Of a stretch of DNA of 64,000 nucleotides, positions 1 through 64,000 are shown one piece after another. The stretch comes from a virus. Its lineage: Duplodnaviria; Caudoviricetes. Positions within the stretch are counted from its first letter, which is position 1. Each line of letters begins with the position of its first letter. The notes beneath the pieces were generated by a model that saw only the letters and a list, made by a program, of their open reading frames with translations, was not told where the DNA came from and made no database searches. The translations under genes and the position numbers were made by a program. Location of the stretch: the IMG/VR virus record IMGVR_UViG_3300027734_003164, positions 32,001 to 96,000 of that record, one strand, 5' to 3'.

Positions 1-1010
1 GTTTGAGTTGTGGTTTCTTCACCATTAGGTGTATTTCCACCATTACCTTGAGAATTTGAATTTACATTAGTTTGGGTATTATTTGTTGGTGAGGCATTTG
101 TTGTTGTTGTTGTTATTTCTTCACCTTGTCCATTAGTTCCTTGACCATTCTCACCAGACCCATTCCCGTTATTCCCCCCAATATTCCCGCTATTATTAGT
201 GCTCCCATTGTTTTGATTAGTATTATTGTTTTGGTTGTTTATAGACTGGTTAGTCTGTGAATTTCCATTTTCATTTGTTCCACTTTGAGTTGTAGTTCCT
301 CCTGCTTGTGTTGAAGTTTCATTTCCAACATTTGTAGAAGAGGTTCCATTTGTTCCGTTGTTTGAACTTGTTTCATTTGTTCCAGTAGTGGTCGCACTTC
401 CTTCATTATTGTTACTTGTTCCATTTATTTGGTTTTGATTGTTATTGGTTGTGGAGTTATTATTATTTGTTGTTGTAGTATTATTTGTTGTAGTAGTATT
501 ATTTGTTGTAGTATTGTTTGTTATATTATTTCCACTTCCATTTTGGGAATTGTTCCCGTTTTTTTTGTTGTTTTTTTTATCGTTTGCCTTTGAGCTTGAG
601 TTTGATGAATTTGATGCTGCGGTCAATGTTCCACTTAGAAAATCTGTGGCACCATTTGATATATCCATAAGAGCGGATAATGAATTTATTAATCCAACGG
701 TATTCAATGCAACGTCTTGTGCAATGTTAATAGAACCTGCGAGTCCAACAATTTCAGAACATGGTGAACCATCAAATTGTGAAAAAACATTATTAGCCCA
801 AGACTCAAAAGTACCATCGACAAAATCTTGTTGTGTAAAGTTTTCTATAAAACCATAATACCCAACAGTGACAGAGCCATTGATGGGTACTATAATATTT
901 TTAACGTTTCCAGTACAGGGGTCGGTGTATGAATAGTTGTATGTTTGCGCGTTTGAATTGTAGAAATTAAACACAAAAAACAGTACGGATATGAAAATTT
1001 TTATTTTCAC
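1..1010 (-). CDS. Secreted/surface protein with long Asn/Thr/Gly/Gln low-complexity region; 3' end runs off the window
   Basis: Not in the ORF track. A GTG start overlaps the TGA of the upstream gene (GTGA), and the frame is open to base 1. Reads VKIKIFISVLFFVFNFYNSNAQTYNYSYTDPCTG (signal peptide), later NNTTTNN-type tracts. Confidence 0.8.
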   Translation of the reverse strand, partial: MKIKIFISVLFFVFNFYNSNAQTYNYSYTDPCTGNVKNIIVPINGSVTVGYYGFIENFTQQDFVDGTFESWANNVFSQFDGSPCSEIVGLAGSINIAQDVALNTVGLINSLSALMDISNGATDFLSGTLTAASNSSNSSSKANDKKNNKKNGNNSQNGSGNNITNNTTTNNTTTTNNTTTTNNNNSTTNNNQNQINGTSNNNEGSATTTGTNETSSNNGTNGTSSTNVGNETSTQAGGTTTQSGTNENGNSQTNQSINNQNNNTNQNNGSTNNSGNIGGNNGNGSGENGQGTNGQGEEITTTTTNASPTNNTQTNVNSNSQGNGGNTPNGEETTTQ

Positions 1011-1747
1011 CTTGGGAATACGCCTTTCGTAATTAACCGTTTAACCACTCTTGATGATGCGGTTTCTAAAGCTTTTTTTGTGGATATACCTATTGTTGAT
1101 TGGTTAAATTTTACATCGTCTGAAATGTCTCCCAAAATTGATGTTGTTTTAATAGTTACTGCTTCACCTAACCCCGAACCAACAATAACTTGACTTGTTT
1201 CAGCATCTACAAATTTAATTTGAAGACCTAATCTTGTGGTTTGATTTACAGTCTGTTGACCATTTACTTTAACTATCTCATCTTCAGAAACACTAAAATC
1301 GTATACTTCAATATAAACAAAATATTTTGCCAAAACTACATTTCCTTTTACTTCAATTTTGTTAGATGAAACTCCCTTGTCTGATGCTTTGTCTTGTGCA
1401 ATCATTCTTTGTTTTATTTCCTCTTTTTCTTCAGTAAAAATAAATCTATTTGTATACTCCAAATATTCTATAACAATATTTGTTACACCAAGACCAACTC
1501 TTTTATCTTTAAGTTCGGGATATAAAGAATATAATTCTTCATTGATTCCTATTTTTAATAATTGTATCGGTACTTGAATAGTGTCGTTGTATTCAGCAAC
1601 TGAATCAATTGATTGTTTCTTTTCAAAATCCGCAACATATTGTTCTGTCTTTACAGAGCCAATTCCCCCTCCGTTTTGAGGGGGTTGAGCTTGTATTGTT
1701 TTACATCCAATCAATAAAAGTGGTAATATGTAAAGTATTTTTTTCAT
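1007..1747 (-). CDS. CsgG/HfaB-like outer-membrane lipoprotein
   Basis: Lipobox LLIGC. GLGVTNIVIEYL..TNRF and LGLQIKFVDAETSQVIVGSGLGEA match the CsgG-family pattern. Confidence 0.7.
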   Translation of the reverse strand: MKKILYILPLLLIGCKTIQAQPPQNGGGIGSVKTEQYVADFEKKQSIDSVAEYNDTIQVPIQLLKIGINEELYSLYPELKDKRVGLGVTNIVIEYLEYTNRFIFTEEKEEIKQRMIAQDKASDKGVSSNKIEVKGNVVLAKYFVYIEVYDFSVSEDEIVKVNGQQTVNQTTRLGLQIKFVDAETSQVIVGSGLGEAVTIKTTSILGDISDDVKFNQSTIGISTKKALETASSRVVKRLITKGVFPR

Positions 1748-2031
1748 TACCCTTCTACTTCTTCGTCTTCTTCTTTATCATTTTGTTTACCTGACAAATA
1801 TTTGTCAACTGAAGCAATACCAAATGAACCTAATGTAATCCATAAAAATCCATCATAGATAAATTTATTGATTGGCATTTCTTGTCCGTATAACCCTGTG
1901 TAGATGTCCACACCAAGGCAAATTACCATCATGATAAATGCTCCAAAACCAACGATTGATTTTTCGTTGATGTCGTTTTTGTCCATAAACATTCTTACGA
2001 AGAATGATTTTTTTGTTTTCTTTTGTGCCAT
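1747..2031 (-). CDS. Small two-TM membrane protein
   Basis: Two hydrophobic segments and an acidic C-terminus. Confidence 0.6.
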   Translation of the reverse strand: MAQKKTKKSFFVRMFMDKNDINEKSIVGFGAFIMMVICLGVDIYTGLYGQEMPINKFIYDGFLWITLGSFGIASVDKYLSGKQNDKEEDEEVEG

Positions 2032-2051
2032 TTTATTTTATTTGTTGTTTA

Positions 2052-2390
2052 TTACCAAGACTCTTCCTCTTTTTTAGGTTGTGGTTGAGGTTGAGTTGGT
2101 TGTTGAGTTGCAGGTTTTTCGATAATTCTTTCACGAACCACACCCCCACCATTATTGTTCTCAGTTTTTTGTTTATTTTCTTGGTTTTGTTGTACATTTA
2201 TAGTTATAGGCGCTTGACCTCCAGACTGTTCTGTTTTTGTCTCCTCTTTTGGTTCTTCGTCACCTCCACCATATAACATAACACCTAACCATGTTCCACC
2301 ACCAGCAATTACTGTTGATAATGTACCAACAATGGTCTTTTTTAATCCTGACCACGTTCCGTCGTTTGTGTCTTGTGTTTCTTCTGACAT
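2052..2390 (-). CDS. Single-TM protein with Q/P/E-rich tail
   Basis: Hydrophobic segment TIVGTLSTVIAGGGTWLGVMLY followed by a low-complexity tail. Confidence 0.6.
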   Translation of the reverse strand: MSEETQDTNDGTWSGLKKTIVGTLSTVIAGGGTWLGVMLYGGGDEEPKEETKTEQSGGQAPITINVQQNQENKQKTENNNGGGVVRERIIEKPATQQPTQPQPQPKKEEESW

Positions 2391-2412
2391 TTTGTTTTTG
2401 TTTATTTTAGGT

Positions 2413-4317
2413 TTATTGTTTTACAATTTTTGAGACTTTAGTTTCTCCGTTCTCCATAGTTAATGTAACTAAGTAAAGACCTCTTTCTAAACTCCCTAAG
2501 TTTTCAACATAGTTATATTCTCCGTTTGGTAATTGAGTGTCAAAGATTGTAATTAACTTTCTTCCAACAACATCGGTTATTGATAGGTTTGCGTTTGTGG
2601 TTTCTTTAACTTCAAATGATATTGTAACCTCATCAACAACAGGGTTAGGGTTTACTGAAATAGTGTTTCCAATTACTTGACCCATATTACTTTTTAATAC
2701 TTGAAGGATTCCGTTTGTTGGAGTTACTGTTAAATCTTTTGATTGGACATTTCCTGCGAATTTTAAAGAAGTATAAAGAGGACTTTCTTCCCAAAGGTTT
2801 TGTGGTTGTTTTGCTATAAATTGTAATTTAACAACCTCATCACCATTTTTTAATGTTTGTTCTCCGTTTGTTATGTCAAATCCACCCCAATCAACTTGAT
2901 TGTTATTAGGATTAACATATGTAATCCATTCCATCGCATTAGATGTAGAATATATGCCTTTAAATTCTAATAGTTCTGAATTGTATTTTAAACCGAACTG
3001 AAGTGATGACAACTCTTCACCGTTAGTGAAAACCTTAACCGGTAATTCAACCAAGTTTCCTGCTTCAACTGTTATGTGAGGAACATTTACTTCAATTGTT
3101 GATGTTGGAAAATCGTATTCAACTTTTGTGTCGATTACATTATAGATTTGTGATTCCAATCCTGGTATTGGTCCAACCAATACTTCAATAGGAGTTACAC
3201 GAGCCATGTTATAACCCGTACCGTTGGCATCTCCAGGAACCATTACATAATATACTACAGAGTCAGGTTGTCCTGGTAATATATCAAATGTAAAGTTAGT
3301 CACACCGGGGATTGTTGATGTATAGTTGGTGTTAGACCCATTGATAGTTGCAAATTCAGATGTGGTAAAGAATTTAACATCTTTTGTATTGTTAGGCCAT
3401 TGTGTAAATCTACCTGATACTCTACCGAACACACCCCATACGTCAGATATAGTTGTATTATTAGAACCATTCACATCTGCTGTGAAGTAATCAAATCCAG
3501 TCATGGTTCCATTTCCTAAAACCCACTGATTGATTAACTGAGCATCCGTTGAAGATATAATATTACCAACACCCATAGTGTCTCCTTGAATTGCAAGTCT
3601 TACATCCCAATATGTTGTATCTAACGGTACTGATATATTAAAGTCACCGTTTATATCTGTAACATAAGAAGAATGTTGTGTCCAAGTGTTTCCACCGAAT
3701 GGTCTTCTTTGTAATGCTAAATTTAAATATTTAGCCGGTGAACCTGTTACATTTGTAAACGTTCCGTGAAATGCGAAGTTCACAGGAGTAAATACACCAC
3801 CATAGTTATGAACACTTAATGTTGTATCCATACCGTTTTGTTTTGCGGCATATGGTGTAAAAGTTTGTGGTCCTGTCCAAGTTAAGTTAGAGATAGACGC
3901 CAAGTTACTGAATGTTGCCGCTGGAGCATGAACAAAGGTGATAAGAAATCTTTCACCGTTTGGTATTGTATATGTCGCACTTGGCCCTGTATAAACTAAA
4001 GTAATTGTGATATAACCATTTGCAGTATTTGTAATATACTGAAGGTCTAAGTTCGCAGATGGTCCGATTAATGAAACAGTTGCATTTGTAAAAGCAACAT
4101 TATCATAGAATACTCTAAACTGAACTCCCGCAAATTTTGTAAGAGTTGTATTTTGTAAAGTAATCTTCGCATCCGTTGTACCTTGTGCTGTTGTTCCAAC
4201 TTGATACTGTGAAGCAATAATTCCCCACAATCCGTTTGATGGCGCCACTGGTACTTGTGTATAACCAATAAATGGTAAAAATAAAAGTAATAAGGTTAGG
4301 TAATAGATAGTTTTCAT
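2413..4317 (-). CDS. T9SS-secreted protein with two cohesin-like domains, a dockerin-like motif and a Por/T9SS C-terminal sorting domain
   Basis: Signal peptide; cohesin-like FAGVQFRVFYD and VELPVKV..LSSLQFGLKYNSELLEF; dockerin-like ADVNGSNNTTISDV; CTD VNPNPVVDEVTI..GLYLVTL..KVSKIVKQ. Confidence 0.8.
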   Translation of the reverse strand: MKTIYYLTLLLLFLPFIGYTQVPVAPSNGLWGIIASQYQVGTTAQGTTDAKITLQNTTLTKFAGVQFRVFYDNVAFTNATVSLIGPSANLDLQYITNTANGYITITLVYTGPSATYTIPNGERFLITFVHAPAATFSNLASISNLTWTGPQTFTPYAAKQNGMDTTLSVHNYGGVFTPVNFAFHGTFTNVTGSPAKYLNLALQRRPFGGNTWTQHSSYVTDINGDFNISVPLDTTYWDVRLAIQGDTMGVGNIISSTDAQLINQWVLGNGTMTGFDYFTADVNGSNNTTISDVWGVFGRVSGRFTQWPNNTKDVKFFTTSEFATINGSNTNYTSTIPGVTNFTFDILPGQPDSVVYYVMVPGDANGTGYNMARVTPIEVLVGPIPGLESQIYNVIDTKVEYDFPTSTIEVNVPHITVEAGNLVELPVKVFTNGEELSSLQFGLKYNSELLEFKGIYSTSNAMEWITYVNPNNNQVDWGGFDITNGEQTLKNGDEVVKLQFIAKQPQNLWEESPLYTSLKFAGNVQSKDLTVTPTNGILQVLKSNMGQVIGNTISVNPNPVVDEVTISFEVKETTNANLSITDVVGRKLITIFDTQLPNGEYNYVENLGSLERGLYLVTLTMENGETKVSKIVKQ

Positions 4318-4335
4318 TAAAGTATTTTAAAATTT

Positions 4336-4935
4336 TTATTTTATGTCAGAACTTTCAATCAATGTGTAAGTAAAAGAGTTTCCGTGTTTTTCACGAGCCT
4401 TTCTACAAATTTTCATAAATTCTTCAAAGTCCGCACTTCTTTTAAACACTTGACACCCTTCTGACCAATTTTCAACATAAGTTGAGTCAGCACCAGCCTT
4501 GTGAATGTTAATACCAAATAGACCTTCATCTACTTTGTTTTCATCATAACTTAAGTCTTTATTTGCGTCACGATAAACTTTAACATTTTTTGCTTGTTTC
4601 AACGCCTCATACTTACCTTGGTGGAGTCCAATTCCGTGAGAACCTCTGTATTGTCCTTCAACCAATCTTGCAACTCCTTTAACATTATGGTATTCTAAAA
4701 CTCCTTTTTTACCTGGGTCGGTTGTTGCTGGCCACTCATGATATTTCCATGCTCCCGTTTCATCTTTATAACTCATTGTTAGTAAGTCGTCAAATGCATT
4801 TGTAACTTTTTGACCAGTATCAGAATTTCTAATACCAATAATATTGACATCATAACCTTTGTTATTTTTGTCTTCAAAATAAACGTAACCTTTGTTTTTT
4901 AAGGTAGATTCAACCTGTTCTCTTGTGTATTTCAT
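4336..4935 (-). CDS. YkuD/L,D-transpeptidase-like cell-wall enzyme
   Basis: GINIHKAG...WSEGCQVF fits the HxxxxxSxGC motif; start moved to MKYTREQ. Confidence 0.6.
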   Translation of the reverse strand: MKYTREQVESTLKNKGYVYFEDKNNKGYDVNIIGIRNSDTGQKVTNAFDDLLTMSYKDETGAWKYHEWPATTDPGKKGVLEYHNVKGVARLVEGQYRGSHGIGLHQGKYEALKQAKNVKVYRDANKDLSYDENKVDEGLFGINIHKAGADSTYVENWSEGCQVFKRSADFEEFMKICRKAREKHGNSFTYTLIESSDIK

Positions 4936-5045
4936 AATTTTCCTTTTTTTAATAAGTATTTTCAAGTAGGGTATAATTCAATTTTTTTTTGATTTTTTTA
5001 TTTACTTTATTTTTTAAAATAGTATTTATAGGAAAATTAATTATT

Positions 5046-5882
5046 ATGATACTAAAAAATGGGTCAAAAGGAGATGACGTAAAAAAACTCCAAGAAAAAC
5101 TAGGTGTTGAGGCAATTGGAACCTTCGGGCCTAAAACTGAAGCCGCTGTTAAAGCATGGCAAAAAGCAAATGGATTAAAAGATGATGGTATTGTAGGTGA
5201 TGCCACTTGGGCTAAACTATTTGGTAAGTCAGCTCCCGCAGCAACTGTAGTTAAAGAAGATGTGGTTATACCTTCAGGAGGACCGTTAAACATTGAAAAA
5301 TTAAAAGGTCATATCCCTGACGCAGTGTTGGCACAAATACCTGAAACCGCAGCTAAATTCAACATTACAAACAACTTGAGACTTGCACATTTTCTATCAC
5401 AATGTGGTCATGAGTCAGGTGGGTTTAAGGCCGTGAGTGAAAACTTAAATTACTCAGCGGATGGTTTGAAAAAAATCTTTGGTAAGTACTTTCCCGGTAA
5501 TCTTAACGAGTCTTATGCAAAACAACCCGAGAAGATTGCATCTCGTGTTTATGGTAATAGAATGGGTAATGGTGATGAAGCATCAAAAGAAGGTTATAAG
5601 TTTAGAGGTAGAGGATATATCCAATTAACAGGAAAAGCAAACTACACAAAGTTCACTCAATTTATTGGTGAGGACTGTGTTTCAAACCCTGATTTAGTGG
5701 CAACTAAATATCCTTTGGCATCTGCAGCGTTCTTTTTTGATTCAAACAAACTATGGGTAATTTGTGACAAAGGAGCCGATGATGCAACAGTCACATCAGT
5801 AACAAAAAGAGTAAATGGTGGAACATTAGGTTTATCTGACCGAATAAAACACTTTAAAGAATATTACAATTTACTTAAGTAA
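5046..5882 (+). CDS. Endolysin: peptidoglycan-binding domain plus glycoside hydrolase family 19
   Basis: N-terminal LKNGSKGDDVKKLQ..DGIVGDATW (PG_binding_1); LAHFLSQCGHESGG and FRGRGYIQLTGKANY (GH19). Confidence 0.92.
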   Translation: MILKNGSKGDDVKKLQEKLGVEAIGTFGPKTEAAVKAWQKANGLKDDGIVGDATWAKLFGKSAPAATVVKEDVVIPSGGPLNIEKLKGHIPDAVLAQIPETAAKFNITNNLRLAHFLSQCGHESGGFKAVSENLNYSADGLKKIFGKYFPGNLNESYAKQPEKIASRVYGNRMGNGDEASKEGYKFRGRGYIQLTGKANYTKFTQFIGEDCVSNPDLVATKYPLASAAFFFDSNKLWVICDKGADDATVTSVTKRVNGGTLGLSDRIKHFKEYYNLLK

Positions 5883-5887
5883 AACAC

Positions 5888-5916
5888 GAAACCCCTCTTA
5901 ACGGAGGGGTTTTTTA
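5888..5916. terminator. Bidirectional intrinsic terminator between convergent genes
   Basis: aaacccctct-taac-ggaggggttttttt. Confidence 0.8.
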
Positions 5917-6186
5917 TTAGTTATTAATCCAAGTCCAACCTAAAAGTAATTTAGAAAAATAACGGTGAATTATATTTGGTTTTTTTTCAAAAAAAATGTG
6001 AAAACTTTTACCAACTTTGTAATAACCAACTTGTTTTGGATATTTGATTACTGTTTGTGTAACTTCACCTTGTCTCAATATCCAATCATTTATTGAATCT
6101 TGGACTTCAATTTTTTTGTTATCCGTTTTTTGTTTGTTTTTTGTCGGATTAACTGCCCTTTTTATAGTTTTTTTTTCTTGTTCCAT
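5917..6186 (-). CDS. Hypothetical protein
   Basis: ORF within a co-oriented run. Confidence 0.6.
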   Translation of the reverse strand: MEQEKKTIKRAVNPTKNKQKTDNKKIEVQDSINDWILRQGEVTQTVIKYPKQVGYYKVGKSFHIFFEKKPNIIHRYFSKLLLGWTWINN

Positions 6187-6188
6187 TT

Positions 6189-6386
6189 TTATTTTTTATT
6201 TTCATTTTTATAGTCGACCCAACTTATCCAAAACCCAATAGCCACAATTACATTCATACCCACAGATGCAATTAATTCATGAATATCTTTATATACATTC
6301 ATTGTTAAATGAACGTGACCAACAACCCAAAATGGTATTGATAAGTTAGACGAAACCCAAAGTAAAATATATTTCAATAATTTCAT
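6189..6386 (-). CDS. Small membrane protein
   Basis: Two hydrophobic segments. Confidence 0.6.
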   Translation of the reverse strand: MKLLKYILLWVSSNLSIPFWVVGHVHLTMNVYKDIHELIASVGMNVIVAIGFWISWVDYKNENKK

Positions 6387-6418
6387 AAATTATATTTATT
6401 GCTCTGAGTTTTTTATTT

Positions 6419-6652
6419 TTAATTTGCTTTTTCTAATTGGTCTTCGTTAAAGATGTGAAGAAGTCCATATTCATCCATCTCACCAACGACTCTCGTATTA
6501 CCTTCAACTGTTTGGAACACAGATACGATTGTACATGGAAACTTATATCCTTTAACTTTAACTGCTTTATCACCTACTTTGAACTTAGGTTGATTTGACG
6601 GGAAATCTCCGTCTGATAATTGTGGGTCATCCCACGATGTATCTCTATTCAT
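6419..6652 (-). CDS. DfrB/R67-type (type II, SH3-fold) dihydrofolate reductase-like protein, 77 aa
   Basis: FPSN..FKVGDKAVKVKGYKF..IV..T..E..GLLHIF..LEKAN aligns almost gap-free with R67 DHFR as I recall it; lies 130 nt downstream of thyA. Confidence 0.55.
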   Translation of the reverse strand: MNRDTSWDDPQLSDGDFPSNQPKFKVGDKAVKVKGYKFPCTIVSVFQTVEGNTRVVGEMDEYGLLHIFNEDQLEKAN

Positions 6653-6784
6653 AATTTTATTTTTTAAATCTATAACCGATAAACCAAAAATCAATTCTGA
6701 AAAACCAATTACCGTCGTGTTTTCCAAAACCAATTCTAATCATCCGATTATTGTGGTTAAGTTTTATTTTATCAATTTTCATTT

Positions 6785-7864
6785 TTAATTAGAAAGCGGC
6801 ATTTTGATAGTCGGGTGTGATTGGTAATTTTTAAGTGTGAAATCACCAATAACATAAGATTCTATTGATGGTCTTGTTCCTTCATAAGTTGGAAATTGAT
6901 TAATAGTTGGTAACTCAAATGGTTCTCTTGTTAATTGTTCTTTAACTCCATCAATCTGATTTAAATAAATGTGACAATCTCCCATATTTGAAATCAACTC
7001 ATCAGGAACCATATTAACCTCCTTTGCCAATATTGTTAGAAGTAATCCATAAGACGCCAAATTAAATGGCGTTCCAAGTGGTACGTCCTGGCTTCTGCAG
7101 TTATACATTAAAGAGATTGCTCTGGTTGGAATATTAAATTTGTCACATTCTTTATGAACCTCATTATCTAAATCTATACTAACATTACTTTTTATAAAAT
7201 CAAACAGTTCATTTGAATCCAATAAATTAATTTGTTTAGTGTTTTTATAAGTGATTCTTTCACTAGCACTTAACTTTCTTGTATAAACTTGAAATCCATA
7301 ATGACAAGGTGGAAGAACCATTTGGTCCAACTCGCCTACATTCCATGCATTTACCATCAATCGTCTTGAGTCTGGGTTTGTTTTAAGGTCGTTGATTAGA
7401 TTTGTGATTTGGTCTATATTTCCCATTCCATGTTTATCCTCTAAAACTCCAGCGCTCCAACTTCGCCACTGTCTGCCATACACGGGACCTAACTCACCCC
7501 ATTTCTCAGCAAACTCATCATCGGTTTTAATTCTATCAACAAACATTTTTTCATCCAAATGTGGTTCCCAATCTTGAACCTGGTCTGAATAATTTTTATA
7601 AGCATCTCCTGTCCAAATATTGCAATCGTTTTCTAAAAGAAACTTGATGTTGGTATCTCCTCTAAGAAACCAAAGCAATTCAGTTACAATAGTTTTCCAA
7701 GCCATTTTCTTGGTTGTAAGAAGTGGAAATTTACCATCTTTAAATTTGTATCTAATAGACCGTCCAAATACACTTAAAACTTCACCATTACGTGTATTCT
7801 TTTTAATACCATTATCCAAAATGTCTTGAAGTAATGCTAAATATTGTTTATCTAATTCGTTCAT
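6785..7864 (-). CDS. thyA: Thymidylate synthase
   Basis: FPLLTTKK, ELLWFLRG, LGPVYGRQWR, SRRLMVNAWN, LPPCH, RSQDVPLGTPFN, GDCHIY. Confidence 0.97.
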   Translation of the reverse strand: MNELDKQYLALLQDILDNGIKKNTRNGEVLSVFGRSIRYKFKDGKFPLLTTKKMAWKTIVTELLWFLRGDTNIKFLLENDCNIWTGDAYKNYSDQVQDWEPHLDEKMFVDRIKTDDEFAEKWGELGPVYGRQWRSWSAGVLEDKHGMGNIDQITNLINDLKTNPDSRRLMVNAWNVGELDQMVLPPCHYGFQVYTRKLSASERITYKNTKQINLLDSNELFDFIKSNVSIDLDNEVHKECDKFNIPTRAISLMYNCRSQDVPLGTPFNLASYGLLLTILAKEVNMVPDELISNMGDCHIYLNQIDGVKEQLTREPFELPTINQFPTYEGTRPSIESYVIGDFTLKNYQSHPTIKMPLSN

Positions 7865-8060
7865 ATTCTTTTTGTTTTAAATCTAATTCACTTTCATAAA
7901 AATAAGGACAACACCACTTTCTTTCATCACAATTAAGCTTAATCATTTTTCCATTATAACAACCCACTTGAGTTACTGCAGCCCAACCACTATATCTAGT
8001 TTTAACTCTGTCACCTACTTTTAAGTCATCAAATGTCATTGTTCTCTTATTATTTCCCAT
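7848..8060 (-). CDS. Small SH3/KOW-like protein
   Basis: LKVGDRVKT motif. Confidence 0.45.
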   Translation of the reverse strand: MGNNKRTMTFDDLKVGDRVKTRYSGWAAVTQVGCYNGKMIKLNCDERKWCCPYFYESELDLKQKEYERIR

Positions 8061-8263
8061 TTGAAATTATATGTCTCACCTATTGTATCACCAACATCAT
8101 TAGAATGTAGTATAAGCATAGTGTTTTCTTTATCATTTAGTAGTGAAGTAAACCACTCTAATTCTTCTTCATCACTATGTGAATACCAGGTATCTTCATC
8201 AAACTCAATTTCTGCTTCAATTTTTATTTTTGCTTTCATAGGTTTCTTTGTAGTATTGTTCAA
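8036..8263 (-). CDS. Hypothetical acidic protein
   Basis: ORF within a co-oriented run. Confidence 0.55.
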   Translation of the reverse strand: MNNTTKKPMKAKIKIEAEIEFDEDTWYSHSDEEELEWFTSLLNDKENTMLILHSNDVGDTIGETYNFKWEIIREQ

Positions 8264-8462
8264 TCTTTTCCCTGCTCATTCCAACAATTAAATTATCTAC
8301 AAAATCTATCATCTGCTCTTTCTCCATCTCTTTGGCTTGTTCTTTTAGCTTCAAATAGTCTTCAACCTTAATTGAAATTTGTATTCTTCCAATGCTTACA
8401 TTTTCCCAAGAATCTCCTTGGTCTTCAAGTTGCTCTATAAATTTTTCTACTGCTGTTCTCAT
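8217..8462 (-). CDS. Hypothetical protein, TAVE..QAKEMEKE family paralog
   Basis: Shares TAVE and EQAKEMEKE with 8475..8693. Confidence 0.65.
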   Translation of the reverse strand: MRTAVEKFIEQLEDQGDSWENVSIGRIQISIKVEDYLKLKEQAKEMEKEQMIDFVDNLIVGMSREKIEQYYKETYESKNKN

Positions 8463-8474
8463 TGTTCTTGTTGT

Positions 8475-8693
8475 TTAAAGGTTCTCTTCCCAATATTCTT
8501 CAAATGTGAACCAATTTTCCTCAGCAATACCTTTGCCTTCAAATCTACCTGCTTGATGTGCTACATCCCAAGTTTCTTGATGTGCTTCCTTCTCCATCTC
8601 TTTGGCTTGTTCCCAATCAAACTTATCAGGTTCCCTTTGTTTTGCAATTTCATGCAACCACTCTACCGCCGTTTGTTTTTTATTATTTTCCAT
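8475..8693 (-). CDS. Hypothetical protein, TAVE..QAKEMEKE family paralog
   Basis: QTAVEWL and EQAKEMEKE. Confidence 0.65.
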   Translation of the reverse strand: MENNKKQTAVEWLHEIAKQREPDKFDWEQAKEMEKEAHQETWDVAHQAGRFEGKGIAEENWFTFEEYWEENL

Positions 8694-8695
8694 TT

Positions 8696-8941
8696 TTAAC
8701 TTTCAATATTTAAATTATATGAAGTGAGTGTTTCTCTTATTTCATCTCTAATTTTTTGACATACTTCTATTTCTTCGGCAGACGCCTCCTCATTTGAATA
8801 AAACTTAAATCCGTGTTTGGTTGTGGTTCTTAATTTTTGGTCTAAGTCCCACATTGCCAATTTCCACTTATATCCATCAAGAGCGTCTCTTGCATCTTGT
8901 GATTCTTCTACCGAATCAAATTCTATTATTATTTTTCCCAT
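8696..8941 (-). CDS. Hypothetical protein
   Basis: ORF within a co-oriented run. Confidence 0.65.
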   Translation of the reverse strand: MGKIIIEFDSVEESQDARDALDGYKWKLAMWDLDQKLRTTTKHGFKFYSNEEASAEEIEVCQKIRDEIRETLTSYNLNIES

Positions 8942-8951
8942 AAAAACAAAC

Positions 8952-9170
8952 TTATAAATTTTTTTCTATTATATCAAGGTACTCGTTAAAATTTAATTTG
9001 GATGGTGGTCTACCATCAATGTCGTGAAGACGATTGTAGTAATTTCTAATTTTTTGAATTGTTTCGTATGCTTCAACCTCATGAAGTCCATCCATTAAGG
9101 TGTTGTCCCACAGTCTTTGTTCATCTTCATTCATATCTGAATTTAAATAAGGTATTCTATCTTCGCTCAT
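8952..9170 (-). CDS. Hypothetical protein
   Basis: ORF within a co-oriented run. Confidence 0.6.
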   Translation of the reverse strand: MSEDRIPYLNSDMNEDEQRLWDNTLMDGLHEVEAYETIQKIRNYYNRLHDIDGRPPSKLNFNEYLDIIEKNL

Positions 9171-9472
9171 AATAATTTTAATTCTTTTCTATATTTTTTT
9201 ATTTTTTCTCTTGTCTTTTGAAATTCATCTCCATCGCTTGCTTTATGACCTTTACCAACAGCATCTGTAATCATTAATTCGTTTTTTAAAATAAAAGTCA
9301 ATTTTTCTGAATTTGTCAATTCATAAGGAACAACTTCTGTCCTGATAAACTCACGAATCATCGCTCTTATCTTATCAATCTGTTCTGTCGGGTTCTGTTT
9401 TGTTCCGTGCACCATTACAGATGTTTGGTAGATTGTTCTACTTAACTCTAATATTTTTTTATCAAATCCCAT
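9167..9472 (-). CDS. Hypothetical protein
   Basis: Overlap-coupled with its neighbours. Confidence 0.6.
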   Translation of the reverse strand: MGFDKKILELSRTIYQTSVMVHGTKQNPTEQIDKIRAMIREFIRTEVVPYELTNSEKLTFILKNELMITDAVGKGHKASDGDEFQKTREKIKKYRKELKLL

Positions 9473-10136
9473 CTTTAACTGTATTTCTAATTACACCTTC
9501 AACTCTATGTTTATGTGGATAAGAGTCTTCAATAATATCTTTAACAACAATTTTTTCGAAGTCACAAGAATGTTTAACATCACAAATACCATTTTCAATT
9601 ATGTCTTCAACCAAATCTATCGTTGGCACACGGAACCCCTTGGTTTCCTTCACCCCATTTTGAATGGCATCTTTAATTGACCGAAACGGTTTTTGAAGTC
9701 TTTTACTGGTTTGTCTTACCCCATTTTGAAGGGTGTCTTCAACCTCATTATTTTGTTTTGGAGATTCAATTTGATGAACTATTTTACCTTCCATCTCTAT
9801 TGAACCCAAATAACCACTAGGTGTTGTTTCTTTCACCCCATTTTGAATGGTGTCTTCAACAGGTTTAATACCCAAAAATCTTGATTCAAACCAATTCTTA
9901 ATCAAATCTTTTTCTTCGGTGCAGTCCTTACCGATTAGTTCCAACTCACTTTGAAATAGGTTATAGTTGAACCATAAGGTTTTATCCTTTGTAAATTCAA
10001 CCACCCATTTTTTTTCTTTGGTGAATATCAACCAAGTTGAACCTTGTTCTGTAACATACTTGTCTGCACCTTCAATCATTTGGTCAAACATTCCAAAAAC
10101 AAGTTTCTCTAATTTTTTTCCTGATGGATTTTTCAC
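9462..10136 (-). CDS. Protein with C-terminal VEDxIxNGV repeats separated by variable segments
   Basis: At least 5 repeat units, mostly at 22-aa period. Confidence 0.7.
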   Translation of the reverse strand: MKNPSGKKLEKLVFGMFDQMIEGADKYVTEQGSTWLIFTKEKKWVVEFTKDKTLWFNYNLFQSELELIGKDCTEEKDLIKNWFESRFLGIKPVEDTIQNGVKETTPSGYLGSIEMEGKIVHQIESPKQNNEVEDTLQNGVRQTSKRLQKPFRSIKDAIQNGVKETKGFRVPTIDLVEDIIENGICDVKHSCDFEKIVVKDIIEDSYPHKHRVEGVIRNTVKDGI

Positions 10137-10145
10137 GGTTTTAAT

Positions 10146-10349
10146 TTATTGATATAAGGTATATAATTTTTCAGCAATTTTTTTCAACTTGAACTCCAAT
10201 TCTTGTATTGTTCTTTTTTGTTCCTCATTTAGTTCAAACCCATTTGCTCTTATGTCGGCAATTTCGTTAGTTAGTCGTCTGTGTTCAGACATTAACTGTC
10301 CATGTAAAATTCTTTTGTCTTCCATATACTTTTTTTTTAATCCCACCAA
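10146..10349 (-). CDS. Small coiled-coil protein
   Basis: Heptad-like composition. Confidence 0.55.
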   Translation of the reverse strand: MVGLKKKYMEDKRILHGQLMSEHRRLTNEIADIRANGFELNEEQKRTIQELEFKLKKIAEKLYTLYQ

Positions 10350-10918
10350 TAGGGTAATCTTTCCTCTAAAATTCGGAAAAGAAGTTTATTTGCTTTATTA
10401 TGATTATAGTAAGATACTTCTAAACATAAAGTTTTTTTATCTTCAATAACTCCATGTTTTTTAATAACCACACGTACTGAAGAAGGATATTTATTTAGAT
10501 AATCGTCAAATCTTTCATCAGTTGTTTTAATTTCAATAGATTTTGAATCAGGTTTATTTGGAACATCTTCGAAACTAATATCATCGTTCCAATAATCCAT
10601 ACATTCCAATTCATAATAACCTTCTTTGACTCTTTCAAGTAGGTTAAGAACCAAAGTCATATCTCTATTATCTCTTTCAATATCCGTGTGTCTGTTGGCG
10701 CTTACAAGTTCTTTTCTTTGAAACTCTATTTTCTTTTGTAGAATTTTTAAAATGAAGTCTCCATCCCAATCTCTATCGTGGTATATAGTGGGCAACCATC
10801 TAAAAATGTTTTTTACACCGGTAAAAAAATATCTTATTCTCCAATGTAATTTACTTAATAAAGTATTTCTATCCCAATCAGAATCTTTTGGTATTGGTAA
10901 TTGTTTATATGTTTTCAT
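10337..10918 (-). CDS. Hypothetical protein
   Basis: 193-aa ORF in the run. Confidence 0.7.
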   Translation of the reverse strand: MKTYKQLPIPKDSDWDRNTLLSKLHWRIRYFFTGVKNIFRWLPTIYHDRDWDGDFILKILQKKIEFQRKELVSANRHTDIERDNRDMTLVLNLLERVKEGYYELECMDYWNDDISFEDVPNKPDSKSIEIKTTDERFDDYLNKYPSSVRVVIKKHGVIEDKKTLCLEVSYYNHNKANKLLFRILEERLPYWWD

Positions 10919-10928
10919 TTGTTTTTGT

Positions 10929-11165
10929 TTATTTCAATTTATAAACTTTATATGGTGGATTTATTTTTGTTTCGCTCCCATCACTATTTTTATAAATTAA
11001 GGTGTCTTCTCTATAATATATGGAATCCGCATACCAAATAGCATCATGCATAGGATTGGTTCCTGATGTTGGTAAATAAATTTTTCCTTTTATTTTGTAT
11101 TTAAAATCTTCCTCGACACAAGAAAATAATAAAAATAAAGGTAGTAGGTAAATTAACTTTTTCAT
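10929..11165 (-). CDS. Putative lipoprotein
   Basis: MKKLIYLLPLFLLFSC lipobox. Confidence 0.6.
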   Translation of the reverse strand: MKKLIYLLPLFLLFSCVEEDFKYKIKGKIYLPTSGTNPMHDAIWYADSIYYREDTLIYKNSDGSETKINPPYKVYKLK

Positions 11166-11428
11166 TTTTTGTTAAATAATTCTTTTAGTTCTTCTTGTAG
11201 GTTGTCGTATTCTTCTACATAATTTTCAAATAGTTTTTTATTTTCAAAAAATCCCAATGTAAAAGACAACGATGTTAAAATATATAAAAAATTAAAATTA
11301 ATAAAATTTAAAAAAATCATAACTTGTTCCACAATAAATAAAACAAGACACATAAATCCTAAAAAACTATGAACTCTCATTTGTGATGTAACAACAATCA
11401 ATCTTGAATAAATTTCATTCTCTCTCAT
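11162..11428 (-). CDS. Two-TM membrane protein
   Basis: Hydrophobic core. Confidence 0.55.
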   Translation of the reverse strand: MRENEIYSRLIVVTSQMRVHSFLGFMCLVLFIVEQVMIFLNFINFNFLYILTSLSFTLGFFENKKLFENYVEEYDNLQEELKELFNKK

Positions 11429-11832
11429 TTTAACTTCGAGACATTTGTTAAGATAGTATCCAAAGACATTTGGATATTTGATTTAATTTCTTTTTCATAA
11501 GATATTGCGTCAGCTTCAACTCTACTATTGAATAGTTTTATCAACTTAGTTGCATTATCATATCTTAATTTGATTTCATAGTGATAGATATGATTTGTAA
11601 TTTCTAAATACGAATCATCAATAAGAATAAAAATGCCTAATGGTTTATTCACAATATATCTTTTTCCTGAAACTGGAGCTATTGTAAATTTAGAATCAGG
11701 ATTTCTCAACATGTTTCTAAATATGGTCATAGCTTTTTGTTCGTGAGAATCCTCGAAGGCAGTTTTTTGATTAATCCATATATTTTTAATGAATCTTTGA
11801 ATTTTGTAAGATATTTTTTTTGTTAGTTTCAT
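11425..11832 (-). CDS. Hypothetical protein
   Basis: Preceded by a TAGTTTTGTA promoter-like motif at 11844-11853. Confidence 0.65.
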   Translation of the reverse strand: MKLTKKISYKIQRFIKNIWINQKTAFEDSHEQKAMTIFRNMLRNPDSKFTIAPVSGKRYIVNKPLGIFILIDDSYLEITNHIYHYEIKLRYDNATKLIKLFNSRVEADAISYEKEIKSNIQMSLDTILTNVSKLK

Positions 11833-11878
11833 AATTTTGTTTTTACAAAACTAAGTAATAAAAGAAATAAAAACAAAT

Positions 11879-12517
11879 TTATTTAAACTTTTTTATTTGA
11901 TTTTTTTCTCTCATTCGATTAGCATAATCCAACCAAATCTTTTTGACTTTCGGCCATTCTTTTTTTGGATTGTCAAATTTTAAAATATTTTCTCTGAACC
12001 ATTCTTCCATGGCGTCATCAAGTGATACTCTTTTGAATCTTGCCCTTGAAATCAACCCTTTTACATATGCTGGTATTTCATGTGGGTTTGTCAGGTATTC
12101 AAAGTTGTTGGTGTATTCAGTACTTGGGTAATACATATCCTCAAAATTATCTTGACCGATATGTTCCACTTCATGTACTAATGTTTCTTTTAATTCGGCT
12201 GTAAAATCAACCATTACTTTAGGGAAGTCTTGAGGTCTATATGTAATCTCAATTTCTATAATATCAAATTCGGCTTCCGCACTTATTGAAAATGGATGAT
12301 TAAAATCTTCATCATAAATGAATTTACACACCACATCAAATTCGGCGTATTCATCACCTCTTTCTACATAATAGTTTTTAGTGAAATTTTCTTCTTGTTT
12401 GAAATGATAAATTACATCTCGATATATTTCATTAACAACTATATCAAGTTTACCTTCCTTAATTAAGTTTTTTTTTAACTTATTAACAATAATATTTTCA
12501 AATATAGAATTAATCAT
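11879..12517 (-). CDS. HExxH zinc-metallopeptidase-like protein
   Basis: LVHEVEHIGQ followed by a downstream HEIPAY. Confidence 0.5.
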   Translation of the reverse strand: MINSIFENIIVNKLKKNLIKEGKLDIVVNEIYRDVIYHFKQEENFTKNYYVERGDEYAEFDVVCKFIYDEDFNHPFSISAEAEFDIIEIEITYRPQDFPKVMVDFTAELKETLVHEVEHIGQDNFEDMYYPSTEYTNNFEYLTNPHEIPAYVKGLISRARFKRVSLDDAMEEWFRENILKFDNPKKEWPKVKKIWLDYANRMREKNQIKKFK

Positions 12518-13125
12518 TGTTGAAGATACGTCATCAGAACTCCACCTATTGCGGTTGCGTGATTTTGTAAATGGTTAATTGATTCAATGTCCAATTTGGT
12601 TTTTCTTTTGGTAAAGTCGACAGAAAGAACCCCAATGAATTTTTCTTCTATTGTTTTAATAGCAAATAAATAAGAAGATTTACAGTTAGATTCCTCGGCA
12701 ACATATTTTAAACCAAACGTTGCAATTTTCTCATCTTTAAAATCAGGAACTTCAATTACGTTATTATTGTAAAGTTCGTTAATTGATTTTGAAAAAAGAT
12801 TTACAGGTATATTTTTGAAATTTGTTTGGACAGAATTGGTATTAGGCCCAACCGTTTCATAAACTATTGAAAACTTAGCCATAGACCTACCAGTTGGATA
12901 AAAATTACCTCCGTTATGGAATTGTGAAACCCATACTCTATCGGCACCAAATTCTTCTTTTATATGTTCTATTTTTTGATTTACAAGTTCACTAACTCGT
13001 AATGTGTCCATAACCATATCAGGTTTTGTCTTTTGTTTATCCAAAAGATGTTTGATATATAAAAGTAATATGGGACCCAATACCCCCGATATGAAGGCAA
13101 TAATTAATTGATAAATTCCGTCCAT
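12514..13125 (-). CDS. N-terminal TM plus GAF-like domain (T4 holin T-like architecture)
   Basis: TM at residues 5-25; ADRVWVSQFHNGG..SSYLFAIK..FIGVLSVDF GAF-like strands. Confidence 0.5.
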   Translation of the reverse strand: MDGIYQLIIAFISGVLGPILLLYIKHLLDKQKTKPDMVMDTLRVSELVNQKIEHIKEEFGADRVWVSQFHNGGNFYPTGRSMAKFSIVYETVGPNTNSVQTNFKNIPVNLFSKSINELYNNNVIEVPDFKDEKIATFGLKYVAEESNCKSSYLFAIKTIEEKFIGVLSVDFTKRKTKLDIESINHLQNHATAIGGVLMTYLQQ

Positions 13126-13152
13126 TTTAATGAATTGAAAAATTTAGAAAAA

Positions 13153-13326
13153 TTATTTGTTATTTTTCTCTATTATGGACCAAATAGTACCTGTTAGTGT
13201 TATAATTCCACCAATAATTTCTGTTGCGGTAGATTCGTCAATTAAACCTTTAGTAATTAATATACCACCAATAAAAGTAAGTCCGTGTCTGACAATTCCT
13301 AAAATTTGTTCTTTCGTAAGTTTCAT
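13153..13326 (-). CDS. Small two-TM putative holin, 57 aa
   Basis: Below the ORF-track cutoff. MKLTKEQILGIVRHGLTFIGGILITKGLIDESTATEIIGGIITLTGTIWSIIEKNNK; TATTTAT motif upstream. Confidence 0.6.
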   Translation of the reverse strand: MKLTKEQILGIVRHGLTFIGGILITKGLIDESTATEIIGGIITLTGTIWSIIEKNNK

Positions 13327-13559
13327 TTTTAAATTCTTGAACGTTTATTTATTTTAATAAATATAATAAACATCATAAAAATTACGCTTTGTGTTGAAAG
13401 TATTTGTAAATTATAAAAACAATAAGTAGACACGGAGTCGATGCTGCGATGATTTCGGTAATAGACATAATTTTTTTATTTATATATATGTAAAACAATA
13501 ATAATAATGGTTATAAGAGTTGTCAAAACTTTCATAACCATTATTTTTTTTAGCATTTG

Positions 13560-13636
13560 TGGTGGTCCCACCTGGGTTCGAACCAGAGACCTACGCATTA
13601 TGAGTGCGGTGCTCTAACCTGCTGAGCTATAAGACC
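13560..13636 (-). tRNA. tRNA with CAT anticodon (Ile2/lysidine type, or Met), CCA encoded
   Basis: GGTCTTATAGCTCAGCAGGTTAGAGCACCGCA-CT-CAT-AA-TGCGTAGGTCTCTGGTTCGAACCCAGGTGGGACCACCA. Confidence 0.9.
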
Positions 13637-13643
13637 AAAATAA

Positions 13644-13823
13644 TTATAATAGATTTTTAAAAAACTGCGTCCATTTTTCAATTGCCGGTTCTAACAAAAT
13701 AATTGAACCCATACAATATAAAATAGACATCCAATCAACATTAGTTTTGAAAAACTGATAGACACAAACCACACCCAATAGAGTAGTTAATATCCCAAAA
13801 ATAGTATAAATGTGTTTTTTCAT
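13644..13823 (-). CDS. Small two-TM membrane protein, 59 aa
   Basis: MKKHIYTIFGILTTLLGVVCVYQFF..., located between tRNAs. Confidence 0.5.
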   Translation of the reverse strand: MKKHIYTIFGILTTLLGVVCVYQFFKTNVDWMSILYCMGSIILLEPAIEKWTQFFKNLL

Positions 13824-13847
13824 ATATTAATTTTTTAAATCTTTTTG

Positions 13848-13919
13848 CGGTCCATGCGAGAATCGAACTCGCGGCTCATCCGTGACAGGGATGAATGTTA
13901 GCCACTACACCAATGGACC
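13848..13919 (-). tRNA. tRNA-Asp(GTC)
   Basis: Cloverleaf with CATCC-CT-GTC-AC-GGATG anticodon arm and GTTCGATTC T-loop; no encoded CCA. Confidence 0.92.
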
Positions 13920-13924
13920 TATTT

Positions 13925-14203
13925 TTATATCAAAGCGTCCCATTCAGAAACCACAAATTCAAGTTTTAAAAATCCTTCAACGGGAATATAGGTTACTTGA
14001 AGACCTCCTGTTCCCATACTCATTTCTGTTTGTATAGCTTCAGTTAAAAGTTGTCTTGCCGTTTCTCTAATCTCACCTTGACAAGGAATCTTTTCTTCAG
14101 CACTTGACCATTCCCAACCAAGAGCTTTCATAGTTTTATGAACTTTTTCAAAGTCAAACCAATCCATTATGTTATCCACCGCTTTTCTTTGTTCCTCTGT
14201 CAT
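13925..14203 (-). CDS. Hypothetical early protein
   Basis: TATATTTGTA promoter at 14206-14215 directly upstream. Confidence 0.7.
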   Translation of the reverse strand: MTEEQRKAVDNIMDWFDFEKVHKTMKALGWEWSSAEEKIPCQGEIRETARQLLTEAIQTEMSMGTGGLQVTYIPVEGFLKLEFVVSEWDALI

Positions 14204-14226
14204 AATACAAATATAAGAATAATTTT

Positions 14227-14496
14227 TTATAAAGACTGCACTTGTTCCATAACTCCTGTAACCTCATCAGGATTTAAATAACCAATCACATCACTTGTAA
14301 CAGGAGTTTCATATGTTAGATTACCTTCTTTGTCTAAAACTGCAATTTCAAACAAACCATCTTTTCCACCATATGAATATGTGTGAGATACAACACTAAC
14401 TCCAAATCCATTTTCAAACATCATTCGAGAACGAACACCTGACATATATGGTTCATCAGATAATTTTTCAAATTCTAAATCTTCAAATTTTTTCAT
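14227..14496 (-). CDS. Hypothetical protein (FENGFGVSVV..YGGKDGLFEIAVL type)
   Basis: Compact ORF. Confidence 0.7.
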   Translation of the reverse strand: MKKFEDLEFEKLSDEPYMSGVRSRMMFENGFGVSVVSHTYSYGGKDGLFEIAVLDKEGNLTYETPVTSDVIGYLNPDEVTGVMEQVQSL

Positions 14497-14513
14497 AACT
14501 TTTAATTTTTTTG

Positions 14514-14619
14514 TAGTCAGGACAGGATTCGAACCTGCATAGTGCCTTTTTCACTTGATTATCTTATGTCGAAATAAGAACTGGGAACACCAGTGCGATA
14601 CCATTCCGCTCACCTGACT
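14514..14619 (-). ncRNA. Aberrant 106-nt tRNA-like RNA with two extra hairpins
   Basis: Acceptor AGTCAGG/CCTGACT and T-arm GCAGG-TTCGAAT-CCTGT are canonical; ACTGG-TGTTC-CCAGT arm; extra hairpins TCTTAT/ATAAGA and AGTG/CACT. Confidence 0.65.
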
Positions 14620-14621
14620 AT

Positions 14622-14684
14622 GTCCTCGTCTTTCCGAGATGTCAATACGGATATTTTGTGTACAATTCAGGACTCTCGTATTGC
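14622..14684 (-). ncRNA. Candidate pseudoknotted RNA between tRNA-Ile and the tRNA-like element
   Basis: Crossing pairings CAATACG/CGTATTG and GTCCT/AGGAC; CTCG-GAAAGA-type hairpin. Confidence 0.4.
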
Positions 14685-14695
14685 TTCCTTAGTTG

Positions 14696-14769
14696 TAGTT
14701 AATACTGGACTCGAACCAATGACCTATTCCGTATCAGGGAATCGCTCTAACCAACTGAGCTAATTAACT
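14696..14769 (-). tRNA. tRNA-Ile(GAT)
   Basis: AGTTAAT/ATTAACT acceptor; ATTCC-CT-GAT-AC-GGAAT anticodon arm. Confidence 0.9.
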
Positions 14770-14781
14770 ATGTTTGTATTT

Positions 14782-14912
14782 AAAAGAATTTTGGTCAACC
14801 ACTCGCGTCCCACCAATTTATTGTATCAAACTTTCTGTAGTTCAAACGATTAAATCTCCTACTACTCATTTTCAACTCACTTGCCTAAGCCTTGTCCGTT
14901 GTAAATTCTTTT
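14782..14912 (-). ncRNA. Candidate structured RNA of about 130 nt
   Basis: Perfect 10-bp closing stem AAAAGAATTT/AAATTCTTTT; fills the gap between two tRNAs exactly. Confidence 0.45.
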
Positions 14913-14913
14913 G

Positions 14914-14988
14914 TGGTATGGGAGTGGAATCGAACCACCGGCACAGGAATTTTCCGTTTCCTTGCTCTACCTACTGAGCTACCACACC
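14914..14988 (-). pseudogene. tRNA-Phe-like RNA with 8-nt anticodon loop and an extra base at the T/acceptor junction
   Basis: AGGAA-ACGGAAAA-TTCCT arm lacking U33; GGTGTGG/CCATACC acceptor. Confidence 0.7.
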
Positions 14989-14994
14989 AATTAT

Positions 14995-15080
14995 TTGTAA
15001 TTAGTAGTTGATACACACTCTCGTTTCACCATCTTGTATCAACAGGTTAATGCACTTTACGAGTTTCCCTTTTCTTACAA
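14995..15080 (-). ncRNA. Candidate structured RNA with possible pseudoknot
   Basis: 9-bp stem GTTGATACA/TGTATCAAC whose loop ACGAG can pair with upstream CTCGT; outer TTGTAA/TTACAA. Confidence 0.4.
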
Positions 15081-15096
15081 TCACAATATTTTTAAA

Positions 15097-15105
15097 TCAA
15101 AGAAC
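15097..15105 (-). promoter_or_regulatory. boxA-like antitermination element
   Basis: GTTCTTTGA between the promoter and the RNA cluster; the same 9-mer occurs at 22899-22907. Confidence 0.45.
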
Positions 15106-15166
15106 TTTTTTCTCTTGTTGTGGGGGTGAGACCACCATCACATTTTCTCACCCCCGTTGTTTGTTA

Positions 15167-15176
15167 TACAAATATA
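15167..15176 (-). promoter_or_regulatory. Bacteroidota-type sigma-70 -7 element (TAnnTTTG) driving the RNA cluster
   Basis: TATATTTGTA. The same motif occurs upstream of genes at 14206, 16137, 16219(+), 17628(+), 19495, 21502, 21915, 22961, 34134, 47548 and 50361. Confidence 0.8.
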
Positions 15177-15278
15177 TGTAGTTTATTTTGATTTACCAAA
15201 TCTTTTTTAAACTTTTTTTAAAATAAAAAACCCACCTTTTTTTGAAGATGGGTTTCTAAAATATTTCAGATTGTAATA

Positions 15279-15596
15279 TTACATTCTTGAACCTAATCTA
15301 CTTTCTAAGTCTCTTAATTCATCTCTTTTTGATGTATAAGTTCCAAAGGTGTCATCTTCATCGTGTGCGCCATAACCTTTTTTAAGTCTTGCCATAATTG
15401 AACTTGCAACTTCATTTGGTTTTTCAACAATAAACTTAGCTAATGTAATCATTTCGTCATTCCCTTTTTCAGAAAATTCAAAAGTTGCGAATATATCATC
15501 AAGAATGCTATTGATTTCTCTTCTATCGTTTTTGTCTTCTTTGATTACACGTCTAACAATACGTGATAAATCTCTTTCAGTTAATCTATTTCTCAT
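15279..15596 (-). CDS. Leader-bearing protein (RLTERDLSRIVRRVIKE)
   Basis: Shared N-terminal leader; TATTTATA at 15611-15618. Confidence 0.75.
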   Translation of the reverse strand: MRNRLTERDLSRIVRRVIKEDKNDRREINSILDDIFATFEFSEKGNDEMITLAKFIVEKPNEVASSIMARLKKGYGAHDEDDTFGTYTSKRDELRDLESRLGSRM

Positions 15597-15636
15597 AATA
15601 ATATTTTTATTATAAATATATCGTTAATTGAAAAAA

Positions 15637-16134
15637 TTATTTAATCTCAAAAGCACATCTCATAATTTTTTTTGTTTTAACCGAATCTTCGAAGTTTCCA
15701 ATAACAACACCATCTTTGATTGTGAATGCGTGTTGTCTGACAAGAACAAAGAATGTTCCTTTAGGGTTTTGTTTGATGAAAGTTCCAACTGTCATTTGTC
15801 TTAATTTGGTTTCTCCTTTAATTGTAACATTATAAGACAAAGAATTAATCAATGTAGAACTTTTTCTAACCCCAACAGGATAAACTTTTTTGTAGTTTAC
15901 AGTCGTTCTATTGTCAGCCATTCTTACAAGTTTACTTACAGTCCCATAAGTTCCTTTTTTTGGTTTTCTACCAAATTTCTCAGCAACGTACTTATGTGCG
16001 TTGTCATATGGAATGTCAAATGCCGATGCAAATGCTCTAACGACGCAGTCGGCTCTTTCTGATTTTGCAATCACAGATTCTGAATAACCTTGGATTGCTT
16101 TTGATGTGGCTTCGTATGGTAGTTTGTTTTTCAT
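15637..16134 (-). CDS. Early protein with Cys/His pair (DCVVRA..HAF), possibly papain/C39-like
   Basis: DCVVRAFASAF and VRQHAFTIKDG; promoter at 16137. Confidence 0.55.
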   Translation of the reverse strand: MKNKLPYEATSKAIQGYSESVIAKSERADCVVRAFASAFDIPYDNAHKYVAEKFGRKPKKGTYGTVSKLVRMADNRTTVNYKKVYPVGVRKSSTLINSLSYNVTIKGETKLRQMTVGTFIKQNPKGTFFVLVRQHAFTIKDGVVIGNFEDSVKTKKIMRCAFEIK

Positions 16135-16265
16135 AATACAAATATACGAAAAATATTTAATTCAAAAAAATCTGATAAAATTTTTTATAAAAATGTTTGG
16201 TGGTTTAAATAAAATAACTATCTTTGTATTGTAATCAGTTATTAATCATTTAAAAAATTAAAGTC

Positions 16266-16709
16266 ATGAAAAGTTTGTTTGTAAGTTTCTTGTTTTCCGT
16301 TATTAGTTTTATTTCATTTAGTCAGAGTGTTATTCTTGAATATAAGCAATTTAATTCTTTCACCAGTGATAAAAATTTTAATGTTTTAACACCATCTGAA
16401 GTTTTACAGAACAAAGATATTAAAACTTACCAAAGTGAGTTATGTAATATTAAGTATGAAATTATGATAAATGAAAAAAAGATTTTAATTTTTAATCATG
16501 GGGATTTAGTTGGTTGTGAATATTTGAAATCTTTTGAAAAAACGGATAAAGAAATAAAATTTTCATTTTTAACTCAAGATTGGTATGAAACAGAAAAAAA
16601 ACTTACATCATTTTTGGTAAACCTTAACACACATACAACATTAGTATATAGTAATACCGAAAATGGTTTGGTTGGTCTTATGATAAATAATATGGGAGTT
16701 AGTGAATAA
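16266..16709 (+). CDS. Secreted protein
   Basis: Signal peptide ending SFSQ; own TAnnTTTG promoter at 16219. Confidence 0.7.
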   Translation: MKSLFVSFLFSVISFISFSQSVILEYKQFNSFTSDKNFNVLTPSEVLQNKDIKTYQSELCNIKYEIMINEKKILIFNHGDLVGCEYLKSFEKTDKEIKFSFLTQDWYETEKKLTSFLVNLNTHTTLVYSNTENGLVGLMINNMGVSE

Positions 16710-16746
16710 CTCCCATTTATATTTTATATATTTATTCAATTAAAAA

Positions 16747-17532
16747 TTATTTACCAATTTGCGCTTTCCAAGTAGACCTTAAACTACCAAGACCGTCACA
16801 AAAATAAGAAACAACACTGTCTGCTAAATTTTTGTTCATTTTAGTCAAATTGGCACTCCTAAAAGCTTGGGAAAAATTTTTGTTCGATGCCACCCTACCA
16901 ATTTGTTCATTGGGTTTAGATTGAAGTACGTTACTCATAACATAGTGGTATGAAGACATATTTGCCGATTTCAAATCATCCAAATCTTTTGTAATTGCAG
17001 CACTATAAGCTCCGTTACAATTAACAGTATAATTTATACTACCGGGAGTAACGTTGGGGTAAGCACTAATACTTAAATCTAATAGGACATAATCTCCACC
17101 ACTAGTTCCAAATTTTATAGATGAAATCGTTGCCTTTACCGGTGTACCTGTAAACTTACTTGCCACTGTATAACTACTACCATAACCAACAGTTAAAAGT
17201 TGGTTTCCTGATGGGTCTGTTACTGAAAATTTTTGCCCTTGGGTAACTGCCGGTCCAGGAGCTGTTGCGGTTTTTGCACTTTTGTCCAAGTTTTCAGGTT
17301 TTATTGCGTTTGTCTTAACCCAATCAATGTCTTGTTGTTTGGTTAACTCAGTCCAAGTTTTACCCTCATCTCTACTAGTGTAGTATTTGTTCCCTTGTAC
17401 TTTATATTTAATTTTACGACCATCACCTTCCCAATTATAAATTGCCTGTTCTGACAAATATTGTCTTGATGTAGCGTTTTGATGCATATTAAGTATTCTA
17501 CTTTTTTCTTCTTCTGAAATTAAAAACTTCAT
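16747..17532 (-). CDS. Leader-bearing protein (KFLISEEEKSRILNMH..LSEQ)
   Basis: Leader shared with 19573..20163; TATTTATA at 17564. Confidence 0.75.
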   Translation of the reverse strand: MKFLISEEEKSRILNMHQNATSRQYLSEQAIYNWEGDGRKIKYKVQGNKYYTSRDEGKTWTELTKQQDIDWVKTNAIKPENLDKSAKTATAPGPAVTQGQKFSVTDPSGNQLLTVGYGSSYTVASKFTGTPVKATISSIKFGTSGGDYVLLDLSISAYPNVTPGSINYTVNCNGAYSAAITKDLDDLKSANMSSYHYVMSNVLQSKPNEQIGRVASNKNFSQAFRSANLTKMNKNLADSVVSYFCDGLGSLRSTWKAQIGK

Positions 17533-17665
17533 AATCATTTTGTTTTATTTTTTATTATTTAAATATAAATATAGAGTTGAATAAAAAAAAAAACTAATAA
17601 AGTTTTTTTTGGTTTAATTTTTATGTGTATATTTGTAGAAATAATCATTTAAAAAAATAAACCTC

Positions 17666-18082
17666 ATGAAAACACTACTTTTAACATTCGGTCTTTTATT
17701 GTCCACTTTAAGTTTTTCTCAAAAAATTATAATTCATGTTTTTGAAAAACAAGAAATGGTTTGTGAAAGAAAAACAACTTTGGATTCTGTCTATTCAAGT
17801 CCTGATTATAGTTATGATGTTGATTCCACTTATACACGTTACGTGTTAGATTTGGATGAAAAAACTTCTACATACTTTGTTAATAATGTAGAAAAAAGTG
17901 TTCTTCCAATTGAATACGAAGATTTTGGTGATGATGTTTTAAAAGTTAGTATTCTTGAATATGGTTTTGATTATGGTTTGTTGGTGAATACAAAAGATGA
18001 ATCCGTAATGTGGTATTGGTTTACTGATTACATGACAACTGTGAAGAAAATTTCAAAGTGTCGTTTTGAAAAAGCCTCTTAA
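17666..18082 (+). CDS. Secreted protein
   Basis: Signal peptide ending SFSQ; own TAnnTTTG promoter at 17628; terminator at 18084-18115. Confidence 0.7.
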   Translation: MKTLLLTFGLLLSTLSFSQKIIIHVFEKQEMVCERKTTLDSVYSSPDYSYDVDSTYTRYVLDLDEKTSTYFVNNVEKSVLPIEYEDFGDDVLKVSILEYGFDYGLLVNTKDESVMWYWFTDYMTTVKKISKCRFEKAS

Positions 18083-18123
18083 TAAAAAAACCCCGTCTTT
18101 TCAGGTGGGGTTTTTAATTTGTA

Positions 18124-18531
18124 TTATTTTTGACTTGGTGTCGATTTTTTATAATTTTGAACATTATTGTTCATTTCAGTTAATTTAGTTTTTAGTGCGT
18201 CCATGAATTTTTCTGTTTGACCTGCAACCCTAAAGTTTCCTTGTAATCCATTTCCACCCATAAATATTGAAACCATCTCATCAATATTTGTAGAAACGTT
18301 GGAAGTGCCTTTGAGCCCTCTCAGATTTCCGTCTGGCATTTTTGATGCCCCTGTTAAATAAACATAATCTTGATTTGCATCATATCTTATACTAACAGTA
18401 ATATTACCATATGATAATTGGATAGTGGATGGTTTTTTTACTGCGGTATTAGGAGTTGGTGCCTGCTCATTAATAACACGTCTAACAATACGTGCTAAGT
18501 CTGATTCTGTAAGTCTTATAATTCTTTTCAT
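18124..18531 (-). CDS. Leader-bearing protein (MKRIIRLTESDLARIVRRVINEQ)
   Basis: Shared N-terminal leader. Confidence 0.75.
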   Translation of the reverse strand: MKRIIRLTESDLARIVRRVINEQAPTPNTAVKKPSTIQLSYGNITVSIRYDANQDYVYLTGASKMPDGNLRGLKGTSNVSTNIDEMVSIFMGGNGLQGNFRVAGQTEKFMDALKTKLTEMNNNVQNYKKSTPSQK

Positions 18532-18555
18532 TTTTTTTGTTTTTTATTTATTTTA

Positions 18556-19092
18556 TTATTTTTGAGTTGGGATATATTCTTTTCCTTTTTTTATTAAAAT
18601 CCCTCCCATGCTTTGAGTTGTTGTATCAGAAAATTTAGTTACAATTCCTGTTGTGTGAATCCCTAATTTTGGTGTTGCTGAACCAACTATCAAAGTTCCT
18701 GTTAAATAAGCGAATCCATCTCCACCTATTACAAATTTTTGAGCCCCAGTTGGTCTTAGTGTTCCTTCACCAGCGGTTCCACCCAATTCTATACTAACCA
18801 ATTTATATGGTAAATAAGATGGGTTTTTAGTTATTTCTTTTACGGTGTCACGACTACTATTATCTAAAATTCGAAAAGTTGTTAGATAATCCGATTTAGC
18901 ATAAGCCTCTTTTGCTGGAACATCTACAGTTGCACCTTGTTGATTTTTTATTTTCTTATAAGGTATAAAAATTTCAGGAGAGTTAGTGCTTTCTTCCATC
19001 AAAAAATGTCTTGATTTTTCTTCAATTATTCTATTTTCCAACATCAAGTTTGATTGTTGCATGTGTCTAATTTTGCTATAACTTCTATTCAT
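18556..19092 (-). CDS. Leader-bearing protein (MNRSYSKIRHMQQSNLMLE)
   Basis: Start moved to 19092; TATTTATA at 19110. Confidence 0.7.
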   Translation of the reverse strand: MNRSYSKIRHMQQSNLMLENRIIEEKSRHFLMEESTNSPEIFIPYKKIKNQQGATVDVPAKEAYAKSDYLTTFRILDNSSRDTVKEITKNPSYLPYKLVSIELGGTAGEGTLRPTGAQKFVIGGDGFAYLTGTLIVGSATPKLGIHTTGIVTKFSDTTTQSMGGILIKKGKEYIPTQK

Positions 19093-19166
19093 AATTTTAT
19101 TATTTAATATATAAATATACCAACAAACAAAAAAAGGTGTTGTTTCCAACACCTTTTAATTTTGAT

Positions 19167-19236
19167 AAGTCGCAACGGGATTCAAACCTGTGACACGTCC
19201 ATAAATGGATTGCTCTACCAACTGAGCTATGCGACT
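19167..19236 (-). pseudogene. tRNA-like RNA lacking a functional anticodon loop
   Basis: AGTCGCA/TGCGACT acceptor and canonical D-arm TAGCTCAGTTGGTAGAGC; anticodon arm reduced to TCCA-TTTA-TGGA. Confidence 0.7.
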
Positions 19237-19403
19237 TATACCATCTATTAACCTACCTTAATTATAATTCATTTAATTCTGAAGATAAAGCTTCTTTTTC
19301 TTCATATTCAAAAAATTCTTTCATGTATTGAAAATAATCTTCTGAGTTAATAAAATCATAATGTTGTTGTTCAAATATTTCTTCCATAATTATTTTTTTT
19401 TTG

Positions 19404-19476
19404 TAGTCCCATCAGGGTTCGAACCTGAAAGATTTCTTTAGAAGAGAAATATGTTATCCAATTACATCATGGGACC
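19404..19476 (-). tRNA. tRNA-Arg(TCT)
   Basis: TTTCT-CT-TCT-AA-AGAAA arm; GGTCCCA/TGGGACT acceptor; promoter at 19495. Confidence 0.9.
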
Positions 19477-19572
19477 ATTTCAATTAATTTATATTACAAA
19501 TATATAAAACTTTGTTTAAATAAAAAACCCCCCAATTAAAAAAAGGAGGGTTAATTAAATTTTATTTAATCT

Positions 19573-20163
19573 TTATAACCCAGATTGTGTTTTTTCAACT
19601 GTTTTATTTCCTGTCGCACTTGTCATTTTATATTTACTGTTTTGAACATCACCTTGTTGGTCGTATTTGGTTACTTGTTTATATTTTGAACCATCGTCCG
19701 CAGTACCTTTAGTAACTTGTCTTCCTTTTTTACCTTTAGGATTTAATATCTGACTTACTGCTCTTTTTGCCTCTTCTTCAGTATTATATCCATTCCCACC
19801 ATTTGTGGATAAAAGTGTATTTTCTTTTGGTATACCCATACCGTTGTTTCCCCACGAGCTGGCAACATAGAATTTACCACCAAGGTATGAAGTCAATCCT
19901 TCACCACAAGTATCACCACTAACAGGGAACCATTTCATATAGTTCAGGTTTCCTTGTTTTTCATACCTACATGCGGTTTTATTTAATTTTACGATATATA
20001 TATCTTGACCATAAAAATCATTATCTAAACAATCATTGGGGTTAATACATTTATATGGTCCAGATACTTTTACTGATTGTTCGTTGAGTATGGGTTTTTT
20101 AAATTCTTCATGTAGATTTAAAATTCTTATTTTTTCTTCTTCACTAATAAGAAACTTTCTCAT
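19573..20163 (-). CDS. Leader-bearing protein (MRKFLISEEEKIRILNLH..LNEQ)
   Basis: Leader shared with 16747..17532. Confidence 0.75.
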   Translation of the reverse strand: MRKFLISEEEKIRILNLHEEFKKPILNEQSVKVSGPYKCINPNDCLDNDFYGQDIYIVKLNKTACRYEKQGNLNYMKWFPVSGDTCGEGLTSYLGGKFYVASSWGNNGMGIPKENTLLSTNGGNGYNTEEEAKRAVSQILNPKGKKGRQVTKGTADDGSKYKQVTKYDQQGDVQNSKYKMTSATGNKTVEKTQSGL

Positions 20164-20164
20164 A

Positions 20165-20464
20165 TTACATTCCAATAATTAATTCATCAGGATTAAATCC
20201 TCTTGAGCCTTTAATTTTATCTTCCATTTCATCATACATATATGATTTAACAACAGCCAAAATTGATTGTTCTGATTGAGCAATTTTTGTTTCCATCCAA
20301 TCTTCCAACTGCTCACCTTCTTCCATCATTTCCCACATTTTATGTGCCAACGTTGCAATTGTAAAAAGTTGTTGTTTTGCCATGTAAGAACCTCCTTCAT
20401 GGTTTTCTTTAAGTTGTTTTACAACCTCTTCAAGTTGTTCTTCTGTTATAATGATTCTTCCCAT
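20165..20464 (-). CDS. Leader-bearing protein (IIITEEQL), possibly head-associated
   Basis: MGRIIITEEQL..LKE; SYMAKQQL..LEDWMETKI. Confidence 0.65.
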   Translation of the reverse strand: MGRIIITEEQLEEVVKQLKENHEGGSYMAKQQLFTIATLAHKMWEMMEEGEQLEDWMETKIAQSEQSILAVVKSYMYDEMEDKIKGSRGFNPDELIIGM

Positions 20465-20473
20465 ACAATTTTT

Positions 20474-20725
20474 TTATCTCAACTTTCTTTTTAATTCATC
20501 AATTATATTTTCTAACCTTCTAACTTGATGTTTAACCAAATCTTTGGCTTCCTCAATTTTTCTTGAATCCCCTCTTTTTGTTGCGGCATCTAATTCATCT
20601 AAAGAGCCAGATACTCTTCTACATGTCCCTCTGAAATCTTCAGCAACTTGATTTATACTTTCGTTAATTGTTCTTTTAACAATTTTATTTAAATCAGATT
20701 CACTTAGTCTAACTATTTTTTTCAT
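20474..20725 (-). CDS. Leader-bearing small helical protein (MKKIVRLSESDLNKIVKRTINE)
   Basis: Shared N-terminal leader. Confidence 0.7.
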   Translation of the reverse strand: MKKIVRLSESDLNKIVKRTINESINQVAEDFRGTCRRVSGSLDELDAATKRGDSRKIEEAKDLVKHQVRRLENIIDELKRKLR

Positions 20726-20746
20726 TTTAATATATTAATTTATTTA

Positions 20747-21115
20747 TCACCAGGTTCTGCAAGCCCAATATCTTGGTTTCCATCTTGGGCCAGGATTATC
20801 GCAATTGTGTCTTGCTCTAAATGAACGTCTCCTTTCAGGATTGTTCTTTTTAATCACCATTCGTTTTCCTTTTGCTGATTTTCCACCAAACCCAAAGTTC
20901 ACTTTAACAACCTTTCCTTTGTCGTTTTTAACGTATACCTTGAACTTTTTGATGTCCCCTTGCATAATCTTACCAAGTTGTACTTTTCGTCCCTGATACT
21001 CCGCCTCATGTAGCAAGTTTATTTCTTCAACATTTCCGTAAATGTCTTCATAAATAAAATCCTGATGGAATGATTCTTCAATTAAAATTTTTTTAATTAT
21101 TGATTCTATATTCAT
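20747..21115 (-). CDS. Leader-bearing protein with EAEYQGRKV..RRSFRARHNC..YWACRTW domain
   Basis: Start moved to MNIESIIKKILIEE; TATTTAT at 21120. Confidence 0.7.
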   Translation of the reverse strand: MNIESIIKKILIEESFHQDFIYEDIYGNVEEINLLHEAEYQGRKVQLGKIMQGDIKKFKVYVKNDKGKVVKVNFGFGGKSAKGKRMVIKKNNPERRRSFRARHNCDNPGPRWKPRYWACRTW

Positions 21116-21228
21116 AACAATAAATATATCATTAATAAAAAAAGGTGAAGTCTCCTTCACCTTAATTTTGGGTCGACACGGTTCGTGCCAACATCTCTCC
21201 ACCACTTTGTTTTTATAGAACAAAGAAA

Positions 21229-21495
21229 CTACCCCTCCAATTTAGATTTTGCAACAACAACTTCAGCCATGGTTATGTCCTTGTTGGTCCCCAAAACTAA
21301 TGACTCTTTTAACATATTAAAGGGAATATGTATCAAGAAATCCTTCCCATTAAAAGTTGAAAAGTCTTCTTTAAGAGTCAGTGATGAGTGAATCATGTTT
21401 AAGAATATTTTAAACTGAATCTCATCAACAAAAGTTTCATTTAACAGTTCCCCGTGCTTAGGGTGAACAAGTAGTATATTTTTAATTGTTGCCAT
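21229..21495 (-). CDS. Hypothetical early protein
   Basis: Promoter at 21502. Confidence 0.7.
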   Translation of the reverse strand: MATIKNILLVHPKHGELLNETFVDEIQFKIFLNMIHSSLTLKEDFSTFNGKDFLIHIPFNMLKESLVLGTNKDITMAEVVVAKSKLEG

Positions 21496-21528
21496 ATCTT
21501 CTACAAATATAAAAATAATATTTCAATA

Positions 21529-21912
21529 TTACAAATAATTCCAAGTAATTTTTTTAACTACTATTTCATCAATATCTGATATACCAAAATATTTTAATTC
21601 TTCTTTAATTGTTGCGTCGATGAATCTTCTTATGTATCTATTTGCACTTCTAGCGTGATTTTTTTGATATTGAGTTGAGTAAACCCAATAATCACATTTC
21701 ATATCAACAATCACATCAAATTCATAAATGTATTTTTTGTAAGTGCGATACTTGTTATATCCGTCTGAATATTTTCTAATATTTGTTATTTTGACAACAG
21801 TGTTGTTATACTCACTCCATTTATATAAATTAACTAATTTAAAAATGTTTTTACACAAAAATTTTTTGATTAATGATATTTGTTTGTCTTTTACTAATTC
21901 TCTTTTTTCCAT
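21529..21912 (-). CDS. Hypothetical early protein
   Basis: Promoter at 21915. Confidence 0.65.
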   Translation of the reverse strand: MEKRELVKDKQISLIKKFLCKNIFKLVNLYKWSEYNNTVVKITNIRKYSDGYNKYRTYKKYIYEFDVIVDMKCDYWVYSTQYQKNHARSANRYIRRFIDATIKEELKYFGISDIDEIVVKKITWNYL

Positions 21913-22010
21913 ACCACAAAGATATATAAAAAAATGAATTGCACAAAAAAATGGATAATAATATTTTACTATCCATCAATTTTTTTACCGGTGGCTCCAT
22001 TAAAAAAAAA

Positions 22011-22830
22011 CGCTGAGATTACACGTTTGTGTGAGAACCTTTAGAGTCATTATTGTTTCTACTCTTATCCACCATCTTTTGAATGGTATTTCTCAGTGAC
22101 GATTATTTAGGTGAATCACTCCTTGAGGTCTAAACTACTCTCTTATTACTCAACTCTCTTCGAGGATGCCTCCCCAACTAATCCTTGCGGGATTAGAGGT
22201 CTTTTGTAAAAATACACTCAGCCTTGGGAGCTTTATGTGCCGTGAACAACTCACGACTATGTAGTCACCTTTCGATTAGACCTGACGGACACTTTTCCTT
22301 ATTTAAAATTAATAGTTAATAATAATTAAGTTTTGTGTCGTGGATTGTGAAAGTAGTGGTCCGTCACGGGCTCTATTATCTTTTGAACAATAGAATACAC
22401 AACTACTCTCTGAAATGTCCCCATTTCCATATTTCAAGACTACTTCGAAACTAACTCCTTGGTGGGAGTCGGTCAAGGTCAATAACAGCACCACCTGTAC
22501 ATCAACATACCTTTCGGTTTTAAGTATCCTCTAATAATGGAACTCGCAATAAAAGTGTTGGAACACTTTGTTTTGCAAAATTCCTACGAGTTATTCCTAT
22601 TGGTGTTCCCACCTCAATTAGACGACCCACATCGCCCAATCATCTAACCACTTTCCCTACAGCGTTGCCCTCGGTACTAAAGGTTAAACGGTATCCCGCT
22701 TGTGTACTCGACCTCGATTATCCGAAGACAACCAAGACGCAAATCAATTACACTTTTGATTCACTTTATCCCACTTTCGTGGTTTATTTTAATGGACCAT
22801 ACACGGCCCATTGAACTCTTCGTTTCACAA
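22011..22830 (-). ncRNA. Large structured non-coding RNA of about 820 nt, most consistent with GOLLD
   Basis: GC-enriched gap with no credible ORF; many hairpins with GNRA loops on the minus strand (CTAATCCC-GCAA-GGATTAG, CCAC-GAAA-GTGG); repeated RAGTAG motifs; ends GTGTAATCTCAGCG plus a U-tract; size and tRNA-rich phage context fit GOLLD. Confidence 0.7.
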
Positions 22831-22898
22831 ATTTTAAAGAAAAGGGGGTTAATCTTTTTTTTTTAAATTTTGTTTGAACAATTTGTTCGTTTTAAATT

Positions 22899-22907
22899 TC
22901 AAAGAAC
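22899..22907 (-). promoter_or_regulatory. boxA-like element in the leader of the large RNA
   Basis: GTTCTTTGA downstream of the TAAATTTGTA promoter at 22961-22970. Confidence 0.45.
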
Positions 22908-23288
22908 GTTTGTGATTTGAATACTGAGTATCTTTCATCACCTATAAGTTTCAAATCTTTTACAAATTTATGTATTTAATTTGAGACTGTCAAGTTTTTT
23001 TTAAACTTTTTCTACAAAAACATCTTCAGTTCCGTAGTAGTTTGCTCTCACACTTGCAAAGACTTCATTTGAAGTATAAAGTTTTCTTCCTTTATCGTCA
23101 AAATAATAAAAAATCTCTGAAATGTTGATTAAATCTTCACTCATACTTTCAATTTTTCAAATTATACAATGGGTCGTTTCCCAATTGTTTTACAAATCTA
23201 ATACTATTATTTTGATTTGTCAAACATTACAATAAAAATTTTTTGATTTTTTTGTGATAAATATAAATATATCTAAGTTTACAAAAAG

Positions 23289-23786
23289 TTACAATTCAAG
23301 AAAATAAAAATCTTTTACGTCATCTGAATAGTGTAAATCGTATCCTAAATTTTTATATAAGTTTTGTGCGGTATTGTTTTCTCGATGAGTAATTAAAGTA
23401 CAATACTTAAATCCTTCCTGTTTAGATACATCGTGAGCCAAATTCATAATTTGTTTTCCAAAACCATTTCCTCTAAAATTTTCATTTACATATACATCGT
23501 AAATGTATGTGGTGTTGTCCCTATTAAAAAAGTTTTCATCACAATTTTTTTTGCACCAACTTTTTTCTTCATATAATCTAGGTATGTCATAATCTAATTC
23601 CCACCCATTATCAAAAGATACTACATTCGCATAACCAATTAAATTTTCATCTAAACCCATAATTTTGATTTTTTTCCCAAAAGTATTTTTAGTTTCCCCC
23701 TCAAATAAAATATTAGTTGGAATCTGACTACTTTCAAAAATATTCATCATAGATTTCATTCTTGATATTTCTTCGTGTAGTTTCAT
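23289..23786 (-). CDS. GNAT acetyltransferase with N-terminal leader
   Basis: IYDVYVNENFRGNGFGKQIM (motif A), NNTAQNLYKNLGY; leader MKLHEEISRMKSMM. Confidence 0.85.
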   Translation of the reverse strand: MKLHEEISRMKSMMNIFESSQIPTNILFEGETKNTFGKKIKIMGLDENLIGYANVVSFDNGWELDYDIPRLYEEKSWCKKNCDENFFNRDNTTYIYDVYVNENFRGNGFGKQIMNLAHDVSKQEGFKYCTLITHRENNTAQNLYKNLGYDLHYSDDVKDFYFLEL

Positions 23787-23792
23787 TTTTAA

Positions 23793-25292
23793 TTAACTAT
23801 TTTCAATTTTTTTATTTAAAATATCCACAAAAGTATTTTTCATATCTTTTACTAAATCCGAATAAGTTCTTTTTGGTGTGTTTTCCATTTCATCTTCAAA
23901 GTTTATACCTTCTCTTCTTATCTGATTAAGAGCGGCTTCAATTTGTTTTTCTGACAACTTTCTAAATCTTAAAAGTTTTTGTTTAATGTCTTTAACAAAA
24001 TTATTATCTCCTTCGTAATTTGCAATCGGTAATGTTTCTTCAGGTAAATCTTTAGTGTATGGTTTATCATATCCACTATATAAGAAGTTTATTCCTGATA
24101 TGTTGGTAATACATTTATGTCCTCCTGAATTTGCTTGTAAAAAGTCATAACCATTAATAGTTTGTTTTTCAGAATCAAATGAAGGCATTTTACCATATAA
24201 TGCCATCATATCTTTTGATGTGAAACCAACTGACTCAGGTGTCGCCTCTCTTTCTGAGATTCTTTTAATAATTCTAAAACTTAGTATTTCTTTTTCTAAT
24301 TCAGGTCTAAACTTCTCTAAAACCTCATCTTTAATTTCACCTAAGTTTATACCTTTAAGTGCTCTTTCTTCTTTAAATGGGTTGCAAGATGCTTGAACCA
24401 TACCGACTTGCCCACCAAGACCAGTCACTAAAAAGTCAGCGTCAGGGTGTATTCTAAATGGTACATATCTATCATAAGAACCTTTTCTCATACTACCAAG
24501 ACCAAATTGTGAAATAACATTTCCTGTTTTTTCTATTGCCCCTTCTTTTTGTCTTGCTTGTAAGAATTTTTCTTGGTTTTGTGTCATGGTTTCAATAGAT
24601 GCAAAATCTTGGTCTTTTGCCATTTTTTTGATATTAGTAAGAATACTAATTAATGATGGTTTCGAGTTCATTACTAAACTTTCCATGAAGTTAGGATTAT
24701 TTTTATAAGCCAAAAGTAACTTATTAACCACCAATCCCATTAACATTTTATTTTGTTTTAATGAACTGTCTTTGTCAAATTTATATAAGAAGTTCATTAC
24801 CATTTCTGGAGTTATTTTATTAACAGCAAAGTTTGCAGAATCAACAGTTGATATTAACATTATATCGTCAGATGGGAATATTTCTTTAGGGGATATAACT
24901 TGTGATATTGTTTCAACATTGGACCTTGCGTGTCTAAAACTTGTTGCAGTATCGTCTTCAACGCCAGCTTGACTATCGTGATGGTCTGTATGAATAACAA
25001 ACATTGGTTTACCGTGTGCAAAATCCACAAGTACTGGCATCACATCACCCTCACCTTCAGGTTTTTTAATTGCAAATTCTTTTGTTCCATATTGAATAAC
25101 TTCGCAATCAACCACATTAATACCATTTTGTTCCAAATAGTTTTTCATGGCAATTGCAGTTGTAACACCATCTAAGTCTTGATGAAAATAAATTTTAGCC
25201 TTTTTGTATCTTTTAGCAATATTTTTAATATCTCTAATTCCTGATTCTTTAATCAGCATTCTAAATTGACTTTCAGTTATAATAATTTTCAT
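23793..25292 (-). CDS. DHH-family phosphoesterase with N-terminal leader
   Basis: HQDLDG, VLVDFAH, HTDHH, STVDSA and C-terminal SGGH; leader MKIIITESQFRMLIKE; TATTTAT at 25297. Confidence 0.75.
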   Translation of the reverse strand: MKIIITESQFRMLIKESGIRDIKNIAKRYKKAKIYFHQDLDGVTTAIAMKNYLEQNGINVVDCEVIQYGTKEFAIKKPEGEGDVMPVLVDFAHGKPMFVIHTDHHDSQAGVEDDTATSFRHARSNVETISQVISPKEIFPSDDIMLISTVDSANFAVNKITPEMVMNFLYKFDKDSSLKQNKMLMGLVVNKLLLAYKNNPNFMESLVMNSKPSLISILTNIKKMAKDQDFASIETMTQNQEKFLQARQKEGAIEKTGNVISQFGLGSMRKGSYDRYVPFRIHPDADFLVTGLGGQVGMVQASCNPFKEERALKGINLGEIKDEVLEKFRPELEKEILSFRIIKRISEREATPESVGFTSKDMMALYGKMPSFDSEKQTINGYDFLQANSGGHKCITNISGINFLYSGYDKPYTKDLPEETLPIANYEGDNNFVKDIKQKLLRFRKLSEKQIEAALNQIRREGINFEDEMENTPKRTYSDLVKDMKNTFVDILNKKIENS

Positions 25293-25324
25293 ATTAATAA
25301 ATACCAATTAAAATAAAAAACCCA

Positions 25325-26176
25325 CTATAATGGTGGGTTTTCTTGTAGAGTTTCTAATGTTTTGAAGTATTCAACTCTTGTTCTTGCAATATTTGTATAA
25401 TTTTCACTTAGTTCTATTCCCAACCATCTTCGGTCAAGTATTTGTGCGGCAACTAAACTAGTACCACTACCGGCAAATGGGTCCATAACTATATCGTTCT
25501 TGTAGGATAGTATTTTAATCGCTTTGGTTGGAATGTCCATTGAGAACGTTGCCTTGGTGAGTGATTTAGTATCTGCAAAGTAATTCCACTGACCAAACAC
25601 GAGTTCCATAAACTCTTTCTTATCGTTTTCTTCATAAACATTTTTAGTTCTTACAATACCATCTTTATTTTCAACCTCGGTGGGGACCCCTTTCCATTGT
25701 GGTTCTCCTTTAACTTTTTTAATATGATGTTTTTTATATGCCAAAATAACACACTCTTTTGGGTTGTAGATATAAGGTGATGATGGGCTCATCCAAGAAC
25801 CCCAAGCTGTAGTTTTACTTCTATGTGGTGATTGTTCTTCAAGGTCGACAATACCAAAAAAACCAAATCCAATTTCTTTCATGATTTGCCACATTTCAGA
25901 AACAAAGAAAATTCGTCCACCTTTTTTCTGTCTATTAATTTCATAAGGAATATTGAGACTTATTCTACCATCGTCTTTTAATACTCTGTACGTTTCACTT
26001 AACCACGCCTTTGCAAACTCAACATATTCTGTGAACTCAACATCATCTTCATGTACGTCATAATCAATTCCCACACCATAAGGTGGGCTTGTAACAACCA
26101 AATCAATACACCCTTCTGGTAATGTCTTCATTACCTCAATACAATCACCGTTTATTATTTTTCCAGTTTCTATCAT
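25325..26176 (-). CDS. DNA N4-C/N6-A methyltransferase (beta class)
   Basis: DLVVTSPPY catalytic motif before VMDPFAGSGTS SAM-binding motif. Confidence 0.92.
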   Translation of the reverse strand: MIETGKIINGDCIEVMKTLPEGCIDLVVTSPPYGVGIDYDVHEDDVEFTEYVEFAKAWLSETYRVLKDDGRISLNIPYEINRQKKGGRIFFVSEMWQIMKEIGFGFFGIVDLEEQSPHRSKTTAWGSWMSPSSPYIYNPKECVILAYKKHHIKKVKGEPQWKGVPTEVENKDGIVRTKNVYEENDKKEFMELVFGQWNYFADTKSLTKATFSMDIPTKAIKILSYKNDIVMDPFAGSGTSLVAAQILDRRWLGIELSENYTNIARTRVEYFKTLETLQENPPL

Positions 26177-26290
26177 CTTAAAATATCATTTTTATTACTT
26201 CACTAATTAACATCCATGTCATCATTAACCAAAATAAAATTATACATCCCGCAATAATTCTATATCTTCTTTCTATGTTTTTTTTAATTT

Positions 26291-26686
26291 TCATACTAAT
26301 TGTGCTATTATTTGTGCTAATTTATATCCCGTAAATGCTCCCGCTGCCGCTGAACCAGGTAATACAACGAATTTACCTAACATGGTTTCATATTTTTTTC
26401 TATTAACAATGTAAGAAATCAATACGTAATAAACAATATAGTTAATTAAAACCATAAAGTCCAGTTCTTTTGCCGCAAAAACTACTATTGAATTACCTAA
26501 AAATCCCCACATAAAATTTATAAGGGTTTCTCTTAATAATTCGTTTGGTGTTGTAAGAGCGTCCCAAACATTTATTTCTTTATCAAGACCTGTTTTCTTT
26601 TTCAAGCGTTTCGATGTGGTGTTGAAGGTACCAAAGGGCTTTTCTGAGGTCTTCAAGTTCTTTGTCTTTTCTTTTTTTTCCTGCAC
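26291..26686 (-). CDS. Membrane protein; true start probably downstream of 26686
   Basis: Three hydrophobic segments; the track's 5' end overlaps the DUF3310-like gene. Confidence 0.6.
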   Translation of the reverse strand: MQEKKEKTKNLKTSEKPFGTFNTTSKRLKKKTGLDKEINVWDALTTPNELLRETLINFMWGFLGNSIVVFAAKELDFMVLINYIVYYVLISYIVNRKKYETMLGKFVVLPGSAAAGAFTGYKLAQIIAQLV

Positions 26687-26816
26687 GTGATATATATTTT
26701 ACTGTATTTCCTAAACTAAATCCCAAATCCCAAGCATCAATAACCTTGATGGCTTCGTATTCATTATTTTTTCCTCCATAATGTTCTGGATGATTTACCT
26801 GTTCTTTATTTTCCAT
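26583..26816 (-). CDS. DUF3310/SaV-like protein
   Basis: VNHPEHYG..GFSLGNTVKYISRAGKK..EDLRKALWYL. Confidence 0.85.
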   Translation of the reverse strand: MENKEQVNHPEHYGGKNNEYEAIKVIDAWDLGFSLGNTVKYISRAGKKRKDKELEDLRKALWYLQHHIETLEKENRS

Positions 26817-26817
26817 T

Positions 26818-27168
26818 CTATTTCCAAAATAATTGTATTATTAAAATTCCTATCGCCAAAATTAAACAAACTATGGTTTTAAGTGTTAGTGGTTCTTTAA
26901 AAATTAACCAACTTAACCATGTAAAAACAACCGCCCCAACACTAAACCCAATCAACCTTGAAGGCCACATTTGACCATTAAACGCTATTATCATGTTTTT
27001 TACAGAATACATAAATAACATAGATATTGGTATTCCCATCAACACGGTTAACCAATAATTATTTTTTATCCATTCATATTTTAAAGGTCCTTGAAGTTGA
27101 AAGAATGTTGACACTTGAGCTAAAAAACCAAAGAAAATCCCCACTAATAACGCCCATCCATTAACCAT
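26818..27168 (-). CDS. Four-TM membrane protein
   Basis: Four hydrophobic segments. Confidence 0.7.
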   Translation of the reverse strand: MVNGWALLVGIFFGFLAQVSTFFQLQGPLKYEWIKNNYWLTVLMGIPISMLFMYSVKNMIIAFNGQMWPSRLIGFSVGAVVFTWLSWLIFKEPLTLKTIVCLILAIGILIIQLFWK

Positions 27169-28286
27169 TATTCCTCTTCTCTGTATTCTTTTAACAACTC
27201 TTCATTTGTAACTGTTCCGTATTTACCGCTCAGTTCATCTACGTTTATTTTGGTATTCATTTTCATGGTAATCTCCATTAATGTTTCCGTACTTTTAAGT
27301 GATTTTATAATTTCTAAAACAACTTTATATGAATCAGCGTTAGATGCCGGTCTTCTATCTTCAATATACCCTTTCCAATTTTCGGCGGTTGATTTTGGGA
27401 TTCTAATTGATGCCCCTCTATCACCAACACCATAACTATATTTTTCAATTGATTGTGTTTCGTGTTTTCCTGTAAGTCTTAAATTATTTTCAGAACCATA
27501 ATTTTTAATATGGTCATGATGTCTCGAACCAAATGTATTGAAAATTGCCTGAAAATATTCATATCCACCTAGTGTTCTCATTCTTTCATTTGAAAAATTG
27601 GTATGCATCCCTGAACCATTCCAGTCACCTTTAATTGGTTTTGGATGTAAAATTATTTCATAGTTGTACTTTTCTGAAAGTCTATGTAAAAAATATCTTG
27701 TCATCCATAAATCATCGGCAGCCTTTAAACTTCCTTTAGAAAAAACTTGGTATTCCCATTGTCCTAATGCGACTTCAGCATTAATACCTGTTATTTCCAT
27801 ACCATACATTAAACATAACGCCATGTGTTCCTCAGCAAAACCCCTTCCAACAACATTATGTCCAACTCCACAATAATATTTTCCTTGGGGTTCTAAATGT
27901 GGGGTTTCGTGGCCTAAGATATTATTTGTTTTTGAATTTTTAATAAAATATTCTTGTTCGAAACCAAACCACAAATCTTCTTGGTTTTCAACTTTTGACC
28001 TAATGTTTGATTCGTCGGGTGTACCGTCTGAATTTAATACTTCACATAAAACATATACCCTGCTATTTTCTAAAGGAAAAGATTTTTGAGTATAATATCT
28101 TACAGGTTTTAATATTTTATCTGAATTTTCTGTGTTTGCTTGATTTGTTGATGACCCATCGAAACTCCATTCTGGAAATTTGAACTCATTCACATTTGTA
28201 TTAATTTCTTCAACTTTTACTTTACTTCTAAGGTTTGGTTCTGGAGTATATCCATCTAACCATACATATTCTAAGGTTACTTTCAT
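27168..28286 (-). CDS. glnII: Glutamine synthetase, type II
   Basis: WSFDGSST, WFGFEQEY, NAEVALGQWEYQ, GDWNGSGMHTNFS, RLTGKHET, DRGASIRIP, EDRRPASN. Confidence 0.92.
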   Translation of the reverse strand: MKVTLEYVWLDGYTPEPNLRSKVKVEEINTNVNEFKFPEWSFDGSSTNQANTENSDKILKPVRYYTQKSFPLENSRVYVLCEVLNSDGTPDESNIRSKVENQEDLWFGFEQEYFIKNSKTNNILGHETPHLEPQGKYYCGVGHNVVGRGFAEEHMALCLMYGMEITGINAEVALGQWEYQVFSKGSLKAADDLWMTRYFLHRLSEKYNYEIILHPKPIKGDWNGSGMHTNFSNERMRTLGGYEYFQAIFNTFGSRHHDHIKNYGSENNLRLTGKHETQSIEKYSYGVGDRGASIRIPKSTAENWKGYIEDRRPASNADSYKVVLEIIKSLKSTETLMEITMKMNTKINVDELSGKYGTVTNEELLKEYREEE

Positions 28287-28465
28287 TTATTTTTATTTAT
28301 ATATTCAATTATTGTTTTTTCATTTGCCCCATCCTTGAATAATCTGTAAACTTCTTCAGAAAACTTATCCGTTATAAAAAGTGCGTCTGCTTGAAGATAC
28401 TCAATTATATGATGTTGATTTTTTAAAATTTGTTCTTTGTTAAGAAATCTTTTATTAAATCCCAT
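28283..28465 (-). CDS. Hypothetical protein
   Basis: Overlap-coupled ORF. Confidence 0.6.
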   Translation of the reverse strand: MGFNKRFLNKEQILKNQHHIIEYLQADALFITDKFSEEVYRLFKDGANEKTIIEYINKNK

Positions 28466-28600
28466 TACTCTTTTTACTTTTTAAGTTTAACAAAAAGGTT
28501 CTCACTTGGTTTCCTAAATCTAAGTCGTTAGGGTACTTTTTGACCATACTTTTAATCTCTTTAATGATTTCTTTTTTTTTCATATCAATAGTATAGTTTA

Positions 28601-29350
28601 TTAAATTGTTTTTGTCAAATTAACCTTATTTATAATTTTAGATTGTTGTATAAAGTTTAACAATTTTCTTTTGGTCAAAGGAATCAATGTCTCATTGAAT
28701 GGAAAATTATCGTCGTGATTTACTTTGAATAGTATAAGTTCTCTATGAACTTCTTCACTACTTAAATTTTTAATTAAAGTTTTTTTGTTTTCAAATAACT
28801 CCGAAGTAATTTCTTGGTTTTCAATCTCACATATTTTTTTAATGTAGCATTTAACATCAGGAAAATCCTTTTTAATTTCTTTAATTACAAATTCGTATAA
28901 GTAATTTTTTTCTTTGTTTCTAATTATAAAAAGTCCTTGTTTGTTTTCAATTTTTTTTGGGTTCTTTAATACAGTTAATGAAATACTATCATTCACCAAC
29001 TCCCAAATTGCCTTTGCATGGTCAAAAAAGTTTTGTAATTTCTCTGATGAATATTTGCTTATTCTATATAATTCTAAGATTTCTTGACCAGTCATTGGTG
29101 GTATTTCTTGACTAACTAAATCTGATAATAAAATTTCTTCATCTTTTTCTTTTAATTTTTTTGTCAATGACAGATATTGACCTTTTTGTAACACTAAATT
29201 TATATTAGCCAAATGAAGTGACAACAATTGAAAATTTGGATAAAGTTTAAAATCGTTTAACTCTTTTTCAATTTTTTGTAAATACCCTAATAAAATATAT
29301 TGTTTGTGTTCAAAATCTACTGGCTCTTGAAATACCCAATTTGTCTCCAT
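28601..29350 (-). CDS. Hypothetical protein
   Basis: 249-aa ORF. Confidence 0.75.
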   Translation of the reverse strand: METNWVFQEPVDFEHKQYILLGYLQKIEKELNDFKLYPNFQLLSLHLANINLVLQKGQYLSLTKKLKEKDEEILLSDLVSQEIPPMTGQEILELYRISKYSSEKLQNFFDHAKAIWELVNDSISLTVLKNPKKIENKQGLFIIRNKEKNYLYEFVIKEIKKDFPDVKCYIKKICEIENQEITSELFENKKTLIKNLSSEEVHRELILFKVNHDDNFPFNETLIPLTKRKLLNFIQQSKIINKVNLTKTI

Positions 29351-29389
29351 GTATAAAAAATAAGAAAAATATGTTGGTCAGTAAATAAA

Positions 29390-30589
29390 TTAATTATATC
29401 TCATTACAATAAATGGCTCTCCATTTACATAAATTTCATCGTGGTCACCGTCATAACTACCTAAAATATCACCCCAAGAATCATTATCAATTATATAATC
29501 TATTACAGCCTCCGTATCAACATAATACAAAATTTCATTTTTATCAAATCCTTGGTCAGATAAAAATGAAACAAATTCATCTTCATTATCGTCAACATAA
29601 GATTCAATTGCCGATTCTATTTCGTCTTCGTTGTAATCACCTTCTGGGTTTTCTTCAACGTCTTTAATTAATTCTGTTATATCATCAATTTCTTCTTGGA
29701 TGTTATTTTCGGTTTCGTCATCTAAATCTTCATTATTTATTCTTTGTTCTAATTTTTCAATTTTTTGTTTGTATATATTTACAATTTTTTCTTGTTGTTG
29801 TGTCAAATCTTTTTTAATTCCCCAGTTTTCAGGGTCATCATAAAATGATTCTGATATATAATCTCTTAAAAAACCCCTAACCGACTCATTATCTAAATGG
29901 TCTTCCCAAACCCAAGAAGCAAATGCTTCATATCCAAGTTCATCTATTCTTCCCTCGATTGAACGTCTGGCAGCACTTTCTATTTCATCTTCACTAAATA
30001 CCATCCATTCTGTGTCTCTACTTTCTTCACCTAACCAAGTAAAAAAACCACCACCGTAATGTGTGTAATTTTCAGGATAAATAAAATATTTGTCCTCAAG
30101 AACTTCCTCCTCACTAACGCCATCGTCATAATAAGACAATATACGTTGATTTTCTAAATGTTCGTATAACGCCTCTGTTCGGTAGGATATTTTTTTTCCA
30201 TTTTCAATATTCCAATCGTTTTTCTTTCTTAGTTCATCTAAATAATTAAGTTTTTCTTGAAGTATTTTTTGTTGTCTTATATAATATCTTTTACTATACC
30301 AGTCTCTAACGGTTTTAGCTTTACTTTCATCAAAAACATCAACGTCACTATAACTAATATCTAAATTTCCTTCAATTTTAGAAAGTGAGTCAAGATTTTT
30401 AATTTCTTTGTCGTATTGTAAATCTAAATCACCGGTGATTATAATATCTTTATTTTTGTAATATTTTTTTAGTAATGCAACATCACTATTGAAATAGGGC
30501 AAATTTTCTTTAAAGTCTTCAGGTGAAATCCTTATAACATTTTCAATCTGCTCATAAATGACTCTTTTTATAATTTTTTCTAATGACAT
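29390..30589 (-). CDS. Acidic leader-bearing protein
   Basis: MSLEKIIKRVIYEQ leader; short GDLDL/GNLDI repeats; TATTTATA at 30594. Confidence 0.75.
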   Translation of the reverse strand: MSLEKIIKRVIYEQIENVIRISPEDFKENLPYFNSDVALLKKYYKNKDIIITGDLDLQYDKEIKNLDSLSKIEGNLDISYSDVDVFDESKAKTVRDWYSKRYYIRQQKILQEKLNYLDELRKKNDWNIENGKKISYRTEALYEHLENQRILSYYDDGVSEEEVLEDKYFIYPENYTHYGGGFFTWLGEESRDTEWMVFSEDEIESAARRSIEGRIDELGYEAFASWVWEDHLDNESVRGFLRDYISESFYDDPENWGIKKDLTQQQEKIVNIYKQKIEKLEQRINNEDLDDETENNIQEEIDDITELIKDVEENPEGDYNEDEIESAIESYVDDNEDEFVSFLSDQGFDKNEILYYVDTEAVIDYIIDNDSWGDILGSYDGDHDEIYVNGEPFIVMRYN

Positions 30590-30693
30590 ATGTTATAAAT
30601 ATCTAAAAAAAGAATTGATTTATCTTTGAATGAATATAAATTACAATATAAGAAAATATTTATATTAAAATAAACCATTTAAAACTTTAAGTC

Positions 30694-30834
30694 ATGGGAT
30701 GCGGATGTAAAAACAACCAAACACAAACTCAAACACAAACACAGACTCAAACACAAACACAGAGTCAACAAAACACACAGTCTGTTAAGAGTGCAGTTAC
30801 AAAAATTGTTGAAAAGTATTACAACAAAAAATAA
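30694..30834 (+). CDS. 46-aa MGCGC protein with (QT)n tract
   Basis: MGCGCKNNQTQTQTQTQTQTQTQSQQNTQSVKSAVTKIVEKYYNKK; not in the track. Confidence 0.65.
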   Translation: MGCGCKNNQTQTQTQTQTQTQTQSQQNTQSVKSAVTKIVEKYYNKK

Positions 30835-30897
30835 TTACTATTTAACTAAATTTTTTTTTTACATAAGATTGTAAAAATAAAAAGTTAAATATTAATA

Positions 30898-31749
30898 ATG
30901 TCACAAATTGAAATTAATAATCTTTTAGATGGAAAAAGATTATGCAACACACTAGCAAATATTCTTGTAAACAAATTCGAAGAAGTAACTCCTGGATGTA
31001 AGACTGAATTAACGGTTTTTAATCACAGGAGTTTTTTCATTGTTAATGGTTTTACAACGGCCAAACAAACTGTTAATATTCTTGAAAGTTTTAGAAACTA
31101 TTTAAGTGAATTTAAAGATAGTAGGTATGAAACGGTTAAGGTAATTGACATTATTAATTTTGTTGATGTATTAAAAACAAATCCTATCAATTTGAATTTT
31201 ACTTTCGATAAATTATCAAAAAAAGTAGAAAAAAGTCTTTTAGGTTTTGTTGATAACTTTTTTGATAGTGGTGTAAAAATTAATTTAAAATTTGACTACG
31301 ATAATAAAATTATTCTTTTTAACTCTGATTCTGATAATAATGTTTTAAGTAATGTTTTAAGGTTAGACTATCCAAATTATAAATTAATTGAATTTAATTT
31401 TGAAAATTTAGAGTACCATTCTGAAAGAAAATATGGTTTATCTAATGGTATTGAGAAATACTATAGTTTTTTAGGTGATTATATTTCTAACCATATTTTT
31501 GCAAAATCGCTATCAGACAATTTAAGTTTTTCGATTTACAGTGATGAATTATATATCAACATTAATTCAGAAAATATCATTTTTAAAATTAACAATAATA
31601 ATCATGTGGTTAAAACTGAATGGATGGAATCAATGATTTTAGATATATTTCCATTTGACGAAAAATCTTTATCTGATACTTTTGGAAATAAAAATATCGA
31701 AGAAAAAATAGAAGAGTTAGATTTATTAAACGAGATTATTTTATTCTGA
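30898..31749 (+). CDS. Degenerate S-adenosylmethionine synthetase (MetK)-like protein
   Basis: GKRLCNTLANIL..P..FIVNGFTT parallels GHPDKICDQISDAIL..P..VVAGEIT; the catalytic GHPDK and GGGAFSGKD motifs are lost. Confidence 0.5.
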   Translation: MSQIEINNLLDGKRLCNTLANILVNKFEEVTPGCKTELTVFNHRSFFIVNGFTTAKQTVNILESFRNYLSEFKDSRYETVKVIDIINFVDVLKTNPINLNFTFDKLSKKVEKSLLGFVDNFFDSGVKINLKFDYDNKIILFNSDSDNNVLSNVLRLDYPNYKLIEFNFENLEYHSERKYGLSNGIEKYYSFLGDYISNHIFAKSLSDNLSFSIYSDELYININSENIIFKINNNNHVVKTEWMESMILDIFPFDEKSLSDTFGNKNIEEKIEELDLLNEIILF

Positions 31750-32031
31750 TACATAACTATTCGCTAAATTGAAGGCTTCTGTAATGTCTTGATAATCATC
31801 ATCAGGAGCCAACAATTTAACGTCGCTATAGTTTTCGCCAGATTTATCTAATGTCATGAATATCATTGCAGGAACAAATTCATTTTTTTTTGCACTGACA
31901 AATTCTTCGTACTCGTCGGCATATTCAAAAATATCTCTATCGATAAATGCTACTTCATTATTTTGAAATAATTCTTTCAAATCTGTACAATGTGGACACC
32001 CTTTCATTGTAAATAAAACAATAACTTTCAT
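31741..32031 (-). CDS. Glutaredoxin/thioredoxin-like protein
   Basis: FTMKGCPHC; FVPAMIF. Confidence 0.85.
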   Translation of the reverse strand: MKVIVLFTMKGCPHCTDLKELFQNNEVAFIDRDIFEYADEYEEFVSAKKNEFVPAMIFMTLDKSGENYSDVKLLAPDDDYQDITEAFNLANSYVSE

Positions 32032-32369
32032 ATATTATCTATTGTAAAAAATTTATTTAAACCAACCAAAAGAATATCTATTCTTGATAAATCATCAGTC
32101 AGAATGTTTATTTTGTATGTTGATTCATTTTCAACTTTTTGGAAATAAATTAGTACTTGGTTTTTACTCCATCTAATAACTCCCTCTAAATAATAATGTT
32201 TTTGGTCAAATAAGGAATTGGACCATACCACAGTACCTTTTTCCATTAAAGTTATTAATCCTTGAGAAGTTATATTTCTAGTTTTTACGGAGTTGGGTCT
32301 TATACCGCTCTCAAATAAACTATTGAAAGTATCGTATACATAAGAAGGTACAAACTCTATTTTATCCAT
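32028..32369 (-). CDS. Hypothetical protein
   Basis: Coupled ORF. Confidence 0.65.
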   Translation of the reverse strand: MDKIEFVPSYVYDTFNSLFESGIRPNSVKTRNITSQGLITLMEKGTVVWSNSLFDQKHYYLEGVIRWSKNQVLIYFQKVENESTYKINILTDDLSRIDILLVGLNKFFTIDNI

Positions 32370-32391
32370 AGTAAATAAAATAAATATATTA

Positions 32392-34131
32392 TTATGGAAG
32401 TAAATCTTCTACAAAGTCCAAATACTGATAATCTTGATGGTATAAAATATCATTTTGCCAATTCTGTAGTTCAGGTGTTGGGTAATTCCAATGTGGAGTC
32501 ATCGCAATTACTCTAGTCCCTTCGTGTTCCAAACTTTTGAATGTCGACTCTTGCTCAACAGTTTTACCATTACGATACTTTTTAACCATTTTTGGTAATT
32601 TTAAAGTTCCGAGTTTGTAAAGTAAGTTAATATTTGCAAGTTGAATTTTAGCGACTTGTGAAAACTCTAACGATGGTGTTTCATTAAATCTAGCTCTTTC
32701 TTGAACATTCAATATTTCATCTATTTTGTATCTATATTCCACAGTTATTCTATCGTCACCATCTGTTGAGTCTTTACGAATTGAGAATATTAAACAATCT
32801 GGTCTTTCTGAATACCCTCGAACACAATTTCGTTGGTGTTGTGATTCTTTTTCATAGTCCGCAGTTTTTCTTAAAAGAACAGGATAATATGTTTCACCTT
32901 CGTGTTCGATTGGTGTTTCTAAACTATCTACATCACCATAGAATCTTTCAACTTCACCTTTTCTGTACGATTGTAAAAGGCGACTGAACTCTTCATGTTC
33001 TAAATTAAAACTACTAATGTTTGTGAATTTGAATTTAACATCTTCTCCAAGATTCATTAAATTTTTTTTCATCTCTAAATGGTCAATTAAAGTTCTCCAT
33101 TTATAATGGTCAAAATATGGCATCAAATCTAAAATTCTATCTTTTTCTTTTGGAGTTAAAGGAACTAATGTTCTACTCAAGAAATATTGATTAAATTGTT
33201 CTTTATCTGAATAAAAACATTCAAAAGACCCACCCATTTGATTCATTTCCATTGGCATTGTCTCATCACCATAGTATGATTGAAATACTTTGTTTTCAAT
33301 TTTGTTAAACCTATCAATTCCCAAAAGATTATATGTTAGATACAATCTATCAAAATCAATCCATTCCATTTCATTAAAAATCTGTTTAACTTTTGACCCT
33401 TTTAAATTTAGTTTTTTCATTATTGAATCAACCAAATTCATATTTGATGATTTTAAATCTTTCTTTGGAATAAAAAAATAAGTGAATTTTTTCCAACTGT
33501 TTGGAATTTTAATTCCATTGACCAAATAATATGTTAAACTATAAAATGACTCCGGTGAATCCCACTTAAAATCCTGTGGATTTTCAATTCCTAATTTATC
33601 CCATATTTTTTCTAAAAAGAAAATAAAATGATTTTCAGGTTTTACGCTTTCATCAACATGAACACTTCTTAAAAAACTTCGAACCGCAACATAAGTTGGA
33701 TTAACTTTCATGCGAGCTCCCATTTTTTGTTTTTTCTTTGTGATAAATGTTCCTGAGTAGAACAATTTAGTTTTGAAATTAAATGAAAAATATTCTGTTG
33801 TTTTTCTTTCAACAAAAAACTTACCTCCGACTCTTCTTTGCTTTGTATATAATTGATACTTTAAGGAAATTTTATTTTCACTTTCTTCGATAAAAAATCT
33901 ATATCTTATTCTAAATACCGACGCGCAAGGGTTCCCGTAATGTTTAACAAAATCATCCTCAGAAAATAGTTGGGTGTCGGTATAAAACTTTTCTTTGTTT
34001 TTTGTAAAATGAACTGACTCATAACTGTTATTATGTTTTGAGTCAATATCACAGAAGTTTTTATAAAGTTCAACTCTGTAATTCTTTTTTTCAATAAACT
34101 TATGAAATGTTTTTCCTTCTACTTCTAACAT
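32392..34131 (-). CDS. PcfJ-like domain protein
   Basis: C-terminal EKESQHQRNCVRGY..IFSIRK..RITVEY; promoter at 34134. Confidence 0.65.
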   Translation of the reverse strand: MLEVEGKTFHKFIEKKNYRVELYKNFCDIDSKHNNSYESVHFTKNKEKFYTDTQLFSEDDFVKHYGNPCASVFRIRYRFFIEESENKISLKYQLYTKQRRVGGKFFVERKTTEYFSFNFKTKLFYSGTFITKKKQKMGARMKVNPTYVAVRSFLRSVHVDESVKPENHFIFFLEKIWDKLGIENPQDFKWDSPESFYSLTYYLVNGIKIPNSWKKFTYFFIPKKDLKSSNMNLVDSIMKKLNLKGSKVKQIFNEMEWIDFDRLYLTYNLLGIDRFNKIENKVFQSYYGDETMPMEMNQMGGSFECFYSDKEQFNQYFLSRTLVPLTPKEKDRILDLMPYFDHYKWRTLIDHLEMKKNLMNLGEDVKFKFTNISSFNLEHEEFSRLLQSYRKGEVERFYGDVDSLETPIEHEGETYYPVLLRKTADYEKESQHQRNCVRGYSERPDCLIFSIRKDSTDGDDRITVEYRYKIDEILNVQERARFNETPSLEFSQVAKIQLANINLLYKLGTLKLPKMVKKYRNGKTVEQESTFKSLEHEGTRVIAMTPHWNYPTPELQNWQNDILYHQDYQYLDFVEDLLP

Positions 34132-34166
34132 AGTACAAAGATAAATAAATTTTGGAAATTAAAAAA

Positions 34167-34454
34167 CTAATTCAATGAAATTTTTCCCATATGGTGGTCC
34201 ATAAAATTGGAAACCACATTATTTAAGGTGTTTTTTTTAACCTTATTTTGAATTTCTAAAATCACCTGAATCATCTGATTTCTTGTTGGTGCTATTTCTT
34301 TTTCTTCTTTTTGGTTTTTTTCGGCAATTTCTCTAATTTTTTGATAAAACTTTGAGCCGTCATTGTCACCAATTAATAGCTTGAGTTGGTCAGGGTTTTG
34401 TGTAAAAAACTTGACAAGGGTTGTCATGTAAATTTCTATATCGACATTATTCAT
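34167..34454 (-). CDS. Hypothetical protein
   Basis: 95-aa ORF. Confidence 0.65.
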   Translation of the reverse strand: MNNVDIEIYMTTLVKFFTQNPDQLKLLIGDNDGSKFYQKIREIAEKNQKEEKEIAPTRNQMIQVILEIQNKVKKNTLNNVVSNFMDHHMGKISLN

Positions 34455-34493
34455 ATGACAAATTTAATAAAAATAATTTATTCAGTAAAATTA

Positions 34494-35858
34494 TTAAAGA
34501 AAAATATGTAAGTCAGATTCTTCAGGTAAATCTTTTAAGTCTTCAGGTAATGCGTTTGAATTACTATTTTTTAAATTAATAATAGACAACTTAGGAAGGT
34601 CTTTGATACAGTCTGGTAATCTCTGTAAATTAGGATTGTCAGGTAGTGATAAAAACTGTAACTTATTTAAATTACATACCGATGGTGGTATTGTGGCAAC
34701 ACAACCAACAAAGTGAATTGCTGTTAAATCTGTAAAATTACCAATTGTATCAGGTATATTTAAATCCAATTTTGAACTTTTAGCAATAAACTCAAGTCTT
34801 GTTATGTTTTTAGGTAATGTTGTGAAAAATTCATCAAACCCATAAAGTGCAATAAATTTAGATGCTGAATCACTTGGATATTGTACAGAAACTTTTGTTC
34901 CTCCTGCAGTAGATAAACCTTTCATAAACTCAAATTTAAAGTATTCTTTCAAACCTTCTTCATTAGTATTTAAAAAGTCAACTAAATCAATTTGTCTATC
35001 TGCTGGGTCCATAAATTGATTAGATGGGAAGTGGAATTGGTACCTATACGCCGGAAGTCCAGAAACTTCACCATATTCTTTATCGGCGGTATACTTCATT
35101 CCTGAATTTGGTATAACCACATATAAAGGTCCATCCTTGATGTATCTATCAAACCAAGTAAGACCTGGTGATGATGTACACCATCTTGTTTCACCTTTAC
35201 CAGGTTCTTGATATGAACCTCCGTAGAAACATGCGGCATCTTTACCTAATTTACCGGTGTCTGAAATTCTTGCAACTGTCCAATTTTGACCTCTATAAAC
35301 AATATCAGCTCCAGGGTGAGCGTAAGTTTTAGAAGCTTCTTTCTTTTCAGTCGCACTTGCTTTAGTTTTTTCTAAACTAAAATCTTTAACATAATCATAT
35401 AATGTCTCAGGTGTTAATTTATTAATATCTCTTGCTTCTTGAGGTAGTCTATTTTTAAATCTTTCAAACTTTTGTAAGTCTCCAGTTACTTTATACAAGT
35501 CTTCTAAGAATAAATCTTGGTATTGTTTAAGTGCTGATTTATATTGTCCTGATTGTGGGTCAGAAACCATTAGTGGGTGGTCTGATGGTAATTTAGGTGT
35601 CACAAAGTTTTTCAACAACCACTGAGCGTACTTACCAATTTTTACCTTTTCCATATCTTCAGGTTTCACTGAATCAATATCCATACCTTCAGGAACTCTT
35701 GTTGTTGGGTCGGCAGCAATTAATGCAAATAAAGTTTCAAAAGGCATAATACCTTTTTGCCCCCTTTCTTTTGGTTTAACAAATTTGTCAAATAAAACTT
35801 GAAATCTTGAACTTTCAACTATTATGTCTCGTAATATATTAGTAAATCTAATCGCCAT
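34494..35858 (-). CDS. Leader-bearing protein with TRWCTS domain and C-terminal leucine-rich repeats
   Basis: IPDTIGNFTDL, IPPSVCNLNKLQFLSL, LPDCIKDLPKLSIINL; TATTTATA at 35874. Confidence 0.75.
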   Translation of the reverse strand: MAIRFTNILRDIIVESSRFQVLFDKFVKPKERGQKGIMPFETLFALIAADPTTRVPEGMDIDSVKPEDMEKVKIGKYAQWLLKNFVTPKLPSDHPLMVSDPQSGQYKSALKQYQDLFLEDLYKVTGDLQKFERFKNRLPQEARDINKLTPETLYDYVKDFSLEKTKASATEKKEASKTYAHPGADIVYRGQNWTVARISDTGKLGKDAACFYGGSYQEPGKGETRWCTSSPGLTWFDRYIKDGPLYVVIPNSGMKYTADKEYGEVSGLPAYRYQFHFPSNQFMDPADRQIDLVDFLNTNEEGLKEYFKFEFMKGLSTAGGTKVSVQYPSDSASKFIALYGFDEFFTTLPKNITRLEFIAKSSKLDLNIPDTIGNFTDLTAIHFVGCVATIPPSVCNLNKLQFLSLPDNPNLQRLPDCIKDLPKLSIINLKNSNSNALPEDLKDLPEESDLHIFL

Positions 35859-35906
35859 CTTTTTAATTTTATATATAAATATTGCAAATTTTAAAAAAAA
35901 TAAAAC

Positions 35907-36746
35907 TTAGTAGTTCATAATGAGTAATTCTTCACCCATATTTTGTTTTTCTCCTTTCTTGGCGGCGGCAGCTTTTGCAAACTCTTTTTTAACCCAATTG
36001 TATTGGTCTTCAGGAAACCACTGATGTAATAAGTCAAAATCGTAATATGATAATGAAAATTTACCCTGAACATTATGTAAAACATTTGCCAATCTTTCGT
36101 GGTCTTGTCTATCAAAATCATGATTAGAGTAGTAATTCTCAGTTTTCCAATAAGGTGGGTCCAAATAGATGTAAGTGGATGGTGAGTCGTATTTATTAAT
36201 AACGTCAGCAAAATCCATATTTTCTACATCTGTAATCTTTAAAAAATGGTCTACCCAATCAGGTTTTGATAACTTATCTCTAAAGGTAAGATATTTTGAT
36301 TTATACTTCCCTTTAAGGTCAATAAAGTTAGATGTTTCAGGTTTTGACCCACTAAATACTTGTGTTAGAATATAAACGTATTTGGCTGCAACCTCGTAAT
36401 CGCCAGGTTCTACGCTGAAACCTTCATTAAAAACTTCAGCCTGAAAGCTTACAAATTGATTTCTATAAATCTCAGGAGTGATGTCCACACCTTGTTTTTG
36501 ACAATCAATAGAGTTAATTGCTCGTAACAATTCAGTTGGGTTTTGAACACACTTGAATAGATTATAGTTCAGTGGATTAAAATCATTATAAACCACTTTT
36601 TTAAGATTCGGGAACTGTTTTAGGTCCATATTATAGAAACACCAAAACATTCCTCCAAAAGTCTCTAAATAGACCTCCATATTTTTATCGTAGAAAGGGA
36701 CTATCCACTTTCCAATTTTACTCTTACCGCCAATGTATGAAACCAA
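35907..36746 (-). CDS. Dam-like (D12 class) DNA adenine methyltransferase
   Basis: SYIGGKS, YLETFGG, YNDFN, YLDPPY; TTG start. Confidence 0.9.
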   Translation of the reverse strand: MVSYIGGKSKIGKWIVPFYDKNMEVYLETFGGMFWCFYNMDLKQFPNLKKVVYNDFNPLNYNLFKCVQNPTELLRAINSIDCQKQGVDITPEIYRNQFVSFQAEVFNEGFSVEPGDYEVAAKYVYILTQVFSGSKPETSNFIDLKGKYKSKYLTFRDKLSKPDWVDHFLKITDVENMDFADVINKYDSPSTYIYLDPPYWKTENYYSNHDFDRQDHERLANVLHNVQGKFSLSYYDFDLLHQWFPEDQYNWVKKEFAKAAAAKKGEKQNMGEELLIMNY

Positions 36747-36751
36747 AACTA

Positions 36752-37435
36752 TTATTTTTTTCTATATTTATTTTTACTACTAATTATATTAATAACCTCA
36801 TCAAAGATAATCTTTTTTCTATTTAAAAACAAGTCCGTTTCAGAATAAAACCCATTGTAAATCTTTTCAATATCTGACATACCTGCCCACCCAACAAATT
36901 TATATTCTTTATTTTTTGGTCCGTAAAGTTTATTAACATTAACTCCAAATAATTTACCCATCCTTTCATTTAAAGTATTTATGAAATTAACTGACCCACC
37001 AACAATTCTCAAGTCCCCTCGTTTAGAATTATCTTTTTTGTCTTCATTTATTCTAATACACCCATCACCATCAAAATATCCTCGTAAAAAATGTCTTTCA
37101 AGATTTTCATCAATTTTAGGGTAACTTATTGTATAAGTTTTGTTTGGGTGTAATCCAATCTTTTTTAAGTCATTTATCATTTTCTTACTTGAAAACCCGA
37201 TTTCAGAAATTTCTCTATGATTACTTCTCCATATTTCAACTTCACTATCTAATAAGGATATAAACTTTTTTAATATATCTTCATCTTTATTATGAATTTT
37301 AATATTTAATTTATATCTATATTCTTTTGGATTGTCAATTAAACATCCATCAGCATAGATAAAACCAAGAAAATAAGCCTTATCTGGAGTATCAATCGTC
37401 TTAAAATAATCTTCATTAAATTTTTTTCTTATCAT
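36752..37435 (-). CDS. Free-standing LAGLIDADG homing endonuclease
   Basis: AYFLGFIYADG and FLRGYFDGDG. Confidence 0.9.
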   Translation of the reverse strand: MIRKKFNEDYFKTIDTPDKAYFLGFIYADGCLIDNPKEYRYKLNIKIHNKDEDILKKFISLLDSEVEIWRSNHREISEIGFSSKKMINDLKKIGLHPNKTYTISYPKIDENLERHFLRGYFDGDGCIRINEDKKDNSKRGDLRIVGGSVNFINTLNERMGKLFGVNVNKLYGPKNKEYKFVGWAGMSDIEKIYNGFYSETDLFLNRKKIIFDEVINIISSKNKYRKK

Positions 37436-37580
37436 AATATTCCTTTACTAAATCTTGAATGAATTTAGATATACTAATATTTTCATTTTTCATTTTATCA
37501 AACAAAAATCTATCTATACTAATACCGTATTTAACTTTTTTGTTTTCTTCATTTTTTTTTGGTCTTCCAAGTTTACTCAT
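37416..37580 (-). CDS. 54-aa AT-hook/ribbon-helix-helix-like protein overlapping the LAGLIDADG start
   Basis: MSKLGRPKKNEENKKVKYGISIDRFLFDKMKNENISISKFIQDLVKEYYDKKKI; not in the track. Confidence 0.65.
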   Translation of the reverse strand: MSKLGRPKKNEENKKVKYGISIDRFLFDKMKNENISISKFIQDLVKEYYDKKKI

Positions 37581-37674
37581 ATATTATAAATATCAATATT
37601 ATAATAAAAGTGCGTTAATAAATAAAAATAATTTTGATATTTATTTTCAAATGATTAATACATAAATTATAGGT

Positions 37675-37830
37675 ATGAAAAAAGAAAAAGCAACAGAAGT
37701 GGAGTGTAGTATTTGTAAAAAGGGTATGTCCAACTCTCAAATTTGGATTACTATTTTGGCGGTTTACATGTTAATCGCGGCGGTCTACGGAACAATAGAA
37801 ATCGTTAAAAATATAATGTCTTTATTTTAA
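37675..37830 (+). CDS. 51-aa CxxC plus TM protein
   Basis: MKKEKATEVECSICKKGMSNSQIWITILAVYMLIAAVYGTIEIVKNIMSLF. Confidence 0.55.
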   Translation: MKKEKATEVECSICKKGMSNSQIWITILAVYMLIAAVYGTIEIVKNIMSLF

Positions 37831-38784
37831 TATATTATTAATTTGTTCTCTTTGTTCGTTAGTTAAAGTCAGATTATTCTGTATGCTTATTTTTATGTAA
37901 AAATTACCAACAGCACCATCAACTTTATATCCTTTTTTGAAAAGTCTTAATGGTTTTTCAGTATCAAATCCTTCAGGTAGATTTATTTTTATATTACCAT
38001 CAGGGTGAGGTATTTCAACTTGGTCGTTTATTAATAAGTCTTTGAAATTTAATTTTAGATAATAAATCAAATCATTTCCTGATTTTTCAAAATTGTTGTG
38101 TTTCATACACAAAACTTTTAAAATTAAATCGCCCCTACCATATTTAGGTATTTCATCCCCCATACCTCTCATTCTCATAAAGTCACCATTATCTACATTG
38201 TTTGGTATTTGTACATTAAACTTGCTGTGGTTAGAAATAACCCCATTACCATAACAAACCCCACACGCGTCAATTAAATGTTCACCAGTCCCTTTACATT
38301 CGAAACAATTTGATTGCATTTGTGTTTTGAAAAATCCCGTACCAACTGTTTGTATAATAAACCCTCTACCTGCACATCTTGTGCATGTTTTTTTAGTTCC
38401 ACCAGTTCCCGTGCAACTTTCACAAGATTTATTTGTGTCAACTTCGATTGTTTTTTCCACACCTTTATAGGATTCTTCAGGGGTAACTACTATTTCAATA
38501 ATTTTGTCAGCCGGTTTAGGTTGTCTTTGTGAATGTCCCATCATTTCCTCAAAAATTGACCCGAACCCACCATTTCCAAATGGGTTTCTACGTTTCATGT
38601 CGTAATCACTTCTTTTATTGTCGTCCTTTAAAATATCATAAGCTTCAGAGATTTCTTTAAATTTTTCTTCACCGTTTGGGTTTACATCTGGATGGTATTG
38701 CTTACTTAGTTTTTTATATGTTTTTTTTATATCATCTTGTGTTGCATTTTCACTTACACCTAATATTTCGTAATAGTTTTTCAT
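37822..38784 (-). CDS. dnaJ: DnaJ co-chaperone with zinc fingers
   Basis: J-domain YHPD, four CxxCxGxG repeats, C-terminal peptide-binding domain. Confidence 0.93.
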   Translation of the reverse strand: MKNYYEILGVSENATQDDIKKTYKKLSKQYHPDVNPNGEEKFKEISEAYDILKDDNKRSDYDMKRRNPFGNGGFGSIFEEMMGHSQRQPKPADKIIEIVVTPEESYKGVEKTIEVDTNKSCESCTGTGGTKKTCTRCAGRGFIIQTVGTGFFKTQMQSNCFECKGTGEHLIDACGVCYGNGVISNHSKFNVQIPNNVDNGDFMRMRGMGDEIPKYGRGDLILKVLCMKHNNFEKSGNDLIYYLKLNFKDLLINDQVEIPHPDGNIKINLPEGFDTEKPLRLFKKGYKVDGAVGNFYIKISIQNNLTLTNEQREQINNILK

Positions 38785-38785
38785 A

Positions 38786-39427
38786 ATGTCAAATTATATA
38801 ATAGTTCTTTTTAAGAATAGGAAAAAAAGAAAAATTATCAAACGTTATTCTACAGAAAAAAACGCCATGTCTTTTTTTAAAAAACTTGTAAAACAAAATA
38901 AAGAAATAGTTTTTGATAAGAAAATAGAAAATGCAACACCAGTCGATTACCACATTGGTTTACTAACAAATCAATCCAATGTTCAAAATACTTTACATTT
39001 TGTTGATGATTTGGGTAGAAATCATGTTGCAAACTTACAGGATAAGGATTACGTTTTTATTGATATTGAAAAATACAATGTGGAAGAAAAGATATATGAT
39101 TATCAACTTAAAGACAAAATTAGTTTTTCAGATTTTTTAAAGGAGTACTGTAGTAATAATGAGTTGAAAAACATCTTTTCATTAAACAACAAAATATGTA
39201 TACAGATAAATGAAACTATAAGTCTATTTTCATTGAAAGACATTGATGAGTCTTTTAGGTTTTTAAATATTTTAGAAAAACACTTTTATGAAAATTCAAG
39301 GATGGATGCTATTATTGTTAGGGATGTATCAAACGCACAAAGAAAATGGATTTACAGCGTTTTAGAAGAGATGGGTTTTGATAAGAAAAATTTATACAGA
39401 CAAAAAACTACTTTCTCAAAAAGGTAA
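38786..39427 (+). CDS. Hypothetical protein
   Basis: 213-aa ORF divergent from dnaJ. Confidence 0.75.
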   Translation: MSNYIIVLFKNRKKRKIIKRYSTEKNAMSFFKKLVKQNKEIVFDKKIENATPVDYHIGLLTNQSNVQNTLHFVDDLGRNHVANLQDKDYVFIDIEKYNVEEKIYDYQLKDKISFSDFLKEYCSNNELKNIFSLNNKICIQINETISLFSLKDIDESFRFLNILEKHFYENSRMDAIIVRDVSNAQRKWIYSVLEEMGFDKKNLYRQKTTFSKR

Positions 39428-39629
39428 ATTCAACGTTTGAAATTTGTATCGTGCATTTTTTTTCATTTTGATTCAACATCAGATGTTGTAATAGATTAGA
39501 AAAGGTGCCTTCATCCAAAGACACCTTTAATTCAACTTTTTCATTTTTGATAAATGAACTTTCAAGTAAATCTGAAATTTGAGCCAGTTTTTCTAAATCA
39601 CCCCTAAAACTCTCTTGATTCTCTGCCAT
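39408..39629 (-). CDS. Hypothetical protein
   Basis: Coupled run. Confidence 0.55.
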   Translation of the reverse strand: MAENQESFRGDLEKLAQISDLLESSFIKNEKVELKVSLDEGTFSNLLQHLMLNQNEKKCTIQISNVEFTFLRK

Positions 39630-39805
39630 AAATTCATTTTTTCTTCTTCAAATATTGTATTTCTTATATCTGAAGGTTTAAACATTTTTATTTCAGAAGA
39701 AAACTTTTTTTTCTCTTCTTCGTTAATCTTGTTTGATTTTTTTACTTCCTCCTTCAAGGATTCCATTTCCCTCAGAAGCGGGTGTAAGTTTTTGTTTGGC
39801 TCCAT
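39593..39805 (-). CDS. Hypothetical protein
   Basis: Coupled run. Confidence 0.55.
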   Translation of the reverse strand: MEPNKNLHPLLREMESLKEEVKKSNKINEEEKKKFSSEIKMFKPSDIRNTIFEEEKMNLWQRIKRVLGVI

Positions 39806-40187
39806 TAGTATTTAAACTTGTTAATTCATTTGTGTCAAACTTTAATGTTCTTAAAGTATCTATATCCCCATTTTCAAATATACCTTTCAATTCTGAAACT
39901 TTCAACTTAAATAGTCTTTCTTTTTCTTCTCTTTCTAAATTAGTTGATATTACAGCATCGATTGTTTTTTCAACAATATCAATTAACGGTGGATTATTTT
40001 CACAAACAAAAGATGTGATAGTTCTACTATCATTATTTTGATTTTGTAATATTTCAATTCCTTCAGGAGCTCTTTTAAGAGTCGACCATGTCGATGGGAA
40101 AATCATATCAAAAGTTACATAATTTTTTAAAATTCTAACAGAGTTAAGATAAGTTGACGTTTTGTTAATAAATTCACTATAAACCAT
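39723..40187 (-). CDS. Hypothetical protein
   Basis: Coupled run. Confidence 0.65.
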   Translation of the reverse strand: MVYSEFINKTSTYLNSVRILKNYVTFDMIFPSTWSTLKRAPEGIEILQNQNNDSRTITSFVCENNPPLIDIVEKTIDAVISTNLEREEKERLFKLKVSELKGIFENGDIDTLRTLKFDTNELTSLNTNGAKQKLTPASEGNGILEGGSKKIKQD

Positions 40188-40369
40188 TATACCATAATTA
40201 AATAAGTTAATACATATGATATTGCAATACCATAATATAGTTGTTCATATTTTTCAAATTCATAAGGTGCTGGTGGATTTGAATATACTGACCTTACGAA
40301 ACTAAATATAAACTTTGTTAGTAATAATATAGAGAAAATAAAACAAAAAAGTAATAGATAATTAATCAT
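40187..40369 (-). CDS. Small two-TM protein
   Basis: Hydrophobic. Confidence 0.55.
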   Translation of the reverse strand: MINYLLLFCFIFSILLLTKFIFSFVRSVYSNPPAPYEFEKYEQLYYGIAISYVLTYLIMV

Positions 40370-40544
40370 TTTTTTCTTCTTTACTGTGGTTCAAAATTTC
40401 AGTTCTTAACTGTTGTGTTAAACTTTTTAATTGTTGGCAAGTTTTTCTAGCTCTAGTACCTGCAGACTTATTACCGCCATAAAATTTTGTTGTATCAACT
40501 GAAAGTTCTTCAATTAATGTTTTGATTTGTTCTAAAGTTTCCAT
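40362..40544 (-). CDS. Histone H1-like (Hc1-type) nucleoid protein
   Basis: KFYGGNKSAGTRARK..LK..QLRTEI. Confidence 0.75.
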   Translation of the reverse strand: METLEQIKTLIEELSVDTTKFYGGNKSAGTRARKTCQQLKSLTQQLRTEILNHSKEEKND

Positions 40545-40603
40545 TTAAAAATTTTTATACATTTATTTTTTTTAATTTAAATACGTGGTTTGTAATGTAA
40601 AGA

Positions 40604-41098
40604 CTAATCAATCAGTTTTACAGACCTTTCTAACATCTTATATATTTCGGTAAAAATTTCTACGTCTGATTTACTTTTTGGTGTTTCTAAATCAAACATA
40701 TGATTAAAAAATTTATCTACCGTTTCTTTTATTTTTTTATCGTTTTGGTTATAAAACGTATCAAAAAAGAAATTCTCAAAGAATAAAATATCATTTTGAT
40801 TAATATCAAATTCTATATTTTCTTTTTTAAAATTCTCGATTGTTTTATTTAGACACCAAACAAAATGTTCTTTTTTTTGTTGTTCCGTCATTCCAGTTTT
40901 GGTTTCTAACAAATCAATGTCTTCCTCACCTAAATATGTCATTTTTATTAAACCATAAAAGGAAAAACAAAAGTCTCTAAATAGTTCTGTGTATTCTGGT
41001 ATAATATTGTTTGCTAAATACCAAGCAACAATATCTTCTTTTTCCATAGGTTTTGCCAACCAATCAAAAAAATTCCCCATGTTATTACTAATAGACAT
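40604..41098 (-). CDS. Hypothetical protein
   Basis: 164-aa ORF. Confidence 0.7.
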   Translation of the reverse strand: MSISNNMGNFFDWLAKPMEKEDIVAWYLANNIIPEYTELFRDFCFSFYGLIKMTYLGEEDIDLLETKTGMTEQQKKEHFVWCLNKTIENFKKENIEFDINQNDILFFENFFFDTFYNQNDKKIKETVDKFFNHMFDLETPKSKSDVEIFTEIYKMLERSVKLID

Positions 41099-41138
41099 GG
41101 GGAAAATATAGTATAATTTTATTAGAAATGAATTTTAA

Positions 41139-42722
41139 TTATTGTGTTTTTCTATCATAACCAATTAAACTTTTCATTTTTTCCATTTCGGTCAAAACAT
41201 TTTGTTTGTCAGTGGATTCTAACTTCATCATAATTTTGTCAGCACCTGACTCAGACCCACTCTTGTCAGTAACGACAGGTTGAGGTGCTTTGTTATATGC
41301 TTTCTTTTTTAATTTTGACAAATAATTATTTTTTCTTACTTCATCTCTTTTTGCGTTCACAGGAGTTTCTACTGCATTTGCCCATTTTGGATTATTACCT
41401 GTTTCTGATGAACCTTTTACATATTTAGATACTCTTTCTTCATTTGGTTCAAAAGTATCGTAATCTAAGTTTTCTAAACTTGCCGCTGTGAAGTTAGTTA
41501 TATATTCATCAACCGCCTTAGATGGTACGTAAGCCATTTTATCCATTTTTTCAAGTTCTCCATTCCCTTTGGGAAAATTCTTTGGTGACATTTCGTATTT
41601 ACCTTTAGAACCTGTTTTTAAATAAGATTTCATTTTTTTAACAACACTATCAATATAGTCCTCTTCTTGTTTTTTAGATTGACCTAATGATGATTTCAAA
41701 TATGTATCAGATTTAGTTGCTTTTTTTCTTTTTTCTTCTAAAACAATATTCTCAATTAAACTTATCATTTCATTTTCTGTAAAAATCAATCTTGACTCTT
41801 CAACTTTTGCCTTTCCTTTACCTGGCCAATCTTTTTTTGCTCTCTTAGCAAAGTATAATTGTCCCATTTTTTCTCGACTTGAGCTTGGTACTTTTTTACC
41901 TAATCTTTTTAATTCTGAATTTCTTTTCTTAATTTTTTTAATTTCGGTGTCTATCTCATCAATTGTCATATCTGCATACTCACCAGTACTTTTAACTTCA
42001 ACATCCCCTTTCCATTTTTCAGTTATGTATGACTCTTCAACGGGGTAAGTTTTGTTTCCGACTCTAAAAGTTTTATCTCCTCTTTCTCTTGCTGCTGATA
42101 ATGCACCTGAAAAAGCATTTCCTTCTTCAACATCTTCTTCTTCTAAATCCAACTCATATAAAGTTTCTTCTACTTCTTTTTTCATAGAACGAAGTGCTTT
42201 AAAGTCTGCACCTGTAATTTTACCAAATGGTTTCGCTTTATCTATTTTCCTTCTACCGTCTGTAAATCCACCATATTCTTCATCTAAATAAAATTCATCT
42301 TCATCATCACTATGTCTATATTTAGTTTTGTATGATGGCATGTCACTAGAAATTCTTAGTTCAGGATAATATTCTTCTTCATCATCACCATAGTTTGGGT
42401 CATACATACTTCTGTCTTTATAATCTTCGTCTTCCTCTCTGTTTCTAAAAAATCTTTCTATATCTTTTTTTGGTATATCTCGTAAATTTTTACCTCCAAA
42501 AAAAGGATGCGAATCATCCATTCCTCCTAATTCTTGTATATCACCCTCATACATTCCTCCACATTCCATACATTCTCCTTCATACATTTTACCACCACAT
42601 TCTGAGCAAACTTGTTTTTCCATATTTTTATTTTCAAATATTTTATTTTCTATGTCAAAAATTCTATTATCTATCTCTTCAGATATAATTCTTTTTGTTA
42701 TGTTTTTTATGTAATTTTCCAT
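41139..42722 (-). CDS. Large acidic leader-bearing protein, putative prohead core/internal protein
   Basis: MENYIKNITKRIISEE; many xxE sites; GKITGADFKAL; TATTTAT at 42727. Confidence 0.65.
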   Translation of the reverse strand: MENYIKNITKRIISEEIDNRIFDIENKIFENKNMEKQVCSECGGKMYEGECMECGGMYEGDIQELGGMDDSHPFFGGKNLRDIPKKDIERFFRNREEDEDYKDRSMYDPNYGDDEEEYYPELRISSDMPSYKTKYRHSDDEDEFYLDEEYGGFTDGRRKIDKAKPFGKITGADFKALRSMKKEVEETLYELDLEEEDVEEGNAFSGALSAARERGDKTFRVGNKTYPVEESYITEKWKGDVEVKSTGEYADMTIDEIDTEIKKIKKRNSELKRLGKKVPSSSREKMGQLYFAKRAKKDWPGKGKAKVEESRLIFTENEMISLIENIVLEEKRKKATKSDTYLKSSLGQSKKQEEDYIDSVVKKMKSYLKTGSKGKYEMSPKNFPKGNGELEKMDKMAYVPSKAVDEYITNFTAASLENLDYDTFEPNEERVSKYVKGSSETGNNPKWANAVETPVNAKRDEVRKNNYLSKLKKKAYNKAPQPVVTDKSGSESGADKIMMKLESTDKQNVLTEMEKMKSLIGYDRKTQ

Positions 42723-42751
42723 AATAATAAATATTACCTTTAATGGAAAAC

Positions 42752-43324
42752 TTAAATATAGTCTATAAGAATTTTTAGAATTTCAGATTCACTTAATCCA
42801 GTTCTATATGATACGTTCTCAATAGCCTCTTTTAATTTTGATTTTTTCTTAGTTTTTTTAGGAGTTGACTTTGTCAATTTAGTATTAAAACCACCCGTTT
42901 TACCAAATTCTAAAGCGTTTATATCTCCCTGATTACAATAAGGGAAAGTTTTACATTTTTCTTTTGGTTTTACAAATAACCCACCAGGTAATTGTGTTTT
43001 TTTAGACGGTCCCCAACTATTTAAGTTTTTAGCCAAAAAAGATGCCCCTTCATATGAACCTGAAGACGCCGAACCAGTTGCTTCAGTTGCTTCTATTTTT
43101 TCAACATCTTCCTCTTCGTTGAAATTCAAAGCGGGGGCAAAACTTCCTGCCGATGCCGCTCCCATACCTTCTTTGGTTTCTTTTTTTGTTTTTTTGTATT
43201 CTTTTTTTGCTTCAGTATCTTTAGAAAACAAACTAAATATTGGTCTACTAATCGTTGAAGATTTTTCTTCTATCAACTCTCTTAGTGCGTTTTCTATTAA
43301 CTTTTGGTGGTCTATATTTTTCAC
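42752..43324 (-). CDS. Hypothetical protein, probably head-associated
   Basis: Repeated TKE/ATE-A-x-G-xx-S-x-G-S motifs. Confidence 0.6.
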   Translation of the reverse strand: MKNIDHQKLIENALRELIEEKSSTISRPIFSLFSKDTEAKKEYKKTKKETKEGMGAASAGSFAPALNFNEEEDVEKIEATEATGSASSGSYEGASFLAKNLNSWGPSKKTQLPGGLFVKPKEKCKTFPYCNQGDINALEFGKTGGFNTKLTKSTPKKTKKKSKLKEAIENVSYRTGLSESEILKILIDYI

Positions 43325-43328
43325 TTAC

Positions 43329-43580
43329 TTATATTTTTAAATTTTTAAATGTGCTGGTCCACATATGTTTTTGTCTATACATCTCATAGTAAAATTCGGT
43401 AAATGCCTTTGTAATATAATCAGTAATGTCCCCTTTTATTTTTCCGTTTCTAATTTCTTTTCTTATCAAATCAATCATTTGATTTTCAAATTGTTTAAGG
43501 GTACTAGAATTGAAAAAGCTTTTGATTTCACTTTTAACAATTTTTTCTATTTCTTTTTTATCTGATTGTGAAAACGGCAT
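43329..43580 (-). CDS. Hypothetical protein
   Basis: Coupled run. Confidence 0.6.
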   Translation of the reverse strand: MPFSQSDKKEIEKIVKSEIKSFFNSSTLKQFENQMIDLIRKEIRNGKIKGDITDYITKAFTEFYYEMYRQKHMWTSTFKNLKI

Positions 43581-43582
43581 GA

Positions 43583-43996
43583 TTAAAAAATTAATAGTCC
43601 TGTTAATGTTAGTATTATAGAACCTCCAACTACCTGTATGAATGTACTTTTTACTTTATGTTTTTTAAATTCTTTTCTTAACCTTTCATTTTCGTCTGAC
43701 ATTATTTTAAACTTTTGTTCGGTATTTGAAACCAATATTTTGTTTGTGGAGTCTAACTTCTGCCAACTTGAAATTGATTTTTCCATATAAAAAACCTTGT
43801 CGTTAAGTTGTATGATTTGTTTTTCGTTAAGTTTATTTATTTCTTTTAACCTATCATAGTCATTTAAATCCAATAACATTTTTTGTGCAACCCCATAAGG
43901 TATGCATATTTCTGAAGTATCTTGAGGTTTTGGTTTTTGAGCTAAACTATTAAACCCAATAAAAAGAATTAATAGTAAAATTGTTATTCTATTCAT
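43583..43996 (-). CDS. Exported coiled-coil protein with C-terminal TM (spanin-like partner?)
   Basis: Signal peptide, coiled coil and C-terminal hydrophobic segment; no lipobox. Confidence 0.45.
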   Translation of the reverse strand: MNRITILLLILFIGFNSLAQKPKPQDTSEICIPYGVAQKMLLDLNDYDRLKEINKLNEKQIIQLNDKVFYMEKSISSWQKLDSTNKILVSNTEQKFKIMSDENERLRKEFKKHKVKSTFIQVVGGSIILTLTGLLIF

Positions 43997-43997
43997 C

Positions 43998-44348
43998 TTA
44001 AAAATTATATCTTTTTCTAAGCAAACTATCTACTTGTTTTTTGTCTGCGTTTTTTATCTCTTCTTTTTTTTGAGTGTAGTAGTTATTAACTTCCTTTTTT
44101 TCTATTTTTATATTTGATATTTTTTTATCAATATCTTTTACTTTTTGATTATAAGAATTGATTGAATCATTTAAACTTTTTTGAAGGTTTTTTAGTTCTC
44201 CGATGTGTTTATCCAATTGCTCCAATTTATATTTATCCAACTCAGACATTTCTGGTTTTTTTGTTAAAATCAGTATTAAAAGATAAATGATGGCAAATAC
44301 ACCAACACCTATTAAAATTTTTTGCCAATATTTTTTTAAAAATTCCAT
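43998..44348 (-). CDS. N-terminal TM plus coiled coil (i-spanin-like)
   Basis: TM at residues 10-28 followed by heptad repeats. Confidence 0.45.
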   Translation of the reverse strand: MEFLKKYWQKILIGVGVFAIIYLLILILTKKPEMSELDKYKLEQLDKHIGELKNLQKSLNDSINSYNQKVKDIDKKISNIKIEKKEVNNYYTQKKEEIKNADKKQVDSLLRKRYNF

Positions 44349-44349
44349 A

Positions 44350-44895
44350 TTATTCTTCTTCTGTAAATTTAGTTTTTTTCCTAACTGAAATTATTTTCGC
44401 CCATTTGCTTTTAAATTTTTCAAAAAAAGATTTTAATTTGTTTGTTAAATCAACAAGCTCTTGGTCCAATTTAATCATATCCCCATTTATATATACACCG
44501 TTGTTTTCGCCAATAGAATAGAAAAACTCAACGTCAGCATCAACTATCTTACCACTCCATTGAACTGAATTACTATAAACATTTAATACTCCAAAGTCTG
44601 AAAGGTCAGATACTTCATTAACAAATTCTTCCATGGTTTCTTGATAAGATTGTTTTTCGTCGTTTGTTAATTCCAACTCTTTTTTATCTTTACCATGAAG
44701 AGTTAAAAGACCTCCCGATATACGATAAGTTTTACTTTTGTCTTTTTTTACTTTATCAACATCAACTTCAGTTTCTTGTTCCTCATCTTGTTCGATGTTG
44801 TCTTCAATACTTTTTGCCATATTAATTGGTCCTACTTGTTCTTGCAAAAGTCTAGACCTTTTCAACAACATTTTTATTTCATCATACTGGTTCAT
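44350..44895 (-). CDS. Hypothetical leader-bearing protein
   Basis: MNQYDEIKMLLKRSRLLQE. Confidence 0.65.
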   Translation of the reverse strand: MNQYDEIKMLLKRSRLLQEQVGPINMAKSIEDNIEQDEEQETEVDVDKVKKDKSKTYRISGGLLTLHGKDKKELELTNDEKQSYQETMEEFVNEVSDLSDFGVLNVYSNSVQWSGKIVDADVEFFYSIGENNGVYINGDMIKLDQELVDLTNKLKSFFEKFKSKWAKIISVRKKTKFTEEE

Positions 44896-45490
44896 ATTCT
44901 TCTAATAATTTTTCAAAATTGTTAAAATTGAAAGATGGGTTTATATCTCTACAGTTTGAATTGTAATTGCTTTTTGTTGCAACTCCGTTAAAGTTTTCAA
45001 CTCCCGATAATTTGACATTTGTTTTTGTTGTCTTTTTATCGATGTTAAACTTTTCACACAACTCATGTGTTAAAAAAACCAAACTTTCAATTTGTTTTTG
45101 AGTATATGGGTCCCAAAAAAATTGTTCTCTCCATTTTTTTTCAAAAACTTTCTCTTTATAAATATCACCTATCCAATTTAAATAGTTTGTTTCTATTGGT
45201 ATTTTTTTTAACCAAGTTAAATTCTCTAAAACAATAGTTATAGAGTTTTTGTCAACCGACTCATCACCTATGTAATTTGAATACATATTAGGTTCTGAAA
45301 TCATAAATATTTCACCACTTTTATTAATTAAATAATTAGGTAGATGTGGGTTATTTTGATTGTACCTGTGTAATAATGATTGTATATAAAATCTATAAGG
45401 CCTTTTAGTGTCGGCCAAAATTATTTGACTTTTTTTGTCGTTACGAGACAGAACTTCAGATTCTATTAATTTTGAAATTACCTGTATCAT
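44882..45490 (-). CDS. Amidase_2-like protein lacking zinc ligands
   Basis: IILADT, NYLINKSGEI, SITIVLEN, TQKQIESL..LCEKFNI, DINPSFNF follow the amidase layout, but the His ligands are replaced. Confidence 0.6.
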   Translation of the reverse strand: MIQVISKLIESEVLSRNDKKSQIILADTKRPYRFYIQSLLHRYNQNNPHLPNYLINKSGEIFMISEPNMYSNYIGDESVDKNSITIVLENLTWLKKIPIETNYLNWIGDIYKEKVFEKKWREQFFWDPYTQKQIESLVFLTHELCEKFNIDKKTTKTNVKLSGVENFNGVATKSNYNSNCRDINPSFNFNNFEKLLEEYEPV

Positions 45491-46682
45491 TCTTAGTGTA
45501 TGAAAGTCTTCTATTTGTTATTGTTTGAGTTTCTTCTGTATTATTACTAATAATTTCTTCAGGTGTTTCCTCTACTTGAGGTTCAATTATTTCTTCCATG
45601 CCATCTTCTGTGACATCTTCTGTGACATCTTCTGTGACATCTTCAATCACTGGTTCTGTTTCTTCAGGAATCCATTCCCAACTATCATTAATACTTAATA
45701 AACTATCAGGAACATTGACTTCCTCTTCAACTTGGTGGGTAAGTTCGTGGGGAAGTTCATGGGGAAGTTCGTGGGTAACTTGGGGGGTGACTTGAGGGGT
45801 GACTTGAGGGGTGACTTGAGGGGTAACTTGGGGGGTAACTTGGGGGGTGACTTCTCGTTTTGGGGAATCATCTTCCTCATCTTTTCTATTATTTTTGAAT
45901 GCTTGGTTTGTTGCAATAACTAATGTAATAGCTAATGGGTCAAACACAAAAATTAAAATTAATATAAAGATGTTAGCGGTTTTTTTAACACTCCATCCGG
46001 TAAGTTCACTGATATATTTTATGGTTCCAAGTTCATTACCTGAAATCTCTTTTGATTCTAATTCAAGTACTTTTATATCTAATGCGGTAATACTGTCATT
46101 AAGAGCATCCACTTTACCTGACATTTTGTCACGATTTTCAATCGCCAATTCTAATTGTAATTCAAATGATTTACGATTTGCGTTATTTGCTCTTGTTACA
46201 ACCTGACCTGTTTGTCTATCCACACTTTGAGTTGTGGTGTTAGTTGATAAGGCGTTTCTTAATTTTGAGATGTCTTTATCTAATATTTGTTTTTCTTTTT
46301 GGTACTCGTTTTTAATTTCCTCAAATCTTTGTTTTTTTACTTCAATGTTTTTTACTTCCTTCTGACCGATTTCAAGTTTTGCGATATTGGTTGAAAATCC
46401 TGTACTTAAAAGTCCATATATCCCCAATGATGTAATAAGAGATAAAGTTACAAGAGCGACAGTCATATATAATTTTAATACTCCGTAAGTTTCTTTCCAC
46501 TTGTCGTGAAGATATGTTGCGATGGCAATTTTTGATAATTCTAAAAACCCACCCATAATTATTACAGGTAAAGCAACTCCAACAAACACAACGGATAAAC
46601 CAACAACACTATAATACGCCGCAGTTCCTGATAAACCGAGAGCACAAAACAACAAAAACCAAGGTAGTAATTTTTCTTTCAT
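45456..46682 (-). CDS. Multi-TM coiled-coil protein with C-terminal tetrapeptide repeats
   Basis: Three N-terminal TMs, coiled coil, further TM, then (VTPQ)6, (HELP)2-3 and (EDVT)3; TATTTAT at 46700. Confidence 0.75.
   Translation of the reverse strand: MKEKLLPWFLLFCALGLSGTAAYYSVVGLSVVFVGVALPVIIMGGFLELSKIAIATYLHDKWKETYGVLKLYMTVALVTLSLITSLGIYGLLSTGFSTNIAKLEIGQKEVKNIEVKKQRFEEIKNEYQKEKQILDKDISKLRNALSTNTTTQSVDRQTGQVVTRANNANRKSFELQLELAIENRDKMSGKVDALNDSITALDIKVLELESKEISGNELGTIKYISELTGWSVKKTANIFILILIFVFDPLAITLVIATNQAFKNNRKDEEDDSPKREVTPQVTPQVTPQVTPQVTPQVTPQVTHELPHELPHELTHQVEEEVNVPDSLLSINDSWEWIPEETEPVIEDVTEDVTEDVTEDGMEEIIEPQVEETPEEIISNNTEETQTITNRRLSYTKNDTGNFKINRI
45601..45855 (-). repeat. In-frame 12-bp tandem repeats
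   Basis: tcttctgtgaca x3; acttg(g/a)ggggt(g/a) x6; gggaagttc(g/a)tg x2-3. Confidence 0.85.
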
Positions 46683-46721
46683 ATTAATAACTATAACAGA
46701 TAAATATTAAAGATAAATAAA

Positions 46722-46846
46722 ACCCTCACCGGCGCCGATGAGGGAGTGTAGTTTCATTCTACCGTATAGATAGAATTGAGGATTCTCACCCAGGGCTCTT
46801 CGTGTCCCATTCCGCCGAGTTGTAAGGGTAATCTCGGTTCAACCCT
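46722..46846 (-). ncRNA. GC-rich structured RNA candidate ending in a terminator-like hairpin
   Basis: CCGAG/CTCGG, ATTCTA/TAGAAT and CCCTCATCGG-CG-CCGGTGAGGG-TTT in a non-coding gap. Confidence 0.4.
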
Positions 46847-47384
46847 ATAAGTAAATAACTAATATGTTATTGCCTTTTATTCCTTCTATTGTAACTCTTT
46901 TTGATTTTTTTTCTTCAACATTAGTCTTTAAAAACTGACCATCATTTGAAAATGCAGATGTTATTATATTGAAAAAATTACCATCTTTATTTAGTAAAAT
47001 TTCAACATAATTAAAATGCTTGTCGTCTTCATTATCCTTTCTTTTTTTAACAAAAATAATTTGATTATTTTCAGGTTTTTCAGTTTCGAATGAATTATAA
47101 ATTTTTTCTAAACTATTTTCAAACAATTTTTTTATCATGGAGTCAGGAACTGCTATTCTTGGTGGTTGTACGTATTTTGAGCGTCTAGTTGCAAGATGGT
47201 CATTATACATATCAACTAAACTATCATAACTTTCTTTACCAAACCTTTCTTTTCTTTGGTGGTAAGTTGATTTTAATTGTATCAATTTATTATCTATGAT
47301 TTTAGAAAATAAAACCGTACCTCTATCTTTTTCTTTTTTAGATTCAACTATGATGATATTTTTTAATACGGATAATAAATTCAT
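46845..47384 (-). CDS. Leader-bearing protein, possibly BECR-fold RNase-like
   Basis: Start moved to MNLLSVLKNIIIVES; STYHQRKERF near the N-terminus and NIITSAF near the C-terminus; TATTTATA at 47389. Confidence 0.6.
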   Translation of the reverse strand: MNLLSVLKNIIIVESKKEKDRGTVLFSKIIDNKLIQLKSTYHQRKERFGKESYDSLVDMYNDHLATRRSKYVQPPRIAVPDSMIKKLFENSLEKIYNSFETEKPENNQIIFVKKRKDNEDDKHFNYVEILLNKDGNFFNIITSAFSNDGQFLKTNVEEKKSKRVTIEGIKGNNILVIYL

Positions 47385-47400
47385 ATCATATAAATACAAA

Positions 47401-47535
47401 AAGGGTGAGAAAAATCCCACCCTTTTTAATTTTCCCGTACCGATTAGAGGATTTTAAACCCGACACACTAACCGCGGTGTCACGACGACTTACGACCCCA
47501 GGAGTAAGCTTCCCGACAAACACTGATACATGTCT
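47401..47535 (-). ncRNA. Small promoter-driven structured RNA candidate
   Basis: TATCTTTGTA promoter at 47548; GCTTAC/GTAAGT and GACAC/GTGTC stems; terminator AAGGGTGGGA..TCTCACCCTTTT; no ORF. Confidence 0.5.
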
Positions 47536-47587
47536 CATTGTTTGTTATACAAAGATAAGTGTTTTTTTTAAACTGCCAAAACTTTTA

Positions 47588-48403
47588 TCATAAATATTCA
47601 AATAAATCTGAACATTCGTTTCGTAGTTTACGAAGAGCCTTTTCTTTGATTTGACGAACTCTTTCTTTTGTAAGACCAAAATCTGTACCAATATCTTCCA
47701 AAGTACGAGGTGTGCCGGTAATACCATAGTAATCCTCAATAATTACTTTTTCACGCTCATCCAATACTGACATAATTTCCATCATTTTAAGTTTGAGAGT
47801 GTCCTTTGTTGAAAACATTTCATCAGGTGAAACGATATTTTCATTTTTTATTACATCAATTAATGTGTCTCCGTCTTCATTGATGTGCATATCCAAATCA
47901 ACAATTTTTGGAAGTTGTGCAAACTTTGCGGATAATTCCCCGTTAGTTTTTTCCAAAACCTTTTTTTCTTTTTGCATATCTTGTACAACATTAACCGGAA
48001 GTCTGATTGTTCTTGAATTATCATTTAGTGATTGAAGGATTGATTGTTTAATCCACCAAACAGCATAAGAAATAAAACGGTTGTTTTTGGTCCAATCAAA
48101 ATTCTTAATGGCCTTTAATAGTCCATAGTTTCCTTCAGCAATTAAGTCTGATAGGTCAATACCTTGATTTTGATATTGTTTTGCCACGGTAATAACAAAA
48201 CGTAAGTTACCCTCTAAAAGTTCTTTATAGATTAACTCTTTTTCTCTTTCAGTACAGTTTTCATCTGTAATCATTTTTGAAAGGATTTTTTCCCTTTCAG
48301 GTGTCATTACTTTTAACTTTCGAATGTCTTTTAAATAAAGTTGAATTTCGTCTTGGTTAATCGGGTTTGAAGATTTAATTTCCTCGGTTTTCTCTCTTTC
48401 CAT
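47588..48403 (-). CDS. RNA polymerase sigma-70 family factor
   Basis: QLYLKDI (region 1.2), NLRFVITVAKQY, DLIAEGN, RFISYAVWWIKQSI (region 2), TLEDIG..LTKERVRQI (region 4). Confidence 0.93.
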   Translation of the reverse strand: MEREKTEEIKSSNPINQDEIQLYLKDIRKLKVMTPEREKILSKMITDENCTEREKELIYKELLEGNLRFVITVAKQYQNQGIDLSDLIAEGNYGLLKAIKNFDWTKNNRFISYAVWWIKQSILQSLNDNSRTIRLPVNVVQDMQKEKKVLEKTNGELSAKFAQLPKIVDLDMHINEDGDTLIDVIKNENIVSPDEMFSTKDTLKLKMMEIMSVLDEREKVIIEDYYGITGTPRTLEDIGTDFGLTKERVRQIKEKALRKLRNECSDLFEYL

Positions 48404-48965
48404 AATTGTCTAATATTTGTTTTTCTTCCTCTGTTAATGACTCTATACCTTTTTCTGAAATCTTATCCAAAATTTGGTCTACAGTCGGTTTCTCTTTTTT
48501 TTCTTCTTTTAAAAATGGATTTTTAATCATGTCTTCCGTTATTGGAAATATGAACTCCATTATATTGTTCATTCTTTTCTTTTTTTCATCTGATAATTCA
48601 TCTTTTTGTACTCCTTTTGTTTTTGTTTCTTTTTTTACTCCATCTATATTTAAAAAATCTCTCTTCAATTTTCGTTCCATTTTGATGTCCACGTTTTCTG
48701 TTGCCTCCATCAAAAAATATTGTTCGACAGTTCCGTCTAAACACATATCAACGTATTCTTTCAGTTCCATAAAAGGTTCTTTGGTTCTAAAGTGTAAAAC
48801 TATGCCAAACTCACCATAATTAAACTTCAGGTATTCACTAGAAACCACCGTTATTAGCTGATACGAAATGTCCTCAATAAACTTTTCCATTTCTGTGAAA
48901 TCACCGAAAATAAAAAGCATATATCTTTTGTCTTGTGATTTCATTTCTGTTTTCTTCTTTCTCAT
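48375..48965 (-). CDS. Hypothetical protein with C-terminal VDQILDKISEKGIESLT motif
   Basis: C-terminal helical motif resembling DUF6576-type tails. Confidence 0.65.
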   Translation of the reverse strand: MRKKKTEMKSQDKRYMLFIFGDFTEMEKFIEDISYQLITVVSSEYLKFNYGEFGIVLHFRTKEPFMELKEYVDMCLDGTVEQYFLMEATENVDIKMERKLKRDFLNIDGVKKETKTKGVQKDELSDEKKKRMNNIMEFIFPITEDMIKNPFLKEEKKEKPTVDQILDKISEKGIESLTEEEKQILDNYGKRENRGN

Positions 48966-48974
48966 AAATATCTT

Positions 48975-49523
48975 TTAAACTCGTTTTGAATATGATACAA
49001 TTTGGTAAAAATCCTTTTTTCCTTCACAATATTCTAACACCAAAGTTAATAATGTTTTGAACATGTAAGCGTCTTTTGTTTGTTTTTCGCAGATGGTAAA
49101 TAACTCAATAAAACTCACAAGGGTGTCCATCTTATAATACCCATGATTGTCTAAAACATCGAACTCATATAAATGTTTTTTGTAAAAATTAAGTTCGTAA
49201 CTATTTCTTTCTTCTGTGTTGTTGAATGGTTCCGTTGTTTCATACAAAGATAATACTTTTTTTACAAACTTACCAACAATCACTTTATTATATTCACATT
49301 TTACTAAAAGGTCAGTAATCCAGTGCGTATGACTTGGTGTTCTTAAACGTTTGTTAGTTTCTTTGTATTTTACAATAAAGTCAAGTTCAGGATTTTCACC
49401 TCTTGAACCTTGGTATGTCGCAACCATAGTTCCGTCTACCATTGTATACGTAGAAATTGGTGAAAAGGTTACACCTTTTTTAGTATAAGTTAGGGTCATA
49501 ATTTTATTTTTTTTATAAATCAA
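48975..49523 (-). CDS. Unknown protein coupled to the EcoRI-like gene
   Basis: Overlaps the endonuclease stop; RLRTPSHTHWITDLLVK; no methyltransferase motifs. Confidence 0.7.
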   Translation of the reverse strand: MIYKKNKIMTLTYTKKGVTFSPISTYTMVDGTMVATYQGSRGENPELDFIVKYKETNKRLRTPSHTHWITDLLVKCEYNKVIVGKFVKKVLSLYETTEPFNNTEERNSYELNFYKKHLYEFDVLDNHGYYKMDTLVSFIELFTICEKQTKDAYMFKTLLTLVLEYCEGKKDFYQIVSYSKRV

Positions 49524-50331
49524 TACTTAATATTTCAAGGGAAGTTTTTGAAACTTCTAACATAATATCCAACATTTCAATATTGTTCCACTTATCACCA
49601 TTTCCTTTTGTGTAAATAGATGCGCTTTGTAAAACACGTAATACCGTACCATTTTTAGTTATGGATTTGTTTTTACACAAATTAGTATTTATTGGCATTC
49701 CATAATTTAAAGCAGTCAACCTATCCAATCTGTTTAATGTACCAGAGTTTGATGATAGAGTTACGTCTCTACCATCAGGTCTTGTTATGGAAATTGTTTC
49801 TGTCAAAAAATTTGAACCTTCTAAAAACAAAATATATGGAAAATGTGATTCAGAAATCATTAAGTTACGAGTTTCAATTATATTTTTTGGAGCTCTTTCA
49901 ATTGCGTTTCCAGCCACCATTAAGTCTTGATTGGATAATTTACCAACTAAAACCCCCTTTTTTATATTTTCAATATCCTTTCCTTGAAACTTTGCTTCCG
50001 TAATTAAAACTATCCTCCAATCACCATTTTTATCTTTTACTTCAATTATTCCACCGTCTGGTTTAATACATGACTTAGACACAAAAAGGGTTTGACCTAA
50101 TTCGGAGTCCATTTTTTTTAAAGAGTCATTTATTTCTTTTTTAGATACGCTTTTTCTATATCTAAAAGTAAGATGGGGGTATTCCTCTTTTATTTTTTTT
50201 AATACGTGAGTTGTAGTATTATCAACACTCGATTCGTGGATTTTTGCATCATCTCCAAAAATACCATCAACACCTTGAGTCTTTTTATGTTGGTCCGTTA
50301 ATCTTTTTGATTGTTTATTTTTGATGGTCAT
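49513..50331 (-). CDS. EcoRI-like type II restriction endonuclease
   Basis: Colinear with EcoRI as I recall it: RLTDQHK, IKPDGG, EAKFQGKDI, GNAIER, ESHFPY.LFLEGSNFLTE, TRPDGR, LNRLDRLTA.NYGMPIN; catalytic PD..EAK intact; own promoter at 50361. Confidence 0.93.
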   Translation of the reverse strand: MTIKNKQSKRLTDQHKKTQGVDGIFGDDAKIHESSVDNTTTHVLKKIKEEYPHLTFRYRKSVSKKEINDSLKKMDSELGQTLFVSKSCIKPDGGIIEVKDKNGDWRIVLITEAKFQGKDIENIKKGVLVGKLSNQDLMVAGNAIERAPKNIIETRNLMISESHFPYILFLEGSNFLTETISITRPDGRDVTLSSNSGTLNRLDRLTALNYGMPINTNLCKNKSITKNGTVLRVLQSASIYTKGNGDKWNNIEMLDIMLEVSKTSLEILSIDL

Positions 50332-50385
50332 ATTTTTATGATTTAAATATATCCTTAGAATACAAATATATAAAAAAGTTAATTA

Positions 50386-52758
50386 CTACAAAACTTTTGA
50401 CACATTATTTTCTTTTTTAATTTTTACAATACTGTCCGACCATTGCGAAACTAAGGGAGAATGTGTTATGACAAAAATCTTGTCAAAATATTCTTTAATT
50501 TTGATGAAAAACTCGGCAACCATTTCTAAATTATCATTACTTATTTTACCAAACACCTCATCGAAGACAATTATGTTGGGCTTAGGGGTACTAGCCACCT
50601 TACTTAGTACTGAACGTAGAGCCAATGAAGCGATTGTTTTTTCATATCCTGAACCTGAAACCATCAATTTTTCAATACCAGTACTATTATCAATCATAAC
50701 AAATTCCACCTCATTTTTATCGTTGATTCTAATCTCCAATTTGAAGTATGAACTATCCTCCATCAATCTTTGAAGTTCTGAATTGATTAGTGGCATCATG
50801 GTCTTCATAATCATTTTTGATATTCCATTTTTACCAAACAACTCCAAGTAAATTTTAAAGTTCTTTTCTTTTTCCTCTTCTTTTTTGATTTGTTCAATTA
50901 GTTTAAGGTTATTTTCAATTTTTTCTTGGTTGTTAGTATTACCCACCTCAAGTGTTGTGATTTCAGATTTCTTTGATGTTTTTTGTGTTTCAAGTTCATC
51001 AAGTCTCATATCCGCTTTAATCAACATCGTTTCAATTTGTTGATTGTCTTTAATCTTATCCTGTATCTCAAAATATCTTTTAAGTTTTGAATTAAAACTT
51101 TCAATTTTCAAATCACAACTTTCAACTGATAATTCGTATTTTTCCTTGATAAGTTTGTTTTTTTCATATTCATCAAACTCTTTTTTAAGTTGTACAAATG
51201 ATTGTTCTTTGTTGGATAAATCATTCATAAGTGTCGTTTTTGTGTTTTTTTGCACAATAAGCCCATCTAATTCTGCAATTTTTGAATTGGTGATTGCGGC
51301 ATTCATTAACTCAATCCCACAATGTTCACATTTAATACCACCTTCAACTGAAGACTTCAATTTGTTAATTGAAGAAATTTCCGTGTCAATTTGAACAATC
51401 TCTTTATAAACACTATTATATTGTTCTTTAACTTCATCATGTTTATCTTCATGATAAAACTCACTTGGTTCGACAACTTTAAGTTCATTTATTTTTGATA
51501 TGAATGTGCTTTTTTCGTAGTTGATTGTGTTGATTTCTTCTTGTGTTTTTTCAGGATTCAATACAGAGATTTCTTGGTCAATATCAGAATGTTTTTTCTT
51601 TAACATATCATCCCGATAATCTTTTCCTTTTTTAATTTTCTCCTCAATATCTTTCAACTCAATTTTAACTTCTTCAATTTTTTTCAAATTAGTAGAAATT
51701 GTATTTTTCAACTCTTCGTTGTTGTCTTTAAGTTGTTGTGAAGAATATACATTTGACATCTTTGATTTTGAAAAATCTCCATATACTTCTTTTGCAACTT
51801 CTTCTTTTCTTTTTAAGAACTCCAATCCCATAAATCTTGACAATACCTGACCACGAGCAGTTGGTTTTGCTTCCAACAATTCTTCAAGGTTTGATGCTGT
51901 TGTAAGAATGGTCATTAAAAAGTCTTCTTTTGTGCCAATAGAAGTTTTAATAAACGCTTCAGTTTCACGTCTTTGTTCACCGGTAAAGTTTTGTAAACTA
52001 CCATCAGATAATTTTTTAAAGAAGTCCAATTCTGTTTTTACGTTCCATTCACCTTTCTTGGACAACTTTCTTTCAATGTTTCTAACAATAATGTAATCTT
52101 CACCATCGATTGATACTTCACCTTTTACATAAACTTTATCTTTATTTGTAAATCGGTTGAATATTTCTTCAGCCTTTGTTGTTTTGGTTGTTTCATTAAA
52201 AAACAAGAACATCAAAAGGTCTACCGATAAAACCGTTTTACCTCCAAAGTTTGGTGGGTCCGATTCGACAACAACAATACCATTAAGTTTTTCAAAATCT
52301 AATCTTTGATTTTCACCATAAGATAAAAAGTTTGAAAACTCAATGTTTTTGATATACCACTTTTTAAATTGTGTGGTTTCTTCGTGTTTTTCTAAAATCT
52401 TATTTTCAACTATTTTATTAATTGAAAGGATTTCATCGGTATGACCTGTAAGACCTTTACCTTCCAAATATTGTCTCATCAGCCCCAACTGGTAGTTCGC
52501 ATCAGTTATATTTACTGACACATCTATCGTTTGAACTTCATCTGTGTTTGTAATTTTAGCCTTTGTTAAAACATTGACGTTGGTAGTGTTATACTTTTTG
52601 GAAAAGTAATGTTTAACACTTTTAATTTTGTCTTGTGTAAAATTTTCAGGCAAATCTTCCCAAACAACTTGTATGGTCGGGTTTATAAACTTTGAAAAAT
52701 CAAGGTCTTTAATCATAATATTGTAATTAAATTTTTTTGGTGGATTAAATAAATCCAT
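50386..52758 (-). CDS. SbcC/Rad50/gp46-like ABC ATPase with an N-terminal extension
   Basis: Walker A NFGGKT, zinc hook CEHC, signature SGSGYE, Walker B VFDE, H-loop ITH. Confidence 0.92.
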   Translation of the reverse strand: MDLFNPPKKFNYNIMIKDLDFSKFINPTIQVVWEDLPENFTQDKIKSVKHYFSKKYNTTNVNVLTKAKITNTDEVQTIDVSVNITDANYQLGLMRQYLEGKGLTGHTDEILSINKIVENKILEKHEETTQFKKWYIKNIEFSNFLSYGENQRLDFEKLNGIVVVESDPPNFGGKTVLSVDLLMFLFFNETTKTTKAEEIFNRFTNKDKVYVKGEVSIDGEDYIIVRNIERKLSKKGEWNVKTELDFFKKLSDGSLQNFTGEQRRETEAFIKTSIGTKEDFLMTILTTASNLEELLEAKPTARGQVLSRFMGLEFLKRKEEVAKEVYGDFSKSKMSNVYSSQQLKDNNEELKNTISTNLKKIEEVKIELKDIEEKIKKGKDYRDDMLKKKHSDIDQEISVLNPEKTQEEINTINYEKSTFISKINELKVVEPSEFYHEDKHDEVKEQYNSVYKEIVQIDTEISSINKLKSSVEGGIKCEHCGIELMNAAITNSKIAELDGLIVQKNTKTTLMNDLSNKEQSFVQLKKEFDEYEKNKLIKEKYELSVESCDLKIESFNSKLKRYFEIQDKIKDNQQIETMLIKADMRLDELETQKTSKKSEITTLEVGNTNNQEKIENNLKLIEQIKKEEEKEKNFKIYLELFGKNGISKMIMKTMMPLINSELQRLMEDSSYFKLEIRINDKNEVEFVMIDNSTGIEKLMVSGSGYEKTIASLALRSVLSKVASTPKPNIIVFDEVFGKISNDNLEMVAEFFIKIKEYFDKIFVITHSPLVSQWSDSIVKIKKENNVSKVL

Positions 52759-52763
52759 AGTGA

Positions 52764-53051
52764 TTAATCGTTTTCACCAACATTGTGAAAACCTGCAATT
52801 TGCACTTTTGTTCCGTCTTCTAATATTGTGTCATAATTGGGTGTTTCCGTAGTATCATTATCTGTACCTTCAGAAACAACATCTTCAATATTTTCAGTGT
52901 CTCCTGACATTTGTGCAAACTTTTCTTTCAATTCTTCCATTTGTTTTTGAAACGCCTCATTCCATTTCTTTCTAAGAGTATATTCTTCTTGTTTAACTTT
53001 TTTGTTTCTCTTTTGAACTTTTGCTCTATGTGCTTTTGCCGCTTTACCCAT
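52764..53051 (-). CDS. Hypothetical protein with basic N-terminus and acidic C-terminus
   Basis: MGKAAKAHRAKVQKRN. Confidence 0.6.
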   Translation of the reverse strand: MGKAAKAHRAKVQKRNKKVKQEEYTLRKKWNEAFQKQMEELKEKFAQMSGDTENIEDVVSEGTDNDTTETPNYDTILEDGTKVQIAGFHNVGEND

Positions 53052-53062
53052 TTTTATTTAAT

Positions 53063-53413
53063 TTAAAATTTATTACTTGGTCTGTTTTGTTCGTACCATT
53101 CGATTACCGAATTGATTGCCCAAACTGCACCTGATGACAAAACACCATCAAAGAACCATGAGCCCCAAATCGGTGTATTAAACATATCATTTGTTGGTGA
53201 ATAAATCAACAAGGATAATACGAACCCAGCCCATGTTGAAAAACACATTGGGCAAGATAATATCCCTGAAATAAACTCACCTAAAAAATGAAGTGGCATG
53301 AATTTATTTTCACCCCAATTTTTAAAAAAGTTTCTTAAACCCTGAAATATGGACCCATAAACCATAATGTTCATTAATCCATAACTTAAAATAAACCATA
53401 CTAAAATTTCCAT
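53063..53413 (-). CDS. DUF1360-like membrane protein
   Basis: ILSCPMCFSTW with flanking TMs. Confidence 0.6.
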   Translation of the reverse strand: MEILVWFILSYGLMNIMVYGSIFQGLRNFFKNWGENKFMPLHFLGEFISGILSCPMCFSTWAGFVLSLLIYSPTNDMFNTPIWGSWFFDGVLSSGAVWAINSVIEWYEQNRPSNKF

Positions 53414-53423
53414 ATATTTTTTT

Positions 53424-54209
53424 TTAACCGTTTAAATTGGAGCTTCCGTGAAATTTTGCGTTGATGAACGAATTATTTTTTGGTTGCTCTAATATTTTTT
53501 TTTCTAATTCTTTGTTTTTATTTTTTAAATCCCTTATTTCTGAATTTAAATTTTGGATGGTTTGTTGTAACATCTTCAACTTACCATCATCTACAGAAAT
53601 GTCTAAATTACGTCTAAGTTCGTCTAACTCTTCATCCTTTTTAGACATTTCATTTTGGAAAATATTTTCCATTTCTTTTGTTTTAATTGAAAATTCTTGT
53701 CTAATATTGTCAATTTCTGTGGTCTTAATCGAAATTTCTCCGTTCAACTGTTGTATTTTTAACAACAGTTCATCCAACTGTTCGGAATTTCTTGACAGTT
53801 CGATTTCCAACTGTTGTATTTTTAACAACAGTTCATTTTCAGTTGTTTTGTCACTAATATATTCTATTTTTGTGACAATTTTTTCAACCTCTTTAATAAC
53901 CTCAACAGGTATTTCTTTAATAACCTCAACTATTTTTTCAACCTCTTTGATTACTTCAACAGGAACTTCCACCAGTTTTTCAACAATTATCTCTTTTATT
54001 AATTGTTTTTCTTCAACTCCAACCGTTTTTAAGTCTTTTTCACCTTCATTAAGTGTTTTTCCCAAAAACCCATATTTTTTAATATCAAATCCTTGTTTAA
54101 AACATAGATAAATAAAATTATCAACGTCTTTTATTTCTTTAGATTCGCAAAATGCAGACACTGCCTGCATCATTTCTTTACTAAATATTTTGGAGTCTTT
54201 CTGTTCCAT
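53424..54209 (-). CDS. Coiled-coil protein with VEVIKEVEKI repeats
   Basis: Repeats and a long heptad region. Confidence 0.7.
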   Translation of the reverse strand: MEQKDSKIFSKEMMQAVSAFCESKEIKDVDNFIYLCFKQGFDIKKYGFLGKTLNEGEKDLKTVGVEEKQLIKEIIVEKLVEVPVEVIKEVEKIVEVIKEIPVEVIKEVEKIVTKIEYISDKTTENELLLKIQQLEIELSRNSEQLDELLLKIQQLNGEISIKTTEIDNIRQEFSIKTKEMENIFQNEMSKKDEELDELRRNLDISVDDGKLKMLQQTIQNLNSEIRDLKNKNKELEKKILEQPKNNSFINAKFHGSSNLNG

Positions 54210-54840
54210 TTATTTTATTTCTTTTTTCTAAATTTTCATACCACCATAATGGTTGTAGATTGGTAAAATGACAAAGTTTATAAATTTCTTCTTCTGTTTT
54301 AGCTGATATTAATGGTATAATATGGTCTATGTGCCAACCATTTAATCCATAATTTTCCCAACACATACCATCTTTAAATTGTTTTTCTATATGTTCTTTT
54401 AATTTTTTAGGTTCACACCCAACAATTTTAAAAGTTTCGTTATCTTGTCTTATATTTTTACTTTTTAAAAAATTTTTTACCCTACTCCGAACATTACACC
54501 TTATTTTAAATTCAATGTCATTTTTTTTTCTATTTTTTGTGTAATTATTTATTTTTTCTTTGTTATTATCTCTGTATTTTTTTGCACGTTTTTTTTGTTC
54601 CTCTTTAGTTCTATCTCTATATTTTTTTTTAGTTTCTTTATGTTTTTCAACATTTCTAAAATAAGTTTCTCTATTCCAACTATTAGTTTTTTCTTTATTT
54701 ATCTTTCGGTAATTATTTACCCTATTTCTAGTGCAATTTTTGCACTCATTTCTTAAACCGTCTTTTGAATCGGACCTTGAGTGGAAGTCGTTTATAACTT
54801 TTTCAGTATGACAAATATTACAAATTTTTGTATTTTTCAT
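54181..54840 (-). CDS. HNH endonuclease with N-terminal zinc finger
   Basis: CNIC..ECKNC; WHIDHIIPL..CHFTNLQPLW..EN.EK. Confidence 0.85.
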   Translation of the reverse strand: MKNTKICNICHTEKVINDFHSRSDSKDGLRNECKNCTRNRVNNYRKINKEKTNSWNRETYFRNVEKHKETKKKYRDRTKEEQKKRAKKYRDNNKEKINNYTKNRKKNDIEFKIRCNVRSRVKNFLKSKNIRQDNETFKIVGCEPKKLKEHIEKQFKDGMCWENYGLNGWHIDHIIPLISAKTEEEIYKLCHFTNLQPLWWYENLEKRNKINGTERLQNI

Positions 54841-54979
54841 CTTTATAATCTTTAAGTAATTTATTAACTAAAGAAGATAAATTGATGTGTAATGTTCGAT
54901 AAAATTTTAATAATTCTGGTTCAAGAGCAACAGAAACTTTGGTCTTTTTATCTTCATCTTTTATTTTTAATCTTCCCAT
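54818..54979 (-). CDS. 53-aa ribbon-helix-helix-like protein overlapping the HNH start
   Basis: MGRLKIKDEDKKTKVSVALEPELLKFYRTLHINLSSLVNKLLKDYKDEKYKNL; not in the track. Confidence 0.65.
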   Translation of the reverse strand: MGRLKIKDEDKKTKVSVALEPELLKFYRTLHINLSSLVNKLLKDYKDEKYKNL

Positions 54980-55024
54980 ATATTATAAATATCTTAATCT
55001 ATCAAAAAGTGTGAATAATATTAA

Positions 55025-55804
55025 TTAAATATTAATTAATTTTTCTGTTCCATTTTCTACGTCTTCAAAGGACTTGATTGAAAATTTTAACAGTGGTCTT
55101 GGATTGAACAAATCAACATATTTATATTCTTTAGTTTGAACGTCATAAATACCGTATCCGTGTTTTCCTATACTTTCCCCTACATTCTGCTGAATTGTAG
55201 ACCCAATCATATAACCCTTTCCCGTATTGAATTTAAACTCTTGTCTTTTATGAATATCTCCACATAAGACGGTTTCAAGTCCATCAAACTTTTCAACATC
55301 GTATGCCTCTTCACCAAAGTCAAAACCAAGGTCTGTTTTCATTCCTTGAATTGGTCCGTGAAACAATCCAATTCTTTTACCCTTCGCTTCTGTAATGTCA
55401 GGTGGTATATTTCCCTGTAGTTGCGAATAAACACACCAACTAATGTTTTCATCTTCATATACACCTCTATCTTTGAGGTATAAAATATTTTCATTATGTA
55501 AGGTATTTACAATAGGTGTAATGGAATCTAGCCTGTCTTGATTGTTTAAATTTGTATCATGGTTTCCAAGTATAATAATTGTTTTTGAAATATTAGAACA
55601 TTCAGTCAATAACCATCTAACCATCTCAATAAGTTCAGGTGTCATTTGGTTTTTAGAATGAACTAAGTCTCCAGTGAATACAATCCTATCTGGGTTTAAT
55701 TCTTTCCATTGTTCAATGGCAGTTTCCAAAATTGATTTATACAAATCGTGGTCTTTGAAAAGACGGATGTGTAAGTCAGAAAAATGTATTAACTTTTTAA
55801 TCAT
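55025..55804 (-). CDS. SbcD/Mre11/gp47-like metallophosphoesterase nuclease
   Basis: HFSDLH, FTGDL, LGNHD, GLFHG, CGDIH. Confidence 0.92.
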   Translation of the reverse strand: MIKKLIHFSDLHIRLFKDHDLYKSILETAIEQWKELNPDRIVFTGDLVHSKNQMTPELIEMVRWLLTECSNISKTIIILGNHDTNLNNQDRLDSITPIVNTLHNENILYLKDRGVYEDENISWCVYSQLQGNIPPDITEAKGKRIGLFHGPIQGMKTDLGFDFGEEAYDVEKFDGLETVLCGDIHKRQEFKFNTGKGYMIGSTIQQNVGESIGKHGYGIYDVQTKEYKYVDLFNPRPLLKFSIKSFEDVENGTEKLINI

Positions 55805-55983
55805 TTTTTAAATCTATCAAATGGTTCTTTTTTAAAAAAGTATCCTGAGATATCTAAATAACGAAGTAACTCTATGTCTCCTTCAACCGTAGTTGTACCT
55901 TTTACTGATTTTAATAATGTAATTTTGTATCCAAAACGGTTAGCCAACCATTTAATGAATAATGCGGGGTATCTTTTCATAAT

Positions 55984-56178
55984 TTAATTGTTAGGTTTAA
56001 CCGTTATTGTATATTTTCTAGTATAACTTGAATCTTCGTTTTTTACTAATACACCTAACACAGGATTAAATGCGTCGGGGTCAAACATAATCGGTGTAAC
56101 AACAACATCTAAGTTGGAGTTTTCTAATGCAATTTTTACTTGTTGAGTAATTGCCATCTCATTAATTTCTGTTTTCAT
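55984..56178 (-). CDS. Hypothetical protein
   Basis: ORF in the run. Confidence 0.55.
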   Translation of the reverse strand: MKTEINEMAITQQVKIALENSNLDVVVTPIMFDPDAFNPVLGVLVKNEDSSYTRKYTITVKPNN

Positions 56179-56182
56179 AATT

Positions 56183-56425
56183 TTAATCGTTTAATTGTGT
56201 TTTATCTCCGCAATATACTTCGAATGGTGGTTGGTATGGGTCGTTTTGAATTGGAAAAGGATTCACCGGTATTGGTATTCTAAATGGTTCAGAAATATCA
56301 ATCTTGCTACTTTCTTTCACCAAATCCATCTTTTCCACAATTGGTGCAATATCAATGTTCTTATCTTCTAATTTTCCATGAAGGTAACCTTGTAACCAAA
56401 TATAAAATTCTTTATAACTTAACAT
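56183..56425 (-). CDS. Hypothetical protein
   Basis: ORF in the run. Confidence 0.55.
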   Translation of the reverse strand: MLSYKEFYIWLQGYLHGKLEDKNIDIAPIVEKMDLVKESSKIDISEPFRIPIPVNPFPIQNDPYQPPFEVYCGDKTQLND

Positions 56426-56564
56426 AATTCTCTACAATAAAGATTAATTAAAATAGCCCTTGCCAACTTAAATTCTTTTACTCTATTAAGTTTTAAACCA
56501 TAAAGATTTGCAATACTTTTCAAATGTGGAAAAGCTTCCGTAATTGTCATTTTACTTACTTCCA

Positions 56565-56783
56565 TTACTTGTCAAATAGTTGTAAATCTTTATTCACATT
56601 ACCACAATCATTACACATGTAAGTAGGGAATGGTACAATAGTGTCTTCGTGACTACCTGTCAAAAGTTTTGGTACTTTTTTTAACATAGTCACTTCTTTA
56701 AAATAAATTGATTCACATTTTTCACATTTAATAGTTTCTTGTTGTCTTAAATCAATTTTTGGTCTAATAATATCGTCGCTCAT
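56565..56783 (-). CDS. Small zinc-ribbon protein
   Basis: CEKC...CNDC. Confidence 0.7.
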   Translation of the reverse strand: MSDDIIRPKIDLRQQETIKCEKCESIYFKEVTMLKKVPKLLTGSHEDTIVPFPTYMCNDCGNVNKDLQLFDK

Positions 56784-56891
56784 TTTATTATATAATTTAT
56801 GTTTATTTTAATTGTTGAATTGTCCCAACTGGTATTTATGTACCAAACAGGTGTAATTGTAGTTTCCATAGTGAAATATAGTTTATTAGTT

Positions 56892-57752
56892 TTATTTAGT
56901 CAAATATTCGGACATATCCATTTTCAAAATAGTGTCGACGACATCTCTTGGTATTCGGTATTCTTTGAACTCTACGTTTTCTGTTAAATGAACAATTACA
57001 CCGCCCATAAGTGGAATATTTTCATATTTAGTCCCTTCTAACATTTTTAACAATAGTTTACCATAAAAAGGTAATTGCGTGTTATAGTGACCAAGAGCAT
57101 TATTTGGAAGTTTTTCAAAAGGTTTTTTCATGGGTTTTGTGTAGTCATTTACTTCCATGTTTTTTTCCTTGTTGGTTTTCCAATCGGTTATTACAATACC
57201 AAATCCGGTTTTTTGTTTATTTAACATTAACCAAACTTTATCGGGCTGACCAGTATATCCTAATTCAGGATGACCCAAAACAATCTCCGTATCAAGTAAA
57301 ACGGCTCCTCGTTCTTCCATGAGTGACAAAAACTTTTTACCCGCCTTTATCATTCTATCACCCTTCATTACAAGGTCCAAATCACATTCAAATAATGGTT
57401 GTCGAACCTCTTTATCTATTTTAAATTTGTTAATAGTTTCTAATTCAAGTTCATAGTGAACCCTACTACCCATATTTGTTGAAAGTATACCTGATTGTTT
57501 CCACTCTTCTAAATAAGTGTGCATTACATATGGACTACCTTTCGCCAATTTTCTTGCAACATCCTCAGCTGGAAATTCATCATAAAATAACTTCATCACT
57601 TTTGATACAGATGGAAAATCGTCTCTAACAACACCATTCACATCTAACATTGTGTACTTGTGTTTATCTTCCTCAAAAGTTAATTGAAACTCTTTTTGTT
57701 TTTCAGAAATAATCTCTCGTATTTCTTTTGCAACTTGTTTTAAATCTATCAT
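56892..57752 (-). CDS. PD-(D/E)XK exonuclease-like protein
   Basis: MGSRVHYELE, DTE, GQPD, ITDWKT, YNTQL..Y. Confidence 0.8.
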   Translation of the reverse strand: MIDLKQVAKEIREIISEKQKEFQLTFEEDKHKYTMLDVNGVVRDDFPSVSKVMKLFYDEFPAEDVARKLAKGSPYVMHTYLEEWKQSGILSTNMGSRVHYELELETINKFKIDKEVRQPLFECDLDLVMKGDRMIKAGKKFLSLMEERGAVLLDTEIVLGHPELGYTGQPDKVWLMLNKQKTGFGIVITDWKTNKEKNMEVNDYTKPMKKPFEKLPNNALGHYNTQLPFYGKLLLKMLEGTKYENIPLMGGVIVHLTENVEFKEYRIPRDVVDTILKMDMSEYLTK

Positions 57753-58666
57753 TTAAATTCTACGTAATATTTTTCGATGTCACCTTTAAGGTCACATACA
57801 TCTTTATCTTTTGGCAACTTCACTAACTTAACTCTATTATATAAAGCCCCTCCGTTTAGTTTGTCATATAGGTTTTTAGCATCGGTATAGGCATCACCAT
57901 CTAAACAAACTATAATATTTTTCTTTGCCTTTGAGTATAGTTTTTCCCAAAGGTTGTCTGTTAAAAACTTCCCTAATAAACAAATTGAATTGTCCAAGAA
58001 AAAACTATCAAAAACTCCTTCAACAAGGTATATATCTTTTTTCCAATCAATTAAACTCTCATTGAAAATTAAAAAGTCTTTTGATGCTTCAGGGTTTTTG
58101 TATTTTAATTTACTTCGTGGGTTCCACGACCTTGATACGAAAAAGTTTAATTCTCCTTTTTTATCAAAAGATGGAACAATGATTCTACCGGAATATTCAC
58201 CCTCTAAACATAGACCAATTTGATACTTTTCTATAATCTCATCAGTGATTCCTCTTTTTTTCAAATAATTAAAAGCCTCTTTTCTTGGAATATGAAGTGG
58301 GTGTATCTCGTCAAACTTTTTGTATTCTTTTGGTAATTCAAGTTTCTTGTAAACCTTTTCTTTTTTTTCAAACTCATCAGGTCTAATTAACTTATAGATT
58401 TTCTTATCTTTTTTTGAACCAAACTTATCTATAAGTTTTCCTAAGTGTCCGTGAGTACCATGCGTCTCAGCACACCCCCAACACTTGTAAACATGTTGTT
58501 GGTAATTAATCTCAAGGTTTCCTTTTCCATCTAACTTGTCAAGACCTTTAATTGTATATGAACACACAGGGCAATCAACCGATATTTGACCTCTTAGTTC
58601 ATTTACTGATTTTGGTTCCCCAAAAATATTACCAATAAGGTCTATGATTAATTCTTCTGCGTCCAC
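57749..58666 (-). CDS. DNA primase (DnaG/TOPRIM with zinc finger)
   Basis: CPVC..YKCWGC; YLKKRGI; YLVEGVFD; CLDGDA. Confidence 0.88.
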   Translation of the reverse strand: MDAEELIIDLIGNIFGEPKSVNELRGQISVDCPVCSYTIKGLDKLDGKGNLEINYQQHVYKCWGCAETHGTHGHLGKLIDKFGSKKDKKIYKLIRPDEFEKKEKVYKKLELPKEYKKFDEIHPLHIPRKEAFNYLKKRGITDEIIEKYQIGLCLEGEYSGRIIVPSFDKKGELNFFVSRSWNPRSKLKYKNPEASKDFLIFNESLIDWKKDIYLVEGVFDSFFLDNSICLLGKFLTDNLWEKLYSKAKKNIIVCLDGDAYTDAKNLYDKLNGGALYNRVKLVKLPKDKDVCDLKGDIEKYYVEFK

Positions 58667-58704
58667 ATATAAAAGATAAGAATTTTATATGGATTGTCAA
58701 TTAA

Positions 58705-58735
58705 CAAAAAACCCACCTTTGTGGGGTGGGTTTTA
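58705..58735. terminator. Intrinsic terminator
   Basis: aaaaacccacc-tttgtg-gggtgggtttt. Confidence 0.7.
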
Positions 58736-58751
58736 ATATTTAAATATTTTT

Positions 58752-59222
58752 TTATCTAAAAGACAAATTTTGACGACAATATAATTGGTAGTTTTGTTTT
58801 TTTCCGTCAGTCTCTACCCTAATTATCCCTTCAAATTCGACTAAACCTTCTTCGTTCACTTTTTCTAATGAAGTACCACCTCTTACTAATCTTTGTTTTG
58901 CTCTAAGCTCAAAAGTTTCACCAGGGTTTACGGTAAAAGGAACTTGTTTATCAATTCTCATACCGCTATTCATAGGAAGAATCTTTTTTATGGTGATTGG
59001 TGCACTTCCAGAATTTTTAATACCTCTAAATGTAAATTCAATATCTTGTCCAAATCTAACTTCAGCATCTGGATTTCTCACAACCAATGTTCCTGTTAAA
59101 GGTCCTCCCATCCCTTTAGATGTTGCTGGGTTAGGCATCCCAATTGGTCCTTCTTGCTCATTAACAACTTGTCTAACAAGTTGAGTTAGTTCAGATTCCG
59201 TAAGTCTAACAATTCTTTTCAT
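58752..59222 (-). CDS. Leader-bearing protein with Ig-like (DUF1573-like) domain
   Basis: MKRIVRLTESELTQLVRQVVNEQ; FTFRGIKNSGSAPITIKKI..VNPGET. Confidence 0.7.
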   Translation of the reverse strand: MKRIVRLTESELTQLVRQVVNEQEGPIGMPNPATSKGMGGPLTGTLVVRNPDAEVRFGQDIEFTFRGIKNSGSAPITIKKILPMNSGMRIDKQVPFTVNPGETFELRAKQRLVRGGTSLEKVNEEGLVEFEGIIRVETDGKKQNYQLYCRQNLSFR

Positions 59223-59274
59223 AATATTTTAATTTATTTATAAATATGTTGTTTTTTTATAAAATTAAATTTTT

Positions 59275-59928
59275 TTATCCCAAATTATTATTCATTCTTG
59301 ACCCCAAAGACGCAAAATCTGCTTTTGGTACAGCATTCCCTTTAAAATTATATGAACACATTTCATCAGTTATTAATGTTATCATTTGTTTTCCAACGGA
59401 ATCTATTCCTCCACTAACAAATGGTCTTTTATAGTTACTAATCAACATTCTATAATAATCTTTTCGTTCTTTTACATCCATTTCATAATCATTTTCAAAT
59501 TTAAAGTCAGAAAATCTTCTTAAAAACATTTTCCAAGCATTAGGTATACCTGAATCAAAAAGTTTATATATATCATTCCAATCTGAATATTCTTCTTTAA
59601 ATTCATCAATTTCCACTCTAAAAGTATTTTTTGAATTACAAGTATATTGTAATTTAATATTGCCAGGATAATCATCACCGTTTGGTTTTTTTCCTTTTCC
59701 GATTAATGTTAAGGTATTGGAGTCTTCACTAATTTCTATTTTATCTACCATAAATTGTCTTATAATTGGGTCGGTATAGTCATTTGGTAAATAAAAATTC
59801 ATAGTTTTATCTTGAAATAAATCGTAAAATTTATTTATAAGTTGTATTCTTCTTTCATCATCTTCTAAAATAATTCGTTTTACAATTCGAGTTAAATCAG
59901 ACTCAGTTAATCTAACAATTTTTTTCAT
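59275..59928 (-). CDS. Leader-bearing protein
   Basis: MKKIVRLTESDLTRIVKRIILE. Confidence 0.75.
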   Translation of the reverse strand: MKKIVRLTESDLTRIVKRIILEDDERRIQLINKFYDLFQDKTMNFYLPNDYTDPIIRQFMVDKIEISEDSNTLTLIGKGKKPNGDDYPGNIKLQYTCNSKNTFRVEIDEFKEEYSDWNDIYKLFDSGIPNAWKMFLRRFSDFKFENDYEMDVKERKDYYRMLISNYKRPFVSGGIDSVGKQMITLITDEMCSYNFKGNAVPKADFASLGSRMNNNLG

Positions 59929-59978
59929 AATATTTTAATTTATTTATAAATATGTTATTTTTTTAAAAATTTAATTTT

Positions 59979-60581
59979 TCACCAAATTTTTTCTTGTTTC
60001 ATGTAACCAAGAACACAAGTATAAGAATCTGCCATATCAAAACATTCTTTCTTTAATGTGTTGTTTTTGGTATAGTGCCATGTAATTTGAGGTTCTTTGT
60101 CAGATACTTTTCTCCAAATAATTTCTTTTTTATCTGTGTCTTTTGGTAATCCACCAAATAATACAAATTTATCTTTATCATTTTTTTGAAGTAAATCAGG
60201 CCAAGCATACTTTCTTGAGTTATATGTAGATATATAATCGGGAACAATACCTAATATGTCATAAATTGATTTTGTAATCATTGAATTATATCTCAATAGG
60301 GTTCCTACTGTCCAAACATTATTTGAATTTAATAGTGGTTCTTCTATTACCACTTTTGTAATCCCCAAATTTTTATATCCCTCAAGTTTTAACTCAAAGG
60401 CATCTACTTTCATTAGTAATTCTTGAATTTTATTTTCAACTTTTGGTTTGATTACTGGTGAGAAGTGTGTTAATTCTAATAATTCTCGTGATTTAATGTC
60501 AAATAATGCCCATCCGATAGTTCTAGTTGACACATCTAAACCTAAAACTTTAGGGTTATTTTTTAATTTATTATTACTCAT
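59979..60581 (-). CDS. RuvC-like Holliday junction resolvase
   Basis: VLGLDVST, VVIEEP, DMADS; start moved to MSNNKLK. Confidence 0.8.
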   Translation of the reverse strand: MSNNKLKNNPKVLGLDVSTRTIGWALFDIKSRELLELTHFSPVIKPKVENKIQELLMKVDAFELKLEGYKNLGITKVVIEEPLLNSNNVWTVGTLLRYNSMITKSIYDILGIVPDYISTYNSRKYAWPDLLQKNDKDKFVLFGGLPKDTDKKEIIWRKVSDKEPQITWHYTKNNTLKKECFDMADSYTCVLGYMKQEKIW

Positions 60582-60585
60582 TTTT

Positions 60586-62799
60586 TTAAAAATCGTACTT
60601 AATCGGATACTGTTGGACACCTTGTCTTTTTTCAGGTGATTGTATCTTAGATATAACCATAAGTTCTTTATTTGCATTGTAAAGTGCAACTTCTGTGACA
60701 TAAGGTGGTGTTGTTCCGTCCCATGTTGGGTTTGATGAATCAAAAAATTGTGTTTGTCCCAAATTACATAAGAAATTCATAACATATATTGTTGCTTGAA
60801 TATCCGTTTCAATTGTTCCAAAAAAGAAAAACTCACCTCCAAAATTTAAAGTTATTCCAGTCTGATTTAATACAGGTAGGGTTATATAATCGTTCAAATC
60901 ATATATTGGTGCCGTATCATACATGTTTTTTGTCAACTGAATAGTTGTTCCTGTCAATCCTGATATGGTTAAGTATCCACCAACCGTGGTTGCAGAAAGT
61001 TGTGACAATACATTAATTTCTCTCCATTGTGTCACATCAGGTCTTGTTGTGGCACTTGATACTTTTTGAGCTAAAAGTTTTATATCTGTGGCGGTAAATC
61101 CTGACGGTAGTCCTGAAACAGGAACTTTCAAAAACGGAAACTCATTTCCAAACCTTACAAGAATATCAGACGCCCCCGGTAATAAACTTTGGTCGTTTCC
61201 TGTTATAGTCTGATAGTAATTACAATGTAATGAATTTGTAAATGCTGAGTTATTTAATCTGTATGTTAAAAATAAAGTTTCAGTATCTCCTGTCAATAAT
61301 CCTTGTGTCCCACCTAATACACCACTAAATGTGTTTGGTGTTACAAGACCTAATTTTGGTGCCGGTAATGTCCAACTTCTATTTGATTTGTAATTCAACG
61401 CCGCAACTATTTCGTCATCATCAAATACAATTATTTTTAAATCAGGAAAAACTTTACCAATTCTATTTGGGAAACCATTTGTGTTTGCGTGTGTGTCCCA
61501 AAGGTGATAGTATCTTAATCCCGGTGCGTTGAAATTGATACTCTTTCTTGATTCAATATAATGTGGTTTAAATAAATTAAGGTTTGTAAATCCTGAAGGG
61601 TCTGTATAAAATACTTCACCAACTTTCGCATTAGGATTTTTATGCCACATTAACCAAGGAATAGATAATTTAAAATTTCTAGCCTGACCTGTGTTTCCAG
61701 GGTTAGTACTATCATAATCTTGCATTGCAAACTTTTCACCATAATAATTGTCAATGGCTTGATTTGTATAATGAACTATCGCAATAGCCTTTTGGTCTGA
61801 TGGTTTAACAGTTATTTTTTCTGAAAATGAATTATAAAAATAAACAGAGTCAGTATCTGTTTGACCACTATCTGAATAGTAACCCAAATATTCTTTACTA
61901 CCCGTATATCCTGTTGATTGAAAATAATTAAAATCTTGATTTACGGTGTTAAAAATACCAGCTGGTGATTCAGTCCATGGAATATTCATATTCCAAACTT
62001 TAACATCTTTTTGTGAAACATCACAATTTGTTTCAAAATTAAAAACGTTTGGATTCCAATACGGTTCAGGAGTAAATGAGTCATAAATGACAGTCATGCC
62101 TGATGGGTAGAAAACAACTCGAGAGTCTCCCGTATAACCCATACTACTAAAGTTTGGTAATTGTCTATCTACTTTTATAGTTACTGTTGTTGCTGTGGAA
62201 GTATTTCCCGTAACACCTACCACAACATAACTAAATAATGGTGATGCTCCTGTAAATGGTTTGATATTATTCGTCCCAAATAAAAACAAAAACATTCCGT
62301 TAGTCACTGTACCAGAAACTGTTGGGTCTAAACTTGAATATTTAAGTGTTAAAACATTACCTGAAGTTACACCTGTGTTAGATACAACAAAATTTGGATT
62401 TATAGTATATGCTGATGAGGTATACGCACTAAATACAACAGGAGTTCCTGTGGAACCTGTGAAAAAACCTCTTGGGGCTGCACTATTAAAAACATTATCG
62501 ATATATGACCCATCAAAAGGGACACCTAATGTGCTTCCTGATGTTGAATCCACAAATAAAGGATATTTGACTTGCATTCTATTTTTTTCAGGAATTGGTG
62601 CTAAATTTTGAGCGTTATATTGTGGCATCAAAACGTTTAGTTGAACGTAATCCGTGTTACTTGTTGCGTTATAACAAACTTCACTATCTCCAACTTCAAA
62701 ATACGCAATATCAAATTTACCTTGCGATATTTTTTTCCTTGCCGCGTCGGTTATTATAGTGTTGATTAACGCTGAGGTATTTTTGATTATGTATGACAT
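60586..62799 (-). CDS. Large putative virion structural protein (baseplate/tail region)
   Basis: 737 aa, beta-rich; TATTTATA at 62804; ends YVTEVALYN.NKELMVISKI..P. Confidence 0.6.
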   Translation of the reverse strand: MSYIIKNTSALINTIITDAARKKISQGKFDIAYFEVGDSEVCYNATSNTDYVQLNVLMPQYNAQNLAPIPEKNRMQVKYPLFVDSTSGSTLGVPFDGSYIDNVFNSAAPRGFFTGSTGTPVVFSAYTSSAYTINPNFVVSNTGVTSGNVLTLKYSSLDPTVSGTVTNGMFLFLFGTNNIKPFTGASPLFSYVVVGVTGNTSTATTVTIKVDRQLPNFSSMGYTGDSRVVFYPSGMTVIYDSFTPEPYWNPNVFNFETNCDVSQKDVKVWNMNIPWTESPAGIFNTVNQDFNYFQSTGYTGSKEYLGYYSDSGQTDTDSVYFYNSFSEKITVKPSDQKAIAIVHYTNQAIDNYYGEKFAMQDYDSTNPGNTGQARNFKLSIPWLMWHKNPNAKVGEVFYTDPSGFTNLNLFKPHYIESRKSINFNAPGLRYYHLWDTHANTNGFPNRIGKVFPDLKIIVFDDDEIVAALNYKSNRSWTLPAPKLGLVTPNTFSGVLGGTQGLLTGDTETLFLTYRLNNSAFTNSLHCNYYQTITGNDQSLLPGASDILVRFGNEFPFLKVPVSGLPSGFTATDIKLLAQKVSSATTRPDVTQWREINVLSQLSATTVGGYLTISGLTGTTIQLTKNMYDTAPIYDLNDYITLPVLNQTGITLNFGGEFFFFGTIETDIQATIYVMNFLCNLGQTQFFDSSNPTWDGTTPPYVTEVALYNANKELMVISKIQSPEKRQGVQQYPIKYDF

Positions 62800-62829
62800 A
62801 TTTTATAAATATATTTTTATAAATTTATT

Positions 62830-63999
62830 TTAAGATAAACCTATTTTTTGTAAAGGCATATACTTTGGTGACCCGTTTACACTTATACCGTTACATGTTG
62901 ATGGGGTTATGGTTACATTTGTTATTGTTACAGTATCTAAAATATAACCTTCAAGTTGACAACCGTTAAATTCTATACTTGGAGTATTAATAAACTGAGT
63001 GATGGTTCCGTTTATAATTCCTCCCGATGAAATACTTGCAGTGTATGTGTTTGTAAATGAACTATAATTTATATTAGATAAATTACAAGAAGGTCTACTT
63101 TGTGAACTAGTAGTAACCACCGAGTTTGTCGGTGTACTTAAAGTTGCATTACCTGATGTTGTTGCGGTTATAGAATTTGTAATAACAGGTACGTTTGTTA
63201 CAAAAGTTTTTCCTGTAAATCCAACGGCAGTATTAATTGTAAAGTTTACTGTTTTTCCTGCTGGTAATGTTGGTGTAACGTTTATTTGATAATACCAAGT
63301 TTTGGTAGTTGTAGTACCAACATTAGTTTGATTTGCCAACGGAGTTAAACTTAAATTAAGTGTATAGTTTGTATAAGAATTTTGTGGTGTAAGTGTTACT
63401 GACTGAGTTGTTACTGTGTTATTAGTATCTTTTATATAAATTGTATAATTGCCGGCAGCCAAACCTAAAAATGTATTTGACATTTGATAATTAACACCAT
63501 TGATAGAATAGGTGTAAGATGGAACTCCTCCATATCCGGTGACATTAATTACACCATTAGATGTGTTAGAACAAGTTGGTTGTGTTGTTGAAACTGATAA
63601 TGTTAATGGTGGTGTTGTACATACACCTGTTGATACAAATACAGTACCTTGATATGTTCCAAGTAAAGACCAATTACCTGTAGGTGGTGTTGTTGGTTGT
63701 AATAAAGCGGGAACACCAGGATTAGTCCATCCACTAACCTCCCATCTTGTATTTCCTGTACTATATAATACCGTATAAGTTGAACTTGTCCAAGACGGGT
63801 AACCATTGATTGTTGAACCGCTAGTTAAAGTAGTTAAATACGTTGTATTAAAAGAAGGTGTATATTCAAAACATAAGTTTTGTGGGTATACAGGTGCTGG
63901 TGTCGGTGGAGGTAAACAATCTGAACAAGTGTCAAATGGTCCTGTAGATATTACCGCAAAATTATTAATATAACTTTGTCCTGTATATAATGTTTGACC
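62830..63999 (-). CDS. Thr-rich structural/fibre protein with SprB-like repeat; 5' end outside the window
   Basis: Frame is open from 63999 and the track shows only the last 217 aa; QPTCSNTSNGVINVTGYGGVPSYTYSING..FLGLAAGNYTIYIKD. Confidence 0.75.
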   Translation of the reverse strand, partial: GQTLYTGQSYINNFAVISTGPFDTCSDCLPPPTPAPVYPQNLCFEYTPSFNTTYLTTLTSGSTINGYPSWTSSTYTVLYSTGNTRWEVSGWTNPGVPALLQPTTPPTGNWSLLGTYQGTVFVSTGVCTTPPLTLSVSTTQPTCSNTSNGVINVTGYGGVPSYTYSINGVNYQMSNTFLGLAAGNYTIYIKDTNNTVTTQSVTLTPQNSYTNYTLNLSLTPLANQTNVGTTTTKTWYYQINVTPTLPAGKTVNFTINTAVGFTGKTFVTNVPVITNSITATTSGNATLSTPTNSVVTTSSQSRPSCNLSNINYSSFTNTYTASISSGGIINGTITQFINTPSIEFNGCQLEGYILDTVTITNVTITPSTCNGISVNGSPKYMPLQKIGLS

Positions 64000-64000
64000 G

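Follow-up and report, generated by a model that had tools for sequence, protein, structure and literature searches.

Why would a phage devote a tightly packed block of genes to products that all bear an export or membrane signal, and what might those products build? The block occupies positions 3-4317 of the window, by which we mean the entire 64,000-nucleotide stretch analyzed here, and consists of five minus-strand ORFs that, followed in the order A-B-X-C-D, are separated by gaps of 22 and 20 nt and then overlap by 1 and 4 nt (Table 1). A preliminary description of this DNA had drawn attention to this coupling and to the signals on the products, both of which hold. Our preferred answer, to which we give about an even chance, is that the phage builds a lectin display on the infected cell by way of the host Sec and type IX secretion (T9SS) systems.

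Table 1. Features of the cassette and its immediate context (window coordinates).
Feature	Position	Strand	Basis
Gene A, 634 aa, predicted T9SS-exported cohesin scaffold protein	2413..4317	-	ORF; Pfam, NCBIfam
A aa 22-175, N-terminal cohesin-like domain, predicted docking site	3793..4254	-	Pfam Cohesin E 0.022
A aa 176-395, module M	3133..3792	-	homology to C-terminal tails of lectin proteins
A aa 243-312, dockerin-like segment of module M	3382..3591	-	
A aa 396-550, cohesin domain 2	2668..3132	-	Pfam Cohesin PF00963
A aa 556-634, T9SS type-A C-terminal sorting domain	2416..2652	-	PF18962, TIGR04183
Gene B, 112 aa, predicted N-in single-pass membrane anchor, disordered periplasmic tail	2052..2390	-	sequence
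Gene X, 94 aa, two transmembrane segments, acidic C-terminal tail	1747..2031	-	ORF
Gene C, 246 aa, divergent CsgG/HfaB/LpoB-superfamily protein	1007..1747	-	profile and fold
Gene D, N-terminal 336 aa, GTG start	3..1010	-	ORF, cut by window edge
Context: cell-wall hydrolase-like protein, 199 aa	4336..4935	-	phrog_3000 1.5e-38; endolysin phrog_33083 1.1e-11
Context: endolysin (PG_binding_1 + GH19)	4989..5882	+	Pfam; phrog_181 1.2e-66

All 88 related loci, around which flanks of up to 8-10 kb per side were fetched, preserve the order A-B-(X)-C-D, which rules out chance ORFs. An A orthologue is found in every one of the 88 loci that reaches that position, a gene for a lectin protein follows D, and A, D and the lectin strictly co-occur with B and C. 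These loci include the cultured 160-kb Flavobacterium myophage Immuto (vB_FspM_immuto; MW353175-7, NC_055915), which carries the same cassette as gp13-gp18 with A, B, C and D in the same order (A 32% identical over 92% of the query, C 70%). In Immuto, by contrast, two ORFs that both encode a signal peptide take the place of the single A gene, so that the halves can work as separate chains; further, its lectin gene lies upstream rather than downstream, X is lacking and C is without the lipobox cysteine. In the Immuto record the cassette genes bear no labels other than hypothetical, “cohesin domain-containing” and “lectin C-type”, and in the literature we found neither a functional study of the Immuto cassette nor a paper describing the cassette in general. 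No close copy of C was detected among 185,579 bacterial species genomes. The best explanation is that the window carries one portion of an envelope module conserved among large Flavobacterium-type phages, which are probably virulent. The far end of the window shows a match to a virion structural protein.

The architecture of A runs from a signal peptide through a first cohesin-like domain, an X-Doc-like module (hereafter module M) and a second cohesin domain to a type-A C-terminal sorting domain. The sorting domain, already recognized in the preliminary description, is recovered above the cut-offs at the extreme C-terminus by both Por_Secre_tail (PF18962, aa 556-632, E 2.1e-10, 41.2 bits against 27) and TIGR04183 (40.9 bits against 23). 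Each of five related phage genomes (153-292 kb) contains exactly one Por_Secre_tail match, and the ORF that carries it is similar in length to A (634-661 aa). A thus shares with T9SS type-A cargo (TIGR04183/PF18962) an N-terminal signal peptide and an extreme C-terminal sorting domain, and differs from it in being encoded by a phage; no genes for T9SS components are seen in the cassette, so A would have to borrow the host machinery for its predicted export. As for the two cohesin-like domains claimed earlier, the second matches Cohesin (PF00963) at aa 408-507 with an E-value of 1.7e-8 (35.2 bits against a cut-off of 24.1), whereas the N-terminal one, scanned alone, reaches only E 0.022. Among A orthologues, the N-terminal domain matches Cohesin at E<=0.1 in 22 of 31 cases (best 2.9e-4), and for that of A language-model features point to cohesin clusters (0.94). 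As judged from sequence, A has one solid cohesin domain and one that is weak but consistent.

Module M, which comprises a beta-sandwich, a dockerin-like segment and an Ig-like part, contains the dockerin-like motif that had been noted in A. Dockerin_1 stays below its cut-off there (aa 254-293, 17.4 bits against 22.9), but the profile of the module aligns with the X-module plus dockerin of CipA in the PDB (2b59_B, E 0.0066) and with several dockerins at E 0.02-0.1, and a match to the dockerin 4uyp_B was obtained at E 0.048. A DVNxDxxIxxSD loop is conserved in the module (alignment A3), with only one canonical Ca-loop visible. Profile comparison further yielded a new relationship: the middle module of A is homologous to the constant tail of a set of variable-headed lectin proteins (hhalign 99.8%, E 4.3e-28), which mount an exchangeable head (C-type lectin, LamG, GEVED or Ig-like) on that tail and in which no T9SS domain is recognizable. 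The window phage's own lectin protein, found on the near-identical locus L090 (99.986% identity to window 1-7227), scores 22.8 bits with Dockerin_1 against the cut-off of 22.9, and in related genomes the best Dockerin_1 matches fall in ORFs whose size and position fit A and lectin orthologues.

Complex prediction for A (aa 22-550) with the lectin tail of L022, the closest relative with the full locus, used in place of the window genome, gave ipSAE values of 0.70, 0.72 and 0.70 (best of three controls 0.00), which, cohesin-dockerin complexes having already been solved, may reflect likeness to known structures and not real binding. As a rough calibration, because our own alignments were used, 58 of 80 solved complexes attain this ipSAE mark, as do 2 of 110 mismatched pairs. 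In all three runs, which have at least 98% of their contacts in common (partner pLDDT 65-68), the dockerin-like loop and helices of the lectin tail lie on the N-terminal cohesin-like domain of A (residues 63-66, 91, 93-95, 104, 106-114, 151, 156-159 and 162-164); 7 of the 21 invariant positions of this domain lie within the predicted interface (p 0.035). The cohesin-dockerin logic of the preliminary description is therefore retained by a controlled prediction, the docking partner in the model now being the dockerin-like tail of the lectin protein whose gene follows D. The modelled arrangement recalls the cellulosome (Clostridium thermocellum CipA X-module plus type II dockerin/cohesin, PDB 2b59): in both, a scaffold bears cohesins and its partners present variable heads on a constant dockerin-bearing (here dockerin-like) tail, the module M profile aligns to 2b59_B, and the predicted interface is formed by the dockerin loop and helices. 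It differs from the cellulosome in being phage-encoded for a Bacteroidota host, in having lectins or Ig-like domains instead of enzymes as heads, in an anchoring that would be via T9SS rather than an S-layer or sortase, and in its single visible canonical Ca-loop. Its Dockerin_1 scores differ as well, falling short of the cut-off in A and only about reaching it in the lectin protein.

The next genes and their surroundings bring lysis into consideration. B, for which profile searches gave no family match, is marked by the motifs PVIVNVQQNQENKQK, VIRERVIEKP and a C-terminal EE(E/D)(S/P)W, common to 60 unique orthologues, and in every locus that lacks X it has a 7-nt overlap with C. B and C are both present in 83 loci; X separates them in 23 of these, occupies another position in 8 and does not occur in the fetched flank of the remaining 52. 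In four loci (L039, L040, L047 and L048) it is positioned 0-7 nt upstream of an endolysin homologue. X is probably a holin that moves between positions and is lodged inside the cassette in the window's lineage, rather than a scaffold part or core member. The cassette directly follows the hydrolase-like gene (orthologues 196-202 aa, most 199), which has the same orientation and is separated from A by 18 nt, and is divergent from the GH19 endolysin gene. An endolysin homologue was found within the fetched flanks of most of the 88 loci. Such a setting, with the holin-like X between B and C and an overlap of these two like that of many spanin genes, would suit a lysis apparatus in which B and C resemble a spanin pair, or one in which a CsgG-like ring and a barrel permeabilise the envelope or time its disruption together with X and the two wall hydrolases, the scaffold and lectins being accessory in either case; a lysis-timing role has been proposed for the CsgGF of phage Melnitz (PMC9004378). 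We hold these two variants, taken together, to be unlikely, though the endolysin homologue in most flanks and X inside the cassette keep lysis under consideration. A spanin role leaves the strict co-occurrence of A, D and the lectin with B and C unexplained, X is missing or elsewhere in 60 of the 83 loci, the periplasmic part of B is of low complexity by eye, and the lipobox cysteine is missing from at least 8 orthologous C lineages. Moreover, o-spanins are small and poorly conserved, whereas C has 246 aa and exceeds every other cassette protein in conservation (66-95% identity between loci).

C has the lipobox LLIGC, followed by AQ|Q. It has no direct match to Pfam CsgG, which is however matched by 13 of 30 aligned relatives (best 1.9e-17), and the family profile retrieves E. 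coli CsgG from the PDB (E 1.1e-4). CsgG, the curli type VIII channel, is also the closest fold to an AF2 model of C (pLDDT 77; Z 13.3, rmsd 3.5 A over 177 residues; Foldseek E 1e-7, TM 0.56), the next family reaching Z 10.0. Transitive Pfam matches, profile and fold together support membership of C in the CsgG family. For the CsgG-like lipoprotein read from the sequence earlier, the family assignment thus stands and a transmembrane pore is not established: the equivalent of the first membrane-spanning hairpin of CsgG is acidic (SVSEDE), and that of the second looks short (VTIKTTSILGDISDDVKFNQ), presumably shorter than its counterpart in E. coli CsgG, and the model gives it a single long strand.

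D runs off the window, so the left boundary of the finding is not the end of D; on L090 the full protein has 575 aa. Within the window it shows a signal peptide, a domain of ~115 aa with two invariant cysteines, a predicted long helix and a disordered linker (aa 136-336 of the fragment) that is 84% N/T/G/S, or 91% with Q, and 5% hydrophobic; beyond the window edge a 12-strand autotransporter-like barrel is predicted. What had been taken for a low-complexity secreted protein is better described as the N-terminal part of a putative outer-membrane barrel protein. The barrel corresponds to the C-terminal 210 aa in an AF2 model of the L009 orthologue, whose fold resembles autotransporter beta-domains (EspP, Z 21.6, rmsd 3.0 A, 246 aligned; NalP, Z 20.7) and FapF (Z 16.4); since the aligned ranges start near residue 70-80, these matches probably include the N-terminal helix, modelled at low confidence (pLDDT 42-56), plus the barrel. 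No Pfam autotransporter match was found in D. The modelled 12-strand barrel is what likens D to the beta-domains of type Va autotransporters (EspP, NalP, AIDA-I, EstA) and also to FapF, from which D departs by its disordered linker of 50-380 aa between helix and strand 1 and by a pre-linker part of only ~115 aa with two invariant cysteines. A further parallel is offered by the weaker fold matches of C to PelC (Z 9.4) and LptE (Z 8.3): both cooperate with an outer-membrane barrel that is a separate protein (PelB and LptD, respectively), and C and D overlap by 4 nt and always co-occur. Unlike in those systems, no polysaccharide or LPS pathway genes are seen.

The likeness of C to CsgG, its closest solved structure, and the long N/Q/S/T/G-rich disordered stretch of D could alternatively indicate a type VIII-like secretion system, in which a pore of C exports an unfolded polypeptide, such as this region of D or another product, to form fibres capturing neighbouring cells, or else opens the outer membrane for uptake. 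Clusters of csgG and csgF are on record in pelagimyophages and the Methylophilales phage Melnitz, where a CsgG-like gene likewise sits beside small exported proteins in a large phage, and both functions have been suggested for the pelagimyophage clusters (PMC7029224, PMC9004378). We consider such curli-like export distinctly improbable for the present cassette: profile searches detected no CsgA, CsgB, CsgE or CsgF homologue, and the hairpin equivalents of C are acidic or look short. Likewise, the linker of D, whose length varies and in which no curlin-like repeat is apparent by eye, has the character of a spacer tethered to the barrel and not of a released subunit. In contrast to the csgG/csgF clusters, the CsgG-like gene here is accompanied by genes for a T9SS scaffold, a barrel protein and lectins. 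A tblastn search with C of 50,697 phage records, even at E<=1, returned only Immuto, giving no sequence tie to the pelagiphage genes.

There is finally the question of whether the products instead belong to the virion or its assembly, for example as fibres bearing lectins, and are never exported. Lectin and Ig-like domains occur in phage fibres, and the structural protein match at the far end of the window would fit such a role. However, virion assembly takes place in the cytoplasm, whereas A, C, D and the lectin proteins carry cleavable N-terminal signal peptides, A its sorting domain and D its predicted membrane barrel; moreover, the Immuto block sits among replication and nucleotide-metabolism genes. 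We regard a virion role as very improbable, in line with the preliminary description: the Sec, lipoprotein or T9SS signals predict that all cassette products leave the cytoplasm through Sec.

In the lectin display that we favour, A would then cross the outer membrane via the host type IX secretion system, as its sorting domain suggests, and act as a small scaffoldin, binding the lectin protein by its dockerin-like tail through the N-terminal cohesin-like domain, a step supported by modelling and homology; speculatively, the lectin protein might piggy-back on A across the outer membrane. B would be the inner-membrane anchor, C a CsgG-family lipoprotein and D a 12-strand barrel, autotransporter-like and attached to a long disordered tether, and by analogy with CsgG, PelC-PelB and LptE-LptD the three may form the outer-membrane part of the apparatus. 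The net effect would be an infected cell, or its debris, coated with glycan-binding heads. If so, these heads might mask host-type surface sugars, resulting in receptor masking or superinfection exclusion, or alternatively they may hold neighbouring host cells or particles.

The preliminary description placed five tightly coupled genes on the minus strand at the left end of the window, and these are borne out as open reading frames at positions 3-4317, separated, in order from A to D, by gaps of 22 and 20 nt and then by overlaps of 1 and 4 nt. This confirms the first observation, and the cassette is a real feature. That all five products have export or membrane signals also stands, both from the N-termini, which were read by eye, and from the sorting domain of protein A. 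A, a T9SS-type cohesin protein, begins with a Sec signal peptide (MKTIYYLTLLLLFLPFIGYT, followed by Q); the signal peptides of A and of D, the barrel protein, are cleavable and end at an A-Q or T-Q junction. The CsgG-like protein C has the lipobox LLIGC, the putative inner-membrane anchor B has an acidic head and then one hydrophobic segment, and X has two hydrophobic segments followed by an acidic tail (...KQNDKEEDEEVEG). Because of the signal peptides, a reading of these products as virion components was rejected. A 199-aa wall-hydrolase-like gene, divergent from a PG_binding_1+GH19 endolysin, precedes A by 18 nt; its product matched no Pfam family and contains a stretch (...GINIH...WSEGCQV...) that we take to resemble an L,D-transpeptidase-type catalytic motif. 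A scan for sigma-70 promoters returned 33 sites where 30 were expected and is uninformative, as one would expect with promoters of the Bacteroidota type.

Features of the cassette and of its flank, with the related loci in which X adjoins an endolysin homologue
Feature	Location	Strand	Description
A	window 2413-4317	-	ORF, 634 aa
B	window 2052-2390	-	ORF, 112 aa
X	window 1747-2031	-	ORF, 94 aa
C	window 1007-1747	-	ORF, 246 aa
D	window 3-1010	-	ORF, at least 336 aa, GTG start, continues past window edge
199-aa protein upstream of A	window 4336-4935	-	matches phrog_3000 and an endolysin PHROG
X next to endolysin homologue	L039 12092-12340		
X next to endolysin homologue	L040 8164-8427		
X next to endolysin homologue	L047 12167-12415		
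X next to endolysin homologue	L048 12122-12388		

Elsewhere the window encodes further phage-type genes (an SbcC-like nuclease, a virion structural protein, an endolysin and a thymidylate synthase). The sole cultured relatives are the 160-kb Flavobacterium myophages vB_FspM_immuto (Immuto), which infect Flavobacterium sp. LMO8 and carry the block as gp13-gp18. Using C as the query against metagenome and IMG/VR collections, we recovered 88 loci, all on phage-like contigs, the longest of 292 kb, and the order A, B, (X), C, D and a lectin-type protein is kept in each sufficiently long locus, often with a secreted Endonuclease_NS next in line. In 33 loci a signal-peptide-bearing Endonuclease_NS (E 4.6e-21; e.g., L007 11336-11920) directly follows the lectin gene, and in the window's own phage population a 270-aa barrel-like protein occupies this position. 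The C family is narrow, since its 5,561 near-length homologues among 1.84 billion proteins fall into just 232 clusters at 50% identity. A single-protein scan of 185,579 species genomes of bacteria and archaea, sensitive to close relatives only, turned up no close copy of C, and window positions 1-6000 gave no match by megablast to 50,697 phage records, nor to the nearest virus record (G001).

The window truncates D; however, one contig from this phage population (L090) matches window positions 1-7227 at 99.986% identity and extends beyond the left edge, thereby supplying the full D and the genes downstream of it. Three further genes on this contig (9591-11311) prolong the island of exported proteins: the first codes for a protein of 270 aa, comprising a signal peptide, a Pro-rich stretch and, at the C-terminus, a barrel-like part that ends in KF; the second, which is the third gene after D, for a 151-aa exported protein matching the C profile (hhalign 88.8%, E 2.5e-6); and the third for a 150-aa exported protein with an HESCH motif. 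Dozens of distinct variants of A with 98-100% identity occur in the protein database, from many metagenome samples, and the exact A sequence is found on a contig of up to 216 kb, which suggests that this phage population is abundant and microdiverse and that its genome measures about 200 kb or more. The absence of the tyrosine integrase (PF00589) from three complete relatives is compatible with a virulent lifestyle.

The T9SS sorting domain attributed to A is supported by two profiles at the extreme C-terminus, namely Por_Secre_tail (PF18962, 41.2 bits against a cut-off of 27, residues 556-634 of 634) and TIGR04183 (40.9 bits against 23). Across five related genomes Por_Secre_tail has exactly one match per genome, in an A-sized ORF. 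The proposal of two cohesin-like domains holds at full strength for the second (residues 408-507; PF00963, 35.2 bits against 24.1), whereas the N-terminal domain on its own is sub-threshold (15.4 bits against 24.1, E 0.022). Cohesin is nevertheless matched at E<=0.1 by this N-terminal domain in 22 of 31 orthologues, and language-model features likewise place it with cohesin clusters (0.94). By hhalign it has no similarity to the protein's own cohesin 2 or to the lectin tails, and its profile retrieved nothing from PDB sequences at E<=5. In Immuto A is encoded by two ORFs (gp14/gp15, L001 8953-10777) split just before cohesin 2; the second half alone retains the T9SS sorting domain and has a signal peptide of its own, so the two halves can act as separate chains.

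Between the cohesin-like domains lies a middle module, M (residues 176-395), with a dockerin-like stretch; a dockerin-like motif was also part of the preliminary description. The likeness persists, but M itself stays below the profile cut-off, with Dockerin_1 (PF00404) scoring 17.4 bits against 22.9; the lectin protein of the same phage population reaches 22.8 bits against the same cut-off, and one orthologue from a related genome 24 bits. Across three complete relatives, Dockerin_1 finds its best matches in ORFs sized and placed like the A and lectin orthologues. The dockerin-like stretch of M matches a solved dockerin by phmmer at E 0.048, and M is clearly homologous to the C-terminal tail that all the lectin proteins share (hhalign 99.8%, E 4e-28). 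The joint profile of M finds the CipA X-module with its type II dockerin (2b59_B, E 0.0066) and, at E 0.02-0.1, several further dockerins. The alignment of the module has a single canonical DVNxDxxIxxSD loop with its helix, preceded by a first segment in which the helix is kept (S..DAQ..N) with no clear loop. All lectin proteins encoded after D combine a signal peptide and this constant M-type tail with a variable head, which may be a C-type lectin, a C-type lectin with an inserted LamG, GEVED or Ig_7. The one in the window's phage population is a 558-aa protein with Lectin_C, Laminin_G_3 and Dockerin_1.

We then predicted the complex of A (residues 22-550) with the last 200 residues of the lectin protein from the closest full relative (L022), using separate alignments. 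In silico, a cohesin-dockerin-type pairing is recovered, of the lectin tail with A, with ipSAE values of 0.70, 0.72 and 0.70 as against 0.00 for the best of three controls; at least 98% of the contacts are common to the three runs, and the partner has a pLDDT of 65-68. Of 80 solved complexes, 58 passed the mark applied here, as did 2 of 110 mismatched pairs; since the alignments of the present pair were our own, these counts are only a rough guide. As cohesin-dockerin complexes have already been solved, a pass signifies at least likeness to these complexes and is not proof of binding. The predicted contacts place the dockerin-like loop and helices of the lectin tail (…tDARapLMiLLNN… and …NgDtKiTVSdSYNiYGrISGRF) on the N-terminal cohesin-like domain of A, at residues 63-66, 91-95, 104-114 and 151-164; 7 of the 21 invariant positions of this domain fall inside the 26-residue interface (p 0.035). 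The count of two sockets and two plugs further suggests a putative pairing of the M of A with cohesin 2.

Turning to the remaining products, C itself matched no Pfam or NCBIfam family at E<=0.1, PF03783 included. The CsgG-like assignment thus lacks a direct profile match and stands instead on its relatives, 13 of 30 of which, when aligned, match PF03783 (best 1.9e-17), on the family profile, which matches E. coli CsgG at E 1.1e-4, and on structure: CsgG is the best fold match to the AF2 model of C (pLDDT 77; Z 13.3, rmsd 3.5 A, 177 aligned; by Foldseek E 1e-7, TM 0.56), ahead of CT253 (Z 10.0), PelC (9.4), FlgT (9.1), LptE (8.3) and TraT (7.0). Its description as a lipoprotein applies to the window, where LLIGC is present, but not to every member of the family, as the Cys is missing in at least eight orthologous lineages; those without it retain an A-Q type cleavage site. 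In the CsgG family two amphipathic hairpins build a 36-strand transmembrane barrel in a nonamer. The region of C equivalent to the first hairpin is comparable in length to that of E. coli CsgG but acidic (SVSEDEIVKV). The region of the second is short (VTIKTTSILGDISDDVKFNQ), presumably shorter than in E. coli CsgG, with one long strand modelled at residues 187-202 and residues 203-217 as coil of lower confidence. With an acidic first hairpin and a short second region of one long strand, a transmembrane pore is not established from the model. A curli-like secretion role, which the likeness to CsgG brings to mind, is weakened by these doubtful hairpins and by the lack of its partners, no CsgF, CsgE, CsgA or CsgB family being found among B, X, D or the downstream products. 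Remote bacterial homologues of C (seven loci, L089 and L093-L098; ~30% identity) have caspase-like Peptidase_C14/PEGA neighbours or fusions, with Peptidase_C14 and PEGA following or fused to the homologue at L093 5001-7546 and L095 843-2402; these contexts contain nothing like the phage cassette and are uninformative on its function.

The part of D inside the window comprises the signal peptide, a ~115-aa domain with two invariant Cys and part of a linker. The full-length model of an orthologue (L009) has 12 C-terminal strands (residues 346-554, pLDDT ~65-80), and its best likenesses are the barrels of type Va autotransporters (EspP Z 21.6, rmsd 3.0 A, 246 aligned; NalP Z 20.7; AIDA-I Z 18.2), with further matches to KdgM (Z 16.5) and FapF (Z 16.4). 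Since the aligned model ranges begin near residue 70-80, these matches probably include a low-confidence helix (residues 84-119) besides the barrel. In contrast to type Va autotransporters, this helix is parted from strand 1 by a disordered linker, and no Pfam family, autotransporter included, was matched at E<=0.05. Across the aligned D orthologues the linker spans 50-380 aa and is more than 80% N/G/S/T/Q, with N/T-rich and S/G-rich compositions in different lineages, whereas both end domains are constant in length. D therefore looks, on this modelling, like an outer-membrane anchor on a variable tether. The earlier view of it as a low-complexity secreted protein is right as to the signal peptide and the linker, but the 12-strand barrel at its C-terminus speaks against a released protein.

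B, X and D matched no family in PHROGs, NCBIfam or Pfam. Short motifs and a C-terminal EE(E/D)(S/P)W are conserved in B, and its gene overlaps that of C in every locus that lacks X, which suggests a possible B-C complex. B and C are both present in 83 loci; X sits between them in 23 of these and elsewhere in 8, and the fetched flank lacks it in 52. In four of the eight, X starts off an arrangement in which an endolysin homologue follows 0-7 nt downstream and is itself followed by the wall hydrolase. By its features and this adjacency, X is a candidate holin rather than a part of the cassette, albeit one without a family match. We also considered B and C as a two-component spanin, in which a small outer-membrane lipoprotein is paired with a type II inner-membrane protein; B fits by its N-terminal transmembrane segment, but C does not, being a folded CsgG-like protein of 246 aa without a conserved lipobox. 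A lysis-related role of the cassette as a whole retains some weight, in that lysis genes are near it in most related loci and a similar idea is in print for phage CsgGF (PMC9004378).

Phage-built surface display is nonetheless the best-supported reading of the cassette. A would be exported by Sec and then by the host T9SS, the lectin protein would plug onto it via a cohesin-dockerin-type contact, as modelled for the lectin tail, and B, C and D would form the membrane-embedded part of the apparatus. The signals, the domain identities, the homologies and the gene order are established, whereas we infer the location at the cell surface, any link between the A/lectin half and the B/C/D half, and the biological role. 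The preliminary description had the phage using host secretion to build a self-associating coat or scaffold on the infected cell, for example to mask receptors or exclude superinfection; this is partly supported and is here sharpened. The role may be such receptor masking or exclusion, or else the capture of neighbouring cells or particles. It is possible, though less likely than not, that what large Flavobacterium phages put up on the infected cell is a miniature system of plugs and sockets resembling a cellulosome. In it a phage scaffoldin exported by the host T9SS would bear interchangeable lectin heads that evolve by swapping modules, like receptor-binding proteins, and the display would serve to catch neighbouring host cells for the progeny or else to hide the phage's own glycan receptor, both on the cell and on its debris. 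Such a display would constitute a new class of host-surface remodelling directed by a phage.

The cassette is a widespread arrangement of known parts. Clusters of csgG/csgF of unknown function have been described in pelagimyophages and Melnitz (PMC7029224, PMC9004378), and our literature search turned up no paper that deals with cohesin-dockerin systems or T9SS cargo in phages, or with the A-B-C-D-lectin cassette. If the display reading is true, neither a cohesin-dockerin assembly nor a T9SS cargo would, to our knowledge, have been described from a virus before, and the cassette would offer a concrete starting point for testing what the unexplained CsgG-like genes in marine phages do. The cultured pair of Immuto and Flavobacterium sp. 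LMO8 has the same cassette, making direct testing possible. On the same condition, lytic phages of an abundant group of aquatic bacteria would devote 6-12 kb to re-dressing the infected cell with sugar-binding proteins, exploiting for this a host secretion system found in Bacteroidota. Such re-dressing would affect the adhesion of infected cells to one another, to particles or to progeny virions, with consequences for transmission and carbon flow in lakes and seas.

Follow-up and report, generated by a model that had tools for sequence, protein, structure and literature searches.

The short gene just downstream of a phage thymidylate synthase gene very probably encodes a dihydrofolate reductase (DHFR) of the DfrB or R67-like type, belonging to cluster II of that group, which would form a D2 tetramer and regenerate tetrahydrofolate for the phage ThyA. 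The gene lies in a 64-kb stretch of viral DNA, referred to here as the window; it has about 30% G+C and carries nearly all its genes on a single strand. Under the model proposed here, four SH3-like barrels would assemble into a D2 tetramer, with a central tunnel lined by Leu65-His66-Ile67-Phe68 of each subunit and rimmed by Lys32. NADPH and dihydrofolate would bind side by side within the tunnel, their proximity allowing the transfer of the hydride. Co-transcription with the phage thyA is probable, and the gene product would regenerate tetrahydrofolate from the dihydrofolate that ThyA releases in the synthesis of dTMP, independently of the FolA of the host and in a manner insensitive to trimethoprim.

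The positions of the three genes concerned are given in Table 1. The thyA product matches Pfam PF00303 with an E-value of 4e-89 and the NCBIfam equivalog TIGR03284 with 282.7 bits (the cut-off being 108), and the motifs PPCH, RSxD and PFN(L/I)ASY can be read in its translation. Judged by its sequence, it is a genuine folate-dependent thymidylate synthase. The small open reading frame of 77 codons runs from an ATG through 6422-6652, with its stop codon at 6419-6421, and lies 132 nt downstream of thyA, almost exactly where the original prediction had put it (130 nt). The 132-nt spacer is occupied by a conserved ORF of 41 residues, which has a counterpart in the huge-phage record LR756504.1 (76% nucleotide identity) and matches PHROG 38838 with an E-value of 5.9e-9. 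An RNA element in the conserved spacer, such as a THF riboswitch, was considered and rejected: Rfam gives no match, and the conservation is explained by the 41-aa ORF. Several metagenome gene calls use a longer form of the small gene, of 104 residues and starting at a TTG (6419-6733). This form overlaps the conserved 41-aa ORF in a different frame, and close relatives of 77-78 residues begin at the ATG; for these reasons the 77-aa form is taken here as the real one. There is no terminator-like site between thyA, the 41-aa ORF and the dfrB-like gene, so that co-transcription of the three is likely.

Table 1 Genes of the thyA locus in the window
Feature	Position	Strand	Basis or remark
dfrB-like gene, 77 aa plus stop	6419..6652	-	core 77% identical to characterised A0A6J5PTB3
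41-aa ORF between thyA and the dfrB-like gene	6657..6782	-	function not assigned; LR756504.1 counterpart, PHROG 38838
thyA, folate-dependent thymidylate synthase, 359 aa with internal insertion	6785..7864	-	PF00303, TIGR03284, motifs

The nearest relative of the window's thyA is that of Flavobacterium phage immuto, with 67% nucleotide identity, and close relatives of the small ORF are found on IMG/VR contigs of about 290 kb, which CheckV rates as 93-99% complete. On these grounds the window is most likely part of a large phage with an aquatic host of the Bacteroidota type.

The likeness of the 77-aa protein to DfrB is visible only by profile-profile or structural methods, and not by BLASTP, Pfam or sequence searches of the PDB. 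The Pfam DHFR_2 profile (PF06442), by which the original prediction proposed that it be checked, gives no match to the protein itself even at E ≤ 10. Neither does the NCBIfam model trim_DfrB (NF000331), and PHROGs contains no relevant match. BLASTP against DfrB1 produces no alignment at E ≤ 100, and R67 is not found in the PDB, whether the query is the sequence alone or a profile of the family; a single-sequence match to phosphoglycerate mutase (E 0.023) was discarded as spurious. An HMM of DfrB that we built ourselves scores the protein at only 9.6 bits. For the profile-profile comparisons, the DfrB1 reference and the other clinical DfrB sequences were taken from plasmid records, and divergent phage homologues of DfrB were drawn from GenBank phages. 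When the family of the ORF is compared by hhalign with five clinical DfrBs, the probability is 87.7%; with 16 diverse DfrB sequences it rises to 95.7% (P 1e-8), over 60 columns that cover the whole barrel. The controls, consisting of 60 column-shuffled DfrB alignments and one reversed alignment, give at most 2.5% and 0.1% respectively. The alignment extends over 56-60 columns with one single-residue gap and 23% identity. It pairs K32 with K32 of DfrB1, G35 with G35, F38 with W38, E58 with E58 and G63 with G64, matches also I42, V43 and T48, and sets L65-H66-I67-F68 on strand 4 against V66-Q67-I68-Y69, in other words LHIF against VQIY.

The same relationship is seen from the opposite direction. 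The DfrB HMM was run unfiltered on 1.33 Mb of phage DNA, which in six frames gives 10,589 ORFs, and found essentially only this family, the best outsider having an E-value of 1.1; divergent members score up to 30.6 bits. A Pfam scan of 49 diverse members gave matches to DHFR_2 below threshold in 11 of them (best E 8.3e-5), while every other Pfam family was matched by two members at most. These comparisons support a remote homology of the ORF's family to DfrB. The original prediction had aligned the protein with R67/DfrB1 almost without gaps, and had pointed to an aromatic residue at the position of W38 and to LHIF in place of VQIY. The alignment with the real DfrB1 sequence agrees with it on all three points. 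Only the shared FPSN turns out to be a coincidence, lying in the disordered N-terminal tail and being conserved in neither family.

AlphaFold predicts a disordered N-terminal tail (residues 1-20) followed by an SH3-like barrel (about 22-77), which carries K32, F38 and the LHIF strand at 65-68. The pLDDT exceeds 80 throughout the core, from residue 21 onward, and falls below 50 at residues 1-5 and 12-17. Five strands are predicted, at 29-32, 39-47, 53-59, 65-69 and 73-75. The top match of this model in the PDB, using Foldseek, is R67 DHFR (1vie), with a target-normalised TM-score of 0.82 and an rmsd of 2.2 Å. Among the top matches is also the Q67H mutant of R67 (2p4t; 27% identity), a structure in which R67 tolerates a histidine at the position of Gln67.

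The assembly was predicted from four copies of residues 21-77 together with NADP. The result is a confident tetramer model of the R67 type, with an ipSAE of 0.91, the best of three controls having 0.00; on calibration, 20 of 30 homomers of solved structure came up to the mark applied to this score, as did 1 of 23 solved monomers. R67 tetramers are themselves among the solved structures, so that this score may reflect the memory of the model, and it shows likeness rather than binding. Three runs share at least 94% of their contacts, with partner pLDDT of at least 93. The predicted contacts are of strand 43-49 with its counterpart 43-49, of 65-67 with 65-67, and of the loop 36-39 with the loop 59-65, Phe38 being predicted to touch residue 62 of the neighbouring dimer. 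These interfaces reproduce the B2-B2 and L1-L3 pattern by which a 'DfrB1-like tetramer' has been defined (PMC12486381).

The most direct indication of function comes from a protein that has been characterised experimentally. A survey of 386 DfrB homologues, which were clustered and many of which were tested, has recently been published (Mol Biol Evol 2025; PMC12486381). One of the family members found here, P0428, proved by a cluster accession look-up to be CAB4174422.1, which is UniRef100_A0A6J5PTB3, a cluster II protein in that survey with LHIF on strand 4 and 24% local identity to DfrB1 (PMC12486381, Table 1). BLASTP aligns the core of the 77-aa ORF with A0A6J5PTB3 at 43 identical residues out of 56 (77%; E 6e-32). 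K32, F38 and the LLHIF strand are identical in the two, and none of the eleven core substitutions falls at these places. The assignment of the 77-aa ORF to cluster II is based on this identity.

A0A6J5PTB3 was purified, behaved as a tetramer in SEC and conferred trimethoprim resistance on E. coli (PMC12486381). It had a kcat of 1.07 s-1, a KM for dihydrofolate of 160 µM and a kcat/KM of 0.007 s-1 µM-1, which made it the weakest of the set, with a catalytic efficiency about 14-fold under that of DfrB1 (PMC12486381). LHIF is counted there among the active motifs. By analogy with this protein, the window's protein would be expected to carry out a NADPH-dependent, trimethoprim-insensitive reduction of dihydrofolate, and we infer that this copy is enzymatically active and serves ThyA during infection.

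A0A6J5PTB3 resembles the window's protein further in being of phage origin (uncultured Caudovirales phage UFOVP972_42), and its ThyA follows on the same strand at a distance of 2.6 kb downstream. It too has no NCBIfam match and no precomputed Pfam domain. Since an experimentally active protein is missed as well, the curated Pfam and NCBIfam models are too narrow. The two proteins differ in architecture: A0A6J5PTB3 has 174 residues, with an N-terminal SH3 domain followed by a tail of ThyA-derived fragments, whereas the window's protein, of 77 residues and encoded 132 nt from thyA, begins with a tail of 20 residues and ends with the barrel.

The family to which both belong is large. It comprises 590 clusters at 90% identity (E ≤ 0.01, within the size range searched), 124 longer, fused forms, at least 932 representative clusters at 50% identity (E ≤ 1e-3), and 320 confirmed loci in IMG/VR. 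Nearly all the members seen lack annotation. A precomputed DHFR_2 domain is present in none of the 240 family proteins listed, and just one of them, the fused protein P0506, has any precomputed Pfam domain, namely PF00303.

In 49 diverse members, with identities down to about 41%, K32, G35, Y36, R54, E58, L65 and H66 are invariant. G27, D28, F38, F46, G51, V56, I67, F68 and Q72 are nearly so, and the N-terminal tail is variable or missing. Two features expected of the DfrB tunnel are retained, namely the basic residue at position 32 at its mouth, in DfrB a lysine or rarely an arginine (here K32, aligned with K32 of DfrB1), and the strand-4 pattern of nonpolar, polar, nonpolar and aromatic residues, which LHIF at 65-68 satisfies. 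Trp38, which in DfrB lies at the interface between dimers, is not kept and is replaced by Phe38; a few divergent members, for example P0243, do have a tryptophan at this position.

Sequence conservation is higher in the core than in ThyA. Contigs in which ThyA has only 64% identity to that of the window carry a core with 100% identity, and for a ThyA of 56-75% identity the core stands at 77-96%. Such conservation fits a tunnel that by its symmetry makes fourfold use of each residue; it would also fit a recent exchange of cassettes, or a further constraint such as docking on ThyA.

The genomic context of the family is dominated by ThyA. Among 25 IMG/VR records that carry the family, ThyA (PF00303) is present in 23, while ThyX (PF02511) and DHFR_1 (PF00186) are present in none; for the five near-complete records the numbers are five, none and none. 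Out of 80 IMG/VR loci anchored on the family, 66 have ThyA within 10 kb and always on the same strand, upstream of the family gene in 57 and downstream in 9, counts which do not represent independent events, many of the contigs being from related phages. The distance between the two is at most 100 nt in 24 of the 80 loci, at most 1 kb in 43 and at most 3 kb in 59. Conversely, when relatives of the window's ThyA serve as the anchor, the family is present nearby in 30 of 80 loci.

The arrangement is not confined to these phages. In Pelagibacter phage Kolga, which is unrelated and whose host is of a different phylum, the domain forms the C-terminal part of gp36 and ends 4 nt before gp35 (ThyA), the gene order being reversed. 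A form of 60 residues is flanked by nrdB and nrdA and has thyA some 4 kb upstream of it, and some members adjoin DNA methyltransferases and lack a thyA within 5 kb. A lack of thyA linkage in relatives would have spoken against the original prediction; the linkage recurs on many phage contigs as well as in Kolga. It agrees also with the published observation of ThyA linkage for each of the four viral cluster II homologues, the distance in one case being 5 bp (PMC12486381).

The genomes of those four homologues are without FolA (PMC12486381). Here too, the DHFR_1 profile matches neither the 77-aa ORF nor any of the 30 ORFs of 150-270 residues in the window, and the five near-complete relatives have no type I enzyme, as the original prediction would have it. 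One might expect that ThyA-carrying relatives lacking the family would possess FolA in its place. This complementarity is not found: FolA is present in none of 21 such relatives, which include two near-complete records and the complete genome of phage immuto. Immuto, the nearest cultured relative, has thyA and no homologue of the family anywhere in its genome. The absence of FolA therefore does not discriminate within this phage group, and the dfrB-like gene is an accessory to the phage ThyA rather than a necessity. Part of the case for a type II DHFR as the partner of the phage ThyA is weakened by this.

These observations bear on a different reading, which we regard as unlikely, in which the fold and the tetramer are the same but the function under selection is the binding of nucleotide or NADPH. 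The protein might then pass on NADPH or buffer its supply, or else serve ThyA or the machinery of dNTP synthesis as a scaffold or regulator, and the reduction of dihydrofolate would be a weak side activity. A0A6J5PTB3, the LHIF homologue, does bind two NADPH in preference to NADPH plus dihydrofolate, and is described by its authors as 'more of a binder than a catalyst'; they argue that its primary function may be to bind nucleotide (PMC12486381). The same reading would accommodate SH3 domains that are 77-100% identical in contigs where ThyA is only 56-75% identical to the window's, related phages with ThyA that manage without this gene and without FolA, the form placed between nrdB and nrdA, and the Kolga gp36, where a second domain, which matches DUF1599 ('nucleotide modification associated') weakly, is joined to this one.

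Against it, the homologue does reduce dihydrofolate, with a kcat of about 1 s-1, and does confer resistance to trimethoprim. Moreover, a natural DfrB-TS fusion in the same cluster, with the motif LHIY, is bifunctional (PMC12486381). Co-occurrence with ThyA and never with ThyX is the pattern expected of a protein that consumes dihydrofolate, and a tunnel whose symmetry puts every residue to use fourfold is expected to be highly conserved. We therefore prefer a cluster II DfrB-type reductase that works for ThyA.

A further possibility, which we put forward tentatively as an improbable one, is that the LHIF clade is more than a 'rudimentary' DHFR and is a partner dedicated to ThyA, docking on the ThyA dimer so as to channel dihydrofolate, or supplying or buffering NADPH. 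Four observations point this way: the core is conserved beyond ThyA, the family moves about as a cassette, re-inserting upstream or downstream of thyA, there are natural chimeras with fragments of ThyA, and the sole characterised member prefers two NADPH. If this were true, this branch would be at home mainly in phages and not in bacteria, and might have originated there.

It is far less probable that the protein is simply one of the small SH3- or Tudor-like modules of phages, binding protein or nucleic acid, and that it came to resemble R67 by convergence or by chance. The question is not settled by the fold alone, since PWWP, Tudor, SAWADEE and KOW domains are found by Foldseek with E-values similar to that of R67 (3.6e-3). 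The curated Pfam and NCBIfam families give no match to the protein, and on the other side of thyA there is another small ORF with a faint 'GDRV..SGW' resemblance. These points are outweighed by the 77% identity of the core to a protein with measured DHFR activity, by an hhalign signal far over that of the shuffled controls, and by the fact that DHFR_2 is the only Pfam family matched repeatedly by members. Taken with R67 as the top fold match and the invariant K32, this evidence supports the identification as a DfrB/R67-like DHFR made in the original prediction. Finally, a chance ORF in AT-rich DNA, as might be suggested by the short length and the lack of an evident Shine-Dalgarno sequence upstream, is refuted by conservation, with 590 homologues at E ≤ 0.01, 932 representative clusters and a nearly invariant protein core.

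As a DfrB-type reductase, the protein can be compared with R67 and DfrB1-DfrB10 (PF06442; structures 1vie, 2rk1 and 2p4t). It shares with them an SH3-like barrel (about 57 residues) preceded by a disordered tail, a predicted D2 tetramer with the same two interfaces, the residues K32, G35 and E58, and the type of motif on strand 4. It differs in having only 23% identity, which is under the Pfam and NCBIfam thresholds, and in having LHIF for VQIY, F38 for W38, and Glu/Tyr at the positions of H62/P63. The location of the genes also differs: those of R67 and DfrB are found in integron cassettes or in Burkholderiales chromosomes, and those of the present family in phages beside thyA.

Phages also carry homologues of the cluster I type that match PF06442, as was reported earlier for Pseudomonas and Vibrio phages (PMC9835603). 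They include those of Ochrobactrum phage ZX86, Rhizobium phages and Pseudomonas phage PS-1, and the Vibrio DfrB-H4 (PMC9835603). They have in common with the window's protein that the DfrB fold is phage-borne, and DHFR activity has been demonstrated for some of them. Unlike the LHIF proteins, they are 48-68% identical to DfrB1, keep VQIY and W38, and are often embedded in larger proteins; in the five contexts of this type that were inspected, none had an annotated thymidylate synthase within 3 kb.

The idea of phages that pair DfrB with ThyA is not itself new. Both the 'phage reservoir' and the 'ThyA partner' had already been published (PMC12486381), and the original prediction derived them again. 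The use of the present analysis lies in annotation, and in showing how large the clade is and how far it is centred on phages. It attaches a name and a tested biochemical function to a gene that Pfam, NCBIfam and PHROGs leave blank, and the same naming extends to a very large and mostly phage-borne family, which counts at least 932 clusters (50% identity) and, in IMG/VR, 320 loci. The published picture, which was based on four viral cluster II homologues, is broadened in that many contigs of aquatic phages, from jumbo phages of about 290 kb to a SAR11 phage, as a rule pair the gene with ThyA. For the surveillance of resistance, it means that this trimethoprim-insensitive clade will escape profile screens based on PF06442 or NF000331.

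A similar arrangement is provided by the frd-td genes of phage T4 and by the DHFR-TS of protozoa, where likewise a dihydrofolate reductase stands beside, or is fused to, the thymidylate synthase that produces dihydrofolate. The reductase in those systems is of the FolA type (PF00186), a monomeric and Rossmann-like protein with a fold unrelated to that of the family described here.

The module formed by thyA and the small dfrB-like gene is mosaic. In two relatives (L020 and L021) the SH3 protein encoded by the dfrB-like gene is 100% identical to that of the window, while the adjoining ThyA is just 64% identical, and the spacer between the two genes is approximately 1 kb long, unlike that of the window. 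This mosaicism points to exchange of the small gene among phages. In two further relatives (L008 and L003) thyA and the dfrB-like gene are separated by variable inserted genes, a different one in each lineage (see the table). In the window itself the spacer is filled by a 41-aa ORF, which matches a PHROG family of unknown function (PHROG 38838, E 5.9e-9) and has a counterpart of equal length, with 76% nucleotide identity, in the 636-kb record of an uncultured huge phage (LR756504.1). This ORF has the appearance of a small mobile gene.

The thyA gene can also be interrupted. In L082 the dfrB-like gene, of 64 codons, overlaps the start of thyA, and thyA is interrupted by about 0.7 kb of inserted DNA encoding a 245-aa ORF. 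The N terminus of this ORF, IIYKTTNNVNGKIYIGK, reads like that of a GIY-YIG homing endonuclease, a putative identity, and the arrangement is similar to that of the td intron of T4.

Several of the longer family members consist of the SH3 domain joined to pieces of ThyA (P0428, P0506 and P0490). In P0428 (A0A6J5PTB3) the tail, residues 95–166, aligns with ThyA residues 104–123 and 189–255; in P0506 (317 aa) ThyA residues 87–123 and 194–359 are present and the catalytic-Cys segment is absent. Recombination at thyA appears to have given rise to these chimeras; they do not look like working fusions. A natural tandem duplication is also found: the metagenomic protein P0258 (192 aa) carries a pair of DfrB-like SH3 domains on a single polypeptide, with the motifs VHIF and LFIF, echoing engineered tandem R67 constructs. 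Pelagibacter phage Kolga gp36 is a fusion in which the family domain comes after a weak match to DUF1599 ("nucleotide modification associated domain 1"), at 21 bits against a cut-off of 25; the genes that come next encode ThyA and a MazG/PRA-PH-like pyrophosphohydrolase.

The original prediction placed a second SH3-like ORF on the other side of thyA. There is indeed a 70-aa ORF in this position, kept in three relatives (L022, L024 and L028), with a Cys-rich middle and an opening, LKVGDRVKTRYSGW, that recalls GDRVRKKSGAAW of DfrB; however, the DfrB HMM gives it a non-significant E of only 7.

Rfam "Phe_leader" matches at window 5856–5978 reflect only a G+C-rich hairpin that has U tracts on each strand and probably acts as a bidirectional terminator where convergent genes meet.

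Coordinates of features in the window and in related loci
Feature	Position	Strand	Remark
L082 arrangement	L082 4581-6966		dfrB-like gene (64 aa) and interrupted thyA
41-aa ORF	window 6657-6782; L002 3020-3145	(-)	occupies thyA/dfrB-like spacer
Pelagibacter phage Kolga gp36	L186 4725-5177		family domain behind weak DUF1599 match
70-aa ORF	window 7848-8060	(-)	17-nt overlap with thyA start
Tad3-like (PF25185) anti-defence candidate	L008 5439-6014		thyA/dfrB-like insertion, one lineage
274-aa ABC_membrane_3-like protein	L003 5171-5995		thyA/dfrB-like insertion, another lineage
LAGLIDADG endonuclease	window 36752-37435		
Sigma-70-like factor	window 47588-48403

What the first reader, a model, noticed from the sequence alone, without database searches (positions are those of the whole stretch)
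48975..50370. Orphan EcoRI-like restriction endonuclease under an early promoter, paired with an unknown gene instead of a methyltransferase
Seen: a full-length, closely EcoRI-like protein with catalytic PD..EAK and recognition segments (GNAIER, NRLDR) retained, though SH is AP after IER. It has its own TATATTTGTA promoter and is inserted between sbcC and the sigma operon. The coupled downstream ORF has no MTase motifs. Known: EcoRI normally travels with M.EcoRI and cuts GAATTC. Inferred: the phage has weaponised a restriction enzyme for host-DNA degradation or exclusion of co-infecting elements, and the partner may be an inhibitor, regulator or second nuclease.
Basis: partly seen in the sequence, partly recalled or inferred. 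Interest (0 to 1): 0.75.

Follow-up and report, generated by a model that had tools for sequence, protein, structure and literature searches.

The report
Methylase-less EcoRI nuclease in lake phage
A large uncultured lake phage keeps an intact EcoRI-type DNA-cutting enzyme but has lost the protecting methylase that its relatives still carry next to it. Its own DNA contains no GAATTC site, so the enzyme can probably cut host or rival DNA without harming the phage.

Summary
Window 49513-50331 (-) encodes a full-length EcoRI-family endonuclease (Pfam E=4e-125; about 65% identical to crystallised EcoRI). All catalytic and base-contacting residues are kept, and a recurring TAnnTTTG-type promoter motif lies upstream.

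New evidence:
1. The 64-kb window has 0 GAATTC (about 24 expected). 120 kb of a relative that is 96% identical where it aligns also has 0 (42 expected).
2. Related phages carry R.EcoRI followed by M.EcoRI in the same sbcC/sigma slot. The solitary gene therefore arose by loss of the methylase, and this happened at least four times on the nuclease tree.
3. Methylase-less viral loci are almost free of GAATTC (1 seen, 50 expected). Loci with both genes are only depleted (19 seen, 56 expected).
4. The solitary nuclease is under purifying selection (dN/dS 0.07-0.13).

The downstream 174-aa "partner" is not a partner. The nuclease occurs without it, and it occurs without the nuclease. It has no known family or fold.

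Best reading: an offensive restriction enzyme, with the phage protected by erasure of the site. Activity, specificity and target are untested, and the whole genome was not available. Other first-stage notes of this scan had already flagged the absence of GAATTC by eye.

The parts
49513..50331 (-). Solitary EcoRI-family type IIP restriction endonuclease gene (272 aa)
   Evidence: Pfam PF02963 E=4.4e-125. Full-length alignment to EcoRI 1ckq/2oxv. D91/E111/K113 and M137, G140, N141, A142, E144, R145, R200, R203 are conserved. dN/dS is 0.07-0.13 against relatives.
50361..50370 (-). Promoter-like motif TATATTTGTA, containing a Bacteroidota-type -7 box TAnnTTTG, 29 nt upstream of the nuclease ATG
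   Evidence: 7 copies in the window against 0.75 expected, all in gene orientation. The same motif is upstream in L001 and a TAAGTTTG variant in L026. That it is a host-sigma (early) promoter is inferred from my knowledge of Bacteroidota promoters.
49521..50359 (.). Swappable cassette segment: the only stretch here that does not align with relative G001
   Evidence: blastn blocks end at window 49520 and resume at 50360. G001 has 1569 bp of other DNA there, encoding a 190-aa unknown protein and a 314-aa N6_N4 methylase. A contig from an independent lake DNA run also diverges at 49521.
48975..49499 (-). 174-aa neighbour gene ('partner') of unknown function. It is a positional neighbour, not a cognate partner.
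   Evidence: 707 homologues were found, none with a precomputed Pfam domain among the 120 listed. It occurs without the nuclease, and the nuclease occurs without it. AF2 model pLDDT 90.8; no convincing fold match.
50386..52758 (-). SbcC/Rad50-like ATPase gene, the conserved left flank of the variable slot
   Evidence: PF13558 (weak) and phrog_77 at E=1e-45. 97% identical in G001. Present upstream of the slot in the related loci that reach that far.
47588..48965 (-). DUF6576-tail protein and sigma-70 family factor genes, the conserved right flank of the slot
   Evidence: PF20216, PF04542 and PF04545. The same pair lies downstream of the slot in L001, L003-6, L008-10, L021-24 and, by ORF sizes, L026.
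1..64000 (.). GAATTC-free genome stretch (self-protection by absence of the site)
   Evidence: 0 GAATTC against 23.8 +/- 5.1 in dinucleotide shuffles and 17.6 by maximal-order Markov. It is the most depleted hexamer that does not contain GATC. 434 one-mismatch sites remain.
25325..26176 (-). Beta-class N6/N4 DNA methylase, considered and not supported as cognate methylase
   Evidence: PF01555 E=2e-32. It matches M.RsrI only weakly through shared motifs; best PDB hits are 2zie and CcrM. It is syntenic in relative L011, which has GAATTC at near-normal frequency and no nuclease in view.
35907..36746 (-). D12/Dam-class adenine methylase, not EcoRI-type
   Evidence: PF02086 E=8e-20. tblastn with M.EcoRI finds nothing in the window.

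Best explanation
The gene encodes an intact, most likely GAATTC-specific, EcoRI-family homodimeric restriction endonuclease. It descends from a complete EcoRI-type R-M operon (R then M) that this group of large freshwater phages carries in a recombination-prone slot between sbcC and a DUF6576-sigma operon. In the window's lineage, and independently in several others, the methylase gene was lost and the nuclease kept. This is tolerable because the phage DNA has no GAATTC at all, so protection is by site erasure rather than methylation. The gene probably uses a host-type (TAnnTTTG) promoter. The enzyme would then cut any unmethylated GAATTC-bearing DNA in the infected cell, meaning the host chromosome or co-infecting phages and plasmids, and leave the phage untouched. 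Losing the methylase removes the protection it would otherwise give those targets in trans. Shown: family membership, conserved residues, loss of M relative to kin, site absence, purifying selection, and independence from the downstream ORF. Inferred: catalytic activity, GAATTC specificity, early expression, and the target and benefit.
For: Family and residues. L026's nuclease shares the clade's H114F, A138V and S146A/H147P changes yet is still paired with an M.EcoRI-family methylase, which argues that specificity is unchanged.

Ancestral R+M in the same slot: L021/L022 have SbcC, R, M.EcoRI (PF13651) and the 176-aa ORF. L026 has SbcC, R (84% identical to the window's) and M. Identities of M and R rise and fall together between loci. 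The R tree needs at least 4 changes between R+M and R-only; L003 (R) is sister to L026 (R+M), and L023 (R) to L027 (R+M).

Site erasure: window 0 of about 24. G001 0 of 41.6 in 120 kb. Other R-only viral loci 1 of 25.9. R+M loci 19 of 56.3. L021 4 of 6.7 and L011 6 of 8.6. In L003-6 GATC is over-represented (74 against 42.6) while GAATTC is still 0 of 7.2, so the two avoidances are separate. Only the canonical site is missing: 434 one-off sites remain.

Selection on the nuclease: dN/dS 0.124 for window against L001, both methylase-less, and 0.073 for window against L003.

No M.EcoRI homologue in the window or in 120 kb of G001.

Precedent for a solitary enzyme in a site-free genome: PacI, as cited in PMC3488263.
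Against: No assay shows activity or specificity. The complete genome was not available, so a distant cognate methylase cannot be excluded. G001 is rated 41% complete at 120 kb. Close relatives without the nuclease (G001, L008-10) are also GAATTC-free. Some R+M loci are too (L028 0 of 10; L026 1 of 7.6). Avoidance is therefore not strictly tied to the solitary state, and could be imposed partly by host EcoRI-type systems or by kin that carry the nuclease. The phage also avoids several other palindromes (GATC 0 of 139, GTTAAC 2 of 23, CTTAAG 2 of 16), which shows strong general restriction pressure. If the host methylates GAATTC, its chromosome would not be a target. The pooled site counts are not phylogenetically independent.
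Confidence: 0.62

Rival explanations
1. Ordinary split R-M system: a cognate GAATTC methylase is encoded elsewhere. It could lie in the unseen part of the genome, or be the beta-class N6_N4 methylase at 25325-26176 acting like M.RsrI. The nuclease would then serve as normal superinfection defence.
For: The genome is much larger than the window (G001 is rated 41% complete at 120 kb). M.RsrI, the GAATTC methylase of the RsrI system, is beta-class and gives a weak hit to the window's PF01555 enzyme. About a fifth of solitary REase genes in prokaryotes have a predicted distant methylase (PMC3488263 abstract).
Against: There are no GAATTC sites to methylate in 64 kb, nor in 120 kb of the relative. 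There is no M.EcoRI homologue in either. The PF01555 enzyme matches 2zie and CcrM better than M.RsrI, and it is a syntenic core gene in L011, which has no nuclease in view. Kin with R+M keep M directly behind R.
Confidence: 0.1
2. GAATTC erasure is driven by host EcoRI-type restriction (or by nuclease-carrying kin), not by the phage's own enzyme. The solitary nuclease merely became harmless once the sites were gone, and it persists as a nearly neutral relic or only as a weapon against other phages, not against the host.
For: R-less close relatives G001 and L008-10 also lack GAATTC. Between the window and G001 about 4 new sites would be expected under neutrality and none is seen. The phage purges many palindromes. 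R+M loci are already depleted about three-fold.
Against: dN/dS of 0.07-0.13, including between two methylase-less genomes, is not what a relic would show. Every catalytic and recognition residue is intact in all clade members. Loss of M with retention of R recurs at least 4 times, the reverse of the usual decay. This rival overlaps the best explanation on self-protection and differs only on cause and target.
Confidence: 0.15
3. The downstream 174-aa protein is the functional partner (inhibitor, antitoxin-like regulator or second nuclease) that replaces the methylase.
For: It starts 13 nt after the nuclease stop and occupies the place where M sits in kin. It is also found behind other methylase-containing cassettes in the same slot.
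Against: The nuclease occurs without it in L003-6, L023/24 and L026. It occurs without the nuclease in G001, L008-10 and L011/12, and in L021 it sits together with R and M. It has 707 homologues, against about nine database clusters for the nuclease clade. No nuclease, HTH or other family or fold was detected.
Confidence: 0.06
4. The enzyme is inactive or has a changed or relaxed specificity, because it differs from EcoRI at H114, A138, S146, H147, E192 and Y193. Two of these positions (H114, A138) are ones where papers report specificity effects.
For: H114F, A138V, S146A, H147P and E192S/Y193S are fixed or nearly fixed in the clade. [quoted passage not shown]
Against: The same substitutions occur in L026, where the nuclease is still paired with an M.EcoRI-family methylase. 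The phage DNA carries 125 AAATTC/GAATTT and 434 one-off sites in all, so strong star activity would be suicidal. Only GAATTC itself is erased. Purifying selection is strong.
Confidence: 0.07

Closest known systems
R.EcoRI of the E. coli plasmid EcoRI R-M system (PDB 1ckq/1eri; Pfam PF02963)
   Same: About 65% identical over the full length, with the same catalytic D91/E111/K113 and the same base-contacting residues. Phage kin keep the same R-then-M gene order.
   Different: There is no adjacent M.EcoRI. It is carried by a large lytic-type phage. It has clade-specific H114F, A138V, S146A, H147P and E192/Y193 changes. Self-protection is apparently by absence of the site.
PacI of Pseudomonas alcaligenes, a solitary type II REase whose host genome lacks the site (cited in PMC3488263)
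   Same: A restriction enzyme without a methylase, tolerated because its own genome has no recognition site.
   Different: PacI is an HNH enzyme with an 8-bp AT-only site, which I recall is rare by composition in a GC-rich bacterium. Here a 6-bp site expected about 24 times per 64 kb has been actively purged from a 30% GC phage genome, and the methylase-bearing ancestor state is visible in relatives.
Virus-encoded nucleases that degrade host DNA while viral DNA is chemically protected: T4 endonucleases II and IV with hmC DNA, and chlorella-virus R-M systems (from my own knowledge, not checked here)
   Same: The same logic: a virus nuclease that discriminates host DNA from viral DNA.
   Different: Those viruses protect themselves by base modification or methylation. 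Here the discriminator would be the sequence content of the genome itself.
Solitary REase genes counted in phage genomes (12 in 831 phages; Oliveira et al. 2014, PMC4176335)
   Same: Phage-borne REase genes without a linked methylase are on record as a rare class.
   Different: In the passages read, that survey gives counts only. It offers no EcoRI-family case, no link to site erasure and no reconstruction of methylase loss. PHROGs v4 has no family matching this protein. The phage isolate collection holds only one partial EcoRI-like match, in a Helicobacter phage.

Membership tests
EcoRI family type IIP restriction endonuclease (PF02963) | Full-length match to the family profile above the curated cut-off | tested here: met
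   416 bits against a cut-off of 22, model positions 2-254 of 257
EcoRI family type IIP restriction endonuclease (PF02963) | PD..(D/E)XK catalytic residues D91, E111, K113 | tested here: met
   Present, and invariant in 50 aligned homologues. Their roles are as summarised in PMC11755562.
EcoRI family type IIP restriction endonuclease (PF02963) | GAATTC-reading residues (M137, G140, N141, A142, E144, R145, R200, R203) | tested here: met
   All are conserved. Neighbouring positions H114, A138, S146, H147, E192 and Y193 differ.
EcoRI family type IIP restriction endonuclease (PF02963) | Mg-dependent cleavage of G^AATTC | not testable with these tools
   Indirect support only: GAATTC alone is erased from methylase-less carriers.
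Complete EcoRI-type R-M system (R plus cognate M.EcoRI, PF13651) | Linked cognate methylase gene | tested here: not met
   tblastn with the phage M.EcoRI of L021 finds nothing in the window or in 120 kb of G001. The gap between the nuclease stop and the next gene is 13 nt.
Complete EcoRI-type R-M system (R plus cognate M.EcoRI, PF13651) | Unlinked cognate methylase elsewhere in the genome | tested here: inconclusive
   The whole genome is not held. The two methylases in the window belong to other classes.
Solitary REase protected by absence of its site (PacI-like situation) | Own genome lacks the recognition site | tested here: met
   0 of about 24 in the 64-kb window and 0 of 41.6 in 120 kb of a relative 96% identical where aligned. 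The rest of the genome was not seen.
R-M controller (C protein) or nuclease inhibitor, as the role of the downstream ORF | Consistent co-occurrence with the nuclease | tested here: not met
   The nuclease occurs without the ORF and the ORF without the nuclease in several lineages.
R-M controller (C protein) or nuclease inhibitor, as the role of the downstream ORF | HTH or other known regulator or inhibitor fold | tested here: inconclusive
   No Pfam or PHROG hit. The best structural Z is 4.6 and atlas TM is below 0.4.

The most novel reading that the evidence does not exclude
A widespread group of freshwater jumbo phages has repeatedly turned a defensive EcoRI R-M system into a purely offensive nuclease. 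The path was to purge every GAATTC from a genome of about 300 kb and then discard the methylase. Because any co-infecting relative must also be GAATTC-free to survive, the enzyme would act as a population-level 'kin password', which would explain why close relatives that lack the gene stay site-free.
Probability: 0.3. Interest if true: 0.8.

Novelty: new variant of a known kind. Interest (0 to 1): 0.62.

Why it matters
R-M systems normally decay by losing the nuclease and keeping the methylase, because the reverse kills the carrier. Here the reverse happened at least four times in one phage group, and the intermediate states can still be seen: R+M with sites present, R+M with sites nearly gone, and R alone with none.

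If the enzyme is active, it is a clean natural example of a virus that tells self from non-self by genome sequence content rather than by DNA modification. It would also be a type II restriction enzyme used for attack (host shut-off, nucleotide scavenging, exclusion of rivals) rather than defence. It would show that restriction-site avoidance in phages can be shaped by the phages' own or their relatives' nucleases, not only by host systems.

The idea is directly testable with a well-understood enzyme family.

Tried and rejected
- **Whole genome.** It is not held, so genome-wide site counts and a full methylase search could not be done.
- **Phage isolate collection, nucleotide search.** megablast of window 48000-52000 found nothing.
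- **Phage isolate collection, protein search.** The only EcoRI-like hit is one partial match in a Helicobacter phage. The SbcC search gave only about 25% identical hits, so no cultured relative is known.
- **Function of the 174-aa ORF.** Pfam, PHROGs, PDB sequence search, Foldseek against PDB, VIA-align wide, ESM-atlas features and atlas fold search gave no usable match.
- **Expression.** Contigs from three metatranscriptome runs cover parts of the sigma, DUF6576 and sbcC region, mostly from relatives, and give only a trace within the nuclease gene. Being contigs, they show neither expression nor silence.
- **Complex prediction of nuclease plus ORF.** Not run, because the comparative data argue against a specific pair.
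- **The clade's substitutions as a consequence of methylase loss.** Rejected, because L026 has them and still has M.
- **Remnant of M behind the nuclease.** None was found in the window or in L003.
- **Papers.** PMC3928799 was not held. Two literature searches for a phage case of a solitary REase with site erasure found none. That is not proof that none exists.

Full report
**1. What is there**

All genes in this part of the window lie on the minus strand. The order is:
- an SbcC/Rad50-like ATPase (50386-52758);
- a 54-nt spacer;
- a 272-aa ORF (49513-50331);
- a 13-nt spacer;
- a 174-aa ORF (48975-49499; the TTG at 49523 listed by the ORF finder is probably not the start, since homologues begin MTLTY... 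at the ATG);
- a protein with a DUF6576 tail (48375-48965);
- a sigma-70 family factor (47588-48403).

The 272-aa protein matches Pfam EcoRI (PF02963) at E=4e-125 over almost the whole model. It aligns end to end with crystallised EcoRI at E about 1e-106.

Counting along that alignment, D91, E111, K113, Q115, M137, G140, N141, A142, E144, R145, K148, N149, R200 and R203 are all retained. They are also invariant in 50 aligned homologues. PMC11755562 summarises the roles of P90, D91, E111, K113, Q115, M137 and N141.

It is part of a set of clade-specific changes: H114F, A138V, S146A, H147P and E192S/Y193S.

The motif TATATTTGTA lies 29 nt upstream of the ATG. It occurs seven times in the window against 0.75 expected, always in gene orientation. 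It contains TAnnTTTG, which I recall as the Bacteroidota sigma-A -7 box. This is my own knowledge and was not tested here.

**2. The key extra observation**

The 64-kb window contains no GAATTC. Dinucleotide-preserving shuffles give 23.8 +/- 5.1 and never fewer than 1. A maximal-order Markov estimate gives 17.6. Among hexamers expected at least 12 times, it is the most depleted one that does not contain GATC.

GATC is also totally absent (0 of 139), and several other palindromes are rare (GTTAAC 2 of 23, CTTAAG 2 of 16). The phage is therefore under strong restriction pressure in general.

Only the canonical EcoRI site is erased. 434 one-mismatch sites remain, including 125 AAATTC/GAATTT.

I found this. 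Later I saw that other first-stage notes of this scan had flagged the same absence by eye.

**3. Relatives show where the gene came from**

The slot between sbcC and the DUF6576-sigma pair is variable in this phage group.

| Locus | Content of the slot |
|---|---|
| Window, L001 (nuclease 96% identical) | R, then the 174-aa ORF |
| L003-L006 (87%), L023/L024 (71%) | R alone |
| L021/L022 (70%) | R, M.EcoRI (PF13651, 322 aa), then a homologue of the 174-aa ORF |
| L026 (IMG/VR, 84%) | R, M.EcoRI |
| G001 (about 96% nucleotide identity where aligned) | a 190-aa unknown protein, a 314-aa N6_N4 methylase, then the 174-aa ORF |

In G001 the alignment with the window breaks exactly at window 49520/49521 and resumes at 50360. 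L008-L010 and a 158-kb contig carry similar non-EcoRI cassettes. A contig from an independent lake DNA run also diverges at 49521.

The nuclease is therefore the remnant of a phage-borne EcoRI operon with the classical R-then-M order. On a tree of the viral nucleases, L003 (R only) is sister to L026 (R+M), and L023 (R only) is sister to L027 (R+M). At least four changes of state are needed. Identities of M and R rise and fall together between loci, which fits co-inheritance followed by loss of M.

**4. Site content against gene content**

| Loci | GAATTC seen | Expected |
|---|---|---|
| R-only viral loci, window excluded (62.6 kb) | 1 | 25.9 |
| R-only viral loci, window included | 1 | 49.8 |
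| R+M loci (131.8 kb) | 19 | 56.3 |
| L021 (R+M) | 4 | 6.7 |
| L011 (no nuclease in view) | 6 | 8.6 |
| L026 (R+M) | 1 | 7.6 |
| L028 (R+M) | 0 | 10 |

In L003-6 GATC is over-represented (74 against 42.6) while GAATTC is 0 of 7.2, so the two avoidances are independent.

L026 and L028 are R+M loci that are already nearly site-free. They look like intermediates, which suggests that the sites were purged before the methylase was dropped. This order is logically required if the nuclease is active.

Two caveats apply. The loci are phylogenetically related. And the R-less close relatives G001 (0 of 41.6 in 120 kb) and L008-10 are also site-free. Between the window and G001 about 4 new sites would be expected under neutrality, and none is seen (P about 0.015). 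Selection against GAATTC therefore continues even in a lineage that lacks the gene. Possible reasons are a very recent swap, host EcoRI-type restriction, or exposure to nuclease-carrying kin during co-infection.

**5. Is the solitary nuclease functional?**

dN/dS is 0.124 between the window and L001, which both lack the methylase. It is 0.073 against L003 and 0.13 against R+M members. This is clear purifying selection after the loss of M.

The clade's unusual substitutions include two positions where papers report specificity effects in EcoRI: A138T raises star activity, and H114 affects recognition and catalysis (PMC11755562). The same substitutions are present in L026, whose nuclease is still paired with an M.EcoRI-family methylase. 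The phage DNA is also full of star sites. I therefore expect unchanged GAATTC specificity with low star activity in vivo. None of this replaces an assay.

**6. The 'partner'**

The 174-aa protein has 707 database homologues, against about nine clusters for the nuclease clade. It is found in four settings:
- behind the EcoRI nuclease;
- behind EcoRI R+M;
- behind two different methylase cassettes;
- in L011/12, in another part of the genome next to glutaredoxin.

Several nuclease carriers lack it. It folds confidently (pLDDT 90.8) into an N-terminal beta-sheet followed by a helical bundle. It has no convincing match in the PDB or the ESM atlas and no Pfam or PHROG family. Its most conserved stretch is RLRTPSHTHW..DLLVKCE.

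I treat it as a neighbour of unknown function, not as a replacement for the methylase.

**7. Methylases**

The window has a beta-class N6_N4 enzyme (25325-26176) and a D12/Dam-class enzyme (35907-36746). Neither is M.EcoRI-like. The first resembles M.RsrI only through shared motifs, and it is a syntenic core gene in relatives that have GAATTC sites. With no sites present, GAATTC methylation of the phage DNA would be pointless in any case. A distant cognate methylase in the unseen part of the genome cannot be excluded.

**8. Mechanism proposed**

Shown: an intact EcoRI-family gene, the loss of its methylase relative to kin, a GAATTC-free genome, purifying selection, and a promoter-like motif of a recurring class.

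Inferred: the enzyme is made during infection and cuts unmethylated GAATTC in the host chromosome or in co-infecting DNA. Dropping M prevents those targets from being protected in trans.

Rivals are a split R-M system, host-driven avoidance with a nearly idle nuclease, the ORF as a true partner, and an inactive or altered enzyme. Each is scored in its own section.

**9. Comparison and novelty**

The protein is a member of the EcoRI family. The locus is not a member of 'EcoRI R-M systems', because the linked methylase was tested for and not found.

The principle of a solitary restriction enzyme tolerated because its genome lacks the site is known from PacI (cited in PMC3488263). Solitary REase genes have been counted in phages (12 in 831; PMC4176335). 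I found no paper describing a phage EcoRI-family enzyme, repeated loss of a methylase, or site erasure as a phage's self-protection. PHROGs has no matching family.

I rate it a new variant of a known kind, of moderate to good interest, and directly testable.

The phage is found in freshwater metagenomes from many studies. By its T9SS-tagged proteins and promoter type, it probably infects Flavobacterium-type Bacteroidota (earlier notes).

Noticed in passing
window 1-64000; 35907-36746 (-): GATC is completely absent (0 against 139 expected), and also from 120 kb of G001 (0 of 257). Yet the phage encodes a D12/Dam-class adenine methylase with no PDB sequence relative. Its target cannot be GATC on phage DNA.
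   Followed up: partly
window, whole: Several other 6-bp palindromes are strongly depleted: GTTAAC 2 of 23, CTTAAG 2 of 16, GATATC 1 of 11, TCTAGA 1 of 10. CTAG is at 29 of 92. This points to heavy multi-system restriction pressure.
   Followed up: partly
L020 715-2281 (= G001 79714-81280): In the closest relative the EcoRI gene is replaced by a 190-aa protein with no family, followed by a 314-aa beta-class N6_N4 methylase. This may be a different, uncharacterised type II R-M pair. L008 has yet another pair in the same slot: a 210-aa phrog_25220 protein and a 239-aa N6_N4 methylase.
   Followed up: partly
L003 8204-9007, L004 7392-8225: Relatives with a solitary nuclease and no 174-aa ORF carry a C5-cytosine methylase (PF00145) directly after the sigma gene. 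They over-represent GATC (74 against 42.6), unlike the window's lineage.
   Followed up: no
window 36752-37435 (-): A LAGLIDADG homing-endonuclease gene lies immediately upstream (in the direction of transcription) of the D12 methylase gene.
   Followed up: no
window 14206-14215, 16137-16146 (-): Two copies of the TATATTTGTA motif end only 2 nt before the listed ATG of the next ORF. This implies leaderless or near-leaderless mRNAs for this promoter class as well.
   Followed up: no
window 6785-7864 (-): A thymidylate-synthase homologue of 359 aa matches the 266-position Pfam model in two stretches. It seems to carry a large insertion. It may be worth checking whether it is a plain ThyA or a pyrimidine hydroxymethylase.
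   Followed up: no
window 48202-50385: One contig of an independent lake DNA run (X7) joins 48202 to 50385 and skips 2182 bp (DUF6576 gene, 174-aa ORF and nuclease). It rests on a single contig with a short side (34 nt), so it may be a more distant relative or an assembly artefact.
   Followed up: no
window 45456-46682 (-): A 408-aa membrane protein has a run of (VTPQ) repeats followed by HELP and VTED repeats, just upstream of an amidase gene.
   Followed up: no
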